Below are positions 1-39,082 of a stretch of DNA of 39,082 nt, one piece after another. How positions within the stretch are numbered: position 1 is the first letter of the stretch; the number at the start of each line of letters is the position of its first letter. A program made the translations under genes and the position numbers. The stretch comes from Promethearchaeota archaeon (GTDB lineage Archaea; Asgardarchaeota; Lokiarchaeia; Sigyniarchaeales; SOKP01), in the NCBI GenBank assembly GCA_018238625.1, contig JABCSY010000032.1:1-39082 (forward strand), given 5' to 3'. Below the pieces are notes generated by a model, which ran no database searches, was not told the origin of the DNA, and worked only from the letters and a program-made list of their open reading frames with translations.

Positions 1-114
1 GTACTTTTTTAAATAAAAAACATCCTTTTTTACTAGTACAACTTATTTATAATTTATTAAGCATCAAAAACTTAAAATAAATTAATATAAGAATCAAACT
101 AATATAAGTTAGCT

Positions 115-3024
115 ATGACGGAATATGATTTTCGATACATTAAATTTTTCGAAACAATTCGAAACAATGAAGTAGATATTGTTGGTGGTAAAAACGCGTC
201 CTTAGGAGAGCTTTTATCTTTTGGCATCCCAGTTCCACTTGGGTTTGCCGTCACTGCTAAAGCTTACGATTACATTCTAGAGACTAATTATTTTAGAATT
301 AAAGACGAGGAGATAACTCTAAAGGAGTATATTAAGCGAGATATCAAAAAGATTTCGGAAGAACTTAAAAAAGAAGATATCAAATCCATTCAAAAAGTCG
401 ATAAATTTTGTGCGAACATCCGATACGTAATTGAACAAGCTAAAATTCCAGATAGTTTAACTGATGAGATAATAGAAGCATACCACATCTTGGTGGATCG
501 AATCGGTAGAGAAAGCACTTTTGCCGTTAGAAGCTCAGCGACAGCAGAAGATTTACCTGATGCCTCGTTTGCGGGTCAACAAGATACTCACCTCAATATT
601 TCGGGAGAAAAGCAAATTTTAGAATATATACTTAAAGATATGGCTTCTATCTTTACGACAAGAGCAACCATGTATCGAGAGAGAGCAGGCTTTGACCACT
701 TTTCAGTTAAACTTAGCGTTGGTGTACAAGAGATTGCTGGAGGATTGGAAGGAGTAAAAACTTCGGGCGTTATGTTTACAGAAGACCCCGATTCGGGAAA
801 TCCTAACGTAATAACTATTAGAGGTACTTGGGGGCTTGGAGAACTTATAGTTCAAGGAGTAGAAAAGGGAGATGAGTTCATCGTCTTTAAACACGATCCA
901 AATTTAACGATAATTAGTCGGGAATTAGTAAAAAAAGAACAAATAATGATTTTTGACAAACAGAAAGGTGGTACGATGACACTCCCTGTTGAATTAGAAA
1001 GACAAAAACAATATTGTTTAAATGACGAGCAAGTCAAAATTCTAGCAAGATACGCCATCAAAATTAGAAGTCATTACAACCAACCAATGGATATTGAATG
1101 GGCCTTAGGTAATGATGGCAAAATTTACATCGTTCAAGCACGGCCTGAAACGGTCCACTCACAAAAAGGGGATACTGAAGAAATCTTTTATTTATTAGAA
1201 AATCCAAAAAAATTAATTGAAGACGGTTATTTGGTTGAAAATACGGGAACCGCAATAGGACGTCGAATTGGTTATGGTAAAGTCAAAGTAATCGAATCAA
1301 TTAACAACGCTCATTTGCTTGAAGAAGGAGATATTTTAATTACCGAAGAGACTAACCCCGATTGGACATCGTATATGGCAAACTTAGGAGGCGTAATAAC
1401 TGAACGGGGTGGTCCGACGTGTCACGCAGCGATCGTCTCCAGAGAGCTAAATATCGCATCGATTGTAGGAGCAGATAATATTGTCGAAATTATTAAAGAA
1501 AAACAACGGGATGGTCTCGAAAACGTTACCATTGATTGCAGCGAAGGAGAGCCTCGAATCTGGCTTAAAGAAGTAGAATACGATTTCGATACGATCGAGT
1601 TCGCACAACTTCCAAGCACAAAAACCCAAGTTTTAGTTAATTTAGGGATTCCCAAGGGTGCTTTATCTTCTGGAAAATATCCTGATGGCACTGGTTTAGC
1701 AAGGTTAGAATTTATAATTAACGATGAGATTCAAATTCACCCAAATAGTTTAATAGATTTTGACGCTTTAGTAATGAGATATGACGTCTTATTGGAACAA
1801 AGAAAAAGGATTGAAAACATCAAGAAAAGCGATTTACACCGTAAAGATCCCTTCAATCAAGAAATTGTAAAATTAAAACAAACTATAGATAAGATAAGAG
1901 AATCAACTATTGGCTATCCCGACAAGGAAGACTTTTACGTAGAGAAATTAGCAGAAGGTATTGCAACTATAGCTGCAGGTGTTTGGAAGGAATTGAAAGA
2001 CGGGTCCATCGCTCCGTGTATAGTGAGGCTGTCTGATTTTAAAACAAACGAGTATAGGAACCTTCTTGGAGGCTGGATTTACGAGAGCGATGAGAATAAT
2101 CCTATGTTAGGCTTTCGAGGTGCATCGCGTTATGTATCCAATGATTTCCAAAATGCTTTTATATTAGAACTACGTGCAATCACCAAAGCTCGAGAGTGGG
2201 GTTTAACAAATATTATTCCGATGATTCCATTCTGTAGAACGCCTGAAGAAGCGCAACACATTCAACAAATAATGGAAAGCGAAGATTTAGTTAGAGGAAA
2301 AGATGGATTGCAACTATATTGTATGGCGGAAATACCATCAAATATTTTTCTTGCAGATATATTCTGTGATTACTTCGATGGTTTTTCTATAGGCTCAAAC
2401 GATTTGACCCAATTAATATATGGTGCTGGTAGGGATAATCAAAAATTAATTCCTATTGCAAAACAATTTAATTATATCACTAATAGCGAAGCAATAAGGA
2501 GAGCAATTAGCCATCTTATTAAAATTGCTCACGAAAGAAATAAAAAAGTTGGAATATGTGGGCAAGCTCCAAGCGACGACCCAGAATTTCTTAGATTTTT
2601 AGTACGTGAAGGGATTGATTCCATTTCTTTAAATTTTGATACGTATGCGCGTGGGAGGATCAATACTTGGAGAACTGAAATAATTGAAGCGAAATTATCT
2701 GAAGAAAGCAGAACAAAAACGTATCAATTTTTAGATAAGTGCGATGTCCTAATTGAAAAGATCAGAACTCCCCGAGGAAAATTAAGAAATATGTTGCGAA
2801 AACAAAGAAAAGCAATTGATACGGAATTAAAAGAAATCACCGAAAAATTTGATAATACCTTTGAAGAAATATCAAAAATTTCGTACGATTTTATTAAAGA
2901 ACTTAATCGAGGCGAAACCAAATCTTTTAACCAACTATACAACAAATTCAATAAACAAATCGAAGAGCTGGAAGAACTTTTCCCAATACTTACTAAAAAA
3001 ATACGAGAATTTGGAATATTTTGA
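115..3024 (+). CDS. ppsA: Phosphoenolpyruvate synthase (pyruvate, water dikinase)
   Basis: VGGKNASLGE, AVRSSATAEDLPDASFAGQQDT, phospho-His motif TCHAAIVSRE, NPMLGFRGASRY, DGFSIGSNDLTQL, GICGQAPSD; carries an extra ~110-aa helical C-terminal tail. Confidence 0.95.
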   Translation: MTEYDFRYIKFFETIRNNEVDIVGGKNASLGELLSFGIPVPLGFAVTAKAYDYILETNYFRIKDEEITLKEYIKRDIKKISEELKKEDIKSIQKVDKFCANIRYVIEQAKIPDSLTDEIIEAYHILVDRIGRESTFAVRSSATAEDLPDASFAGQQDTHLNISGEKQILEYILKDMASIFTTRATMYRERAGFDHFSVKLSVGVQEIAGGLEGVKTSGVMFTEDPDSGNPNVITIRGTWGLGELIVQGVEKGDEFIVFKHDPNLTIISRELVKKEQIMIFDKQKGGTMTLPVELERQKQYCLNDEQVKILARYAIKIRSHYNQPMDIEWALGNDGKIYIVQARPETVHSQKGDTEEIFYLLENPKKLIEDGYLVENTGTAIGRRIGYGKVKVIESINNAHLLEEGDILITEETNPDWTSYMANLGGVITERGGPTCHAAIVSRELNIASIVGADNIVEIIKEKQRDGLENVTIDCSEGEPRIWLKEVEYDFDTIEFAQLPSTKTQVLVNLGIPKGALSSGKYPDGTGLARLEFIINDEIQIHPNSLIDFDALVMRYDVLLEQRKRIENIKKSDLHRKDPFNQEIVKLKQTIDKIRESTIGYPDKEDFYVEKLAEGIATIAAGVWKELKDGSIAPCIVRLSDFKTNEYRNLLGGWIYESDENNPMLGFRGASRYVSNDFQNAFILELRAITKAREWGLTNIIPMIPFCRTPEEAQHIQQIMESEDLVRGKDGLQLYCMAEIPSNIFLADIFCDYFDGFSIGSNDLTQLIYGAGRDNQKLIPIAKQFNYITNSEAIRRAISHLIKIAHERNKKVGICGQAPSDDPEFLRFLVREGIDSISLNFDTYARGRINTWRTEIIEAKLSEESRTKTYQFLDKCDVLIEKIRTPRGKLRNMLRKQRKAIDTELKEITEKFDNTFEEISKISYDFIKELNRGETKSFNQLYNKFNKQIEELEELFPILTKKIREFGIF

Positions 3025-3167
3025 TCTTTTAGCAATAATTTTAAACATATATTTAAACTATTTCTTAAAATCAAAAAAATTAAATTTCAATGAATATTCA
3101 AAAAATTAAGTATCTAAGATTTTCTAATTAATTTTACGCTTAAAAATAAAAAAATTGGTGAGCTATT

Positions 3168-3449
3168 TTGCCAAGAGGAAAAGAATTTACTGATGATATA
3201 CTCGAAACTTTTAAAAATGTAGAGTTTTTGTTAAATGGAATGATTAACGACCGAGGCGTTCCGAGAAACATAAAGCGAGTTGCTCAAAAAGGAATAGACG
3301 ATCTACAGCGCGAAGACGATTCTCCTGCTGTTCTCGCAAGTAATGTTATGTATATGATTAATGATTTAGCGCAAGACGCTAACATTCCCTTTCATAGTCG
3401 TACAACTATATATCGGATAATCTCCTTGCTTGAAAATATTAAAGATTAA
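3168..3449 (+). CDS. UPF0147 family protein (archaeal)
   Basis: 93 aa, TTG start; D..VPRNIKR.A and D.NIP.H.RT.I..IIS.LE pattern typical of UPF0147. Confidence 0.85.
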   Translation: MPRGKEFTDDILETFKNVEFLLNGMINDRGVPRNIKRVAQKGIDDLQREDDSPAVLASNVMYMINDLAQDANIPFHSRTTIYRIISLLENIKD

Positions 3450-3536
3450 TAGCATTATTATATTATTAATTATAATTCTTTTTCATTAACATTACCAAAT
3501 TAACCCCAAATCTCAACCATAGATATTAATGACGCT

Positions 3537-3637
3537 GGGAAGGTGGTCTAGCTTGGTATGATTCTGAAGCTCCTTAACTTCAGCGTGAATCTCGGTTCGG
3601 AACTGAGCGGTCGGGGGTTCAACTCCCCCCTTTCCCA
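3537..3637 (+). tRNA. tRNA-Pro(CGG) with 27-nt intron (3563-3589) at position 25/26
   Basis: Acceptor GGGAAGG/CTTTCCC+A; D arm GTCT-AGCTTGGTA-TGAT; anticodon stem CTCGG/CTGAG with loop TT-CGG-AA (anticodon 3598-3600); T arm GGGGG-TTCAACT-CCCCC; intron bounded by a BHB-like motif; mature length 74 nt; CCA not encoded. Confidence 0.92.
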
Positions 3638-3788
3638 CTTTTCTGAATTTCTCGTTAAAAAAAGTTATTAATTCATTGCTTTACCAATATTAAAATTGAA
3701 AAGCGTTAATATTTATATTTTTCAATCATAACTATATTTAAGAAATCAAGTATTTTATCGATAATAATAACTTTAGCGCAACTCTAAA

Positions 3789-4826
3789 ATGGAGACAAAA
3801 TTAATTAGTGGAATTTTATACACTGAGATGGACGACGAAGTGGGTCCTAACCCTGTAGTTTTACTAGGGGACATACCCCAATCGGATAGACTTTACATAG
3901 GGATTAAAACAATTACTGTTCTTTCAGGAGAAGGAGGGCTTATTCCAGAAAGCTTAGTTATACTCCCTTTTCCCTCGTTAAATTTAAAAGGGTTAATAAA
4001 ATTTATAAGATGGGATGATGAGTCGAGACGTGGAGGGATTGGGCAAGGTGCCATAACATTACTGTTTAAAGAATTTGACGATGTAATTTTTTACAAATAT
4101 TTAAGTTATCTAGATCCCCCCTTCAAAGAAGCTGCTAATAAAATTGCAGATCTACAAAAATCTTACGCTCCACGAGAAAAATATGTGGATGTGTTGACTA
4201 AACTTTCCATTAACACAACGCAATTTTTGCAAGAATTAAAAGAGAAAGAAATGAAGGACGAGAAAGCTTTCCCCGAACAGAAAATAAAAGAAGCAAACTT
4301 AGTAGATTATAAATTTAAAATAATAATTTGTGGAGACCCGTCGGTCGGCAAGTCGAGCTTAATATTAAAGTTTACTGAAAACGCTTTTAGAAGACATTAC
4401 ATTCCAACGCTTGGCGTTCACGTTTCAGACAAAATATTTAAAGTAAAAGACTCCTACGTCCAGCTCGTTTTATGGGATATTGCGGGTCAAACTAAGTTCG
4501 AAACCATGAGGCAACAATTTTATTTGGGCTCTGATGGTTTATTTCTTATTTTTGATCTATCAAAGACAAATTCGTTAGAGAGCGTTTCTAGTTGGCACCA
4601 AGACATTCAAATGCAATTAAAAGGAAGACCAGAATTGGTAGGTTATATTATTGGAAATAAAAAAGATTTAGCTAAATACATCAAGATCACATCAGAAAAA
4701 GGCTCAAAGTTAGCTAAATCCCTAAACTTGGGATATATCGAAACTAGCGCCCTAACAGGCGAAAACGTTGAATACGCGTTCTACACTATAGCTGAGTCGC
4801 TTTATAATTTAGTGAATAAATCTTAA
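3789..4826 (+). CDS. Rab-like small GTPase fused to an N-terminal longin/uDENN-like domain
   Basis: C-terminal G-domain: GDPSVGKSS, YIPTLG, WDIAGQ, GNKKD, ETSA. The N-terminal ~165 aa start with ILYTEMDDEVGPNP (longin/uDENN-like D..GP pattern; inferred). No C-terminal prenylation Cys. Confidence 0.85.
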   Translation: METKLISGILYTEMDDEVGPNPVVLLGDIPQSDRLYIGIKTITVLSGEGGLIPESLVILPFPSLNLKGLIKFIRWDDESRRGGIGQGAITLLFKEFDDVIFYKYLSYLDPPFKEAANKIADLQKSYAPREKYVDVLTKLSINTTQFLQELKEKEMKDEKAFPEQKIKEANLVDYKFKIIICGDPSVGKSSLILKFTENAFRRHYIPTLGVHVSDKIFKVKDSYVQLVLWDIAGQTKFETMRQQFYLGSDGLFLIFDLSKTNSLESVSSWHQDIQMQLKGRPELVGYIIGNKKDLAKYIKITSEKGSKLAKSLNLGYIETSALTGENVEYAFYTIAESLYNLVNKS

Positions 4827-4871
4827 AAGTTTTCTTTTAATTAATTTTTTCAATAAAAACCTTTTTATCTT

Positions 4872-5252
4872 TTATGTTACATAACTCTCGATGGCTCTAT
4901 TAATGGCACCTATCATTTTGGATACAGTAATAATTTTGTCTATAAATAAAAACGCTCCAATGGAAATGGCTTCTTCTTTAACGCTAGCATCGGCGCTTAT
5001 AACTATAATTTTTACCTTATTATCTATTTGTAATATTTGTTTTGACGCTTCAATCCCGCTCATTTCGGGCATTCGCTGGTCCATTAAAATAACTTTAGGC
5101 TTTTTTGAAAACGATTTGAACATGGAGACTGCCTCTTTTCCGTTGCTTGCAATGCCCGCTACTTCAAAACCGCCTATAGTTAGAATTTTTTTGTAAAAGA
5201 ATTGAAGCGAAGGTTCGTCGTCAACGATAAATACTTTTTCTATTTTAATCAA
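4872..5252 (-). CDS. Single-domain response regulator (CheY-like receiver)
   Basis: FIVDDE, ILMDQRMPEMSG, IIVISA; TTG start overlaps the kinase stop. Confidence 0.9.
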   Translation of the reverse strand: MIKIEKVFIVDDEPSLQFFYKKILTIGGFEVAGIASNGKEAVSMFKSFSKKPKVILMDQRMPEMSGIEASKQILQIDNKVKIIVISADASVKEEAISIGAFLFIDKIITVSKMIGAINRAIESYVT

Positions 5253-8013
5253 CCTCAGGAATTACTAATACGAAATTACTTCCTTTCGAACGGTCTCCCT
5301 TAACTCTATCTTCGACCCATACCTTACCGTTATAAGATTCGATAATTCCTCTCACGAGCGACAATCCTAAACCCATTCCATAAACGCCCTTATCTTTATT
5401 GTTACCTCTCTGAAAGATCTTTTCTTTCATAGAATCTCCCACTCCAATACCGTTATCCATAAATTCCATTTTGAGAAAATCTTTGCCTACATTTCGTTCT
5501 CTTGAAATTCTAACGGTAATTTCTGTTATTAAATTCGTGTTATGTCTTATAGCGTTAATTAAAAGGTTTTCGAACACATCCTCCAAAAGAGCATTAGCTT
5601 TAATAATGAGTTTTTCTCCAAGAGAATCGACTCGAATTGCTAGTTTTTTATCGTTACAAGATTTTTCTACGAAAGAAATCGTATTTTTTAAAACATTAAG
5701 AATTTCAATTTTCTCTAAAATCTTTCCCGTTTCTTCAAGTTTAGAGAGCTTTTGCACGTTTGAAACTAGTTTTGCCCCTCTAATGACTTGCTCTTTGATA
5801 ATCGCAGCGTTTTCCTTTAAATTGTCGCGTTTTTCGGGATTATCAACTATTAATTGGCTAATTTGTATTCCAGATAAAATACTTTGTAAGATATTGTTAA
5901 TATCGTGTGCGAATAAGTCTTTATAGAACTCTGCTCGATTGTACGCTTCTCTATATTTTTCCTCCGATTCTTTTAATACTTGTTCTGCTTTTTTACTTTC
6001 ACTAATATCTCGAAAAATTCCTAATTTTGAAATACTCCCATCTAGATTTTTAATAGGTGTATCAATAACATCGTAAGTTTTTTGGGTCTTGAATGAAAAC
6101 CATTCCCCTCTTACCGTTTTTCCTTGAAGTACTTCTTTATTTTTGCACCGCGGGCAAGGTTCGTTCTGACCTTCAAAATATTTGAAACACTTCGTTCCTT
6201 CGAATTGCCCAAATTCTTTTGTAAGGATTGGATTTACATATTCGATATCATAATTTTGATCTACTATATAAACTCCATCTTCCATAGAATTTAAAATATT
6301 TAAGAAATTATCCCGCTCAAGTTGTAATTTCTCCTCTGCTTTTTTGCGCTCAGAGATATCTATTATTGAAATTAAAACTTTTGACCAATCTTCTTTAAAA
6401 CCAGCCACAATTTCGCATACTAATAAAATATATAACTTAACACCGTTAAATTTACTGTTAATAGATTCAGATTCAAACCTAGTCTTTCCTCCAGCAAAGT
6501 TTATTATTTGTTCTTTAAATGTGTCTAGGGATTCCTCTGTAAATACTTTGTCTAAACCAACAAAAAAGTCCTCTTTTTTATTAGCTTTGTATAATTCAAG
6601 TGTTTTCTGATTTACATTAATTATTTTTACCATGGATACGCATTTTTTAACTTCTTCGGGATTTTTATCGAAATAAACACGGAAATCTTTTATTCCAGAG
6701 TTCTTTAATGTCTCAATATATTTTTTTAACTCCGAGGCATCTTCTTCCCATAGTGAAATTGGAGAATTTTCAAATAAATATCTATAGTTTTCTTCAGATT
6801 CTTTTAGTTTCTGTTCTATCTTTTTTCTTTTGGTAATATCAATAGCGGCACCTTCAAAACGATTTTCTTTTTCAGATATTCGAGTAGAGATATTCAACCA
6901 AATGGGAGTACCATCTCTTCTGGTGACATTGATCTCATAATTCTTAACTTCTTTATTGTCACGGATTTCTTCTATTAATTCACTCCGCGCATTTGGATCA
7001 ATGTAATGCTCAATAGCATTATAATTTTCTAAAAACTCCTCTCGCGTATCATATCCAAATAATTTGGCAAAAGTATCATTACATTCTAAAAATTTACCAT
7101 CACTGATTCTTGACCAATATAACCCTACTTGTGCGTTATTAAATAAATATCGATATTTTGCCTCAGAATCTGTTAATTTTTCTTCCGTTTTTTTACGCTC
7201 AGTAATATCCAAAAGAGATGCTACGCTTTGTTTAGTCCCAGGAATCAAATCGAGGACTATGAAAATGTCTCGAATATCACCTTTTTTATCAGTTGCACGA
7301 AATTCATATTTTCTTAAAGCAGATTTAGGGTCTTTTCTTCGGAAGTAATGGAGCTTTTCCATCCTTCCCAAATCTTCCTCGACAATAAACTCTGTCCAGC
7401 TTTTTTTCCATTCGACCTCTTCCCTTGAATAACCAAAAAGCTCTTCAAACTGCTCATTTATAAGCGAGATCGTTGTGTCTTCCTCGACTATGATTGTTGC
7501 AGTTCCAGTATTTTCGAAAATGGCTTTATATTTTTCTTCAGATATATCAATTCTTTGTTTTAGCTCTAAAGTTAATGCTTTTAATTCTTTTTCAGATTTT
7601 TTCAATCTTTCTAAGATTTCTTTTTTTACCGTAATGTCTTCTGTATGAACAATAACTAAATCTGGGGGGATGAAACCATACATTACAGATAAAAATCTTT
7701 CTTCTCCCGTAGACATGTAATCATATTTCATTTCTCTGAAAATACTTACACGATCGTTAGCACAGCGAAATAATTCTTCTAAGATTTCTGGTCGATTCTT
7801 ATACATTTCTGAAGCTTTTGTACCTACATAATTCTTAATCATTCCTTTAGTTATTTTTTCAGCAGCATCGTTATAATCAAATAAAATTAAATCATCATCA
7901 ATTTTTTGCCACGAATATGTAGGAATAGGGATTCCTTTAAATAATTCTTTAAATCTTTTTTTTGAAGTTTTCGTTTTATTTGCGATTTTCCTCACTTTAT
8001 TTTTTTTAGACAA
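5245..8013 (-). CDS. Multi-PAS sensor histidine kinase (soluble)
   Basis: About five PAS/PAC repeats ending DITE/DISE.KK; H-box FAHDINN, N-box FENLLINAIRH, G boxes DNGIG and GMGLGL; no TM segment seen. Confidence 0.92.
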   Translation of the reverse strand: MSKKNKVRKIANKTKTSKKRFKELFKGIPIPTYSWQKIDDDLILFDYNDAAEKITKGMIKNYVGTKASEMYKNRPEILEELFRCANDRVSIFREMKYDYMSTGEERFLSVMYGFIPPDLVIVHTEDITVKKEILERLKKSEKELKALTLELKQRIDISEEKYKAIFENTGTATIIVEEDTTISLINEQFEELFGYSREEVEWKKSWTEFIVEEDLGRMEKLHYFRRKDPKSALRKYEFRATDKKGDIRDIFIVLDLIPGTKQSVASLLDITERKKTEEKLTDSEAKYRYLFNNAQVGLYWSRISDGKFLECNDTFAKLFGYDTREEFLENYNAIEHYIDPNARSELIEEIRDNKEVKNYEINVTRRDGTPIWLNISTRISEKENRFEGAAIDITKRKKIEQKLKESEENYRYLFENSPISLWEEDASELKKYIETLKNSGIKDFRVYFDKNPEEVKKCVSMVKIINVNQKTLELYKANKKEDFFVGLDKVFTEESLDTFKEQIINFAGGKTRFESESINSKFNGVKLYILLVCEIVAGFKEDWSKVLISIIDISERKKAEEKLQLERDNFLNILNSMEDGVYIVDQNYDIEYVNPILTKEFGQFEGTKCFKYFEGQNEPCPRCKNKEVLQGKTVRGEWFSFKTQKTYDVIDTPIKNLDGSISKLGIFRDISESKKAEQVLKESEEKYREAYNRAEFYKDLFAHDINNILQSILSGIQISQLIVDNPEKRDNLKENAAIIKEQVIRGAKLVSNVQKLSKLEETGKILEKIEILNVLKNTISFVEKSCNDKKLAIRVDSLGEKLIIKANALLEDVFENLLINAIRHNTNLITEITVRISRERNVGKDFLKMEFMDNGIGVGDSMKEKIFQRGNNKDKGVYGMGLGLSLVRGIIESYNGKVWVEDRVKGDRSKGSNFVLVIPEVD

Positions 8014-8284
8014 TTTTATTCCTTTTTGTCTAAATGTTCTTTAAGCTTTTTTAAAAAGGGTAAGATTATCATTAGAATATTAATTATAAGGTGAAAAACC
8101 TTGTATTTAAATATTTATTAAATATAATTTTGGATACACAAATAAATTACAAAAGTATTATTCGTGAAAGATTAATTTCACGAATTTTTTGACATATCCT
8201 AATAATGTATAGAATTACTTCTGCATATTACGGCTTAAACTTTTAGCTTAATTTCTATATTTTTTATAGAAATTTCAGTTTATT

Positions 8285-8593
8285 TCATTCTAAATCTACC
8301 ATTTCTTTAAACTCAGAAGACTCATCTTCTTCATCAACAGCTGAGATTTTAAAATCAACTCCGTATTTGTCTCGTATTGTTGGTGCTTTTTGAGTTGCTA
8401 TAAACTTCATTCTTATACTTGCATTGCGACCATGCCAAATTAAAATCTCTTTATCTATTGGAACCACAATTATGTAAATATAATTTGAGTCTAATAGTGA
8501 ATGTGTGGGGCTATCTTCAATTTCAATTGCAGTGAAATCTTCTTTTTCTTCGTCTATTTTAAATAGTAGAAACTGTTTTTTTAAAATACACAT
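8285..8593 (-). CDS. Single-domain gelsolin-like protein
   Basis: LDSNYIYII...ILIWHGRNAS...KFIA...VDEEDESSEFKEM matches the gelsolin-repeat pattern (L.S....I.....I.IW.G...S ... EG.E...F). Confidence 0.75.
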   Translation of the reverse strand: MCILKKQFLLFKIDEEKEDFTAIEIEDSPTHSLLDSNYIYIIVVPIDKEILIWHGRNASIRMKFIATQKAPTIRDKYGVDFKISAVDEEDESSEFKEMVDLE

Positions 8594-8816
8594 GATCTAA
8601 TTAATTTAGTAAATTGAATTTCTTCTAATGGTCTTATATGCAATTTTAGTTTTTAAGCTTTATCTATGAAAATATATAATGCCTAAATTAATCTTTAAAT
8701 TAATTTACCTTAAATCAAATTAAAACTTAATATTATAAATAGAGAAACGAGTTAACTATTGATCATATCATTATTTTTATAGGTTAAAGAATAGAAGTCA
8801 ATATTAAATAAATTAG

Positions 8817-10004
8817 GTGAACAAAATATCGCAACAAAGTGTTGATTACGATGTTACCATAGTTGGAGGAGGACCAGGTGGATCTACTGCAGGTTATTTG
8901 TTAAAGAAACTCGGGTTTAATGTACAAATAATCGATAAAGATGTATTTCCTCGTCAAAAGCTATGTGGGGGCATCCTCACTTTTAAAACCTTTAAGCTAT
9001 TAAAGAGAGTATTCGGCGAAACGGTGGAATCACTTCTGGACAAGCACATTATAAATTACTCTACAAATCGGTTTGAAATAAATTATAAAGTAAAAAGGAT
9101 TATGTCAAGCAATATTTCCCAGTATCCTTTTTACCTAGTGGACAGGGTAGTATACGACAATTTCCTTTTAAACAAGGCGAAGGAAGCAGGTGTAGATGTA
9201 ATCGAAGGAGATAGAGTAGAAAAAGTAAATTTAGACACTTGTGAATTAAGTTTATCGAAAGGTGGTAATTTTAAATCAAAATTTATCATAGGCGCTGATG
9301 GAGCTAATAGCATAGTAAAGCAAGAATTTATCCGTAATCAAATAATTAAAAAAGAGCAATGGAATTATAATTTAGCTACAGGATTGGAATGTTTTATCGA
9401 TAGAAAGGATATAGATAAAAAGCTTTTTAATTATCCTATGATTTCCTTTGGGTTTTTAAACTATGGATATAATTGGTTGTTTCCAAATAAAGATAAAGTA
9501 ATTCTCGGCGTTGGAGGGCTCATTAGAAAAAATAAAGGCTATTTTAAAAAAGCGTTGCACAATTTCATATCTGCGTTGGGTATAAATCCTGATATTGTTT
9601 CCGAAATATATGGGCACCCCATCCCCTATGGAAATTTCAAGGTCACTCCTATTTATAAAAATAAAGTAATTTTGATAGGTGATGCAGCGGGTATCGCTGA
9701 CCCGTTTTGGGGCGAGGGAATATTTTACTCACAAAAAACCGCTGAATTCGCTTCTTACGCAATTTTAAAAAATTTACAAAACGTAAAAAAATCTACCACA
9801 CTCTATTTACATTTATTAACTAAATATCTTTATTCTGAGTTTCAATACACAATGAAGCTAAGATGGATTATTTTTAATCAAGTTAATACTCTATTAAAGT
9901 ACTATCCCACACATTTATTGTTAAAAATGATGAAAGATAAATTAAATGAATTAACACAGGGGATTAGATCCTATAGATGGTTACGATTAAAAGACTATTT
10001 TTAA
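8817..10004 (+). CDS. Geranylgeranyl reductase family FAD-dependent oxidoreductase
   Basis: IVGGGPGGS, FPRQKLCGG, IGADGANS, GYNWLFP, LIGDAAG..DPFWGEGI; GTG start. Confidence 0.85.
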   Translation: MNKISQQSVDYDVTIVGGGPGGSTAGYLLKKLGFNVQIIDKDVFPRQKLCGGILTFKTFKLLKRVFGETVESLLDKHIINYSTNRFEINYKVKRIMSSNISQYPFYLVDRVVYDNFLLNKAKEAGVDVIEGDRVEKVNLDTCELSLSKGGNFKSKFIIGADGANSIVKQEFIRNQIIKKEQWNYNLATGLECFIDRKDIDKKLFNYPMISFGFLNYGYNWLFPNKDKVILGVGGLIRKNKGYFKKALHNFISALGINPDIVSEIYGHPIPYGNFKVTPIYKNKVILIGDAAGIADPFWGEGIFYSQKTAEFASYAILKNLQNVKKSTTLYLHLLTKYLYSEFQYTMKLRWIIFNQVNTLLKYYPTHLLLKMMKDKLNELTQGIRSYRWLRLKDYF

Positions 10005-10994
10005 TTAAACAACTATAATCATTTCAACTTTATTCATCAAAAACGCAATGAACCAAATAATAACAACGTTAACAAAGCTTATTGAGAAAATTATTACGCT
10101 AGAGATGTTCAATGGAATAATCTGATATATACTATAAACAATGACGATATGAATTAGATATAACATGAACGCATTTTTTCCAACAACGCTGAAAAACTTT
10201 TCTTTTTTCACAAATTCGTGCTTATTCGCCCAAACTTCGAAAATATAATACATTAGATAATAAATTAAAGAAGCAATTCCCACACTGACTATAATATAGG
10301 GCAACGAGATATAAGCCCTACTTATTCCCAAAATGAAACCAAAACCGAAGCCAAGTACCAAGCAAATTAAACCACCAAATAAGAAATAACTTTTAACTTT
10401 ATCTTTACCCTTGGTTAAAGATTCTGCTAAAAAGGAAGATAATATCATCATTGAGCCCCACGAAAGTGCCCCAAAGATTCCTCCCTCGATCGAATCGTAA
10501 ATTAATGATCTTAAATGCGTAAATAGAATAAGTTGATGGAGGATCACGATTATTACAGCAGCTGACAATTTTAAGAAGGGTTTTAACTCGATTAAGGGCA
10601 ATAACAACAAGCCTGACATCCCCAGAACTTGAAATGTTCCCCACCGAAAGTAAAACCCGTCAGGTCCTATATATATAGTTAAAAGGAAGCCAATACCAAT
10701 GAAAATTAAAAACCTGCGAATATATCTCAGTATGGCTTTTTTCCTACCAAATTTTTCCTTGCGTTTTTGGTAAGAAATATTCATATTAAGCGCTAACATA
10801 AAAACGAAAAAAGGAGCAATTAAATCCACATATGTTAGCCCAAAATCTCCAGCGTGTTTGCTCCAAGCTGGTACATTTTCGTAAATCGCTAAAGTATTGA
10901 CAAATACCATTAGAATCACGGTCAAGCCTTTGAACACATCGATACTAAGGAATCTTACCTTTAATTTATCAGAACTTTCTACCGTTTCAATCAA
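10005..10994 (-). CDS. HGSNAT-like (heparan-alpha-glucosaminide N-acetyltransferase/DUF1624 family) membrane acyltransferase
   Basis: RFLSIDVFKGLTVILMVFVN, H....GLTYVDLIAPFFVF, GTFQVLG, GKNAFMLY; multiple TM helices. Confidence 0.75.
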   Translation of the reverse strand: MIETVESSDKLKVRFLSIDVFKGLTVILMVFVNTLAIYENVPAWSKHAGDFGLTYVDLIAPFFVFMLALNMNISYQKRKEKFGRKKAILRYIRRFLIFIGIGFLLTIYIGPDGFYFRWGTFQVLGMSGLLLLPLIELKPFLKLSAAVIIVILHQLILFTHLRSLIYDSIEGGIFGALSWGSMMILSSFLAESLTKGKDKVKSYFLFGGLICLVLGFGFGFILGISRAYISLPYIIVSVGIASLIYYLMYYIFEVWANKHEFVKKEKFFSVVGKNAFMLYLIHIVIVYSIYQIIPLNISSVIIFSISFVNVVIIWFIAFLMNKVEMIIVV

Positions 10995-11100
10995 AATTTT
11001 AAAGAAATCTTATTTATTTAAAGAGTATTAGAGAAAATTTTGTAATAAGTTTTATTAACTTCAAAAAAAGAATTAAAAAAAATTAAATTTATAAATCTGA

Positions 11101-11439
11101 TTAACCCGCTTGCATTAATATCTTGAAATTACAATTAATAATTTCAAATTCTTTTGTATACATCCCAACAACCTCTTGAGCAGCCCGTTCTTTTTCTATT
11201 CTTTCGTAGAACTTATTAAAATCTTTAAGATCTTTAAATAGTAGCTGCTCTGTGTATCTATTCTTATTTTCTGAAATTTGATAAGAGAAATATTTTTTAT
11301 CTGTTATCATGGGGAAAAAGAGTTCATGACGTAAACAACCATGAGATTCATAAAATGGTTTCAATCTATTTTTGGCATAATTAAGGAAACTTTCCAGCTT
11401 TTCTTGAGGAATTTCGCATGACCATTGAACCAAAATCAT
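11101..11439 (-). CDS. Hypothetical protein, probable dimeric alpha/beta barrel (NIPSNAP/ABM-like)
   Basis: 112-aa ORF with SD-like GGTGAT; pattern IP.EKLE.F..Y....LKPFYESHG...YTE.L.F.D..DF. Confidence 0.5.
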   Translation of the reverse strand: MILVQWSCEIPQEKLESFLNYAKNRLKPFYESHGCLRHELFFPMITDKKYFSYQISENKNRYTEQLLFKDLKDFNKFYERIEKERAAQEVVGMYTKEFEIINCNFKILMQAG

Positions 11440-11586
11440 TATTTTATCACCTTCTTAGTTTAGATTTTTATTAATTTAGCAAATAATTAATATAAAAGAG
11501 AGTAATGATTTTTAAAAATACATAATTAAGATTATGTTATCTATTTGTAAAAAAAAATACCACTTTTTAGGTCTTTTATTATATTT

Positions 11587-12696
11587 TTATATTTTCCATT
11601 GACCTTCTTCGTAGATAACTTTTCCGTCGGCTATAATTTTAGAGCCTGGGGAGTTCATATCTTTCAAAAGATCCCAATGAATTGCGCTTTGGTTGGTTGA
11701 TCCCGTCTCTGATGGTCCAGCACCTACCGCACAATGCATGGTCCCGCCCATTTTCTCGTCAAATAACATGTTTTTTGTAAATTTGGTTATGCCATAGTTT
11801 GTCCCTATAGCAAATTCACCTAAAATATTAGCATTTTCGATCGCAATTATCTCTTGTAGTAACTCTTCGGCTTTGTCAGCAGTGGCTTTAACAACTTTTC
11901 CGTCTTTAAAGTCTAGACGGATATTTTCGATTTCTCTTCCACTATATATTCCAGGATAAGTAAATCTTATATGTCCGTTTACTGAATCTTCTAATGGGCT
12001 CGTAAAGACCTCTCCATCGGGTAAATTATTATGTCCACAACAATTAACCCATTTTCTACCCTTAACAGAGAGCGTTAAATCGGTGTCCTCACCTAATACG
12101 TGAATCTTATCGACTTTATTTAAGATTTCGCAGAATTTATCCTGTTTTTTCTCAATCTCCTTCCACTCTTTAACTGGATCTTCCTTATCTAATAATAAAG
12201 CCTTTTCTACAAATTCGGAGTAAGAAAACTTGTCCATATTTGCCTCTTGAGCAAAAGAATGGCATGGATAAGGAACTACCACCCAGTTCAATTCTCCTTT
12301 TGCGTATCTTTCCATGTAGATTTTCATTAATTCTTGTTTGCGTGGTGAGCCTTTAACTTTAGCGACTTTTTTTGGGTCAACTAAAGAGAGTTTACGCGTG
12401 TTATAATCCCCAAAGATGTTGATCATACAATCAAATTCTTTAGTTAATGTTAGTAAAATATCGTCAAGATATAATAGCTGTTCTTCTGATCCGTGTTTAA
12501 AAAGCAATTCTTGTGTTCCTTCTATTTGGGGGATTAATAAAGGATGTCCTCCAGCTTTAATAATCTCAGCATAGAGCGCTTGAAAGAGTTCTTGTGCTAC
12601 GATGGGTCCTGAAACGAATACTCTTTGGTCTTTTTTTACGCCCACAGCGTAATTAACTGCTAATTTTGCTATTTTTTCATAAAAAGTATTGATCAT
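11587..12696 (-). CDS. Aminopeptidase, M29 family (AmpS/AmpT-like)
   Basis: NLPDGEVFTSP, LGEFAIGTN, LFDEKMGGTMHCAVG, NQSAIHWD. Confidence 0.92.
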   Translation of the reverse strand: MINTFYEKIAKLAVNYAVGVKKDQRVFVSGPIVAQELFQALYAEIIKAGGHPLLIPQIEGTQELLFKHGSEEQLLYLDDILLTLTKEFDCMINIFGDYNTRKLSLVDPKKVAKVKGSPRKQELMKIYMERYAKGELNWVVVPYPCHSFAQEANMDKFSYSEFVEKALLLDKEDPVKEWKEIEKKQDKFCEILNKVDKIHVLGEDTDLTLSVKGRKWVNCCGHNNLPDGEVFTSPLEDSVNGHIRFTYPGIYSGREIENIRLDFKDGKVVKATADKAEELLQEIIAIENANILGEFAIGTNYGITKFTKNMLFDEKMGGTMHCAVGAGPSETGSTNQSAIHWDLLKDMNSPGSKIIADGKVIYEEGQWKI

Positions 12697-12845
12697 GCTT
12701 TAATTAATTATTGTCAAAATTTAAAGAATTTGTTCTTATTTATTAGATAGATTTAAACTAAAATGCTAAGAGAGACTTAATACTTAAGTTTAAAACCTTT
12801 TTTTTCTTTTCTTATTAATCTTTTTTTTCTTAATTATTTAAATAC

Positions 12846-14105
12846 TCAATAATACGTATCTGGAATCGAATTAACTTGTGGAAAGAGTATTTTAATTAAA
12901 TTTTTTGACGAGGGATTTACTCTCGCATCTTTAACGATATGATTTATTTCGTCTATGGTTTTATCGCCAAGAAGTAATTTTAATAACATTGCTCCTGGTA
13001 TTCTGACATCGCATTTCTCGACTTCAGGATAACCGCTCTTTCTCTTGATAGCTTCAATTATACCGTTATTAAATATTAACTCGATTGATTGCTTATAGTC
13101 GCTGATAATTACCGTTTTGGATAAATTATTAAATTTTGATTTTTCAATTCTATTTTCAAGGACAACCTTGATCGATTCAAAAAACCGCTTAAGATCTGGT
13201 ATTTTTAGCTGCCAACCATAATTTGATTGTAATTTTCCTCCTATAGAAAGAATATATTTCCCAAATTCAGAAAATTCGGCGATGTTCAGGTTCAAATCTT
13301 TTTCTTCTTTAGGATTCTCATTTATATGTTGCAAGAGTTTTATCATCTGAGGAGGGGATAATTGTGGAGTAATGATAGTATAAACTTCGTTATCGAAAGA
13401 CTTTCCAATTAAGAAATAACCTTCTGGTTTTCCGTTTTCTTCTATAATATACGCCGATAATTTGCTATCATCGTAAGAATCGTTCATAAATTTGAAGTAA
13501 AAGCTCTCTGTATCAAAATTGTTAGAGATTAAGAAGCTATTGCTATTTGAATTATATTGATTTTCGATATAACCTATATCTTTACGCGAAGCCATCCTAA
13601 TATCTAGGTGACTTAACTCCATAGATGGTATTTGATTTGGCGAAAGTGAAAATCTTTCGTCTAAAGATAATACAAATTCGTACCCAAATCGTCTGTAATA
13701 GTAAGGAATTCCTCTGAGACCGGATAAAAGATAACCCCGTTCCATCATAACTCGTTCGTAGAATTCATTCAATTTACTCATTATTCCCTTTCCACGATAT
13801 TCCTTTAAAGTACCTACAAAACCCATCTCACAAACGGGTAATAATTTCCCTTCAAATCGCCATTCAAGCGGTAATAACGTTAGCGAAGAGATAATTTGAC
13901 CCGTACTATTATCTTCAATATAAAACCATAGTATATCTTGTTTTTTAGGATGTTCTTTGAATATTCTTTCAATGTATTCTTTAATCTCTTCTCCGTGAAC
14001 TGCAACATTAAGCTCTAGAATTTTAATATAATCTTCGTTGCTGTCATTAGATATCCGTAAAGAAAATTGCTCATCAAGTTTAGTAAAAAATCCTTTTTCA
14101 ATCAT
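12846..14105 (-). CDS. GNAT acetyltransferase, Eis-like
   Basis: VGTLKEYRGKGIM acetyl-CoA motif, GIPYYYRRFGYE; C-terminal SCP2-like region. Confidence 0.8.
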   Translation of the reverse strand: MIEKGFFTKLDEQFSLRISNDSNEDYIKILELNVAVHGEEIKEYIERIFKEHPKKQDILWFYIEDNSTGQIISSLTLLPLEWRFEGKLLPVCEMGFVGTLKEYRGKGIMSKLNEFYERVMMERGYLLSGLRGIPYYYRRFGYEFVLSLDERFSLSPNQIPSMELSHLDIRMASRKDIGYIENQYNSNSNSFLISNNFDTESFYFKFMNDSYDDSKLSAYIIEENGKPEGYFLIGKSFDNEVYTIITPQLSPPQMIKLLQHINENPKEEKDLNLNIAEFSEFGKYILSIGGKLQSNYGWQLKIPDLKRFFESIKVVLENRIEKSKFNNLSKTVIISDYKQSIELIFNNGIIEAIKRKSGYPEVEKCDVRIPGAMLLKLLLGDKTIDEINHIVKDARVNPSSKNLIKILFPQVNSIPDTYY

Positions 14106-14331
14106 TACATTGTTTAAAATCTAAGAAGATATTTCAATATTTTTACATAATTGTTGATTGCAACGAATTTGCAAGAAAGATTAAAATAGATAAAGGTCTC
14201 AAATAATAATTATAAAAACAAATTGACACTTTAATTATGACTACATCAAGTAAAGAAGGAAAAGTTCGCATCGAGGGTAGTAAGAGGTATTACAAAGACG
14301 CATGGATGGAAAAGAAAGATAAACTTTACAT

Positions 14332-14406
14332 TCTGCATTACGTGAGAAAGTTGAAAATTTAATTCAGTTTCCGAGAATAGGAAGAATAGTGCCCGAGCTC
14401 GATTAG
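14332..14406 (+). pseudogene. Remnant of a RelE/ParE-family toxin gene
   Basis: Reads SALREKVENLIQFPRIGRIVPELD*, with the L..FP..GR.VPE signature; an upstream in-frame stop and no start; C-terminal half missing. Confidence 0.5.
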
Positions 14407-14455
14407 TTTTCTAAAAAAATCAATTTAAGAAAATTCTTTACATAAAAGAATAGAC

Positions 14456-15898
14456 TTAACCTTTATCAGAGAATGTGTGTTTTTGAAGATACCAATCTTT
14501 TAAGCTCTCGAATTCAAACCTGCTTACGAGTGGAAGGTCGCCTTTAGCATCGAGATTTATTTTTTCAAAAGCATCATCGCATATTTCTGGATTTTCGTTA
14601 GCAATATTTATATTCCACTCAGGATCGTTCTTCAAGTCGTATAATTTTTGATGTTTTCTGTTATTAGAAGTAATTAACGCGTAATTATCGTCCTTGTACA
14701 ACGTACACACATCAAATCCACATGTAATATAATTCCGTCCATCTAAATTCTGATCTTCCTCATCAACAAAAATAGATAAATCAATGCCTTCTAATGCTTT
14801 AGGTTTATCTTTATTTAAAAACCCAAAAATGGTTGGTAATATGTCGAAATTATACACGTAAGGTTTCCTAATTCTTTTTGGACCATTAATTCCTCCTGGA
14901 GGCTTAATCATAAAAGGAAGGTCTACTAATTCAGGATACATAAACATGGGAAGCTTTCCCGTCGCATTGTGTTCGCCTATACTGTGTCCATGGTCGCTAA
15001 TAAAAATTATCAAAGAATCGTCGTAAACTTCTAATTCCTTTAACTCGTTAACGAAATAGCCGAACCAATTATCGCATAAAGAAACCTCTCCCGCGTAACT
15101 AGCCCTCATGAATTTTAACTCTTCATCGGTTAGATAATCAACGCTTTCCATATAAGCAGGGGTTATCATTTTTATCCCTGTATAACCTTTTTCTACATAC
15201 AAATCAAGATATTTTTGTGGAGGGTCCCAAGGTTCGTGAGGGTCGAACTCATCAATAAGACAAAAAACCTTTTTTAAATCTAAAGTGTCTTTAACGAATT
15301 CAATTGCCTTTTTAAATGTTTTAGCTGGGAAATAATCCTCTTCTGACTTACGCTCTTTAACGTTAGAGAAATGCGCTTTCAATACTCTTTTTTGCAGTAA
15401 TTTTATTACGGCGTTTTTTTTTACGATATGCAATTTAAGTAATTGTTTCATTTCAGCTTTACCGTTCCTCATTCTAACTCTATATTTGTCGTCTTCATGA
15501 CCTCTTATCCAATTCCATTGGTCATATCCTAAATGAAAATTCATGTTTGGTTTAAACTGATGATAAGTACTTGTGATAAAAGATGTTAAAAAAGCCTCGC
15601 TCTTTAAATATTCGGATAAATGCCTGTGATGTGGCGGTATAGGGTCCCATCCGTTTAAATGAACGATATCGTCTGTGCGTAATTCTGGTCTCTTATGGTT
15701 AAATGGAAAAGTTCTTATGCCGGTATGTATAGCTCTACGAACAGGAATGGTCGCTAGCGATTCAGGATATGCCTTATCAAATACAATGCAATCTTTCGCA
15801 AATGAGTCCACCGAAGGTGTTTTTATCCAATCGTTCCCATAGGTCTGCCCTGTGTGATCTTTTCTTAAAGTATCAAAAATAACTACAAAAATTCTCAT
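14456..15898 (-). CDS. Sulfatase-like hydrolase (alkaline phosphatase superfamily), Thr at the nucleophile position
   Basis: IFDTLRKDH, TIPVRRAIHTG, DPHEPWDPP, SDHG, LYDLKNDP.W..N. Confidence 0.85.
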   Translation of the reverse strand: MRIFVVIFDTLRKDHTGQTYGNDWIKTPSVDSFAKDCIVFDKAYPESLATIPVRRAIHTGIRTFPFNHKRPELRTDDIVHLNGWDPIPPHHRHLSEYLKSEAFLTSFITSTYHQFKPNMNFHLGYDQWNWIRGHEDDKYRVRMRNGKAEMKQLLKLHIVKKNAVIKLLQKRVLKAHFSNVKERKSEEDYFPAKTFKKAIEFVKDTLDLKKVFCLIDEFDPHEPWDPPQKYLDLYVEKGYTGIKMITPAYMESVDYLTDEELKFMRASYAGEVSLCDNWFGYFVNELKELEVYDDSLIIFISDHGHSIGEHNATGKLPMFMYPELVDLPFMIKPPGGINGPKRIRKPYVYNFDILPTIFGFLNKDKPKALEGIDLSIFVDEEDQNLDGRNYITCGFDVCTLYKDDNYALITSNNRKHQKLYDLKNDPEWNINIANENPEICDDAFEKINLDAKGDLPLVSRFEFESLKDWYLQKHTFSDKG

Positions 15899-15920
15899 AT
15901 TTTAGAAAATTAACAATCAT

Positions 15921-17471
15921 TTATATATAAAATCTATGAGAAGAATTAATAAGTGCGTTAATTGCAGATTCGGGGATGTAATAATCGTTGAACAAATAAA
16001 CTTGATAAATGTAATCAAATATATAGAGAATATCGGCATAGTACACTTGAGCGTAGAATATTAAGCGATAATTACTTAGAAAACGACTATCTGCTTTAAT
16101 ATAGTCAAAATATTCGTCGTTTAAAATAAGAAATGTAATATTTTGTTCTAATATGTAATCGGCATCCGTGGGGTTATTATAGACGTGCAAATCTTGTAAA
16201 CTATATGGGTAAATGTCTATAGTGCGTATGTTGGAATAAAAAGGTAATGCGCCCACATCCCACACAGCAAGAGAAGCGTTTTCTGATGTATTCTCGTTAA
16301 TCCATTTTCCTAACGTAATGTTGCAATCTCTTAACCCAGTTCCATACGCATTAACGAATGGATAAAAAGTAAATACCAGTAAAACATTTGATATGCAAAT
16401 CACCAAAATTGTAATTTTCTTAATGTTCTTCCATAACTCAATATCATTTCTATAATTTCTACCTAAAATTGTTAAAAAATTAAGCGATTTTGGTAATAGA
16501 AGATAAATTAAAGGTATTATAGGGACAGTAAATCGAAATCCGGGCATCCAACTTGTTATTAACAATAATAGAATAGATAAAATTAGAATTAACAATGCTA
16601 AATACAATTTTTCCTCGTTTTTAAACCGAAGTTTTGAGTTTTTAAGAAAATTGCCACCAATTAAGAGAAAAACCGGTACAAATAATAGGATTAAAGGGAT
16701 ATAAAAACCTAAACGCCCTAAGAACAAACCGAGACTAAAAACACCTTGTTTGGCCGAAAAAGTATGAGGTAAAATATTGTTATAGTAAGAAACTCTCCAA
16801 AAGAAATACGGAGCGTAAATAATCGCAAAAAGACCAGTAAAATAAAGTAATTGACATAATTTTTGTAGCTTGGAGACCTTCTTATTTTTAAATAGTAGGC
16901 ACGTAAAAAAAAGCCAAGTTAGGCCAAAAACTATTAACCCTTCGTGGCGAGTTAGGCTTAGCAGAACGAAAAAGAGGGGAGAAATTTTGATTGGATTATT
17001 TTTCCGTTTACTTATATCAATAATAAAAAAGTATACAGAGATTAATAATAGAAAGGAGAACAACGAGGTTTCTAACCCTCCGACCGACCAGAGAGCAATG
17101 TTAGGAGTTAATACGTAAAAAACGATAATAAAATTGCTAAATTTCTCAGATTTATTAAGTAAAAAAGCTAATTTGTAAAGAATAAAGACGCTCAAATGAC
17201 AAAAAATCATTCCAGAAAGTTTGGAAAAAACTATTGGGTCTATATTTAAAGGAAAGCTTACTGTCATCAATAAAACCCATAAGAAATTGGAATAACCTTC
17301 TACGGGAATCTCACCTATGTTGAAAACCATTTGTTGATGAAAGTAGAGATTTTTAGCGTATCTAAACGTAATAAACGCATCATCAATAATGAAATTCCAA
17401 AATAAAAGCTGAAACAATAATAAAATTAAATGGGAACTGATTTGAAAATAAGTAGTCTTACTTAGATTCAT
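15921..17471 (-). CDS. GT-C-fold membrane glycosyltransferase-like protein
   Basis: DDAFITFRYAKNL, N.GE.PVEGYSNFLW, GLET, TRHEG, D.GALPFYS; many TM helices. Confidence 0.7.
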   Translation of the reverse strand: MNLSKTTYFQISSHLILLLFQLLFWNFIIDDAFITFRYAKNLYFHQQMVFNIGEIPVEGYSNFLWVLLMTVSFPLNIDPIVFSKLSGMIFCHLSVFILYKLAFLLNKSEKFSNFIIVFYVLTPNIALWSVGGLETSLFSFLLLISVYFFIIDISKRKNNPIKISPLFFVLLSLTRHEGLIVFGLTWLFFTCLLFKNKKVSKLQKLCQLLYFTGLFAIIYAPYFFWRVSYYNNILPHTFSAKQGVFSLGLFLGRLGFYIPLILLFVPVFLLIGGNFLKNSKLRFKNEEKLYLALLILILSILLLLITSWMPGFRFTVPIIPLIYLLLPKSLNFLTILGRNYRNDIELWKNIKKITILVICISNVLLVFTFYPFVNAYGTGLRDCNITLGKWINENTSENASLAVWDVGALPFYSNIRTIDIYPYSLQDLHVYNNPTDADYILEQNITFLILNDEYFDYIKADSRFLSNYRLIFYAQVYYADILYIFDYIYQVYLFNDYYIPESAINALINSSHRFYI

Positions 17472-17535
17472 ATTAAATTTTAATTACAGCTCTATAATTA
17501 AATTTTGTTTTAATTTTTTGGAAGCAAAGCAATAA

Positions 17536-18813
17536 TTATCGATTGCTAAACAATATTCTGAAAACTAATATTGTAATTGAAGTATATGTAAGTAGGATTA
17601 TTATTGAAATTGTAATAAAGCTAATTAAAATTCCGACAATAACATAATTCTCAATATTTTTATTACGTGCTTTATTTTTTGTTCTGATCTTGATATAAGT
17701 AAAAAACAAGAATACTGCCCCCATTAATATTGAAATAATACAATTAAGATACACGACGCTTTTTAAGTATGACAGCCCATATCTCCAAACAATTACGCCG
17801 TTCGGGTTAATTTCGTAAACAACGCCCCCTATCCCGTTACCTACCAATACATTTCCATTTTCTAGCAAATCTGCTTCGTAAGGATTTATTAAATCTCCTT
17901 TGTATTCCCACACTATTTCTTTAGATTCTTTATTGATCTTAATAACTCTACTATTTAACGAATCTGTTATTAAAAGATTACCATCTGGCATCTCATCTGC
18001 ATCCCTTGGCCAATCTAAACCTCCTTGGTAAACCCATTCCACTTTTTTAGTAGTGTAATTAACCTCAATTATTCTATTATTTTCTGAATCTGAGATAATT
18101 ATATTTCCGTTGCTTAAATAATCGGGATTGTGTTGTCTATATAACAAAGAATGATTGCCATAATCCCCATAGTACCAAACTATATTATCAGGATTATTTG
18201 ATGGTCCATTTTTTTCTGCGGTATAATTTACTTCAACGATCATATCAAAATTTCGCATTGAAATTAAACAAGCGTTCCACGTACCACGCTGTTTAAAATC
18301 AACGTCATTTAAATGAGCCCAGTCAAAAACGAGAGGTTGGTCATAATAATGCCCTGAACCCCAATTTGAATTAACTTTAGTCCAATTAATAAGTTCTGGC
18401 TTCCACTCCCATACAATGTTTTTATTTGGATAGTCTACTTCTATTACCCTATCGTAGCCCGTATCAGCTATTAACAAATGCCCGTTAGCTAATTCGACTA
18501 TCTCATGAGGTTGGGCAAAACCAATCATTTCCCATACTTTATTACCGTTTCGATCTACTTCGAAAATTTTGTGGTCGGTGCTATTAGGTTCCACAGGAAT
18601 GTGATTTGCCATTCTGTTTTGATAATTTAAAATCTCTTGAAAACTAAAAGAACAAATTATAGTGTTCCCGTTGGATTTTCTATCCACATCTAGATACGCT
18701 GGCATCATGTTTGAATCGATAAAAATGGAATATAAGGTTACATTTGAAATTAAAAATAATGCTAAAAAAGAAAGTAAGGCTATTCGATTTCGGTTTAAGA
18801 AGCGTGTAATCAT
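17536..18813 (-). CDS. Arylsulfotransferase (ASST)-like beta-propeller, membrane anchored
   Basis: N-terminal signal/TM; DWAHLNDVD, QHNPD, WPRDAD motifs; propeller repeats; two C-terminal TMs. Confidence 0.75.
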   Translation of the reverse strand: MITRFLNRNRIALLSFLALFLISNVTLYSIFIDSNMMPAYLDVDRKSNGNTIICSFSFQEILNYQNRMANHIPVEPNSTDHKIFEVDRNGNKVWEMIGFAQPHEIVELANGHLLIADTGYDRVIEVDYPNKNIVWEWKPELINWTKVNSNWGSGHYYDQPLVFDWAHLNDVDFKQRGTWNACLISMRNFDMIVEVNYTAEKNGPSNNPDNIVWYYGDYGNHSLLYRQHNPDYLSNGNIIISDSENNRIIEVNYTTKKVEWVYQGGLDWPRDADEMPDGNLLITDSLNSRVIKINKESKEIVWEYKGDLINPYEADLLENGNVLVGNGIGGVVYEINPNGVIVWRYGLSYLKSVVYLNCIISILMGAVFLFFTYIKIRTKNKARNKNIENYVIVGILISFITISIIILLTYTSITILVFRILFSNR

Positions 18814-19080
18814 ATTAATAGACTAATATTTTTATTAATATAACTATTACTGATTAAAAACTTTAAGATTTTAGAATAATTTTGTCGTGTTACTTTATTG
18901 TTAATAAAACTTACGTTAAATTTTTGTTCAGATGAAATATATATATCGAAATATAATTAAAGGAATGGGTTATTTCGGGGAAAATGTATATCTTTAAATA
19001 AAAGGGCGAATATGTTAATTACAACAAATTTAAAAAATTTGTTTAACACAAACAAAAAAAATTAAATGAGGAAAAAATAA

Positions 19081-19296
19081 ATGCTATTTATGACTTACGA
19101 CCCAACTGGAATGCTTGGGGGGCTATTGATTATTTACGTTGTTGTACTCGTAGTCGCGTTAATTATCAGTTTAGCTTTAGCAATTTGGGTATATAAAGAT
19201 GCCAAAAAGAGAGACATGAATGCAGCTGTATGGTTACTTATCGTTTTAGTAACTGGCTGTCTTGGATGTATTATCTATTTGGTTGTTAGAGATTAA
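19081..19296 (+). CDS. Small membrane protein, PLDc N-terminal-like domain
   Basis: WVYKDAKKRDMNAAVWLLIVL..G.LG.IIYLVVR; GAGG SD upstream; T-tract downstream. Confidence 0.7.
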   Translation: MLFMTYDPTGMLGGLLIIYVVVLVVALIISLALAIWVYKDAKKRDMNAAVWLLIVLVTGCLGCIIYLVVRD

Positions 19297-19410
19297 TTTA
19301 GAAATATTTAGAAATATTTATCTTAAAATCAACTATTTTTTTTATTTTTTTATAAACAAAAACACTTAAAATTATTTTAAATATCAAAATTTGAGGTTTC
19401 TCCTTCAATC

Positions 19411-19986
19411 ATGGTAAAATTTTTTAAAAAAATTAGGAAAAAGATTTCTCGTTTTAGCTTACTTGTTTCTGATTTCAAACCTATACTACTATCGCATCAC
19501 CCAAATTGCGACCATTTTTCTAACCATGTTTACCATATAGGAAAATATAGGTTTTGTATTGGTTGTTTTACGCTTTATCCTTTCATATTAATAACAATTA
19601 TTCTTACTTTATTATTCGTCGAATTAAATACCTACAATTTAGTGTTGTTGTATCTAATATCTTTTGCTTTTTTTGCTCCAATTATCCTGAATATTGTAGG
19701 CTTAACAAAATATAAGTTTTTAAAAATTTTCTCAAAAGCTTCTAACGGTATAGGATTAGGATTTCATGTCGTTTCAGTAATTTTCATACCCCTTCCAATA
19801 ATACTTAAAATTCTTGTTTTGTTAGAAATTAATTTTCTTATAGGGGTCATTGCATATATCAGATCAAATCATATAAAAAAAGAGTGTTTAAATTGCGATT
19901 ATGAAGGCGATTGGGATAATTGTCCCGCGTGGAAACCAATTAGAGATAAATTATACGAGCACGGATTCAGAAAAAGGAAAAAATAA
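19411..19986 (+). CDS. His/Cys-rich 4-TM membrane protein (DUF2085-like), paralog 1
   Basis: LSHHPNC..F..H....GKY.FCIGCF, four TMs, C-terminal CLNC......WDNC. Confidence 0.7.
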   Translation: MVKFFKKIRKKISRFSLLVSDFKPILLSHHPNCDHFSNHVYHIGKYRFCIGCFTLYPFILITIILTLLFVELNTYNLVLLYLISFAFFAPIILNIVGLTKYKFLKIFSKASNGIGLGFHVVSVIFIPLPIILKILVLLEINFLIGVIAYIRSNHIKKECLNCDYEGDWDNCPAWKPIRDKLYEHGFRKRKK

Positions 19987-20063
19987 AAGTTTTAAAATAG
20001 CTATTACTTAAAAATATTGGATATTCAATTAAAAGTTAATACTATTTTTGGGAAGAAATTATC

Positions 20064-20714
20064 ATGTCAGTTCGCGCAGAAATATTAAATGGAAGAGTAA
20101 AACAAATTGTTAAATCTGAATCGGGTAATTTAGCTTTCATGCTCGAAGATAATTCAGGTAATGTTCATTATTGTTTTTCAGCAGGAAAAAAGCCATTACT
20201 TAATTCATCGGACCAACTTGTCCTGATTGGCTCTTATCTTTCAGCTAGCAAATTTAGAGTTAGTTTTATTCTAAATAAAACAAAGAATACGGAAGTTAAC
20301 TTAGTAGAAACAAAAAGTGATTGGATATACAATGGTACTTTGATTTTAGCTATATTGGTTACATGCGTATTTGTATTTTATTTCATTTTCAGTTTCTTTT
20401 TGTCCCCCCCAGTTGATCCTTATGGGTACAGTTATACTTTTACATTAATAACTCGAATTTTTCTCATACTTTTATTAGGACCAACAATGATAATTTTATG
20501 GATATTAGTTGCATTTTTTTCAAAATCGAGAAAAAAGGGCTCTGATTCAGAGAGAGAGATATTAAAACTGAAAAAAGAGTATCAAGAGTATTACAGTAAA
20601 GCACCGTCTACTACTACAACAAGTTCGTTAACGAAACCTAATTTTTGTCCTAATTGTGGTGGGAAATTACCTGTTGAAGCTAAATTTTGCCCTAGTTGTG
20701 GTTCAGAATTCTAG
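20064..20714 (+). CDS. Membrane protein: beta-rich (OB-like) N-domain, 2 TM, C-terminal zinc ribbon; copy 1
   Basis: Ends FCPNCGGKLPVEAKFCPSCG; highly similar to 21009-21650. Confidence 0.8.
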   Translation: MSVRAEILNGRVKQIVKSESGNLAFMLEDNSGNVHYCFSAGKKPLLNSSDQLVLIGSYLSASKFRVSFILNKTKNTEVNLVETKSDWIYNGTLILAILVTCVFVFYFIFSFFLSPPVDPYGYSYTFTLITRIFLILLLGPTMIILWILVAFFSKSRKKGSDSEREILKLKKEYQEYYSKAPSTTTTSSLTKPNFCPNCGGKLPVEAKFCPSCGSEF

Positions 20715-20795
20715 ATTCATTATTTTAATATTCATTAAACATCTATTTATTTAGAAAATTAAAAATAATCTTCAAAATTTTAGTTTTATCAATGG

Positions 20796-20928
20796 ATATA
20801 TCAGATCAAATCATATAAAAAAGGAGTGCTTCAATTGTGAATATGAAGGCGATTGGGATAATAGTCCCGCGTGGAAACCAATTAGGGATAAATTATAGGA
20901 GCACGGATTCCGACAAAGGAAAAAATAA
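20796..20928 (+). pseudogene. Duplicated 3' fragment of the 19411-19986 gene
   Basis: Aligns to 19854-19986 at offset 942; YIRSNHIKKECFNCEYEGDWDNSPAWKPIRDKL*EHGF; TAC>TAG at 20896-20898 and Cys>Ser; 5' part absent. Confidence 0.9.
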
Positions 20929-21008
20929 AAGTTTTAAAATAAGTATTGCTTAAAAATATTCGATATTCAACAAATTATTATTATTATTATTATTAAGAAG
21001 AAATCAGC

Positions 21009-21650
21009 ATGTCAGTTCGCGCAGAAATATTAGAAGGAAGAGTCAAACAATTCGTTAAATCTGAATCGGGTAATTTAGTCTTCATGCTAGAAAACAATCA
21101 AGGTAACATGCAATATTGTTTTTCAGCAGGAAAAAAGCCATTACTTAATTCATTAGATGTTCTTGTTCTGTTTGGTTCTTACATTTCAGGTAGCAAATTT
21201 AGAGTTAGTTTTATTCTAAATAAAACAAAAAAAACAGAAGAAAACTTAATAGAAACAAAAAGTGATTGGACATACAAAGTTTCTTTAGTTTTAGCTATAT
21301 TGGTCACATGCGGATTGTTATTATATCTCATTTTCAGGCCACATTTATTTCCTTATGGGAGTTATAGTTATGTTTATTCGATTATAATTACAATTTTTTC
21401 AATAGTTTTCTTTGTACCAATAATGATAATTTTATGGGTACTAACTGCATTTTTTTCAAAATCGAGAAAAAAGGGCTCTGAATTAGATAGAGAGATATTA
21501 AAACTGAAAGAAGAATATTACAGTAAAGCACCAGCTACTTCTAAGATAAAAACTGTGGATACGATAACGAAACCTAATTTTTGTCCTAATTGTGGTGGGA
21601 AATTACCTGCTGAAGCGAAGTTTTGCCCTTCTTGTGGTTCAGAATTCTGA
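21009..21650 (+). CDS. Membrane protein: OB-like N-domain, 2 TM, zinc ribbon; copy 2
   Basis: Paralog of 20064-20714; FCPNCG...FCPSCG. Confidence 0.8.
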   Translation: MSVRAEILEGRVKQFVKSESGNLVFMLENNQGNMQYCFSAGKKPLLNSLDVLVLFGSYISGSKFRVSFILNKTKKTEENLIETKSDWTYKVSLVLAILVTCGLLLYLIFRPHLFPYGSYSYVYSIIITIFSIVFFVPIMIILWVLTAFFSKSRKKGSELDREILKLKEEYYSKAPATSKIKTVDTITKPNFCPNCGGKLPAEAKFCPSCGSEF

Positions 21651-21780
21651 TTTCGGAATCAATTTGTAAATAATAAAATACAAACTAATTTTCTTAATAT
21701 AAAAATTTGGTAATAATAAGTAACAGTTTTGACGAAAAGCACGCAAATATTTTTAATAAACGATTAAAAAAGGAATATTG

Positions 21781-22050
21781 TTAGATGTAGCTTTCTTGGG
21801 CTTCAAGCTCGTCATATTCGATCTCTCGCAACCTCATTCTCACTTCTCGAGGCGAGTACATATGCTTTAATAGACTAATTACAGTTTCATGTATGGATTC
21901 AAGATTATCGGTAGCGCATTGGTAATATATATTATTCTCTAAAAGATTAATTTTAAAGATCTCTTTTAAGCCTGTTAAAGATTCTTTTATTTTTTTGTAT
22001 TCCTCATCAAATACATCGTCAATATTTCTTTCATTTACTTTTACAAACAT
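21781..22050 (-). CDS. Hypothetical small helical protein
   Basis: 89-aa ATG ORF preceded by TGAAAA; no recognised motif. Confidence 0.6.
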   Translation of the reverse strand: MFVKVNERNIDDVFDEEYKKIKESLTGLKEIFKINLLENNIYYQCATDNLESIHETVISLLKHMYSPREVRMRLREIEYDELEAQESYI

Positions 22051-22504
22051 TTTTCATCAAAGCTATTTTTTTTTATGTTTCTATGATAGAAATATGATTT
22101 TTAGTATTTAAATCATGACTTTTTTCGTACATTTCTGATCGTTATGGGAATTATTTCGGAAAGATAAAGGAACGAAAACGGAAATTGCATTATCAAAATC
22201 GTTAATTCTTTTTGATAAATTATGTTGATATGCCACAAAAGCACAAATCATCTGTAAAGAAAAAAGTCATTTATATCACTTTTCTGTGATTTTTAAGTTT
22301 TCATTTGACTAATATTCAACAATTTTAGTAAGTAATAATTGTTTTTAGTAATTTTACATTTATTTGAGGTTAGCGATTTAATCTTGCTTCTTTACGCAAA
22401 ATTTGATGATAGTTATTTTTTTATTTGAACTAAGACATCTTTATAGGATGTATCATACATCTTTTGTGATTAATAACTAAAGATTAAATCTATTTATCGA
22501 TATT

Positions 22505-23116
22505 ATGAAAGGTAAAGAGAAAAAAAGGAGCAAGCTATCAGAAACTTTCTTAGTCCTTAAGAGCTTTGGTTCATTTTTTCTTAGTCACCACCCAGAATGC
22601 GAGAGATTCAAGGGACACGCAATTAAACTTGGCAAATACGAATTTTGCATAGGGTGTTTTATTGGATATCCTACTTCGTTCATATCGATAATAATTCTTG
22701 GAGTTTTTAAACTAACCGAATCAATTCCTTCAAATTATCTAATAATTTTTGGTATTTTGTTTATGTTAACCTTTTTTCTGAGCTTAACAGGAGCAACGAA
22801 AATTAAAGTTATAAAAATTATTCAAAAAATATTTATAGGATTTGGTTCAGCTTTGATATATTGGGGGATTTTTTCTCTTGATTTTTCGGATTCTACAAAT
22901 TTTATAATCTTTATTTTAGTTTTTAGTACTATCATTACTTTTTTAAACACTTATCACGCATATGGGTTATACAAAACATGTAAAAAATGTGAGTTTCAAT
23001 TTAAATGGGGTCAGTGTTCCGGTTTTGAAGCTATTAGAAATAAATTGAAAAAATATGACCTTCCAGATCTTATAGTGGATATTGAATTTCGTTCAAAAAG
23101 CAGAAAGGAAAATTAG
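22505..23116 (+). CDS. His/Cys-rich 4-TM membrane protein (DUF2085-like), paralog 2
   Basis: LSHHPEC..F..H....GKYEFCIGCF, four TMs, CKKC.F...WGQC; same architecture as 19411-19986. Confidence 0.7.
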   Translation: MKGKEKKRSKLSETFLVLKSFGSFFLSHHPECERFKGHAIKLGKYEFCIGCFIGYPTSFISIIILGVFKLTESIPSNYLIIFGILFMLTFFLSLTGATKIKVIKIIQKIFIGFGSALIYWGIFSLDFSDSTNFIIFILVFSTIITFLNTYHAYGLYKTCKKCEFQFKWGQCSGFEAIRNKLKKYDLPDLIVDIEFRSKSRKEN

Positions 23117-23139
23117 AAAATATTATATATGAAATATTT

Positions 23140-24228
23140 TTATTTTAACAAAATATCCCAATCTAAATGTTCTTTTACGAGTTTCAAGACAAGTTTGATT
23201 TCTTCCTCTTGAATTCCGGGTCTTACGCGTTCCATGTTCCTTATTGTTGTGTAGGTGTCAGAGGGACTTAGAATAATGGGTATCTTTTTCTCGTTTGCCG
23301 CGTATATTACTTTAGCGTCTGGATGTATAAAGCCTGTCAATATCAACGCCAAAACATTTTCTTCAATGGCTGCTAAAGCAATATCTGGACGATCTCCTCC
23401 CGTGATTACTACCACTCTTTTTACTGAATGCAAGTATTTTAAGGCAGCTTGGACGTTCATTGCAACTATAAGATATGTCTCTACGATAGAATTTAACCCT
23501 TCGATTGCCGAATGATTTATAAGTTCACCGCCAATAGCTTCCATTAACTCTGAAACCCGTGGGGACAGCAACTCTAAACTCTTTTCAATAAGACCAATTA
23601 TAGGAATATCATAGCGTTTAATATGATTTTCCTCTAGTTCTTCAATCCGCGCTTTATAATCGTAGTCAATCTTGTTAAATATGACTCCTTTTATCTTTAT
23701 ATTTCTAAATTCAAAATACTTCTTCGCAAAAAACAAATTATCAATGCATTTATCAGACGATTCTGTTTGAATAAAAACTAATTCGTTGATTCCTAGAGCT
23801 TGGGCAACTGTAATATCGTCCAACCCAACTCGGATGTATTTTTTGATACTTGGCGCTCCTTCGATAATGACGTAATCGTATGATTTACTCAACTCGACAT
23901 GCGCGTTTTTAATTATTTGGAGATTGTCTTCTTTTTTAGTCGCATCGATTAAATCGACATAATAACAATCTGGAATTGATACAGGACTAATGATATCGTA
24001 CGGTAAGGTAGTTTTAAAAATTGTATTTTGAATAAAACCAACGTCTCGATCAGCTTTATCTGAAAAAGCTCCTTTTGGAATGCCGATTGGTTTAAAATAC
24101 GCTACTTTTTTACCGTCTTCTTGTAACTTTGACATGATTCCAATCGTTAAAAGGCTTTTTCCAACATGTTCTCGCAATGAGCATAAATATATTGATTTTA
24201 CCATCTTTGATTCCTTTTTTCTTTTCAA
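23140..24228 (-). CDS. Pta N-terminal-like protein (BioD-like P-loop + DRTGG domain)
   Basis: HVGKS, YFKPIG, IIEGA, VIFNK, ITGGDRPD, LILTG; no Pta catalytic domain; true start may be the internal M(VKS). Confidence 0.85.
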   Translation of the reverse strand: MKRKKESKMVKSIYLCSLREHVGKSLLTIGIMSKLQEDGKKVAYFKPIGIPKGAFSDKADRDVGFIQNTIFKTTLPYDIISPVSIPDCYYVDLIDATKKEDNLQIIKNAHVELSKSYDYVIIEGAPSIKKYIRVGLDDITVAQALGINELVFIQTESSDKCIDNLFFAKKYFEFRNIKIKGVIFNKIDYDYKARIEELEENHIKRYDIPIIGLIEKSLELLSPRVSELMEAIGGELINHSAIEGLNSIVETYLIVAMNVQAALKYLHSVKRVVVITGGDRPDIALAAIEENVLALILTGFIHPDAKVIYAANEKKIPIILSPSDTYTTIRNMERVRPGIQEEEIKLVLKLVKEHLDWDILLK

Positions 24229-24267
24229 ATTTTATTATATTGTTAATTTTTTATATTTTTAGATATT

Positions 24268-26439
24268 TCATTCTCGTGATATTGTTATTTTAATGTCTAC
24301 CGCTGAATAACCTTTAATAAAACTTAATAGGGGGTTGATGTCTAATTCCATTATTTCCGGGAAGTCGTTAACTAATTGTGAAAGGCGTAATAAAACGTCA
24401 ATTATTGATTCGATGTCTGACGCGCTTTCACCGCGTACTCCGTGTAAGAGACTAAAGATTCTTGTTTTTTGAAGCATTTCTGCTGCGTTATCTCTTGTAA
24501 ACTTGTAAGATAAAGCAAAGGAAACGTCTTTAAGAAAATTAGCATAAATGCCACCAGATCCAATCATTAACAACGGTCCAAATTGGGCATCTCGCGACAT
24601 GCCAATAATTAACTCGTTAACTTTCTTTTCCTGTTTAATATTTACCATTTCTTGTATTTCTACGCCGTAAATTTTGACATTTTGTGGACCAAACTTTTTT
24701 GCGTTATCAACTATTTGAATAAACGCTTCAAAAGCTTTCTCTGGAGTACCGATGTCTAAAATAATCCCTCCAACATCCGTTTTATGTATTATTTGTGGGC
24801 TTACGATTTTCATTACAGAATTTCCGATTACTTCTTGATATGCCATTGCTTCTCTGGGTGTTCTTGCTAATCTTGTTCTTGGAGATTTAATACCGTAACA
24901 TTCAAAAACCTCGCTTGTCTCGTGGCTTAAAAGAACCGTTCTCTCGTCGTTTCTTACGCTATTAAATATCTCTTTAACTTTTTCTTTTTGAACATCAAAT
25001 TTTGGAATTTCTATATCTTCAAGAGCAGATTTATTTAAAAAATGGTTATATTTGACTAATGCTTTAAGAGATTGAGCAGCTCTCTCTGGGAAAGGATAGC
25101 AAGGAATATGATGTTGCTTCAAATATTTGGTTGCCTCGACCATGGAAACGCCGCCTATAAGGGAACAAACAATTGGCTTATTCTGTAAGTGTTTTGACGA
25201 TATTTCATGCACTAATTCAGCTACATCGTAAGGGTGCGTTTGCGCTTGTGGGCTCATTATAATAAGAGCGCCATATGTTGTAACGTCCTCTTCTTTTACT
25301 GCTTCATGGCTGTTATCGTTATTTAGCCCAAAAACGGTTTTTATAGTAAATTTATATCTATCTGGAGTAGCGTCTCCAATTATATCTATAGGGTTAAATA
25401 TTGCTGCTTCTGCAGGTAAATTCTCTCGTAACATATGCAATATGGGTTCGGTAAATTGGGCAAATTTTAGCTCTTCGCGTTCAAATGCGTCAGTAGCTAT
25501 TATTCCTGGACCACCCGCGTTAGTTATGATCGCAAAGGAGTTTTTATTAGGAATTGGTTGAAATAAAAAGATTTCTCCGTAATCAAAAAGGTCAGCTATT
25601 GTTTTTGCTCTTAAAACACCACATTTGTGAAAAGCTAAATCGTATGCGATGTCAGAACCTGCTAACGCCCCAGTATGACTTGAAGCAGCCCTAGCTCCAG
25701 CCTCACTAACTCCAGCCTTCAATATAACAATTGGTTTTTTCCTTGCTGCTTTAGATACGACTCTTAGGAATTTTTCTCCTTTTTCTATGCTTTCTAAATA
25801 ACAAAGAATTACAGACGTATCATCATCGTTCGCTAAGTATTCAATAAAATCAATTTCGTCCATATCTGCTTTATTTCCTAAACTTATATTGCAAGAAAAA
25901 CCAAAAGCTTGGTCCATTGAGAAATCCATAAACGACGTTAGAAAGGCACCAGATTGAGAAATCATGGCGATGCGTCCCTTTTTGGGAGTATTAGCTGCAA
26001 AAGAACCGTTGTAAGAAGTCCCAATAAATCCTAAACAATTTGGTCCAATAATTCTCATGCCATACTTATTTGCAACTTCAATTAGCTCTTGTTCACGAGT
26101 TATTCCTTCGCCCCCGATCTCTTTAAAACCGGCGGTGATAACAACTAAACCCTTTATTCCTTTCTTTCCACATTCTTCTGCGATGGAATTAACAAACTTA
26201 CCAGGAATAACAAATAATGCTATGTCAATATCCTCTGGTACGTCTAAAACGCTCTTATAGGCTTTATATCCCAATATTTCTTTAGTTTTTGGATTAATAG
26301 GAAAAATTTTTCCAGAATATTTTGATTCAATGATATTTTTTAAAACGTTATAACCTACTTTACCGGGCGTAGCACTGGCTCCTATAACTGCAATGCTTTT
26401 AGGGTTGAAAAAATAAGAAATATCGGAAGTATCGTTCAT
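24268..26439 (-). CDS. Acetate/acyl-CoA ligase (ADP-forming), fused alpha/beta
   Basis: FNPKSIAVIGAS, IIGPNCLG, SQSGA, SLGNKAD, phospho-His SHTGALAG, TNAGGPG, HKTDVGG, ELDINP. Confidence 0.92.
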   Translation of the reverse strand: MNDTSDISYFFNPKSIAVIGASATPGKVGYNVLKNIIESKYSGKIFPINPKTKEILGYKAYKSVLDVPEDIDIALFVIPGKFVNSIAEECGKKGIKGLVVITAGFKEIGGEGITREQELIEVANKYGMRIIGPNCLGFIGTSYNGSFAANTPKKGRIAMISQSGAFLTSFMDFSMDQAFGFSCNISLGNKADMDEIDFIEYLANDDDTSVILCYLESIEKGEKFLRVVSKAARKKPIVILKAGVSEAGARAASSHTGALAGSDIAYDLAFHKCGVLRAKTIADLFDYGEIFLFQPIPNKNSFAIITNAGGPGIIATDAFEREELKFAQFTEPILHMLRENLPAEAAIFNPIDIIGDATPDRYKFTIKTVFGLNNDNSHEAVKEEDVTTYGALIIMSPQAQTHPYDVAELVHEISSKHLQNKPIVCSLIGGVSMVEATKYLKQHHIPCYPFPERAAQSLKALVKYNHFLNKSALEDIEIPKFDVQKEKVKEIFNSVRNDERTVLLSHETSEVFECYGIKSPRTRLARTPREAMAYQEVIGNSVMKIVSPQIIHKTDVGGIILDIGTPEKAFEAFIQIVDNAKKFGPQNVKIYGVEIQEMVNIKQEKKVNELIIGMSRDAQFGPLLMIGSGGIYANFLKDVSFALSYKFTRDNAAEMLQKTRIFSLLHGVRGESASDIESIIDVLLRLSQLVNDFPEIMELDINPLLSFIKGYSAVDIKITISRE

Positions 26440-26558
26440 TTTTGCATTGATGCTAAATGATTTTAAGTTTAATTACATAAGTATTTTATAACTTTTATAA
26501 GGTTTCTAAAGTATTTTTTAATAAATATTTTTAGTAATAACGCACTAAAACATATAAT

Positions 26559-27035
26559 ATGACTAAAATAAAAATAATTACCACGAAAGGAACTATAAAT
26601 CTTTCGATGTTTGACGAGGACGCTCCCCTCACCGTTGCGAGCTTTTTATACTTAGCTAAGCGAGGTTATTACAACGGATTGAAATTTCATCGCGTTATCC
26701 CAGACTTTATGATACAAGGGGGTTGCCCCACGGGTACTGGAATGCACGGACCGAAACAAAAGGGAATAAATTCCTTTCCATTCAAAGGAAAAGACGTTTC
26801 TTACCCTTTTTCTGACGAGTTTCAATCGGGAAAAACTTTTGGTAAACCAGGTATCTTAGCAATGGCAAATGCGGGACCAGGCACAAACGGATCCCAATTT
26901 TTCATAACTCACGTCCCTACGCCACACTTAAATAATAAACATACCATATTTGGAGCAATAATAGGTTCTGAAGATCAGAAAATTGTTGATTCCATTCAGA
27001 AGGAAGACAAAATTCAAAAGATAGAAATTTTATAA
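26559..27035 (+). CDS. Cyclophilin-type peptidyl-prolyl cis-trans isomerase
   Basis: FHRVIPDFMIQGG, AMANAGPGTNGSQFFIT, HLNNKHTIFG. Confidence 0.95.
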   Translation: MTKIKIITTKGTINLSMFDEDAPLTVASFLYLAKRGYYNGLKFHRVIPDFMIQGGCPTGTGMHGPKQKGINSFPFKGKDVSYPFSDEFQSGKTFGKPGILAMANAGPGTNGSQFFITHVPTPHLNNKHTIFGAIIGSEDQKIVDSIQKEDKIQKIEIL

Positions 27036-27170
27036 AATTATAATTTAGTCTATTTTATTTTTTTATTTTACTTTGTACTTAGATCAATAACCTTAAATCA
27101 AATTAAGGAAAGATTTATTAGCCAAAACCTTTATTAATAATTCAAATTAGAACAATAATACGCTATTAAA

Positions 27171-28580
27171 ATGAGTAAAGATATAAAAGATTTAATAAAT
27201 TCAGTTGATTACACAAATAAAGCTCACTCCGATTTAGAAATCGTTATAAGTCGTCTAACTGAAGAAGTCCAGCGATTGAACTTCACTATAGATGAGCAAA
27301 AAATAATTATTCAAAATCAGAAAACTAACCTTTCTGAATTCAAAGAAAACAATATCCCAGAAGATATAATCGTGTTAAAAGATTTAATTACGAACCAAAG
27401 ACAAGATATTATCAAAAAGGATAAAGATATAGAAATCCTACAGCAGACAATTGCAGACATATCGAACGAATTTGAAAACGCTCAAACATTTCAAGAAGAA
27501 AATGAAGAATTGATTTACGCAAACAAAGTTATTGTGCAATTGACTGAAGAAAACGAGACGAATCGCCTTGAAATCGAGAATTTGAACAACAAAATAAAAG
27601 AATTGCAAGAAAAACACGTATTTAAAGAAGAAGATATTGGAGAAGAAAATCAAGATTTAATAAATGCGAAAAAACTGATTTTTCAATTAACCGAAGAAAA
27701 CGGGATTAGTCGCGTCCAAATTGAATCGTTAAAGCAAGAAACAGAAAGGCTTAAAACGAATTTACAAGAGAATGACGCAGCTAAATCTCAATACATCCAC
27801 GAATTAGACGAAGCAAACAAAATTATCGACCAGTTAACGTTTGACACCGATCAATATCACGAAAAAGTTAATTATTTACAACAGAAAATCGAAGAAACCG
27901 TAAAATTTCACGAACAAGCTTCTCCAGAAGAGGTTGAAATCGGCGATGATTCAGAAGAAGTAAAGGGTGGTTTATTACAGTTAGAAGTAGAAAATACCGA
28001 GTTAAAAAACATTATAAATACGAATATATCCATTATAGAAAGCTTAAAACTAAAAATTGAAGAGTTTATTACGGAAATTTCAGAAAGAGACGAAGAATTA
28101 GAAAATCTAAACGCTAAATTCCAAAAGATCGAAAACGCTAACAAACAGCTAAGCGATTTGATAGTAGAATTAAAAGTTCGTGAAGATCAGGTATTTGATA
28201 GTACAAAACCCATTATAACGCACGATCAGATTGTTTTTGAAAACTTTCCACCTACTCTTTTCTTTAAAATGTACAAACAACTGGCTAACGATTCTAAGGA
28301 CATGATTGTTACCCAGCTTGTCGATGATTTAAGTAGGGGTAATAGAGATTTAAGGACGTACGCAATAAAAGTATTAAGCTTCATAAAAGGACCCAAAGTT
28401 TTTGACGCATTCAAAGGACTAGTAAAAGACGACGATTGGATCGTAAAGTTATACCTCATTAAAGCTTTACAGAATTTTGAGAATATTGAAAAGGTAGACA
28501 TGTTGAAAGAGCTACAAAAAGATAATGATATTGACGTTCGGGAAGCCGCTATAGAAATGCTCTCGAAATCAAGTTGCTAA
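27171..28580 (+). CDS. Long coiled-coil protein with C-terminal HEAT/PBS-like repeats
   Basis: ~340 aa of acidic heptad-rich sequence; C-terminal LRTYAIKVL, DDDWIVK..LIKAL, DNDIDVREAAIEML. Confidence 0.75.
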   Translation: MSKDIKDLINSVDYTNKAHSDLEIVISRLTEEVQRLNFTIDEQKIIIQNQKTNLSEFKENNIPEDIIVLKDLITNQRQDIIKKDKDIEILQQTIADISNEFENAQTFQEENEELIYANKVIVQLTEENETNRLEIENLNNKIKELQEKHVFKEEDIGEENQDLINAKKLIFQLTEENGISRVQIESLKQETERLKTNLQENDAAKSQYIHELDEANKIIDQLTFDTDQYHEKVNYLQQKIEETVKFHEQASPEEVEIGDDSEEVKGGLLQLEVENTELKNIINTNISIIESLKLKIEEFITEISERDEELENLNAKFQKIENANKQLSDLIVELKVREDQVFDSTKPIITHDQIVFENFPPTLFFKMYKQLANDSKDMIVTQLVDDLSRGNRDLRTYAIKVLSFIKGPKVFDAFKGLVKDDDWIVKLYLIKALQNFENIEKVDMLKELQKDNDIDVREAAIEMLSKSSC

Positions 28581-28770
28581 AGCTATTTCTTTTAAAAACT
28601 TTCAATTTTAATTTTTTCGTTGTTTCTTAATAACTCGTTAATATTTTTTTTAAAAAACAATAAATATATCTTTGTATAACATAATAATCAATAACAAGGT
28701 TTTAGCTAGTAGATATTTGATTACTATCTATGCTAATTTATTTTAGAAAAATTGTGAAAAATGGAATAGA

Positions 28771-29031
28771 ATGGCAAGAGAATTAACGCGTAACAGGTGG
28801 AACTGGTCCCAAAAAGATAATAGATGGGTCTACATCGAAGTTAAAGATAACGGCGAAATAGTTCATCATTACCAACTAAAACCACCTAAGGAGTTTACAG
28901 ATTTAACAATAAAAATAAAAGATCTAAATGAAAAACTAATAGTTTGTAAAAACCCGAAAGATAACGAGAAGATCTTTAAAGAAATGATGAAAATATCAAA
29001 AAGAATGCAAAGCATGGGTAAGAATTTTTAA
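28771..29031 (+). CDS. Hypothetical small protein
   Basis: 86-aa ATG ORF with a Trp-rich N-terminal hairpin and helical C-terminus. Confidence 0.6.
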   Translation: MARELTRNRWNWSQKDNRWVYIEVKDNGEIVHHYQLKPPKEFTDLTIKIKDLNEKLIVCKNPKDNEKIFKEMMKISKRMQSMGKNF

Positions 29032-29192
29032 ATCCTCCTTAGCTAATAAACCATAAATTATTTGTCAATTTTTTTATTTAAGATAATCAATCCTCTACAG
29101 ATTATTACTAAACTTAACCTAAAAATTATTAAAACAACAATTAAAACAATTATTAAAACAAACCAAATAATTAATAAAAAGGTAGATTTAAA

Positions 29193-29996
29193 ATTAAGAT
29201 CGCTGTAGCCGGTAAAGGCGGCGTAGGTAAGACTTTAATCGCTGGGACTTTAGCCCGACTTTTTGCTATAGATGGGTTTAAAGTTTTGGCCATTGACAAC
29301 GATTCAGCGATGAATTTAAGTTATACTTTAGGAATTAGCGAAGCGGTCAAATCAAAAATAGTCCCGATTTCAGAAATGAGAAAAATGATTGAGGAACGTA
29401 CGGTTGTTAAGGGCGCTGGTCCAGGCGTTTATAACATAACTCCAAACGTCTCCGATATTCCTGATAAATTTAAAGCTTCTGGTCCAAACAATTTACATTT
29501 GTTAGTATTAGGAGGAATTGTAGAGCCCGCCTCGGGCTGCTTATGCCCCGAAAACGCTTTAATCAGGACTTTACTATATAACTTGCTTGTAAAAAGAGAT
29601 GAAGTAGTAGTCGTTGATTTCGAAGCGGGTTTAGAACATTTAGGTCGCGGTACTGCTAAAGGAATTGACGTCATGCTAGTAGTAGCTGAACCTTCTCAGA
29701 AATCTTTAGACCTTTGTTATAAGATAATTAATTTATCCAGAAAATTAGGCGTAATTAACATCTACCTTATTGTAAACAAAGTGATTGACGAATCTCAATT
29801 AAGTATTATCAACAATCGTATTAAAGATTGGAAAGTTCCATTATATCACTCAATTCCTTTCGACTCCGAAATTGGAAAAGCTGATCTGAATGGAACCTCC
29901 CCTTTGGATTTTAATCCAGATTCAAAGGCTATTGGTGCTATTAAAAAATTATTTAGCAAATTAAAGCAGCTCAAAATTGAGTTATTTGATTTGTAG
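29193..29996 (+). CDS. cooC: CooC-type nickel-insertion ATPase (probable AUU start)
   Basis: In-frame extension upstream of the ORF-track start gives (M)KIAVAGKGGVGKT; also GCLCPEN, DFEAGLEHLGRGT, IVNK. Confidence 0.88.
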   Translation: MKIAVAGKGGVGKTLIAGTLARLFAIDGFKVLAIDNDSAMNLSYTLGISEAVKSKIVPISEMRKMIEERTVVKGAGPGVYNITPNVSDIPDKFKASGPNNLHLLVLGGIVEPASGCLCPENALIRTLLYNLLVKRDEVVVVDFEAGLEHLGRGTAKGIDVMLVVAEPSQKSLDLCYKIINLSRKLGVINIYLIVNKVIDESQLSIINNRIKDWKVPLYHSIPFDSEIGKADLNGTSPLDFNPDSKAIGAIKKLFSKLKQLKIELFDL

Positions 29997-30159
29997 CACA
30001 GAATCTCGACTATCTTCTATTCTTTATCCTATTATTTATCATTTTTTAGAACTCTATATATACTATATAGAAAACTAATTTAATATGTAGTTTTTCTGAT
30101 GGATTGGAGAAATCCAAAAAAAATTAAAATTAATTAACGAAAGGAGGAATGAAATCAAG

Positions 30160-30345
30160 ATGGTTAAGAAAAAGGAAAATCTACTGGCCTTAGGAATGCT
30201 CTGCTTGATAATTGCGCTTCTTTTTAATATGTTTGGAAATTCCAATATAGTTCTTGATATAGTAATTTTATTGTTTGTTGGTATAGCTTTATTCTCAAAC
30301 GCGGGATACTTAGCAACAGCCACTTCTAAGAAAAAGAAGAAATAG
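30160..30345 (+). CDS. Small 2-TM membrane protein
   Basis: AGGAGG upstream; two hydrophobic helices flanked by Lys-rich ends. Confidence 0.6.
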   Translation: MVKKKENLLALGMLCLIIALLFNMFGNSNIVLDIVILLFVGIALFSNAGYLATATSKKKKK

Positions 30346-30380
30346 TTTTAATTAAGTTTTTTTCAATAATAAAGAAAAAA

Positions 30381-30629
30381 TTACATAATATCGGATAAGC
30401 TAAGGTTCTGATCGTTGGCAATCGCTTTCCACTGCTCAATGGCTTCAAGAGCGTCTTTTTCGTTTATTTGTTCGATGGCGTACCCTGCGTGCACGATTAC
30501 ATACTTTCCAACTTCCGGGTTTAATATTAAAGCAGTTATAACGGTTTGCTGTATTCCGTCAAAGTCTACCAAAGCGGAACGCTTTTCGACGTTAAGCTGA
30601 ATAATTTTCCCAGGGATAGCGAGACACAT
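30381..30629 (-). CDS. hypC: Hydrogenase maturation chaperone HypC
   Basis: MCLAIPGKI, VDFDG, GKYVIVHAGYAI. Confidence 0.95.
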   Translation of the reverse strand: MCLAIPGKIIQLNVEKRSALVDFDGIQQTVITALILNPEVGKYVIVHAGYAIEQINEKDALEAIEQWKAIANDQNLSLSDIM

Positions 30630-30771
30630 AATTATACGATTTTAAAATAAATATATCTAATTTTTCTAATATTTGAACCTAAAAATAATTAATGAATTAT
30701 ATAATAAACTTAAATTTAATTTACTATCATCACTTTCGTTAGTTAAACTTGGTTTTAAAACGTGAAATAAT

Positions 30772-31311
30772 ATGTTTTTAGAAAAATTAAAGAAATATCC
30801 TAGCGATTTAATTCTATTAATTCTAGCAGCTTTAGGAATTGTCATTCTTCTTACAATTAATATACTGGTTTTTGAACCGTTGTTTTCAGTATATGGATAT
30901 GGTATCTTAGATTTTGAATTTGCTTGGACTAAAGAGCAAATACTAATAATATTCGGCGTATGGGGAGATGAAGTAATGGCATCGCAAGCGGCGGGAGTGT
31001 ACTGGGACTTTCTTTATATCATTGGTTACTCAGTTCCTCTTTTCGCATTAATTTTATTCGTTTCAAGAAAATTGGACGAAAGAATCTTAAATATCGGCCT
31101 TTACATGAGCTTAACGCCATTTATAGCCGGAATTTTTGACATTGTAGAAAACATAAATTTACTCGTCATGCTCAACGAACCCGCGTTTGCATCGTTTGTA
31201 CCTTTAATTGCGTCTCTATCTGCGACGATTAAATTTGGTTTTTTGATTGTTGGAGCGATTTTCTTCTTAGTAACATTAGTTCTTCTCGTTCTCAAAAAAA
31301 TTAAAAAATGA
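30772..31311 (+). CDS. Uncharacterised 4-TM membrane protein
   Basis: I.DFEFAWT, DFLYI..Y, AGIFDIVEN, IKF pattern; hydrophobic helices. Confidence 0.7.
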   Translation: MFLEKLKKYPSDLILLILAALGIVILLTINILVFEPLFSVYGYGILDFEFAWTKEQILIIFGVWGDEVMASQAAGVYWDFLYIIGYSVPLFALILFVSRKLDERILNIGLYMSLTPFIAGIFDIVENINLLVMLNEPAFASFVPLIASLSATIKFGFLIVGAIFFLVTLVLLVLKKIKK

Positions 31312-31400
31312 GATAAGTAAATTTTACTTTTTTTCATTATTATATCTTTAAATCTTCAAGGTTACGATGTGGTAGTCGTCCATAAAAATAACAAAGTCGT

Positions 31401-32183
31401 TTAGATCTTATCAGCGTAAAAAGTTAACAGGTCGTCGAGCCAATTAAAGATTTCTTCTTTTGAAAGATTGTCAACGTTGAATTTTAACCGCTCTAATTCT
31501 TTGAGAAGGTTAATCATTTCTAAGGGAATTGATCTCTGGCACAATTCAAATAAAAGCTCGTTAGTTTTTGTGATTAACTCTTTTATCTTAGAGACTAAAG
31601 GTTCTATATCGGGCATATCTTCAAGACTAACGAGGATGTTAATAAGACTGAAAAGAAATTCCGTTTTGTTTCCTTTAAACGAGCTATCGAATCGATAGTA
31701 GTACCGATCTAAATACGCTAATGGCACTATTTCGTCGTAAGTATTTGCGATTTTAATTATCGATTTAATGTTTTTAAAAAGCAGCGAAGGAGCCCAAGTA
31801 AAAACTTGATAATTTGATTCTATATTTCCGCTGTGTATAACTGGAATAAACTTATGATCTTCTTTGAAGTGCCCAAAAGGGATAAGAATAAAATCTAGCG
31901 AATCTGAAGAGGTATAATCTTTAACATCAATATGCAAATTCTTTATTATGCTATTGAACACCGTCCTATGGTCGAGAATGTCGAACTCGATTTTATTTAA
32001 GCTTGGTTTGTAAATGTAAAAAATTAAACCTTCAAATCCTTGAAATTCTAAATCTAACGAAAAATTTAGCCTTTCTACAGATACGCTATCCGTGTCGAAT
32101 CGCAAATCTAACATTATATGCGAATAATTCTCGATGAATTGAAAAAACCAAGGCGGGGACCTCTCTTTATCGAACGAAATCAT
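31401..32183 (-). CDS. Hypothetical protein
   Basis: 260-aa ORF with GGAG SD; no motif recognised. Confidence 0.6.
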   Translation of the reverse strand: MISFDKERSPPWFFQFIENYSHIMLDLRFDTDSVSVERLNFSLDLEFQGFEGLIFYIYKPSLNKIEFDILDHRTVFNSIIKNLHIDVKDYTSSDSLDFILIPFGHFKEDHKFIPVIHSGNIESNYQVFTWAPSLLFKNIKSIIKIANTYDEIVPLAYLDRYYYRFDSSFKGNKTEFLFSLINILVSLEDMPDIEPLVSKIKELITKTNELLFELCQRSIPLEMINLLKELERLKFNVDNLSKEEIFNWLDDLLTFYADKI

Positions 32184-32439
32184 TTAATCTCAACTCCTAA
32201 TATATCTCATTAAGATGATTTATATATATTTTATACCTAATTTATACTTCTTCACTCGAAGAAATATGCTGCACATAAATAATTAACTCCAATATTTTTA
32301 ACATTTGCGATTCAAACCTATGATTGACTCTAAAAAGTTTAACATTAAAAAAAAAAGAATAATCTGATTTACAAGTAGGTTTAAAATTAAAATATATTGA
32401 AAAAAAAATATAAAAAAATAAAGTTATAAATTTGGTTAG

Positions 32440-33312
32440 TTATAAACCAAGTTTTTCTAACGTAGATTTCAATCGAATTCGGTGAAACTTCATGCCGATC
32501 TCGTCTGGAGTGAAGCCCATCGCTAAAGCGTAAAGCTCTGTGATATACATCACGGGAATAGCGTATTCGGTCTCGTATTTCTTACCTAAATCTCGTTGTC
32601 TCGTGTCGAATTGCTGATAACACGCGGGGCAATTTACAGCAATCACGTCTGCGCCAGATTTTTTGATGGCGTCCATCTTAATCTTTAAGTTAGCAAAGCC
32701 GTGTTCCTCGTAGGCGTTAGTTACAGCACTCCCGCAGCATAAAATTTCCTCTCCGTAATCTACAACCGTTGCTCCGCTTGCTTCTACGAGCTTCTTTAGC
32801 GTAGTTGGTCTCATGGGATCGTCTGACTCCATCCACTCGGCGGGTCGCATATAATGGCATCCTGGATGGACTGCAACTTTAAGACCGTTAAGTGGTTTAG
32901 TTATCGCTCCTTTGACCTTGTCTAAATTATCGCTCAACACATCAACAAAATGCTTAATGTCTATTGTGCCGTTATATTGTTTCCCGATCTTAGCGAGCTC
33001 TTTATTAACCTTACCCATTTTCCAAGAGTCGTGCTTTAATTGATGCTGGACCCCTCTAAGCGTATTTGTGCAACCATTACAAAGAGAAATTATGTCTTTT
33101 CCTTCAGCTTCGGCTAAACATAAGTTCCGAGCGCCAATCGCTAACCAAGCGTCGTTATCAAACGATTTCATGCCCGTAGGGTCAGGGCAACACGAGAAAG
33201 GTGCTTGCGACGTTTCAATTCCAACTTTATCAAAAACTTTTCTGGATGCCGCTTCTAGGAAAGGAATACGTTTTCCGATGTAACAACCCTCAAACATTTT
33301 ATATTCTGTCAT
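32440..33312 (-). CDS. hdrB: Heterodisulfide reductase subunit B
   Basis: Two CCG domains: GC...SCCP...CNGC and GCH...CCG...CPAC. Confidence 0.92.
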   Translation of the reverse strand: MTEYKMFEGCYIGKRIPFLEAASRKVFDKVGIETSQAPFSCCPDPTGMKSFDNDAWLAIGARNLCLAEAEGKDIISLCNGCTNTLRGVQHQLKHDSWKMGKVNKELAKIGKQYNGTIDIKHFVDVLSDNLDKVKGAITKPLNGLKVAVHPGCHYMRPAEWMESDDPMRPTTLKKLVEASGATVVDYGEEILCCGSAVTNAYEEHGFANLKIKMDAIKKSGADVIAVNCPACYQQFDTRQRDLGKKYETEYAIPVMYITELYALAMGFTPDEIGMKFHRIRLKSTLEKLGL

Positions 33313-33328
33313 TTTTTTATCATTCCTC

Positions 33329-33847
33329 CTATTTTAGCTTTTTATCTACTCCAAGGTTTTTTAATAAAGTTTGGAATTCATAAACATCTGGATCCGCAAC
33401 AGGGGGTAGACCTAACTGTTCTCGTCTACGACCTATAGGACCCTTCCCCGTATGTGAGATTGGGATCGCTTTTCCACCCTCAAAAATTGCTCTCGCTTGT
33501 GAATAAATAAATTCAGGCGCATTTCCATCCGCTACGCTCTGGTTCTTTAATAAGGTAAAGATCTCAGTTAATTCGATGTTCTGTGGGCAGACCTCATCGC
33601 ATGTATCGCACACTGTACAACCCCAAATTGCTAAGGGGTCGGCGTCAAATATCGCATCTTTGTACCCTAATAAGGCATTTAGTATATTACTCCTTGGATT
33701 GTACCCTGTAGTCGTATAGAAGTCTGTTGTTACGTTAGTAATTGGACAGTTGTCTGAACAACGACTACATTGGTAGCAATATTTAATCAAATCAGACCCG
33801 ATATGATAATCCATAACTTGTTTTCTAAATTCAAAATCTATTGTCAT
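33329..33847 (-). CDS. hdrC: Heterodisulfide reductase subunit C
   Basis: CYQCSRCSDNCP and CTVCDTCDEVCP 2x[4Fe-4S]; ATG at 33847 preferred over GTG at 33856. Confidence 0.92.
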   Translation of the reverse strand: MTIDFEFRKQVMDYHIGSDLIKYCYQCSRCSDNCPITNVTTDFYTTTGYNPRSNILNALLGYKDAIFDADPLAIWGCTVCDTCDEVCPQNIELTEIFTLLKNQSVADGNAPEFIYSQARAIFEGGKAIPISHTGKGPIGRRREQLGLPPVADPDVYEFQTLLKNLGVDKKLK

Positions 33848-33895
33848 TTTTTTCACTTTTTTCCATTTTTTCGTTCGTTTTTATTTAAAACATTT

Positions 33896-33970
33896 ATTGG
33901 CTTTTACCCCGCACAGGGGGCAGTTATATCCAATCTATTTTTTTTTATTGGACATTCATCCTAAGCCAAC
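33896..33970 (-). promoter_or_regulatory. Candidate SECIS-like RNA element for vhuU
   Basis: Minus strand: AUGA, then 9-bp helix AUGUCCAAU/AUUGGAUAU capped by an A9-UAG loop; side hairpin CCCC-CUGUGC-GGGG; outer helix GUUGGCUU/AAGCCAAU; 3' side of the core is AA rather than GA. Confidence 0.55.
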
Positions 33971-34108
33971 ATTCAACTTGCGAGAGTAGATCTCTTCGCC
34001 GTCCTCTTTTACTACAGTAATGTGGGCGGCACACGATAGTCAGCAGTCAAAACAACGGACTATCATTTCTAGGAAATTTACTACTCCTTCCGGAATTTCT
34101 TCGCTCAT
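33956..34108 (-). CDS. vhuU: Selenocysteine-containing hydrogenase subunit VhuU (separately encoded C-terminus of the large subunit), 50 aa
   Basis: MSEEIPEGVVNFLEMIVRCFDC-U-LSCAAH-ITVVKEDGEEIYSRKLNVGLG*; in-frame TGA at 34040-34042 lies at the Ni-ligand position of the L2 motif; absent from the ORF track. Confidence 0.92.
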
Positions 34109-34137
34109 TTTTTTTTCACAGTTTCCTTTTTTTTATT

Positions 34138-35442
34138 TTATTTAATCCAAGGGTCTGGTAATTTTAATCCTTCCAAGGCTTTATCTTCGAACACTTGTTT
34201 AGCAACGTGCATTAAAGTCTTCTCGATTCCAGCGATATTGTGGTTCGTTGCAACTAGAAGATTTAACTTCTTGCATATTCCTTGATCGTCAGACCAGATA
34301 TTATACAACAATATACCTCTGGGAGCTTCAACAACGCCAACACCGTTACCTTCTCGCGGTTCGACATCTAACGTCTTGCAATCGGGATTCACTATGTCAG
34401 GGTCTTCAAGATATTGTGCGATTAATTCAATTGATTCTACTGCTTCAATAATTCGCGCCCAATGATAGGCAAACGTGTGATGCGAAACATCGCCAATTTT
34501 GGCTTTCATTTCCTTTAAAGCCCCATCAGCTAATGGTGTTGCCATTTTATCAGCGCAATTCGTCATTGCTAGAGTATTAGCTCTATAAATGCCATCAGGA
34601 TAACCCGCTGGTTTATAATACGTGTGTGTAGCGTAAGAATGATCAGGAATGTGTTCTCCTATAACATCCAGATAATCGTGAACATCATAATCAATCCTTT
34701 TACCATCGGGGGTGACTATTCTTAGATCGCCATCGTAAATGTCGTGTACTCCGTTTTTCGTCATACCAAGATAATAAGTTGGCACAACACCTACATTAGC
34801 AACGACATCCCAATAATCAGTTACAACCTTTAGCGCAATATCAACGGTCTTTAGCATGAAATCAACTTGCTCAGGAACCATTTTTAAGAATTTATCCCTC
34901 GCGGTTTCGTCCATCGGTTTCTTCATTCCACCCACAATCGCGGAAACGGGGTGAACTGACTTCCCACCGATTTCAGCGCATAATTTTTGGCCGAAATCCA
35001 TCATCTTTAACGCCATCGCTCCCACATCGGGCATCTTATTAATCACATGAACGACATTCCTTAACGCAGGGTCTGCAAAAGGCCCTAAGAGGAAATCAGG
35101 TGCCGCTAACGCGTAAAAGTGCAACATGTGCGATGAATACTGCTTCGCATTCATTAACAATTGTCTAAGTTTATATGCTGGCGTTGGAATTTCAACCCCC
35201 CAAGCGTCTTCAACCGCTTTAGTTGGAGCTAAGTGATGAGGAATAGGACAGATTCCGCAAATCCGTGGAGTAATCCTTGGTACATGCTCACAATATCTGC
35301 CCTCGCAGAATTTCTCAAAAAATCTCGTCGAAGTGATATTAAATTGGGCTTCTTTTACCTTACCATCGTCTCCAATAACAATTCTTAATCCTCCATGCCC
35401 TTCTAAACGTGTGACTGGTTCAACTATTATTTCTTTTACCAT
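34138..35442 (-). CDS. vhuA: F420-non-reducing (group 3c) hydrogenase large subunit lacking the L2 motif
   Basis: EPVTRLEGH, L1 motif RICGICPIPH, GG..VHP, EAPRG, AT.HN; ends ...LPDPWIK with no DPCxxCxxH; ATG at 35442. Confidence 0.92.
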   Translation of the reverse strand: MVKEIIVEPVTRLEGHGGLRIVIGDDGKVKEAQFNITSTRFFEKFCEGRYCEHVPRITPRICGICPIPHHLAPTKAVEDAWGVEIPTPAYKLRQLLMNAKQYSSHMLHFYALAAPDFLLGPFADPALRNVVHVINKMPDVGAMALKMMDFGQKLCAEIGGKSVHPVSAIVGGMKKPMDETARDKFLKMVPEQVDFMLKTVDIALKVVTDYWDVVANVGVVPTYYLGMTKNGVHDIYDGDLRIVTPDGKRIDYDVHDYLDVIGEHIPDHSYATHTYYKPAGYPDGIYRANTLAMTNCADKMATPLADGALKEMKAKIGDVSHHTFAYHWARIIEAVESIELIAQYLEDPDIVNPDCKTLDVEPREGNGVGVVEAPRGILLYNIWSDDQGICKKLNLLVATNHNIAGIEKTLMHVAKQVFEDKALEGLKLPDPWIK

Positions 35443-35454
35443 TTTTTTTTCCAC

Positions 35455-36771
35455 CTATCTATAATTTTTATTAGTCGCTAACGTAAACTTCTCAGCGAAG
35501 CCTAGCTTATCTTTTATCTGGACAAGCAGTTCCTCTTTTGATAAAGCTACGTTATAACCTTTCGTTACTACATCGACATATCGTTCAATTTGGTCAACGT
35601 TCCAAGCCGTTTGTCCGTAACAACCAGAACAAGGCGTATTGACTTTAAGGCACAATCCACCACATCCCGCTTTTGTTATAGGCCCCGCGCAGAGATATCC
35701 TTGCTCGATTAAGCAATCCTCCATGTTAGGAAGTCCTTCGTAATCACGCTTTACTTTTGTCATTTGAGACTTACTCCCAATTTCTCGTGGACAAGTATCG
35801 CACACAGTAGAAATCTCTGTAAAATCTCTATGATTTTTCAAAAATGCCATAACCTTTGTTGCGATGTTTCCAGTTTCATTTGGGAGATTAGCTAACGAAG
35901 TTTGAGCTTCTCCTGTTTTTTTTACTTGCTGTAATATATCTCCAGCAAGGTCAAAACCCGCCATTAGTGGTAAGTTAAGGAAAAGCGTTAAAAACTCGTA
36001 CAAATTCTTTTTATCGCCTGAACTGATTTGTTCGAGGTTCTCTGTCATCTGTGCTAGTTTACTTACTCTCGGAGAGACTGATTTTGCAGGACCTAAGCAT
36101 CCAACGCATGGGTTTCCGTCGTCAGTACATTTTAAAGTACACCCAGTACTCGTAATGGGGCCAAAACACAATGTACCTTTCTCTAAAAGACAATTCTCGT
36201 TGTTTAAAGAGCAATCGTTGCAGAATGCTGTTTCACTCATAGGTTGTGGTTTTTGTCCAAGTAAGAATTCAACTGCCGAAAATATAGCTTCAGGTTTAGG
36301 AGGGCAACCCCCCATAAAAACATCAACCTTAATAATTTCGTCAAGAGGAACTATTTTACTGGCAAAACCAGGCATATGTTCTTTTGGTTCCTTAGGATTC
36401 TCGTTAGTAATGGATTCTGCTTCTGTAAACTTCCTAGCGATTGCTTCTTGGATGTCCCATTGATTGGCTAATCCATGAACGTTTCCATAACACGCGCACG
36501 AGCCGAAAGCAATAATGAGTTGACATTTTGCTCTCATTAACTTAGCGTTTTCTATGTCTGCATTGGTTCTCATACTGCCTTCAACAAAACCTACGAGAAT
36601 GTCTCCGTCTGGTCGTGCCTTTAACGAATCGTGCTTGAAATCAACGACAGCTGGCCAATAAACGATATCGAGTGCTGGAAGTATTTTCAACAATCCCAAA
36701 TGTGCGTTCAACAGAGATTGGTGGCAACCCCAACAGTCGCTACTTTGCATAAATGCTACTTTAACTGCCAT
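35455..36771 (-). CDS. vhuG: Group 3c hydrogenase small subunit with duplicated C-terminal Fe-S module
   Basis: DCWGC, VEG, GSCACYG, GCPP; two copies of CxxC...CL...G.LC.GPIT..GC...C.....PC.GC.G. Confidence 0.9.
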   Translation of the reverse strand: MAVKVAFMQSSDCWGCHQSLLNAHLGLLKILPALDIVYWPAVVDFKHDSLKARPDGDILVGFVEGSMRTNADIENAKLMRAKCQLIIAFGSCACYGNVHGLANQWDIQEAIARKFTEAESITNENPKEPKEHMPGFASKIVPLDEIIKVDVFMGGCPPKPEAIFSAVEFLLGQKPQPMSETAFCNDCSLNNENCLLEKGTLCFGPITSTGCTLKCTDDGNPCVGCLGPAKSVSPRVSKLAQMTENLEQISSGDKKNLYEFLTLFLNLPLMAGFDLAGDILQQVKKTGEAQTSLANLPNETGNIATKVMAFLKNHRDFTEISTVCDTCPREIGSKSQMTKVKRDYEGLPNMEDCLIEQGYLCAGPITKAGCGGLCLKVNTPCSGCYGQTAWNVDQIERYVDVVTKGYNVALSKEELLVQIKDKLGFAEKFTLATNKNYR

Positions 36772-37032
36772 TTTTTATCATTTATAGTTTTTATTTATGA
36801 TTTTTGATTTATAAAATATTAGTTGTGATTATTTAATCACGAATTAATAAAAAAAGTTCTGTTTTTCTTAGCTTTAGAGTAAAAATTTTGTTATAGTTTT
36901 ATGGTAGATTTAGAATGATCATTCAATATCGAATATTTTTAGTTTGGGTTAATTAGCGCAGAGATTTATTTTGAATACTCATTCTTATTGAATATTATTT
37001 GATCGTTTTTTTACAAATTTGTTATTAGCATT

Positions 37033-37289
37033 AAGGAATTTGATAATATATTTTAAAAAAAAGGAGAATAAACTAAAAGAAATTAACTTTTCCTTTCAGA
37101 AAAGCTATATTTCTTCATTTTGAATACTCGGTATTATCGAATAAACTTACTTTTACAGAGAATAATGATTTTTAGCAATAATTGATCTTTCCTTTTTATA
37201 GTTTGATAATATTATGAAGGAATTTGATCATTTCTTTTAAAAAAGGAGAATAAGTCAAAGAAAAATTGACTTTTCCTTTGAGAAAAACT
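37033..37289. repeat. Imperfect direct repeat (2 copies, 184-bp offset) containing inverted repeats
   Basis: AAGGAATTTGAT...AAAGGAGAA-N19/20-TTTTCCTTT.AGAAAA.CT at 37033-37106 and 37217-37289. Confidence 0.8.
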
Positions 37290-37436
37290 CAAATATAAAA
37301 CTTTTCTTTTTCTGAATAATGATTAATTAAATTTAAATTGAGTATAATATAATTTAAATTATCGATTTTTAATCGAATGATTCTTTAATGAATCTTTATT
37401 CACATAAAAAAAAACAAAACAACTAGGTAAAAAAAA

Positions 37437-37670
37437 ATGGTTGACATTACAGAAACTTTGGATGTTTCGGGCGAGGTTTGCCCATATCCAGACGTAAAAA
37501 GTAAAAGAAAAGTTAAGAAAATGAATTCAGGAGAAGTTCTCGAGATTCTTGTCGATTATCCTCTCTCAGCTGAGAGGATTCCTGAGACAATGGAATCTTT
37601 AGGCCACAAAGTTCTTTCTAACGAAAAAACAGGTACTTCGGCGTGGAGAATCCTGATTCAAATAAAATAA
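37437..37670 (+). CDS. tusA: TusA/SirA/YedF-family sulfur (or selenium) carrier
   Basis: LDVSGEVCPYP, GEVLEILVD. Confidence 0.9.
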   Translation: MVDITETLDVSGEVCPYPDVKSKRKVKKMNSGEVLEILVDYPLSAERIPETMESLGHKVLSNEKTGTSAWRILIQIK

Positions 37671-37683
37671 GGTGAAAAAATAA

Positions 37684-38712
37684 ATGGAATTTATGTATGC
37701 TTTAATAGGTGGGCTTATAGTTGGAGCCCTATTTGGTTTCGTGTTGCAACGTGGAAGATTCTGTATGAACTCTGCCTTCAGAGACATAATCCTATTGAAA
37801 GAATTTAAACTGGCAAAAGCAGTAGTTATCGCCTTGATAACTCTGATGATCGGTTTCGCTATATTTGCTATGGCTGGAGTAATTGCTTTAGATCCAAAAC
37901 CTTTAAAAATATGGGGTGCGGTTGTCGGAGGTCTAGTATTTGGTATTGGAATGGTTCTTGCAGCGGGATGTGCTAGCGGAACCACATATCGAGTAGGAGA
38001 AGGTATGATGGGTTCTGTCGTAGCTGGTTTTGGATTAACACTCGGAGCTTTAATGACTAAATTCGGCGTTTTAAATGATGCTATGAAATTTTTGCAAACT
38101 ACAGTAATTGGAACAAAACTTACGCTTTTTGGAGAATTTGGAGAACTCACACCGATTTTTATGCTTATCTTAGGTATTGTCGGTGCTGCATTGACATTTT
38201 ATTTCTGGGGATTACCAGCGCTTAAAAATAGAAAAGAAGGCGAGCCTTTAATAAAATTTGACAACGCAGTTGAATCAATCTTTAAAAAAGCTTATCCTTG
38301 GTGGGTTACTGGAATCGTTATTGGTATAATCGGAACTGCAGCTTATGTAGTTGCTAACGGAGTGCTAGGAATTACTGGAGGGTGGATGGATCTAAGCTTA
38401 TGGCTTACTACAGCAGATCCTGTCGCATGGGCAGGTTTTATAATTGTTGGTATTATCCTTGGAGCTTTCCTTGGCGCTATTATTAGCGGCGAATTTAAAA
38501 TTAGAGTTCCTAAAGATGGATTGACATTATTAAAACAATTGATCGGCGGAATTTTAATGGGTTTTGGCGCTGTAACAGCAATGGGATGTAACATTACCAA
38601 TATCTTAGGCGGTGTTCCACAGCTTTCATTACATAGTATTATTACGGGAGCCTGTATAATGTTTGGTTCTTGGATAATGGCTTATCTTCTCTTCATGAGA
38701 GATAGCGATTAA
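37684..38712 (+). CDS. YeeE/YedE-family thiosulfate/selenium-compound transporter
   Basis: FGFVLQRGRFCMN, FGIGMVLAAGCASG, LMGFGA..AMGCNI; three conserved Cys. Confidence 0.92.
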   Translation: MEFMYALIGGLIVGALFGFVLQRGRFCMNSAFRDIILLKEFKLAKAVVIALITLMIGFAIFAMAGVIALDPKPLKIWGAVVGGLVFGIGMVLAAGCASGTTYRVGEGMMGSVVAGFGLTLGALMTKFGVLNDAMKFLQTTVIGTKLTLFGEFGELTPIFMLILGIVGAALTFYFWGLPALKNRKEGEPLIKFDNAVESIFKKAYPWWVTGIVIGIIGTAAYVVANGVLGITGGWMDLSLWLTTADPVAWAGFIIVGIILGAFLGAIISGEFKIRVPKDGLTLLKQLIGGILMGFGAVTAMGCNITNILGGVPQLSLHSIITGACIMFGSWIMAYLLFMRDSD

Positions 38713-38734
38713 GGAAAGGAGTTGACGAAAAAAA

Positions 38735-39082
38735 ATGGCTCGATTAGGAATTCTTTTTTTTGATGGACCTTACCAAACGCAAGCTGCTGAAACGGTTGTT
38801 AAGATATCCAACGCGGCGTTAGACAAAGGAATTGATGTACGCATCTTTTGCTATATGGACGCCGTGAATGCCGTCTTAGATAAGCAGAAGAAAATTGAGG
38901 GTATCTTTAACATCGAAGAAGGGTTTAGGGAAATATTAAATAAAGGAGCCACCGTCAGACTATGTAATCTATGTCTTTTAGTCAGAGGTACTATGAAAAA
39001 CTGTTTGACAAAGGAATGCGGCGACGTGAAGCGAGCAGGTACGCCTGATCTCGCGAAGATTATAGAAGAAACAGATAAACTT
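38735..39082 (+). CDS. DsrE/TusD-like sulfur relay protein (runs off the window end)
   Basis: MARLGILFFDGPY...IFCYMDAV...LCNLCLLVRG...DLAKIIEETDKL; open to the window end; absent from the ORF track. Confidence 0.85.
   Translation, partial: MARLGILFFDGPYQTQAAETVVKISNAALDKGIDVRIFCYMDAVNAVLDKQKKIEGIFNIEEGFREILNKGATVRLCNLCLLVRGTMKNCLTKECGDVKRAGTPDLAKIIEETDKL

Follow-up and report, generated by a model that had tools for sequence, protein, structure and literature searches.

Introduction

A close described counterpart of the hydrogenase studied here is the MvhAGD/VhuAGDU-HdrABC system of hydrogenotrophic methanogens. In MK-D1, according to the part of the published account available, the sole hydrogenase is depicted together with an XSH/X-S-S-X pair that is left unnamed, and is thought to produce H2 (PMC7015854). 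Transporters of family PF04143 are described both in the YeeE(TsuA)-YeeD(TsuB) systems for thiosulfate uptake (E. coli; Spirochaeta thermophila, PDB 6LEO, 8J4C) and in YedE/YedF (FdhT), a putative selenium transport pair. TusA and DsrE carriers also occur in the YTD / DsrEFH type II clusters and in the sHdr-LbpA systems.

Here we describe a locus in which a tusA-yeeE-dsrE cassette faces a selenocysteine (Sec)-containing hydrogenase-Hdr operon. An earlier note on this DNA had read the cassette mainly as a selenium supply for the hydrogenase, with carrier-bound persulfide as the substrate of HdrB as an alternative; the main reading is not supported, and the alternative is the one best supported by comparative genomics.

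Gene content of the locus

The window analyzed is a whole contig of 39,082 bp, the 3' end of which lies inside dsrE. The genes vhuG-vhuA-vhuU(Sec)-hdrC-hdrB on the minus strand and tusA-yeeE-dsrE on the plus strand are divergent, and the spacer between them is exactly 665 bp, as had been noted before. ORF, Pfam and NCBIfam checks confirmed the noted genes at the positions first assigned to them. The features of the locus are:

29180..29996, plus strand: MinD/CooC-like P-loop ATPase with GKGGVGKT and CLC motifs; frame open from about 29178; adjoins hypC in relatives (conserved)
30381..30629, minus strand: hypC, hydrogenase maturation chaperone (Pfam HupF_HypC, 78 bits); position conserved
31401..32183, minus strand: conserved 260-aa gene downstream of hdrB, no family match, kept in related loci
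32440..33312, minus strand: hdrB, heterodisulfide-reductase subunit B-like, two CCG domains (Pfam CCG in 2 stretches, 101.5 bits; NCBIfam TIGR03288, 269.7 bits, below the cut-off of 345)
33329..33856, minus strand: hdrC, 4Fe-4S dicluster subunit (Pfam Fer4_8 and related models; NCBIfam CoB_CoM_SS_C, 73.4 bits, below cut-off)
33921..33961, minus strand: SECIS-like hairpin (from sequence and fold)
33956..34108, minus strand: vhuU, 50-codon selenoprotein with the C-terminal Ni-binding motif DCULSCAAH (in-frame TGA)
34138..35454, minus strand: vhuA, [NiFe] hydrogenase large subunit, group 3c type (Pfam NiFeSe_Hases; best NCBIfam model VhuA, 460.8 bits, below the cut-off of 800)
35455..36771, minus strand: vhuG, small subunit, 438 aa (Pfam Oxidored_q6; NCBIfam VhuG, 226 bits in 3 stretches)
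36772..37436: divergent spacer, 665 bp, with motif and repeat content
37437..37670, plus strand: tusA-like sulfur carrier, Cys15 in a CPYP motif (Pfam TusA, 75.9 bits)
37684..38712, plus strand: yeeE/tsuA-like membrane transporter (PF04143, 250.5 bits; PDB 6LEO, E 4e-61)
38735..39082, plus strand: dsrE-like sulfurtransferase subunit, cut by the contig end (Pfam DsrE, 59.9 bits; full 120-aa form on contig C108)

On the sister contig C108 (92% identical) and in close relatives, the plus-strand operon continues downstream as dsrE-dsrF-dsrH-hypE-hypD-hypF. The MinD/CooC-like ATPase, which starts with a codon other than ATG, GTG or TTG, we take by functional analogy to be a probable Ni-insertion helper. 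The 260-aa gene stands beside hdrB in related loci at 46–93% identity; it had no match in Pfam, NCBIfam or Atlas, and its AF2 model (pLDDT 46) was unusable.

The vhuU frame (34108-33956) has its in-frame TGA, the Sec codon, at 34042-34040. The same peptide with TGA is present in 15/15 related loci with flanks extending beyond vhuA. Of 17 additional hydrogenase loci taken from related genomes, 14 in genomes without a transporter match, 16 carry an intact Sec vhuU. Overlapping the vhuU stop codon is a SECIS-like hairpin (−9.8 kcal/mol, z −1.8) composed of AUGA, a 9-bp stem, an A-rich loop and then AA. It had no match in Rfam and conforms to the Lokiarchaeia form AUGA_AA / AAAAA given in the accessible portion of a selenoproteome study (PMC11227280). 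VhuA carries the N-terminal motif RICGICPIPHH, and the translation of vhuG contains a second copy of the C-terminal Cys-rich Fe-S segment. Pairs of hdrA(Sec) and vhuD(Sec) are encoded elsewhere in the genome, on contigs C32 and C119. For VhuA, VhuG, HdrB and the transporter, every score is below the NCBIfam equivalog cut-off.

Four TGAAT-N4-ATTCA sites lie in the spacer, at 36912, 36972, 37313 and 37389-37402, the last being a perfect copy 35 bp 5' of tusA; a degenerate direct duplication of about 183 bp is also present. Each of the 12 divergent spacers compared has the motif, with a density of about 6 per kb versus 0.2 per kb overall, and a single regulator acting on it is probably common to both operons. 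Because the palindrome is shared by both promoters, the co-regulation of cassette and hydrogenase proposed earlier is plausible. RNA-library contigs from two studies, at about 93% identity, include both operons, and one of them spans tusA-yeeE-dsrE.

Identity of the transporter and the sulfur carriers

By sequence, the transporter is of the YeeE/TsuA-like thiosulfate importer type and not YedE-like. It matches the S. thermophila YeeE structure with all three Cys motifs present, its C27, C96 and C302 are invariant in the alignment, and it aligns collinearly with E. coli TsuA over the full length (32% identity). With E. coli YedE the similarity is half-length and permuted only, and the two YedE models scored 136 (cut-off 350) and 52 (cut-off 200). 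No other PF04143 transporter was found in the genome.

TusA identity among the Loki, Thor, Heimdall, Hod and Bathy loci is 67–88%. Of the NCBIfam models, E. coli YedF gives TusA its highest score (60 bits versus a cut-off of 79), and the protein is about equally similar to YedF (38%) and YeeD (35%). DsrE Cys77 aligns with E. coli TusD Cys78 in eight of eight archaeal sequences, and the aligned DsrF and DsrH have no Cys.

Conservation of the linkage

The pairing of cassette and hydrogenase recurs in many genomes and in several gene orders, and is therefore far beyond chance. In the closest transporter clade (clade A, from a quick tree), vhu genes are next door in 19 of 27 rows, with 3 more rows having less than 400 nt of upstream flank; this adjacency could have been inherited once, and these kin are not independent. 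Two further gene orders are seen in other Promethearchaeota: in L104 and L140 cassette and vhuG run in the same direction, and in MK-D1 (L041), L049 and L052 the cassette precedes vhuG-hdrC-hdrB-vhuA. Other Mvh/Hdr or HdrA-QmoC modules are paired with it in Hodarchaeota, Bathyarchaeia, Methanosarcinales and Anaerolineae: mvhG-mvhA(Cys)-hdrA/mvhD in L144 and L160, mvhGA(Cys) in the Bathyarchaeia loci L156, L157 and L161, and HdrA2 with QmoC-like genes directly before tusA-yeeE in L166 and the Anaerolineae locus L150. In L067 the cassette accompanies a group-4-like hydrogenase with HdrB inside. In L019 and L029 a second hdrCB-like pair separates vhuG from tusA, and the cassette-less L098 has a similar pair on the upstream side of vhuG. 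The best 80 loci for the transporter are all from Asgard archaea, Bathyarchaeia, Methanosarcinales, Chloroflexota or unclassified genomes, with none from Desulfobacterota.

No transporter match was found in 42 of 57 family genomes carrying a hydrogenase ortholog, and in 8 of 14 cassette-less loci vhuG faces hypEDF directly; the enzyme therefore works without the cassette, which is an optional add-on, lost repeatedly, and not a fixed part of the enzyme. Cassette-less genomes still carry other TusA and DsrE genes. In a second Loki cassette clade (L043, L044, L046, L048), found near DGC/GcvH-like genes, no hydrogenase was seen, long flanks being present in L048 only.

A proposed sulfur path and its alternatives

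In the reading that we favor, to which we give about an even chance, a YTD-like cassette for import and relay of sulfane sulfur or thiosulfate would feed carrier-bound sulfur to HdrB, with H2 as the reductant. Each step is drawn from homology and gene neighborhood. The YeeE/TsuA-type channel would import thiosulfate or polysulfide, TusA Cys15 would, like YeeD, pick up the sulfur on the inner side, and DsrE Cys77 of DsrEFH would receive it from TusA. HdrBC could then reduce the carrier-bound persulfide or thiosulfonate to sulfide with electrons from H2 split by VhuAGU, and with HdrA and VhuD, encoded elsewhere, ferredoxin might be reduced too. The reaction may run toward H2 uptake or, as is thought for the MK-D1 enzyme, toward H2 production. 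Neither DsrC nor sulfite reductase (NIR_SIR) was found in this 97.9%-complete genome, and the path could therefore also serve reductive sulfur assimilation. It may also provide sulfur for Fe-S clusters or cysteine. Since the pairing recurs in distant archaea with or without selenium use, sulfur and not selenium would be the partner of the enzyme, and the pairing points to sulfur as the long-unknown partner of the Asgard hydrogenase-Hdr enzyme. Against this reading, recombinant TusA and DsrEFH type II of a cable bacterium took no sulfur from thiosulfate in vitro, as reported in the available part of that study (PMC13293266). As an idea the path is not new: a 2025 preprint on another Asgard archaeon, Nerearchaeum, has a figure legend that draws exactly this path (10.1101/2025.07.22.663070).

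The cassette may instead only import thiosulfate or sulfane sulfur for synthesis of cysteine, Fe-S clusters and thio-cofactors with no electron link to Hdr, its place beside the hydrogenase reflecting shared locus ancestry or a permissive spacer. Ready-reduced sulfur would be useful because the genome has no sulfite reductase, the patchy and often-lost distribution suits an accessory nutrient system, and in E. coli TsuA/TsuB imports thiosulfate for assimilation, according to the accessible text (PMC11073785). However, YeeE and YeeD suffice for this, DsrEFH not being needed, and the association with Hdr, Qmo or hydrogenase recurs across gene orders, enzyme types and phyla, which makes purely assimilatory uptake unlikely.

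Rather improbable is an oxidative or disproportionating direction, in which the relay would bring sulfane sulfur to the Hdr-type enzyme for conversion to sulfite and the electrons would pass to hydrogenase or ferredoxin. The partner at the locus is a hydrogenase, and H2 formation from sulfane oxidation is energetically unfavorable; moreover, the genome is without DsrC and DsrAB and the locus without a GcvH-like gene, although L067 and the second Loki clade do have such genes, a hallmark of sHdr, close to the cassette. In the available portions of the sources, the YTD / DsrEFH type II cluster, of the same gene content, is associated with disproportionation or oxidation of sulfur (PMC13293266, PMC12998232), and TusA and DsrE always accompany sHdr systems (PMC11094781).

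Import and relay of selenium by the transporter and carriers, for Sec synthesis and the Sec hydrogenase, is very improbable and largely refuted. All Promethearchaeota hydrogenases found beside the cassette do have Sec in VhuU, the genome holds no second PF04143 transporter, YedF is the best model for TusA, and in L150 a LysR regulator beside tusA-yeeE scores 233 bits on a 'selenium metabolism-associated LysR' model (cut-off 250). Nevertheless, besides the low YedE scores and permuted similarity, the transporter and the Sec trait are distributed independently of each other, whichever of the two is taken as the starting point, even though the pairing of cassette and hydrogenase is conserved. Among 14 loci from genomes that lack the transporter, as most hydrogenase-bearing genomes do, 13 keep an intact Sec-VhuU, and Cys-type hydrogenases (DPCFSCATH, DPCFACATH, DPCISCSAH, DPCFACTDR) lie beside the cassette in 7 loci; SelD was over the cut-off in none of five genomes with cassette and Cys-type hydrogenase, whose completeness is not given. 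The selD gene sought downstream is on another contig (C148), the downstream PurM-family gene being hypE (378.7 bits). YedE goes unmentioned in the available part of the Asgard selenoproteome paper (PMC11227280).

That the cassette supplies sulfur for the Ni-Fe(Se) site of the hydrogenase or its Fe-S clusters is scarcely credible: the clade A order tusA-yeeE-dsrEFH-hypE-hypD-hypF on one strand does place it between the structural genes and hypEDF, with hypC and the CooC-like ATPase on the other side, but hypEDF follow the cassette in 13 clade A loci and are absent within 10 kb downstream in L027, L030, L033, L040 and L053 and in MK-D1, L104, L144/L160 and L156-type loci, the same hydrogenase and hyp genes are kept in cassette-less genomes, and we know of no [NiFe] maturation step that uses TusA or DsrEFH.

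Comparison with known systems

The favored path, H2-dependent reduction of carrier-bound sulfur, matches the Nerearchaeum marumarumayae model (bioRxiv 10.1101/2025.07.22.663070, Fig. 5), with TsuA import, TusA- and DsrE-bound persulfides and Hdr reduction with H2 from a group 3c hydrogenase; that model, as far as the available text goes, is a metabolic-map hypothesis for one genome in which conserved gene linkage is unmentioned ('gene cluster' has 0 occurrences). With MvhAGD/VhuAGDU-HdrABC the operon shares the group 3c large and small subunits, the split-off Sec peptide VhuU, HdrC and HdrB with two CCG domains, with Sec-containing hdrA-vhuD pairs elsewhere in the genome. It differs in belonging to a non-methanogen, in having hdrCB fused into the hydrogenase operon and in the extra Fe-S segment on VhuG; all scores are below equivalog cut-offs.

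Like YeeE(TsuA)-YeeD(TsuB), the cassette has a full-length collinear PF04143 transporter with three conserved Cys and an adjoining gene for a TusA-family partner, whereas the transporter falls below both TsuA cut-offs, tusA comes first and DsrEFH after, and the context is hydrogenase/Hdr instead of cysteine synthesis. YedE/YedF shares the Pfam family but has permuted transporter halves; both selenium-linked models are far below cut-off here, and co-occurrence with selenium traits is absent.

The YTD / DsrEFH type II clusters hold the same five genes as the cassette, for a transporter, TusA, DsrE and two small proteins of the DsrF/H kind, and have one active Cys in DsrE. Their gene order differs, DsrC and DsrAB are missing from this genome, and the standard DsrE and TusB/DsrH models recognize the proteins here, whereas type II is reported as unrecognized. 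The sHdr-LbpA systems with TusA/DsrE3 and YeeE-like SoxT importers, in the accessible parts of their descriptions (PMC11094781, PMC11582611), likewise combine an Hdr-type enzyme with a YeeE-family importer, TusA and DsrE-family carriers. The present locus has no lipoate-binding protein and no doubled hdrC1B1/hdrC2B2, and a hydrogenase is attached; in contrast to sHdr-LbpA oxidation, a reductive direction is more likely here.

Gene content of the locus

The gene calls of the earlier note were confirmed from open reading frames, Pfam and NCBIfam, and the divergent spacer is exactly 665 bp long, as had been claimed.

Features of the hydrogenase-Hdr operon and the cassette
32440-33312, minus strand: hdrB, two CCG domains
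33329-33856, minus strand: hdrC (Pfam/NCBIfam)
34108-33956, minus strand: vhuU, 50 codons, between hdrC and vhuA; in-frame TGA at 34042-34040, motif DCULSCAAH
34138-35454, minus strand: vhuA (Pfam/NCBIfam)
35455-36771, minus strand: vhuG (Pfam/NCBIfam)
36772-37436: divergent spacer
37437-37670, plus strand: tusA (Pfam TusA)
37684-38712, plus strand: PF04143 transporter, yeeE-like (Pfam)
38735-39082, plus strand: dsrE, truncated by the contig end

The metal-binding motifs of group 3c hydrogenases are present, RICGICPIPHH in VhuA and DCULSCAAH in the separate VhuU peptide, where Sec replaces the first Cys of the C-terminal Ni-binding motif. A SECIS-like hairpin (AUGA, 9-bp stem, A-rich loop, AA) overlaps the vhuU stop codon and has the same form as the Lokiarchaeia SECIS elements described in passages of PMC11227280. 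The NCBIfam equivalog models for VhuA (460.8 bits, cut-off 800), VhuG (226, cut-off 450), HdrB (269.7, cut-off 345) and HdrC (73.4, cut-off 160) all score below their cut-offs, and are still the best-scoring models for these proteins. VhuG has 438 aa against about 286 positions of its model. Since it has two similar C-terminal Fe-S segments, both rich in Cys, its cluster-binding part appears to be duplicated; its orthologs from related loci can be aligned across this same length.

The genes for HdrA and VhuD/MvhD lie outside the locus. Two other contigs of this genome, C32 and C119, each hold an HdrA-like gene (one TGA) paired with vhuD (two TGA), and these pairs would join the VhuAGU-HdrBC enzyme. 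They match the pairing of hdrA with frhD that PMC11227280 reports from Asgard archaea. A second [NiFe] hydrogenase is found on contig C109, adjoining an 852-aa frame with MvhD. Contig C201 (17733-27889) has an HdrB-like gene, an MvhD gene and a segment (25252-25659) that shares 67% identity with the 5' part of vhuG; no [NiFe] large-subunit match was found on C201.

Contig C95 makes up the entire window (39,082 bp). Its final 1,274 bp overlap another contig, C108, which ends inside yeeE and has the gene order yeeE-dsrE-dsrF-dsrH-hypE-hypD-hypF. C108 is more likely a strain variant of the window than a paralogue, because nucleotide identity is 92%, both contigs end inside the overlap and contamination of the genome (4.29 Mb, 201 contigs, completeness 97.9%) is 7.6%. 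The related loci L019 and L020 have the same downstream genes, whichever of the two C108 may be. In the hypE/hypD interval C108 carries an MntA/HepT-like type VII toxin-antitoxin pair on the opposite strand (L006, 8377-9032), and several relatives have about 0.8-1 kb of additional DNA there. On the far side of the hydrogenase operon are a 260-aa gene of no known family, hypC and a MinD/CooC-like ATPase gene. From the flanking genes on either side, therefore, the cassette lies in the middle of a supercluster of hydrogenase structural and maturation genes.

The 260-aa gene (31401-32183, minus strand) is directly 3' of hdrB and kept in most related loci at 46-93% identity; it had no match in Pfam, NCBIfam or Atlas. 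The AF2 model of its product (pLDDT 46) is unusable as a structure, and suggests that the N-terminal half is beta-rich and the C-terminal half helical. In the ATPase gene (about 29180-29996, plus strand) the open frame extends 5' beyond the TTG listed as its start and takes in the P-loop GKGGVGKT; since no ATG, GTG or TTG stands ahead of the P-loop, an unusual start codon is likely. The ATPase has a CLC motif and a conserved position beside hypC, and may be a Ni-insertion helper. An Rfam search of 32000-39082 gave no match. No tRNA-Sec scored above cut-off in the genome and Aragorn listed only 13 tRNAs, from which nothing is concluded for a MAG with intron-bearing tRNAs.

Conservation of the linkage

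The earlier note had proposed a synteny check, and the linkage of the cassette with hydrogenase-Hdr genes is indeed conserved. A protein-pattern scan yielded 52 loci with the transporter, onto which 16 query proteins were mapped by tblastn. In 46 of them tusA is directly upstream of yeeE; the other six have less than 100 nt of flank (three) or are orphan yeeE genes (three). Downstream of yeeE, dsrE is present in 39 of the 52; the seven Chloroflexota loci gave no dsrE match. The genes dsrE, dsrF and dsrH are adjacent on C108 and in 36/52 related loci, the window holding dsrE alone at the contig end. Genes of the vhu operon fall inside the fetched flank in 21/52.

A quick maximum-likelihood tree of the transporters places E. 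coli TsuA on a very long branch, and its root is therefore not informative. Promethearchaeota transporters form four groups. In the clade that contains the window (clade A, 27 rows, support 100) a divergent vhu operon adjoins 19 rows; three have less than 400 nt of upstream flank, and five are without a vhu operon, four of these being a subclade of orphan yeeE genes that lack tusA and dsrEFH. The cassette is co-directional and directly 5' of vhuG in L104, as it is in L140 (outside the tree). In the Promethearchaeum group (L041 from strain MK-D1, L049, L052), tusA-yeeE-dsrEFH is followed by vhuG-hdrC-hdrB-vhuA. For the fourth group (L043-L048, L051) no hydrogenase was found in the fetched flanks, which reach 10 kb on both sides only in L048. 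The neighbours in L043, L044, L046 and L048 are a conserved DUF166, DGC, DGC, DGC-GcvH and ferredoxin set. It lies on the opposite strand (e.g. L048 13350-16538), with DGC-GcvH as a fusion and a further 128-aa protein of no assigned family; the lipoate-protein-like GcvH near these cassettes recalls sHdr-LbpA systems.

Beyond the phylum class the partners of the cassette differ, yet they stay Hdr-linked modules. In the Hodarchaeota-type loci L160 and L144, tusA diverges from mvhG, mvhA and the gene of an HdrA2-like protein that includes a VhuD domain, and L160 continues downstream with MntR-like, QmoC-like and second HdrA2-like genes. Among Bathyarchaeia, the cassette is followed by an Lrp-like regulator and then mvhG-mvhA in L156, L157 and L161. 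Another bathyarchaeial locus, L067, runs hypDCF, ferredoxin, NuoC-like, HdrB, group-4-like large subunit and cassette, with a GcvH-like gene beyond. In L067 (5453-8624 and 14185-14889) the HdrB gene lies between the NuoC-like and large subunits of the group-4-like [NiFe] hydrogenase, which resembles the HdrB-interacting Ehd/Ehe hydrogenases (PMC9723716). HdrA2-like and QmoC-like genes stand immediately before tusA-yeeE in L166 (Methanosarcinales) and L150 (Anaerolineae), and HdrC-like matches occupy the equivalent position in L148, L152, L158, L163 and L173. The best 80 transporter loci of the profile scan are only from Asgard archaea, Bathyarchaeia, Methanosarcinales and Chloroflexota, with none from Desulfobacterota.

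Extra DNA between vhuG and tusA holds a second, distant hdrC-hdrB-like pair (27-42% identity) in L019 (5986-7280) and L029 (4584-5882), and a similar hdrCB-like pair is located 5' of vhuG in the cassette-less L098 (8842-10139).

The transporter and the sulfur carriers

The transporter matches PF04143 (Sulf_transp) over its full length (250.5 bits, profile positions 1-310 of 310). It aligns with S. thermophila YeeE (6LEO) at E 4e-61 and with all three Cys motifs, the conserved Cys of that protein being C22, C91 and C293; the corresponding C27, C96 and C302 are invariant across nine diverse sequences. With E. coli TsuA the alignment is end to end (32% identity, E 4e-46), whereas BLASTP against E. 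coli YedE gave a partial alignment with the halves in swapped order (E 4e-17). All NCBIfam models for TsuA (NF052577, Spirochaeta, 270 bits against 400; NF041049, TsuA/YeeE, 155 against 645) and for YedE/FdhT (NF033796, 136 against 350; TIGR04112, 52 against 200) stay below cut-off, and the two TsuA models score best. In the comparison of YeeE with YedE, for which the earlier note had proposed a phylogeny, the transporter thus sides with YeeE/TsuA, the YedE models falling short and collinearity with YedE being absent. As judged from its sequence, it is a divergent relative of TsuA rather than an equivalog, and a candidate thiosulfate carrier.

TusA (PF01206, 75.9 bits, cut-off 28.6) has the CPxP cysteine, C15-P-Y-P, invariant in 18 sequences. 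Its identity to YeeD (35%) and YedF (38%) is uninformative on sulfur versus selenium. From Lokiarchaeia to Bathyarchaeia TusA is 67-88% identical and the transporter 43-57%; such high conservation of TusA would be compatible with several fixed partners. DsrE Cys77 is aligned with Cys78 of E. coli TusD, the active-site Cys of DsrE/TusD, in 8/8 archaeal DsrE sequences. DsrF and DsrH have no Cys. TusD Cys78 is named as the active residue in passages of PMC13293266. Of the NCBIfam models, TusB/DsrH scores above cut-off (51.9 bits, cut-off 49.2) and TusC/DsrF (39.4, cut-off 94) and TusD/DsrE (28.7, cut-off 89) score below. An alignment-based complex prediction for HdrB with TusA (score 0.01) was counted neither for nor against an interaction.

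Selenium or sulfur

The main reading of the earlier note, that the cassette supplies selenium, is unsupported, given a TsuA-like transporter, a distribution independent of the Sec trait and the lack of selD downstream. The PurM-family gene found there is hypE (378.7 bits with the HypE model, 53.7 with SelD). Two selD genes, both Sec-containing, are together on contig C148 (29888-32282), on the same strand, about 0.7 kb apart and with one in-frame TGA each; multiple selD genes are mentioned for Loki and Thor genomes in passages of PMC11227280.

Tested both ways, the transporter and the Sec trait are not coupled. The family was sampled with 68 genomes, of which 16 have the transporter and 57 a strong VhuA ortholog (E below 1e-200, by our count). 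At E 1e-20 the transporter had no match in 42 of these 57 genomes with a Sec hydrogenase ortholog, and many of the 42 are 95-100% complete. With the VhuU TGA taken as the marker of the Sec trait, hydrogenase loci from 14 transporter-less genomes and three others were checked, and vhuU is intact with its TGA in 16/17. The exception is L099 (genome G057), where the motif lies behind a frame break. In this interrupted vhuU (8640-8970) extra letters separate the N-terminal part from CULSCAAH, which is in another frame; the cause may be misassembly or a defect of the gene itself. Conversely, the cassette stands beside Cys-type hydrogenases in L144 and L160 (DPCFSCATH), in L156, L157 and L161 (DPCFACATH), in L166 (DPCISCSAH) and in L067 (DPCFACTDR). 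In five of these cassette genomes with Cys hydrogenases SelD was not found above cut-off (best 84 bits, cut-off 125; completeness not given). Two points do speak for selenium: every Promethearchaeota hydrogenase adjoining the cassette is a Sec enzyme, and in the Anaerolineae locus L150 the LysR regulator adjoining tusA-yeeE (7251-8219, minus strand) reaches 233 bits, against a cut-off of 250, with the NCBIfam model 'selenium metabolism-associated LysR', its neighbours including the HdrA2 and QmoC-like genes. On balance, selenium does not hold as the explanation of the linkage.

The divergent spacer

With at most one mismatch, TGAAT-N4-ATTCA occurs nine times in the window (4.7 expected), four of them in the spacer, and the sole perfect match is 35 bp before tusA. 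All 12 divergent spacers of the related loci contain it, 11 of them at least three times, and it is present in 6/9 vhuG/hypE spacers without the cassette, against a background of 0.2 per kb. Two co-directional loci were examined; both have it 5' of vhuG and neither has it 5' of tusA. From these positions it looks like an operator of the hydrogenase operon that tusA would share in the divergent layout. The spacer also contains a degenerate direct duplication of about 183 bp (36965-37289, 73-83% identity), both copies of which terminate in A-rich, hairpin-like sequence; it is not present in L021, the closest relative.

Contigs of four RNA libraries (three samples, two studies) cover both operons at 90-99% identity, and one of 2,066 nt spans tusA, yeeE and dsrE from 37388 to 39082 and beyond. 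These contigs indicate presence in RNA libraries only, neither a single transcript nor an expression level. None of the four runs has a contig over 36840-37293, from which no conclusion was drawn.

Discussion

The cassette is optional. In eight of 14 transporter-less loci of the family (L090-L095, L099, L101) vhuG faces hypE-hypD-hypF directly. Genome G177 has the same arrangement (L106); its spacer retains a remnant of tusA, 19 residues long, and an orphan yeeE is found at another site (L105). G207 (L103) retains a 25-residue tusA fragment. In G231, 75 residues of yeeE, interrupted by four stops, remain 2 kb from vhuA. The pattern is most simply explained by an ancient insertion of the cassette between the two divergent operons and its repeated loss thereafter. 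That the cassette is dispensable speaks against its delivering the sole substrate of the enzyme. The argument is tempered by the other TusA and DsrE genes that cassette-less genomes retain: four such genomes have 3-7 TusA and 1-6 DsrE matches, the genome studied here 6 and 9.

The alternative of the earlier note, in which a carrier-bound persulfide is the substrate of HdrB, has support, all of it from comparative genomics. YeeE would import thiosulfate or polysulfide, Cys15 of TusA would accept the imported sulfur and pass it to Cys77 of DsrE, and the carrier persulfide would be reduced by HdrBC with electrons from H2; with HdrA/VhuD, electrons would bifurcate to ferredoxin. In H2-producing cells such as MK-D1 the reaction could be reversed. 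Taken as a whole, it is possible, if rather doubtful, that in Asgard archaea and Bathyarchaeia the 'X-S-S-X' of the Mvh/Vhu-Hdr hydrogenase is a protein-bound persulfide delivered via YeeE-TusA-DsrEFH, within a H2-driven bifurcating energy metabolism under a shared regulator of TGAAT-N4-ATTCA. If true, the archaea most closely related to eukaryotes would have a ferredoxin-yielding energy metabolism in the H2-driven reduction of imported sulfane sulfur or thiosulfate. Syntrophy models for eukaryote origin give a central place to H2 metabolism in Asgard archaea.

The question addressed is the Hdr substrate in non-methanogenic archaea. The pairing names TusA and DsrE persulfides as candidates, which makes the question testable with recombinant proteins and the few cultured strains, and the finding corrects a tempting selenium story.

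A full-text literature search found no report of the conserved gene linkage; supplements outside the search may hold such maps. The exact idea of import, relay and reduction by Hdr appears in the legend to Fig. 5 of the Nerearchaeum preprint (10.1101/2025.07.22.663070), and passages of a Bathyarchaeia paper loosely link hdr and dsrE (PMC11631310). In content the cassette matches YTD / DsrEFH type II clusters, with yedE-like, tusA and dsrE-like genes and two small conserved proteins. Such clusters are usually accompanied by DsrC and DsrAB, according to passages of PMC13293266; these partners are missing here, because neither DsrC (PF04358) nor sulfite reductase (PF01077) has a match in the 97.9% complete genome. 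The parts themselves are of known kinds, namely YeeE/YeeD uptake, YTD / DsrEFH type II, the feeding of sHdr by TusA/DsrE, and Mvh/Vhu-Hdr.

Follow-up and report, generated by a model that had tools for sequence, protein, structure and literature searches.

MvhA, the large subunit of the group 3c Mvh-Hdr complex, is a single 473-residue chain (5odc_F) that carries the nickel-ligand motif L2, DPCxxCxxH, with cysteine, at its C-terminal end. In methanococci the corresponding stretch is a protein of its own, VhuU (NCBIfam NF041786): it is encoded by a tiny gene after vhuA, has selenocysteine (Sec) in place of the first cysteine of L2, followed by SCAAH, and is cleaved after the histidine. For Methanococcus voltae, Table 1 of PMC2933860 includes VhuU among the Sec proteins, and closely similar descriptions exist for Asgard archaea. 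The main-text passages of Mariotti 2016 (PMC4989117) describe a Lokiarchaeota VhuU selenoprotein, VhuU.1, together with its lokiSECIS, an element that consists of AUGA, a 9-bp stem, an 11-nt loop opening with five A and ending with AG, and then GA. According to these passages, AA takes the place of GA after the stem in the VhuU element, the AUGA of Loki VhuU.1 doubles as the stop codon, standard SECIS tools fail on lokiSECIS, and the tRNA-Sec carries an intron of 31 nt in its T loop. Passages of Huang 2024 (PMC11227280) place FrhA/MvhA/VhuU in 68.3% of Sec-using Asgard archaea and give AUGA_AA and the lower-stem pairs [U/C]GG_C[C/U][A/G] for the frhA genes of Lokiarchaeia, while VhuU appears as a selenoprotein of about 50 aa in further Asgard lineages in passages of PMC11291895.

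The window analyzed here, 39,082 nucleotides of a contig assigned to a Promethearchaeota archaeon, contains a gene that we regard, with high confidence, as belonging to this published type: vhuU very probably encodes the Sec-recoded, detached C-terminal end of a group-3c [NiFeSe] hydrogenase large subunit. All of this is already known, from the gene and a SECIS whose AUGA provides the stop to the variant with AA, the intron of the tRNA-Sec, and the wide Asgard distribution, and nothing here is new in kind. A first inspection of the letters alone (the sequence-only reading) had pointed to reported Sec usage in Lokiarchaeota; a Lokiarchaeal VhuU with its SECIS has indeed been in print since 2016 (PMC4989117).

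The split large subunit and its neighbors

The hydrogenase-related features of the window are as follows:

35455..36771, minus strand: vhuG-like hydrogenase small subunit, 438 aa (PF01058, 3.6e-23; NCBIfam VhuG NF045875, 226.2 bits)
34138..35454, minus strand: vhuA, [NiFe] hydrogenase large subunit without L2 (NCBIfam VhuA NF041785, 460.8 bits; PF00374, 4e-28)
35248..35265, minus strand: L1 nickel-ligand motif R-I-C-G-I-C, with Cys66 and Cys69 counted from GTG (translation)
33956..34108, minus strand: vhuU (translation; NCBIfam VhuU, E 4.4e-13; orthologues in 76 of 80 loci)
34040..34042, minus strand: in-frame TGA, codon 23, putative Sec codon and equivalent of a terminal Ni ligand (MvhA and 9sfi_M alignments, relatives, contigs X3 and X15)
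34022..34048, minus strand: L2 motif D-C-U-L-S-C-A-A-H, Asp21 to His29 (translation, PDB alignments; D[C/F]ULSCAAH in 76 loci)
33959..34021, minus strand: 21-residue C-terminal tail after His29, presumably removed by a maturation endopeptidase (purifying selection on the tail; HycI-family protease in the genome)
33329..33856, minus strand: hdrC-like heterodisulfide reductase subunit C (TIGR03290, 73.4 bits, cut-off 160; 4Fe-4S dicluster Pfam domains)
32440..33312, minus strand: hdrB-like heterodisulfide reductase subunit B with two CCG domains (PF02754, 2.8e-29; TIGR03288, 269.7 bits, cut-off 345)

The match of VhuA to its NCBIfam model spans positions 3-417 of 418. Its translation contains PRICGICP and ends in ...LKLPDPWIK without any DPCxxCxxH motif, which bears out the earlier proposal that this subunit possesses L1 (RICGIC) and lacks L2. 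The true start of vhuA is probably the ATG at 35442, because the proteins of relatives open with MVKEI. The vhuG-like protein is longer than the VhuG model (286 positions), and at its C-terminal end there is a second block rich in Cys. Among NCBIfam names, VhuA and VhuG fit the large and the small subunit best, although both remain below the equivalog cut-offs: these amount to 70, 800, and 450 bits for VhuU, VhuA, and VhuG, respectively, whereas the window scores are 48.8, 460.8, and 226.2 bits. Since the scores of VhuU, VhuA, VhuG, HdrC, and HdrB all fall short of their equivalog cut-offs, the gene set is to be placed on a diverged Asgard branch and not within the methanococcal equivalogs. 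Features of group 3c Mvh/Vhu hydrogenases are found in the RICGIC motif, the presence of a small subunit, and the adjacent hdrC and hdrB. Elsewhere in the genome there are nine genes with an FlpD/MvhD domain, two of which contain two TGAs each, and a HycI-family protease (42.6 bits, cut-off 23). Apart from a hydrogenase of 26% identity on contig C109, a genome-wide tblastn search with VhuA retrieved nothing further, and thus no second large subunit of the Vhu/Mvh type.

The vhuU frame extends over 50 codons from the ATG at 34108-34106 to the stop TGA at 33958-33956, and its codon 23 is a second, in-frame TGA at 34042-34040. With TGA read as U, the product is MSEEIPEGVVNFLEMIVRCFDCULSCAAHITVVKEDGEEIYSRKLNVGLG. 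The sequence-only reading had described a 50-codon frame with R-C-F-D-C-[TGA]-L-S-C-A-A-H and a tail of 21 aa, located 30 nt downstream of VhuA: By translation the frame is correct to the base and the gene does lie downstream of vhuA, but 29 nt separate the vhuA stop (34140-34138) from the vhuU ATG. It had also expected standard gene callers to overlook the gene, and the table 11 ORF list accordingly holds no minus-strand ORF of at least 40 aa at this position.

Comparison with VhuU and MvhA C-termini, which had been suggested as a check, places the TGA where the proposal requires it. The peptide matches NCBIfam VhuU NF041786 over model positions 2-42 of 45 with 48.8 bits (E 4.4e-13); it does not reach the equivalog cut-off of 70 bits and is thus a homologue outside the methanococcal equivalog. 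Its best solved match is MvhA (5odc_F), where residues 6-32 fall on MvhA 425-451, including DPCLSCATH; in this alignment EMIVRCFDC[U]LSCAAH is positioned on EMLIRAYDPCLSCATH. The peptide also aligns with LRAYDPXYSCAAH of the 27-residue chain 9sfi_M ('F420 non-reducing hydrogenase subunit'), which we take to be methanococcal VhuU and whose X we assume to be Sec. The window TGA corresponds to the first cysteine of the L2 motif DPCxxCxxH in the MvhA chains and to the X in 9sfi_M. At the proline position of DPC/DPU, the window motif has a cysteine. The VhuU ligand motif invoked from the letters therefore stands with regard to the Sec position and SCxxH, but not with regard to D-P-U, as the window reads D-C-U (DPX in 9sfi_M).

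As in methanococcal VhuU (NF041786, 9sfi_M), we find a tiny gene after vhuA in which a Sec codon would replace the first L2 cysteine and SCAAH follows. The two differ in the residues ahead of this position, which are R-C-F-D-C-U in the window and R-A-Y-D-P-X in 9sfi_M, as well as in their surroundings: The host is a non-methanogen, the neighbors are hdrC and hdrB, and the score of 48.8 bits contrasts with the cut-off of 70. The likeness to MvhA of the Mvh-Hdr complex consists in VhuU covering its C-terminal end and VhuA the remainder; in the window, however, the chain is split into VhuA and a VhuU with a predicted Sec ligand, whereas MvhA has both parts in one chain with cysteine.

The SECIS element and the Sec machinery

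Between vhuU and hdrC, the minus strand contains a structured element with these parts:

33895..33971, minus strand: whole SECIS-like element (MFE -27.7 kcal/mol, z -4.02)
33970-33963 with 33903-33896, minus strand: SECIS lower helix, which encloses the core, the main stem-loop, and the GC hairpin (97.1% paired)
33956..33959, minus strand: AUGA SECIS core, whose UGA is the vhuU stop codon (sequence; 70 of 77 sequences end in ATGA)
33926..33955, minus strand: main SECIS stem-loop with a 9-bp stem of 33955-33947 with 33934-33926 (fold and covariation)
33906..33921, minus strand: short GC-rich hairpin of a G.U and four C-G pairs with a 6-nt loop, on the 3' side of the core (fold)

None of 200 shuffles equaled the folding energy of 33971-33895 (-27.7 kcal/mol, z -4.02). 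Across 73 distinct aligned sequences, paired cells make up 92.1%, compared with 30-47% when the partners are slid by 1-3 columns, and the covariation score was reached by none of 500 shuffles. Double-sided changes occur in eight of the nine pairs of the main stem (95.0% of cells paired) and in two of the eight pairs of the lower helix (97.1%); the GC hairpin is conserved in relatives, with 78.9% of cells paired and little covariation. The apical loop, 33946-33935, comprises 12 nt (AAAAAAAAAUAG, that is A9-U-A-G), with 11 nt in most relatives, and some X3 contigs are one base shorter in the A9 run. The main stem is followed by AA at 33925-33924 (AAC at 33925-33923), for which relatives have AAC or GAC.

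The element has the hallmarks of a lokiSECIS: AUGA stands directly before the stem and near the end of the coding sequence, the 9-bp stem covaries, and AA follows it. The composition of the loop agrees as well, as its first five bases are mostly A and its last G is preceded by A, at a length of 12 nt versus the published 11. With the Lokiarchaeal VhuU.1, as it is presented in the main-text passages of PMC4989117, the window's gene shares the size of about 50 aa, the single Sec position, the AUGA-stop lokiSECIS, and the AA after the stem, and it differs from it in the loop of 12 nt (9 A) instead of 11. The lower helix fits the lower-stem pairs given in the passages of Huang 2024 (PMC11227280), with UGG_CCA present. 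In contrast to methanococcal VhuU, the SECIS is eukaryote-like and not of the GAA_A type. Rfam returned no SECIS family at the gathering threshold, nor at values up to E 10 on 33860-34000. A strict lokiSECIS pattern applied to both strands of the 4.29-Mb genome gave three matches. One is the vhuU element, the second follows, at a distance of about 75 nt, a VhuD-type gene on contig C119 that has two TGAs in frame, and the third (C201:62255, minus strand) has no clear selenoprotein frame upstream; at the second VhuD gene (C32) there was no match to the strict pattern.

A search for the Sec machinery, likewise proposed from the letters, was successful in the genome bin (97.94% complete, 7.59% contamination): SepSecS, an EFSec-like and a PSTK-like gene, two SelD, and a tRNA-Sec were found, the EFSec and PSTK candidates below their cut-offs. 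SepSecS scores above its cut-off (479.9 bits), as do both of two adjacent selD genes, each of which contains one in-frame TGA. The EFSec-like gene, encoded on the other strand at a distance of about 3 kb from SepSecS, attains 236.8 bits (cut-off 242.25) and the PSTK-like gene 144.9 bits (cut-off 290.5).

The tRNA-Sec lies just upstream of SepSecS and scores 28 bits against Rfam RF01852, versus a cut-off of 47. The RF01852 alignment contains a 31-nt insert in the T loop, which equals the intron of Mariotti 2016 (PMC4989117, main-text passages) in size and place. The acceptor stem is badly paired in the cmscan alignment, and removal of the T-loop insert alone gave an MFE fold that is not a cloverleaf and was rejected; both observations led to the upstream acceptor strand and a candidate second intron. 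Read manually, the tRNA-Sec has a 9/4 fold with a UCA anticodon, a 4-bp T stem, a discriminator G, and an encoded CCA; its 9-bp acceptor stem is formed by 1267-1275 with 1410-1418 of locus L004, and the D stem (7 bp, 4-nt loop) cannot form unless about 33 nt (about 1283-1315) are taken out. On this reading the tRNA would have two introns, which interrupt the D stem (about 33 nt) and the T loop (31 nt). In relatives, where the measurement of intron length is reliable only for four of 30 loci, those with a perfect 9/9 acceptor, three of these four have the second intron and one is without it. The window's genome thus resembles the account in the main-text passages of Mariotti 2016 (PMC4989117) in the 31-nt T-loop intron and in having EFSec on the other strand at a distance of a few kb, and by manual reading departs from it in an additional D-stem intron of about 33 nt. 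ARAGORN reported no tRNA-Sec, either by default or with -i. With loosened thresholds it produced dozens of tRNA-SeC calls, which were discarded as spurious, and three sub-threshold matches to RF01852 in the genome are all ordinary tRNAs according to cmscan.

Sequence cannot tell Sec from other read-through products, and the UGA might be decoded as an amino acid other than Sec, be it by general reassignment or by near-cognate read-through with Cys or Trp, at least when selenium is scarce. A paralogue in another genome (L110, G199:C96) that reads DCC, a natural Cys homologue without TGA, shows that cysteine is tolerated at the site. We nevertheless consider such decoding very improbable: In 73 of 77 sequences the stop codon of vhuU is itself TGA, which therefore does not serve as a sense codon in general, the only families with in-frame TGAs are classic selenoproteins (selD, VhuD/FlpD), and the complete Sec machinery as well as a SECIS are present.

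Conservation of the TGA and the coding signal behind it

With VhuA, 80 related loci of 80-98% identity were found, nearly all of them titled as Promethearchaeota or Promethearchaeia MAGs (Lokiarchaeal-type Asgard archaea). The motif D[C/F]ULSCAAH with TGA is present in 76 of the 80 loci and hence in 76 of 76 that reach the site, 75 of them with DCU and one with DFU. The remaining four end before it: L049 and L096 inside vhuA, L058 131 nt after vhuA, and L069, in which hdrC-hdrB come after vhuA, inside hdrB. The expectation that homologues carry TGA at the Sec site is therefore borne out, next to the single paralogue with cysteine. While the window has the gene order vhuA-vhuU-hdrC-hdrB, 13 loci have vhuA-hdrC-hdrB-vhuU, with vhuU intact in all of them; as hdrC-hdrB separate vhuA from vhuU in these loci, vhuU is an independent gene and not a frameshifted tail.

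A peptide search of 400 genomes of the phylum yielded a match in 256, including 110 of the 134 genomes of the same family. Among the matches listed, all but two have exactly one in-frame TGA; one exception is the DCC paralogue, the other has an additional TAA behind the histidine, within the tail. Ten fetched loci, including a distant family at 56-67% peptide identity, all have R-C-[F/Y]-D-C-[U/C].

The codon-position comparison used 74 of 77 sequences, with three dropped as truncated or stopping early, and no codon other than TGA occurs at the Sec site of these 74. Between-sequence differences amount to 0.073 per site at positions 1 and 2 and 0.42 at position 3 in the 27 codons after the TGA, and to 0.074 and 0.35, respectively, in the 18 codons before it. 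This third-position bias on both sides of the TGA is the signature of a translated and selected peptide.

These data bear directly on whether the TGA is a true stop, in which case the large subunit would have lost its C-terminus and the 3' frame would be decaying, leaving a pseudogene or an inactive enzyme. The frame is indeed broken under table 11, with no ORF called, and VhuA by itself is without two of the four Ni ligands. Such decay is very improbable given that TGA occupies the site in all 76 loci at 80-98% VhuA identity and in the distant family at 56-67% peptide identity, that the codons on the two sides of the TGA experience the same purifying selection, that a conserved and covarying SECIS lies downstream, and that vhuU is intact in the 13 loci in which hdrC-hdrB stand between it and vhuA.

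The site is covered by contigs of three DNA runs from three studies, one of these runs perhaps being the source sample, and by contigs of one RNA library. The DNA contig X3 record 18 (33990-34133) shows two differences, at 34072 and 34075, and has the TGA; the RNA-library contig X15 record 10 (34035-34071) shows no differences and has it as well. Among the differences listed for X1 and X7, none falls on 34040-34042. The X15 contigs are mostly 90-95% alike and come from a relative, with DNA carry-over possible, so that they do not by themselves prove expression; one of them bridges vhuA and vhuU, which is not proof of a single transcript. At the level of contigs, X3 record 18 and X15 record 10 thus provide the confirmation in reads that the sequence-only reading had asked for. 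That the TGA is a sequencing or assembly error for a true TGC or TGT (Cys), with vhuU an ordinary small Cys gene, is barely conceivable: MAG assemblies do contain errors, contigs disagree by one base on the length of the A9 run in the SECIS loop, and a Cys paralogue really exists in another genome (L110), but the TGA is present in X3 record 18, which comes from an independent DNA study, and in X15 record 10 from an RNA library, and 76 independently assembled genomes have the same codon.

Proposed decoding, possible novelties, and meaning

The central claim of the sequence-only reading, decoding of the TGA at 34040-34042 as Sec, is supported by homology, conservation, coding signal, SECIS, and machinery; actual Sec insertion is inferred, as are the metal ligation, tail cleavage, and electron route outlined in the following. 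In this Lokiarchaeal-type Asgard archaeon, VhuU would be made as a separate 50-codon product that represents the C-terminal strand of an Mvh/Vhu-type large subunit. UGA23 would be translated as Sec by an archaeal/eukaryote-like machinery of tRNA-Sec, PSTK, SepSecS, SelD, and EFSec, with recoding directed by the lokiSECIS, which starts at the vhuU stop codon and lies about 80 nt beyond the Sec codon. The stop UGA inside the AUGA core would terminate translation because it lies within the SECIS itself, an argument made in the main-text passages of Mariotti 2016 (PMC4989117). Sec23 and Cys26 of VhuU are predicted to bind the Ni-Fe center together with Cys66 and Cys69 of VhuA, and at maturation a HycI-type endopeptidase would remove the 21 residues that follow His29. 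Electrons from H2 could then pass to an Hdr-type complex, for which hdrC and hdrB are encoded in the same gene string.

The D-C-U motif, the three-helix SECIS architecture, and the second tRNA-Sec intron may serve as leads and are not findings; all three are absent from the main-text passages of PMC4989117 and PMC11227280. The two alternative gene orders, with vhuU before or after hdrC-hdrB, are another lead of this kind. In R-C-[F/Y]-D-C-U, a further cysteine is located four residues upstream of the Sec, an arrangement present in 75 of the 76 related loci. It is a speculative and on balance unlikely idea that Asgard VhuU constitutes a distinct [NiFeSe]-site variant in which cysteine replaces an otherwise invariant proline and an Se-S bond may protect or gate the nickel. 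If it were true, the cysteine beside the Sec could form this bond reversibly and thereby shield or control the nickel site. The literature search returned no such reading of D-C-U or of an Se-S bond within the main-text passages it covered.

For the organism, the meaning of vhuU lies in its hydrogenase: Unless the UGA of vhuU is read as Sec, the group-3c hydrogenase of this genome appears broken. As no further large subunit of the Vhu/Mvh type emerged from the tblastn search of the genome with VhuA, recognition of vhuU is a useful correction of the annotation, and since this large subunit is the sole one of its type that was found, metabolic models of H2 use need vhuU to be recognized.

The active-site motif and tail of VhuU

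The window's vhuU gene contains a TGA codon that is probably read as Sec.
Window 34046-34060, minus strand: VhuU motif R-C-[F/Y]-D-C-U, also found in loci L021-L119, which carry related vhuA/vhuU genes

This motif differs from DPC/DPU in that a cysteine stands at the position of the proline, and a second extra cysteine lies four residues N-terminal of Sec. It is kept in 75 of the 76 VhuA-linked related loci whose vhuU carries the TGA as well as in a distant family, and the lone Cys paralogue of VhuU reads DCC at the motif.

The gene order varies: While the window has vhuA-vhuU-hdrC-hdrB, the alternative order vhuA-hdrC-hdrB-vhuU occurs in L035, L041, L042, L045, L050, L055, L057, L061, L063, L082, L086, L088 and L094 (and in L069), where about 1.5 kb separates vhuA from vhuU and its SECIS. 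In L047 and L119 (G179:C49), the vhuU frame is interrupted by a TAA six codons past His29, the end of the L2 motif; conservation nevertheless continues behind it, through the rest of the tail and the SECIS. This extra TAA is either an error or a hint that the tail is dispensable.

Architecture of the VhuU SECIS and a further pattern match

Around the VhuU SECIS (window 33895-33971, minus strand) we found three helices: a lower helix, the main stem-loop and an additional GC hairpin. As the element is located between vhuU and hdrC, it is intercistronic rather than part of a terminal 3' UTR.
Window 33906-33921, minus strand: additional GC hairpin of the VhuU SECIS, 3' of AA
G000:C201:62255 (window's own genome), minus strand: third genome-wide match to the strict lokiSECIS pattern

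The latter match is composed of AUGA, a 9-bp stem, an 11-nt loop (AAAAAUAUUAG) and GAC; no evident selenoprotein frame was found upstream of it, where the frames containing a TGA, at 57-72 nt from the match, are all short.

Further genes in the window

Window 3537-3637, plus strand: tRNA (RF00005, 38.1 bits)
Window 3789-4826, plus strand: 345-aa protein whose C-terminal domain is a small GTPase of the Ras/Roc/Arf type (PF00071, 3.2e-45)
Window 35455-36771, minus strand: VhuG, 438 aa vs a 286-position model
Window 37437-39082, plus strand: sulfur-relay cluster
Window 37437-37670, plus strand: TusA
Window 37684-38712, plus strand: Sulf_transp membrane protein
Window 38735 onward, plus strand: DsrE/F-like protein

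The tRNA, which was undetected by ARAGORN, probably bears an intron because it is 101 nt long vs a 71-position model. Small GTPase domains of the type listed are usual in Asgard archaea. The C-terminal third of VhuG holds two copies of a Cys-rich block (...C..GPIT..GC...C......PC.GC.G), and the sulfur-relay cluster is divergent from the vhu-hdr string.

Apparent introns of tRNA-Sec

L004:1267-1422 (tRNA-Sec/SepSecS locus; G000:C107:14173-14328), plus strand: tRNA-Sec, manual cloverleaf

Matches to tRNA-Sec occur in 54 of the 61 genomes of the family, and its CCA end is genome-encoded. In the manual cloverleaf, a first insert of ~33 nt interrupts the 7-bp D stem within its 5' strand, while a second, the already known intron of 31 nt, lies in the T loop; the latter is the sole tRNA-Sec intron given in the available text of Mariotti 2016 (PMC4989117) and Santesmasses 2017. 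Among the only four tRNA-Sec loci with a perfect acceptor, on which this count rests, one lacks the D-stem insert and three carry it (33, 29 and 29 nt). As read from this cloverleaf, the tRNA-Sec of the window's genome seems to contain two introns.
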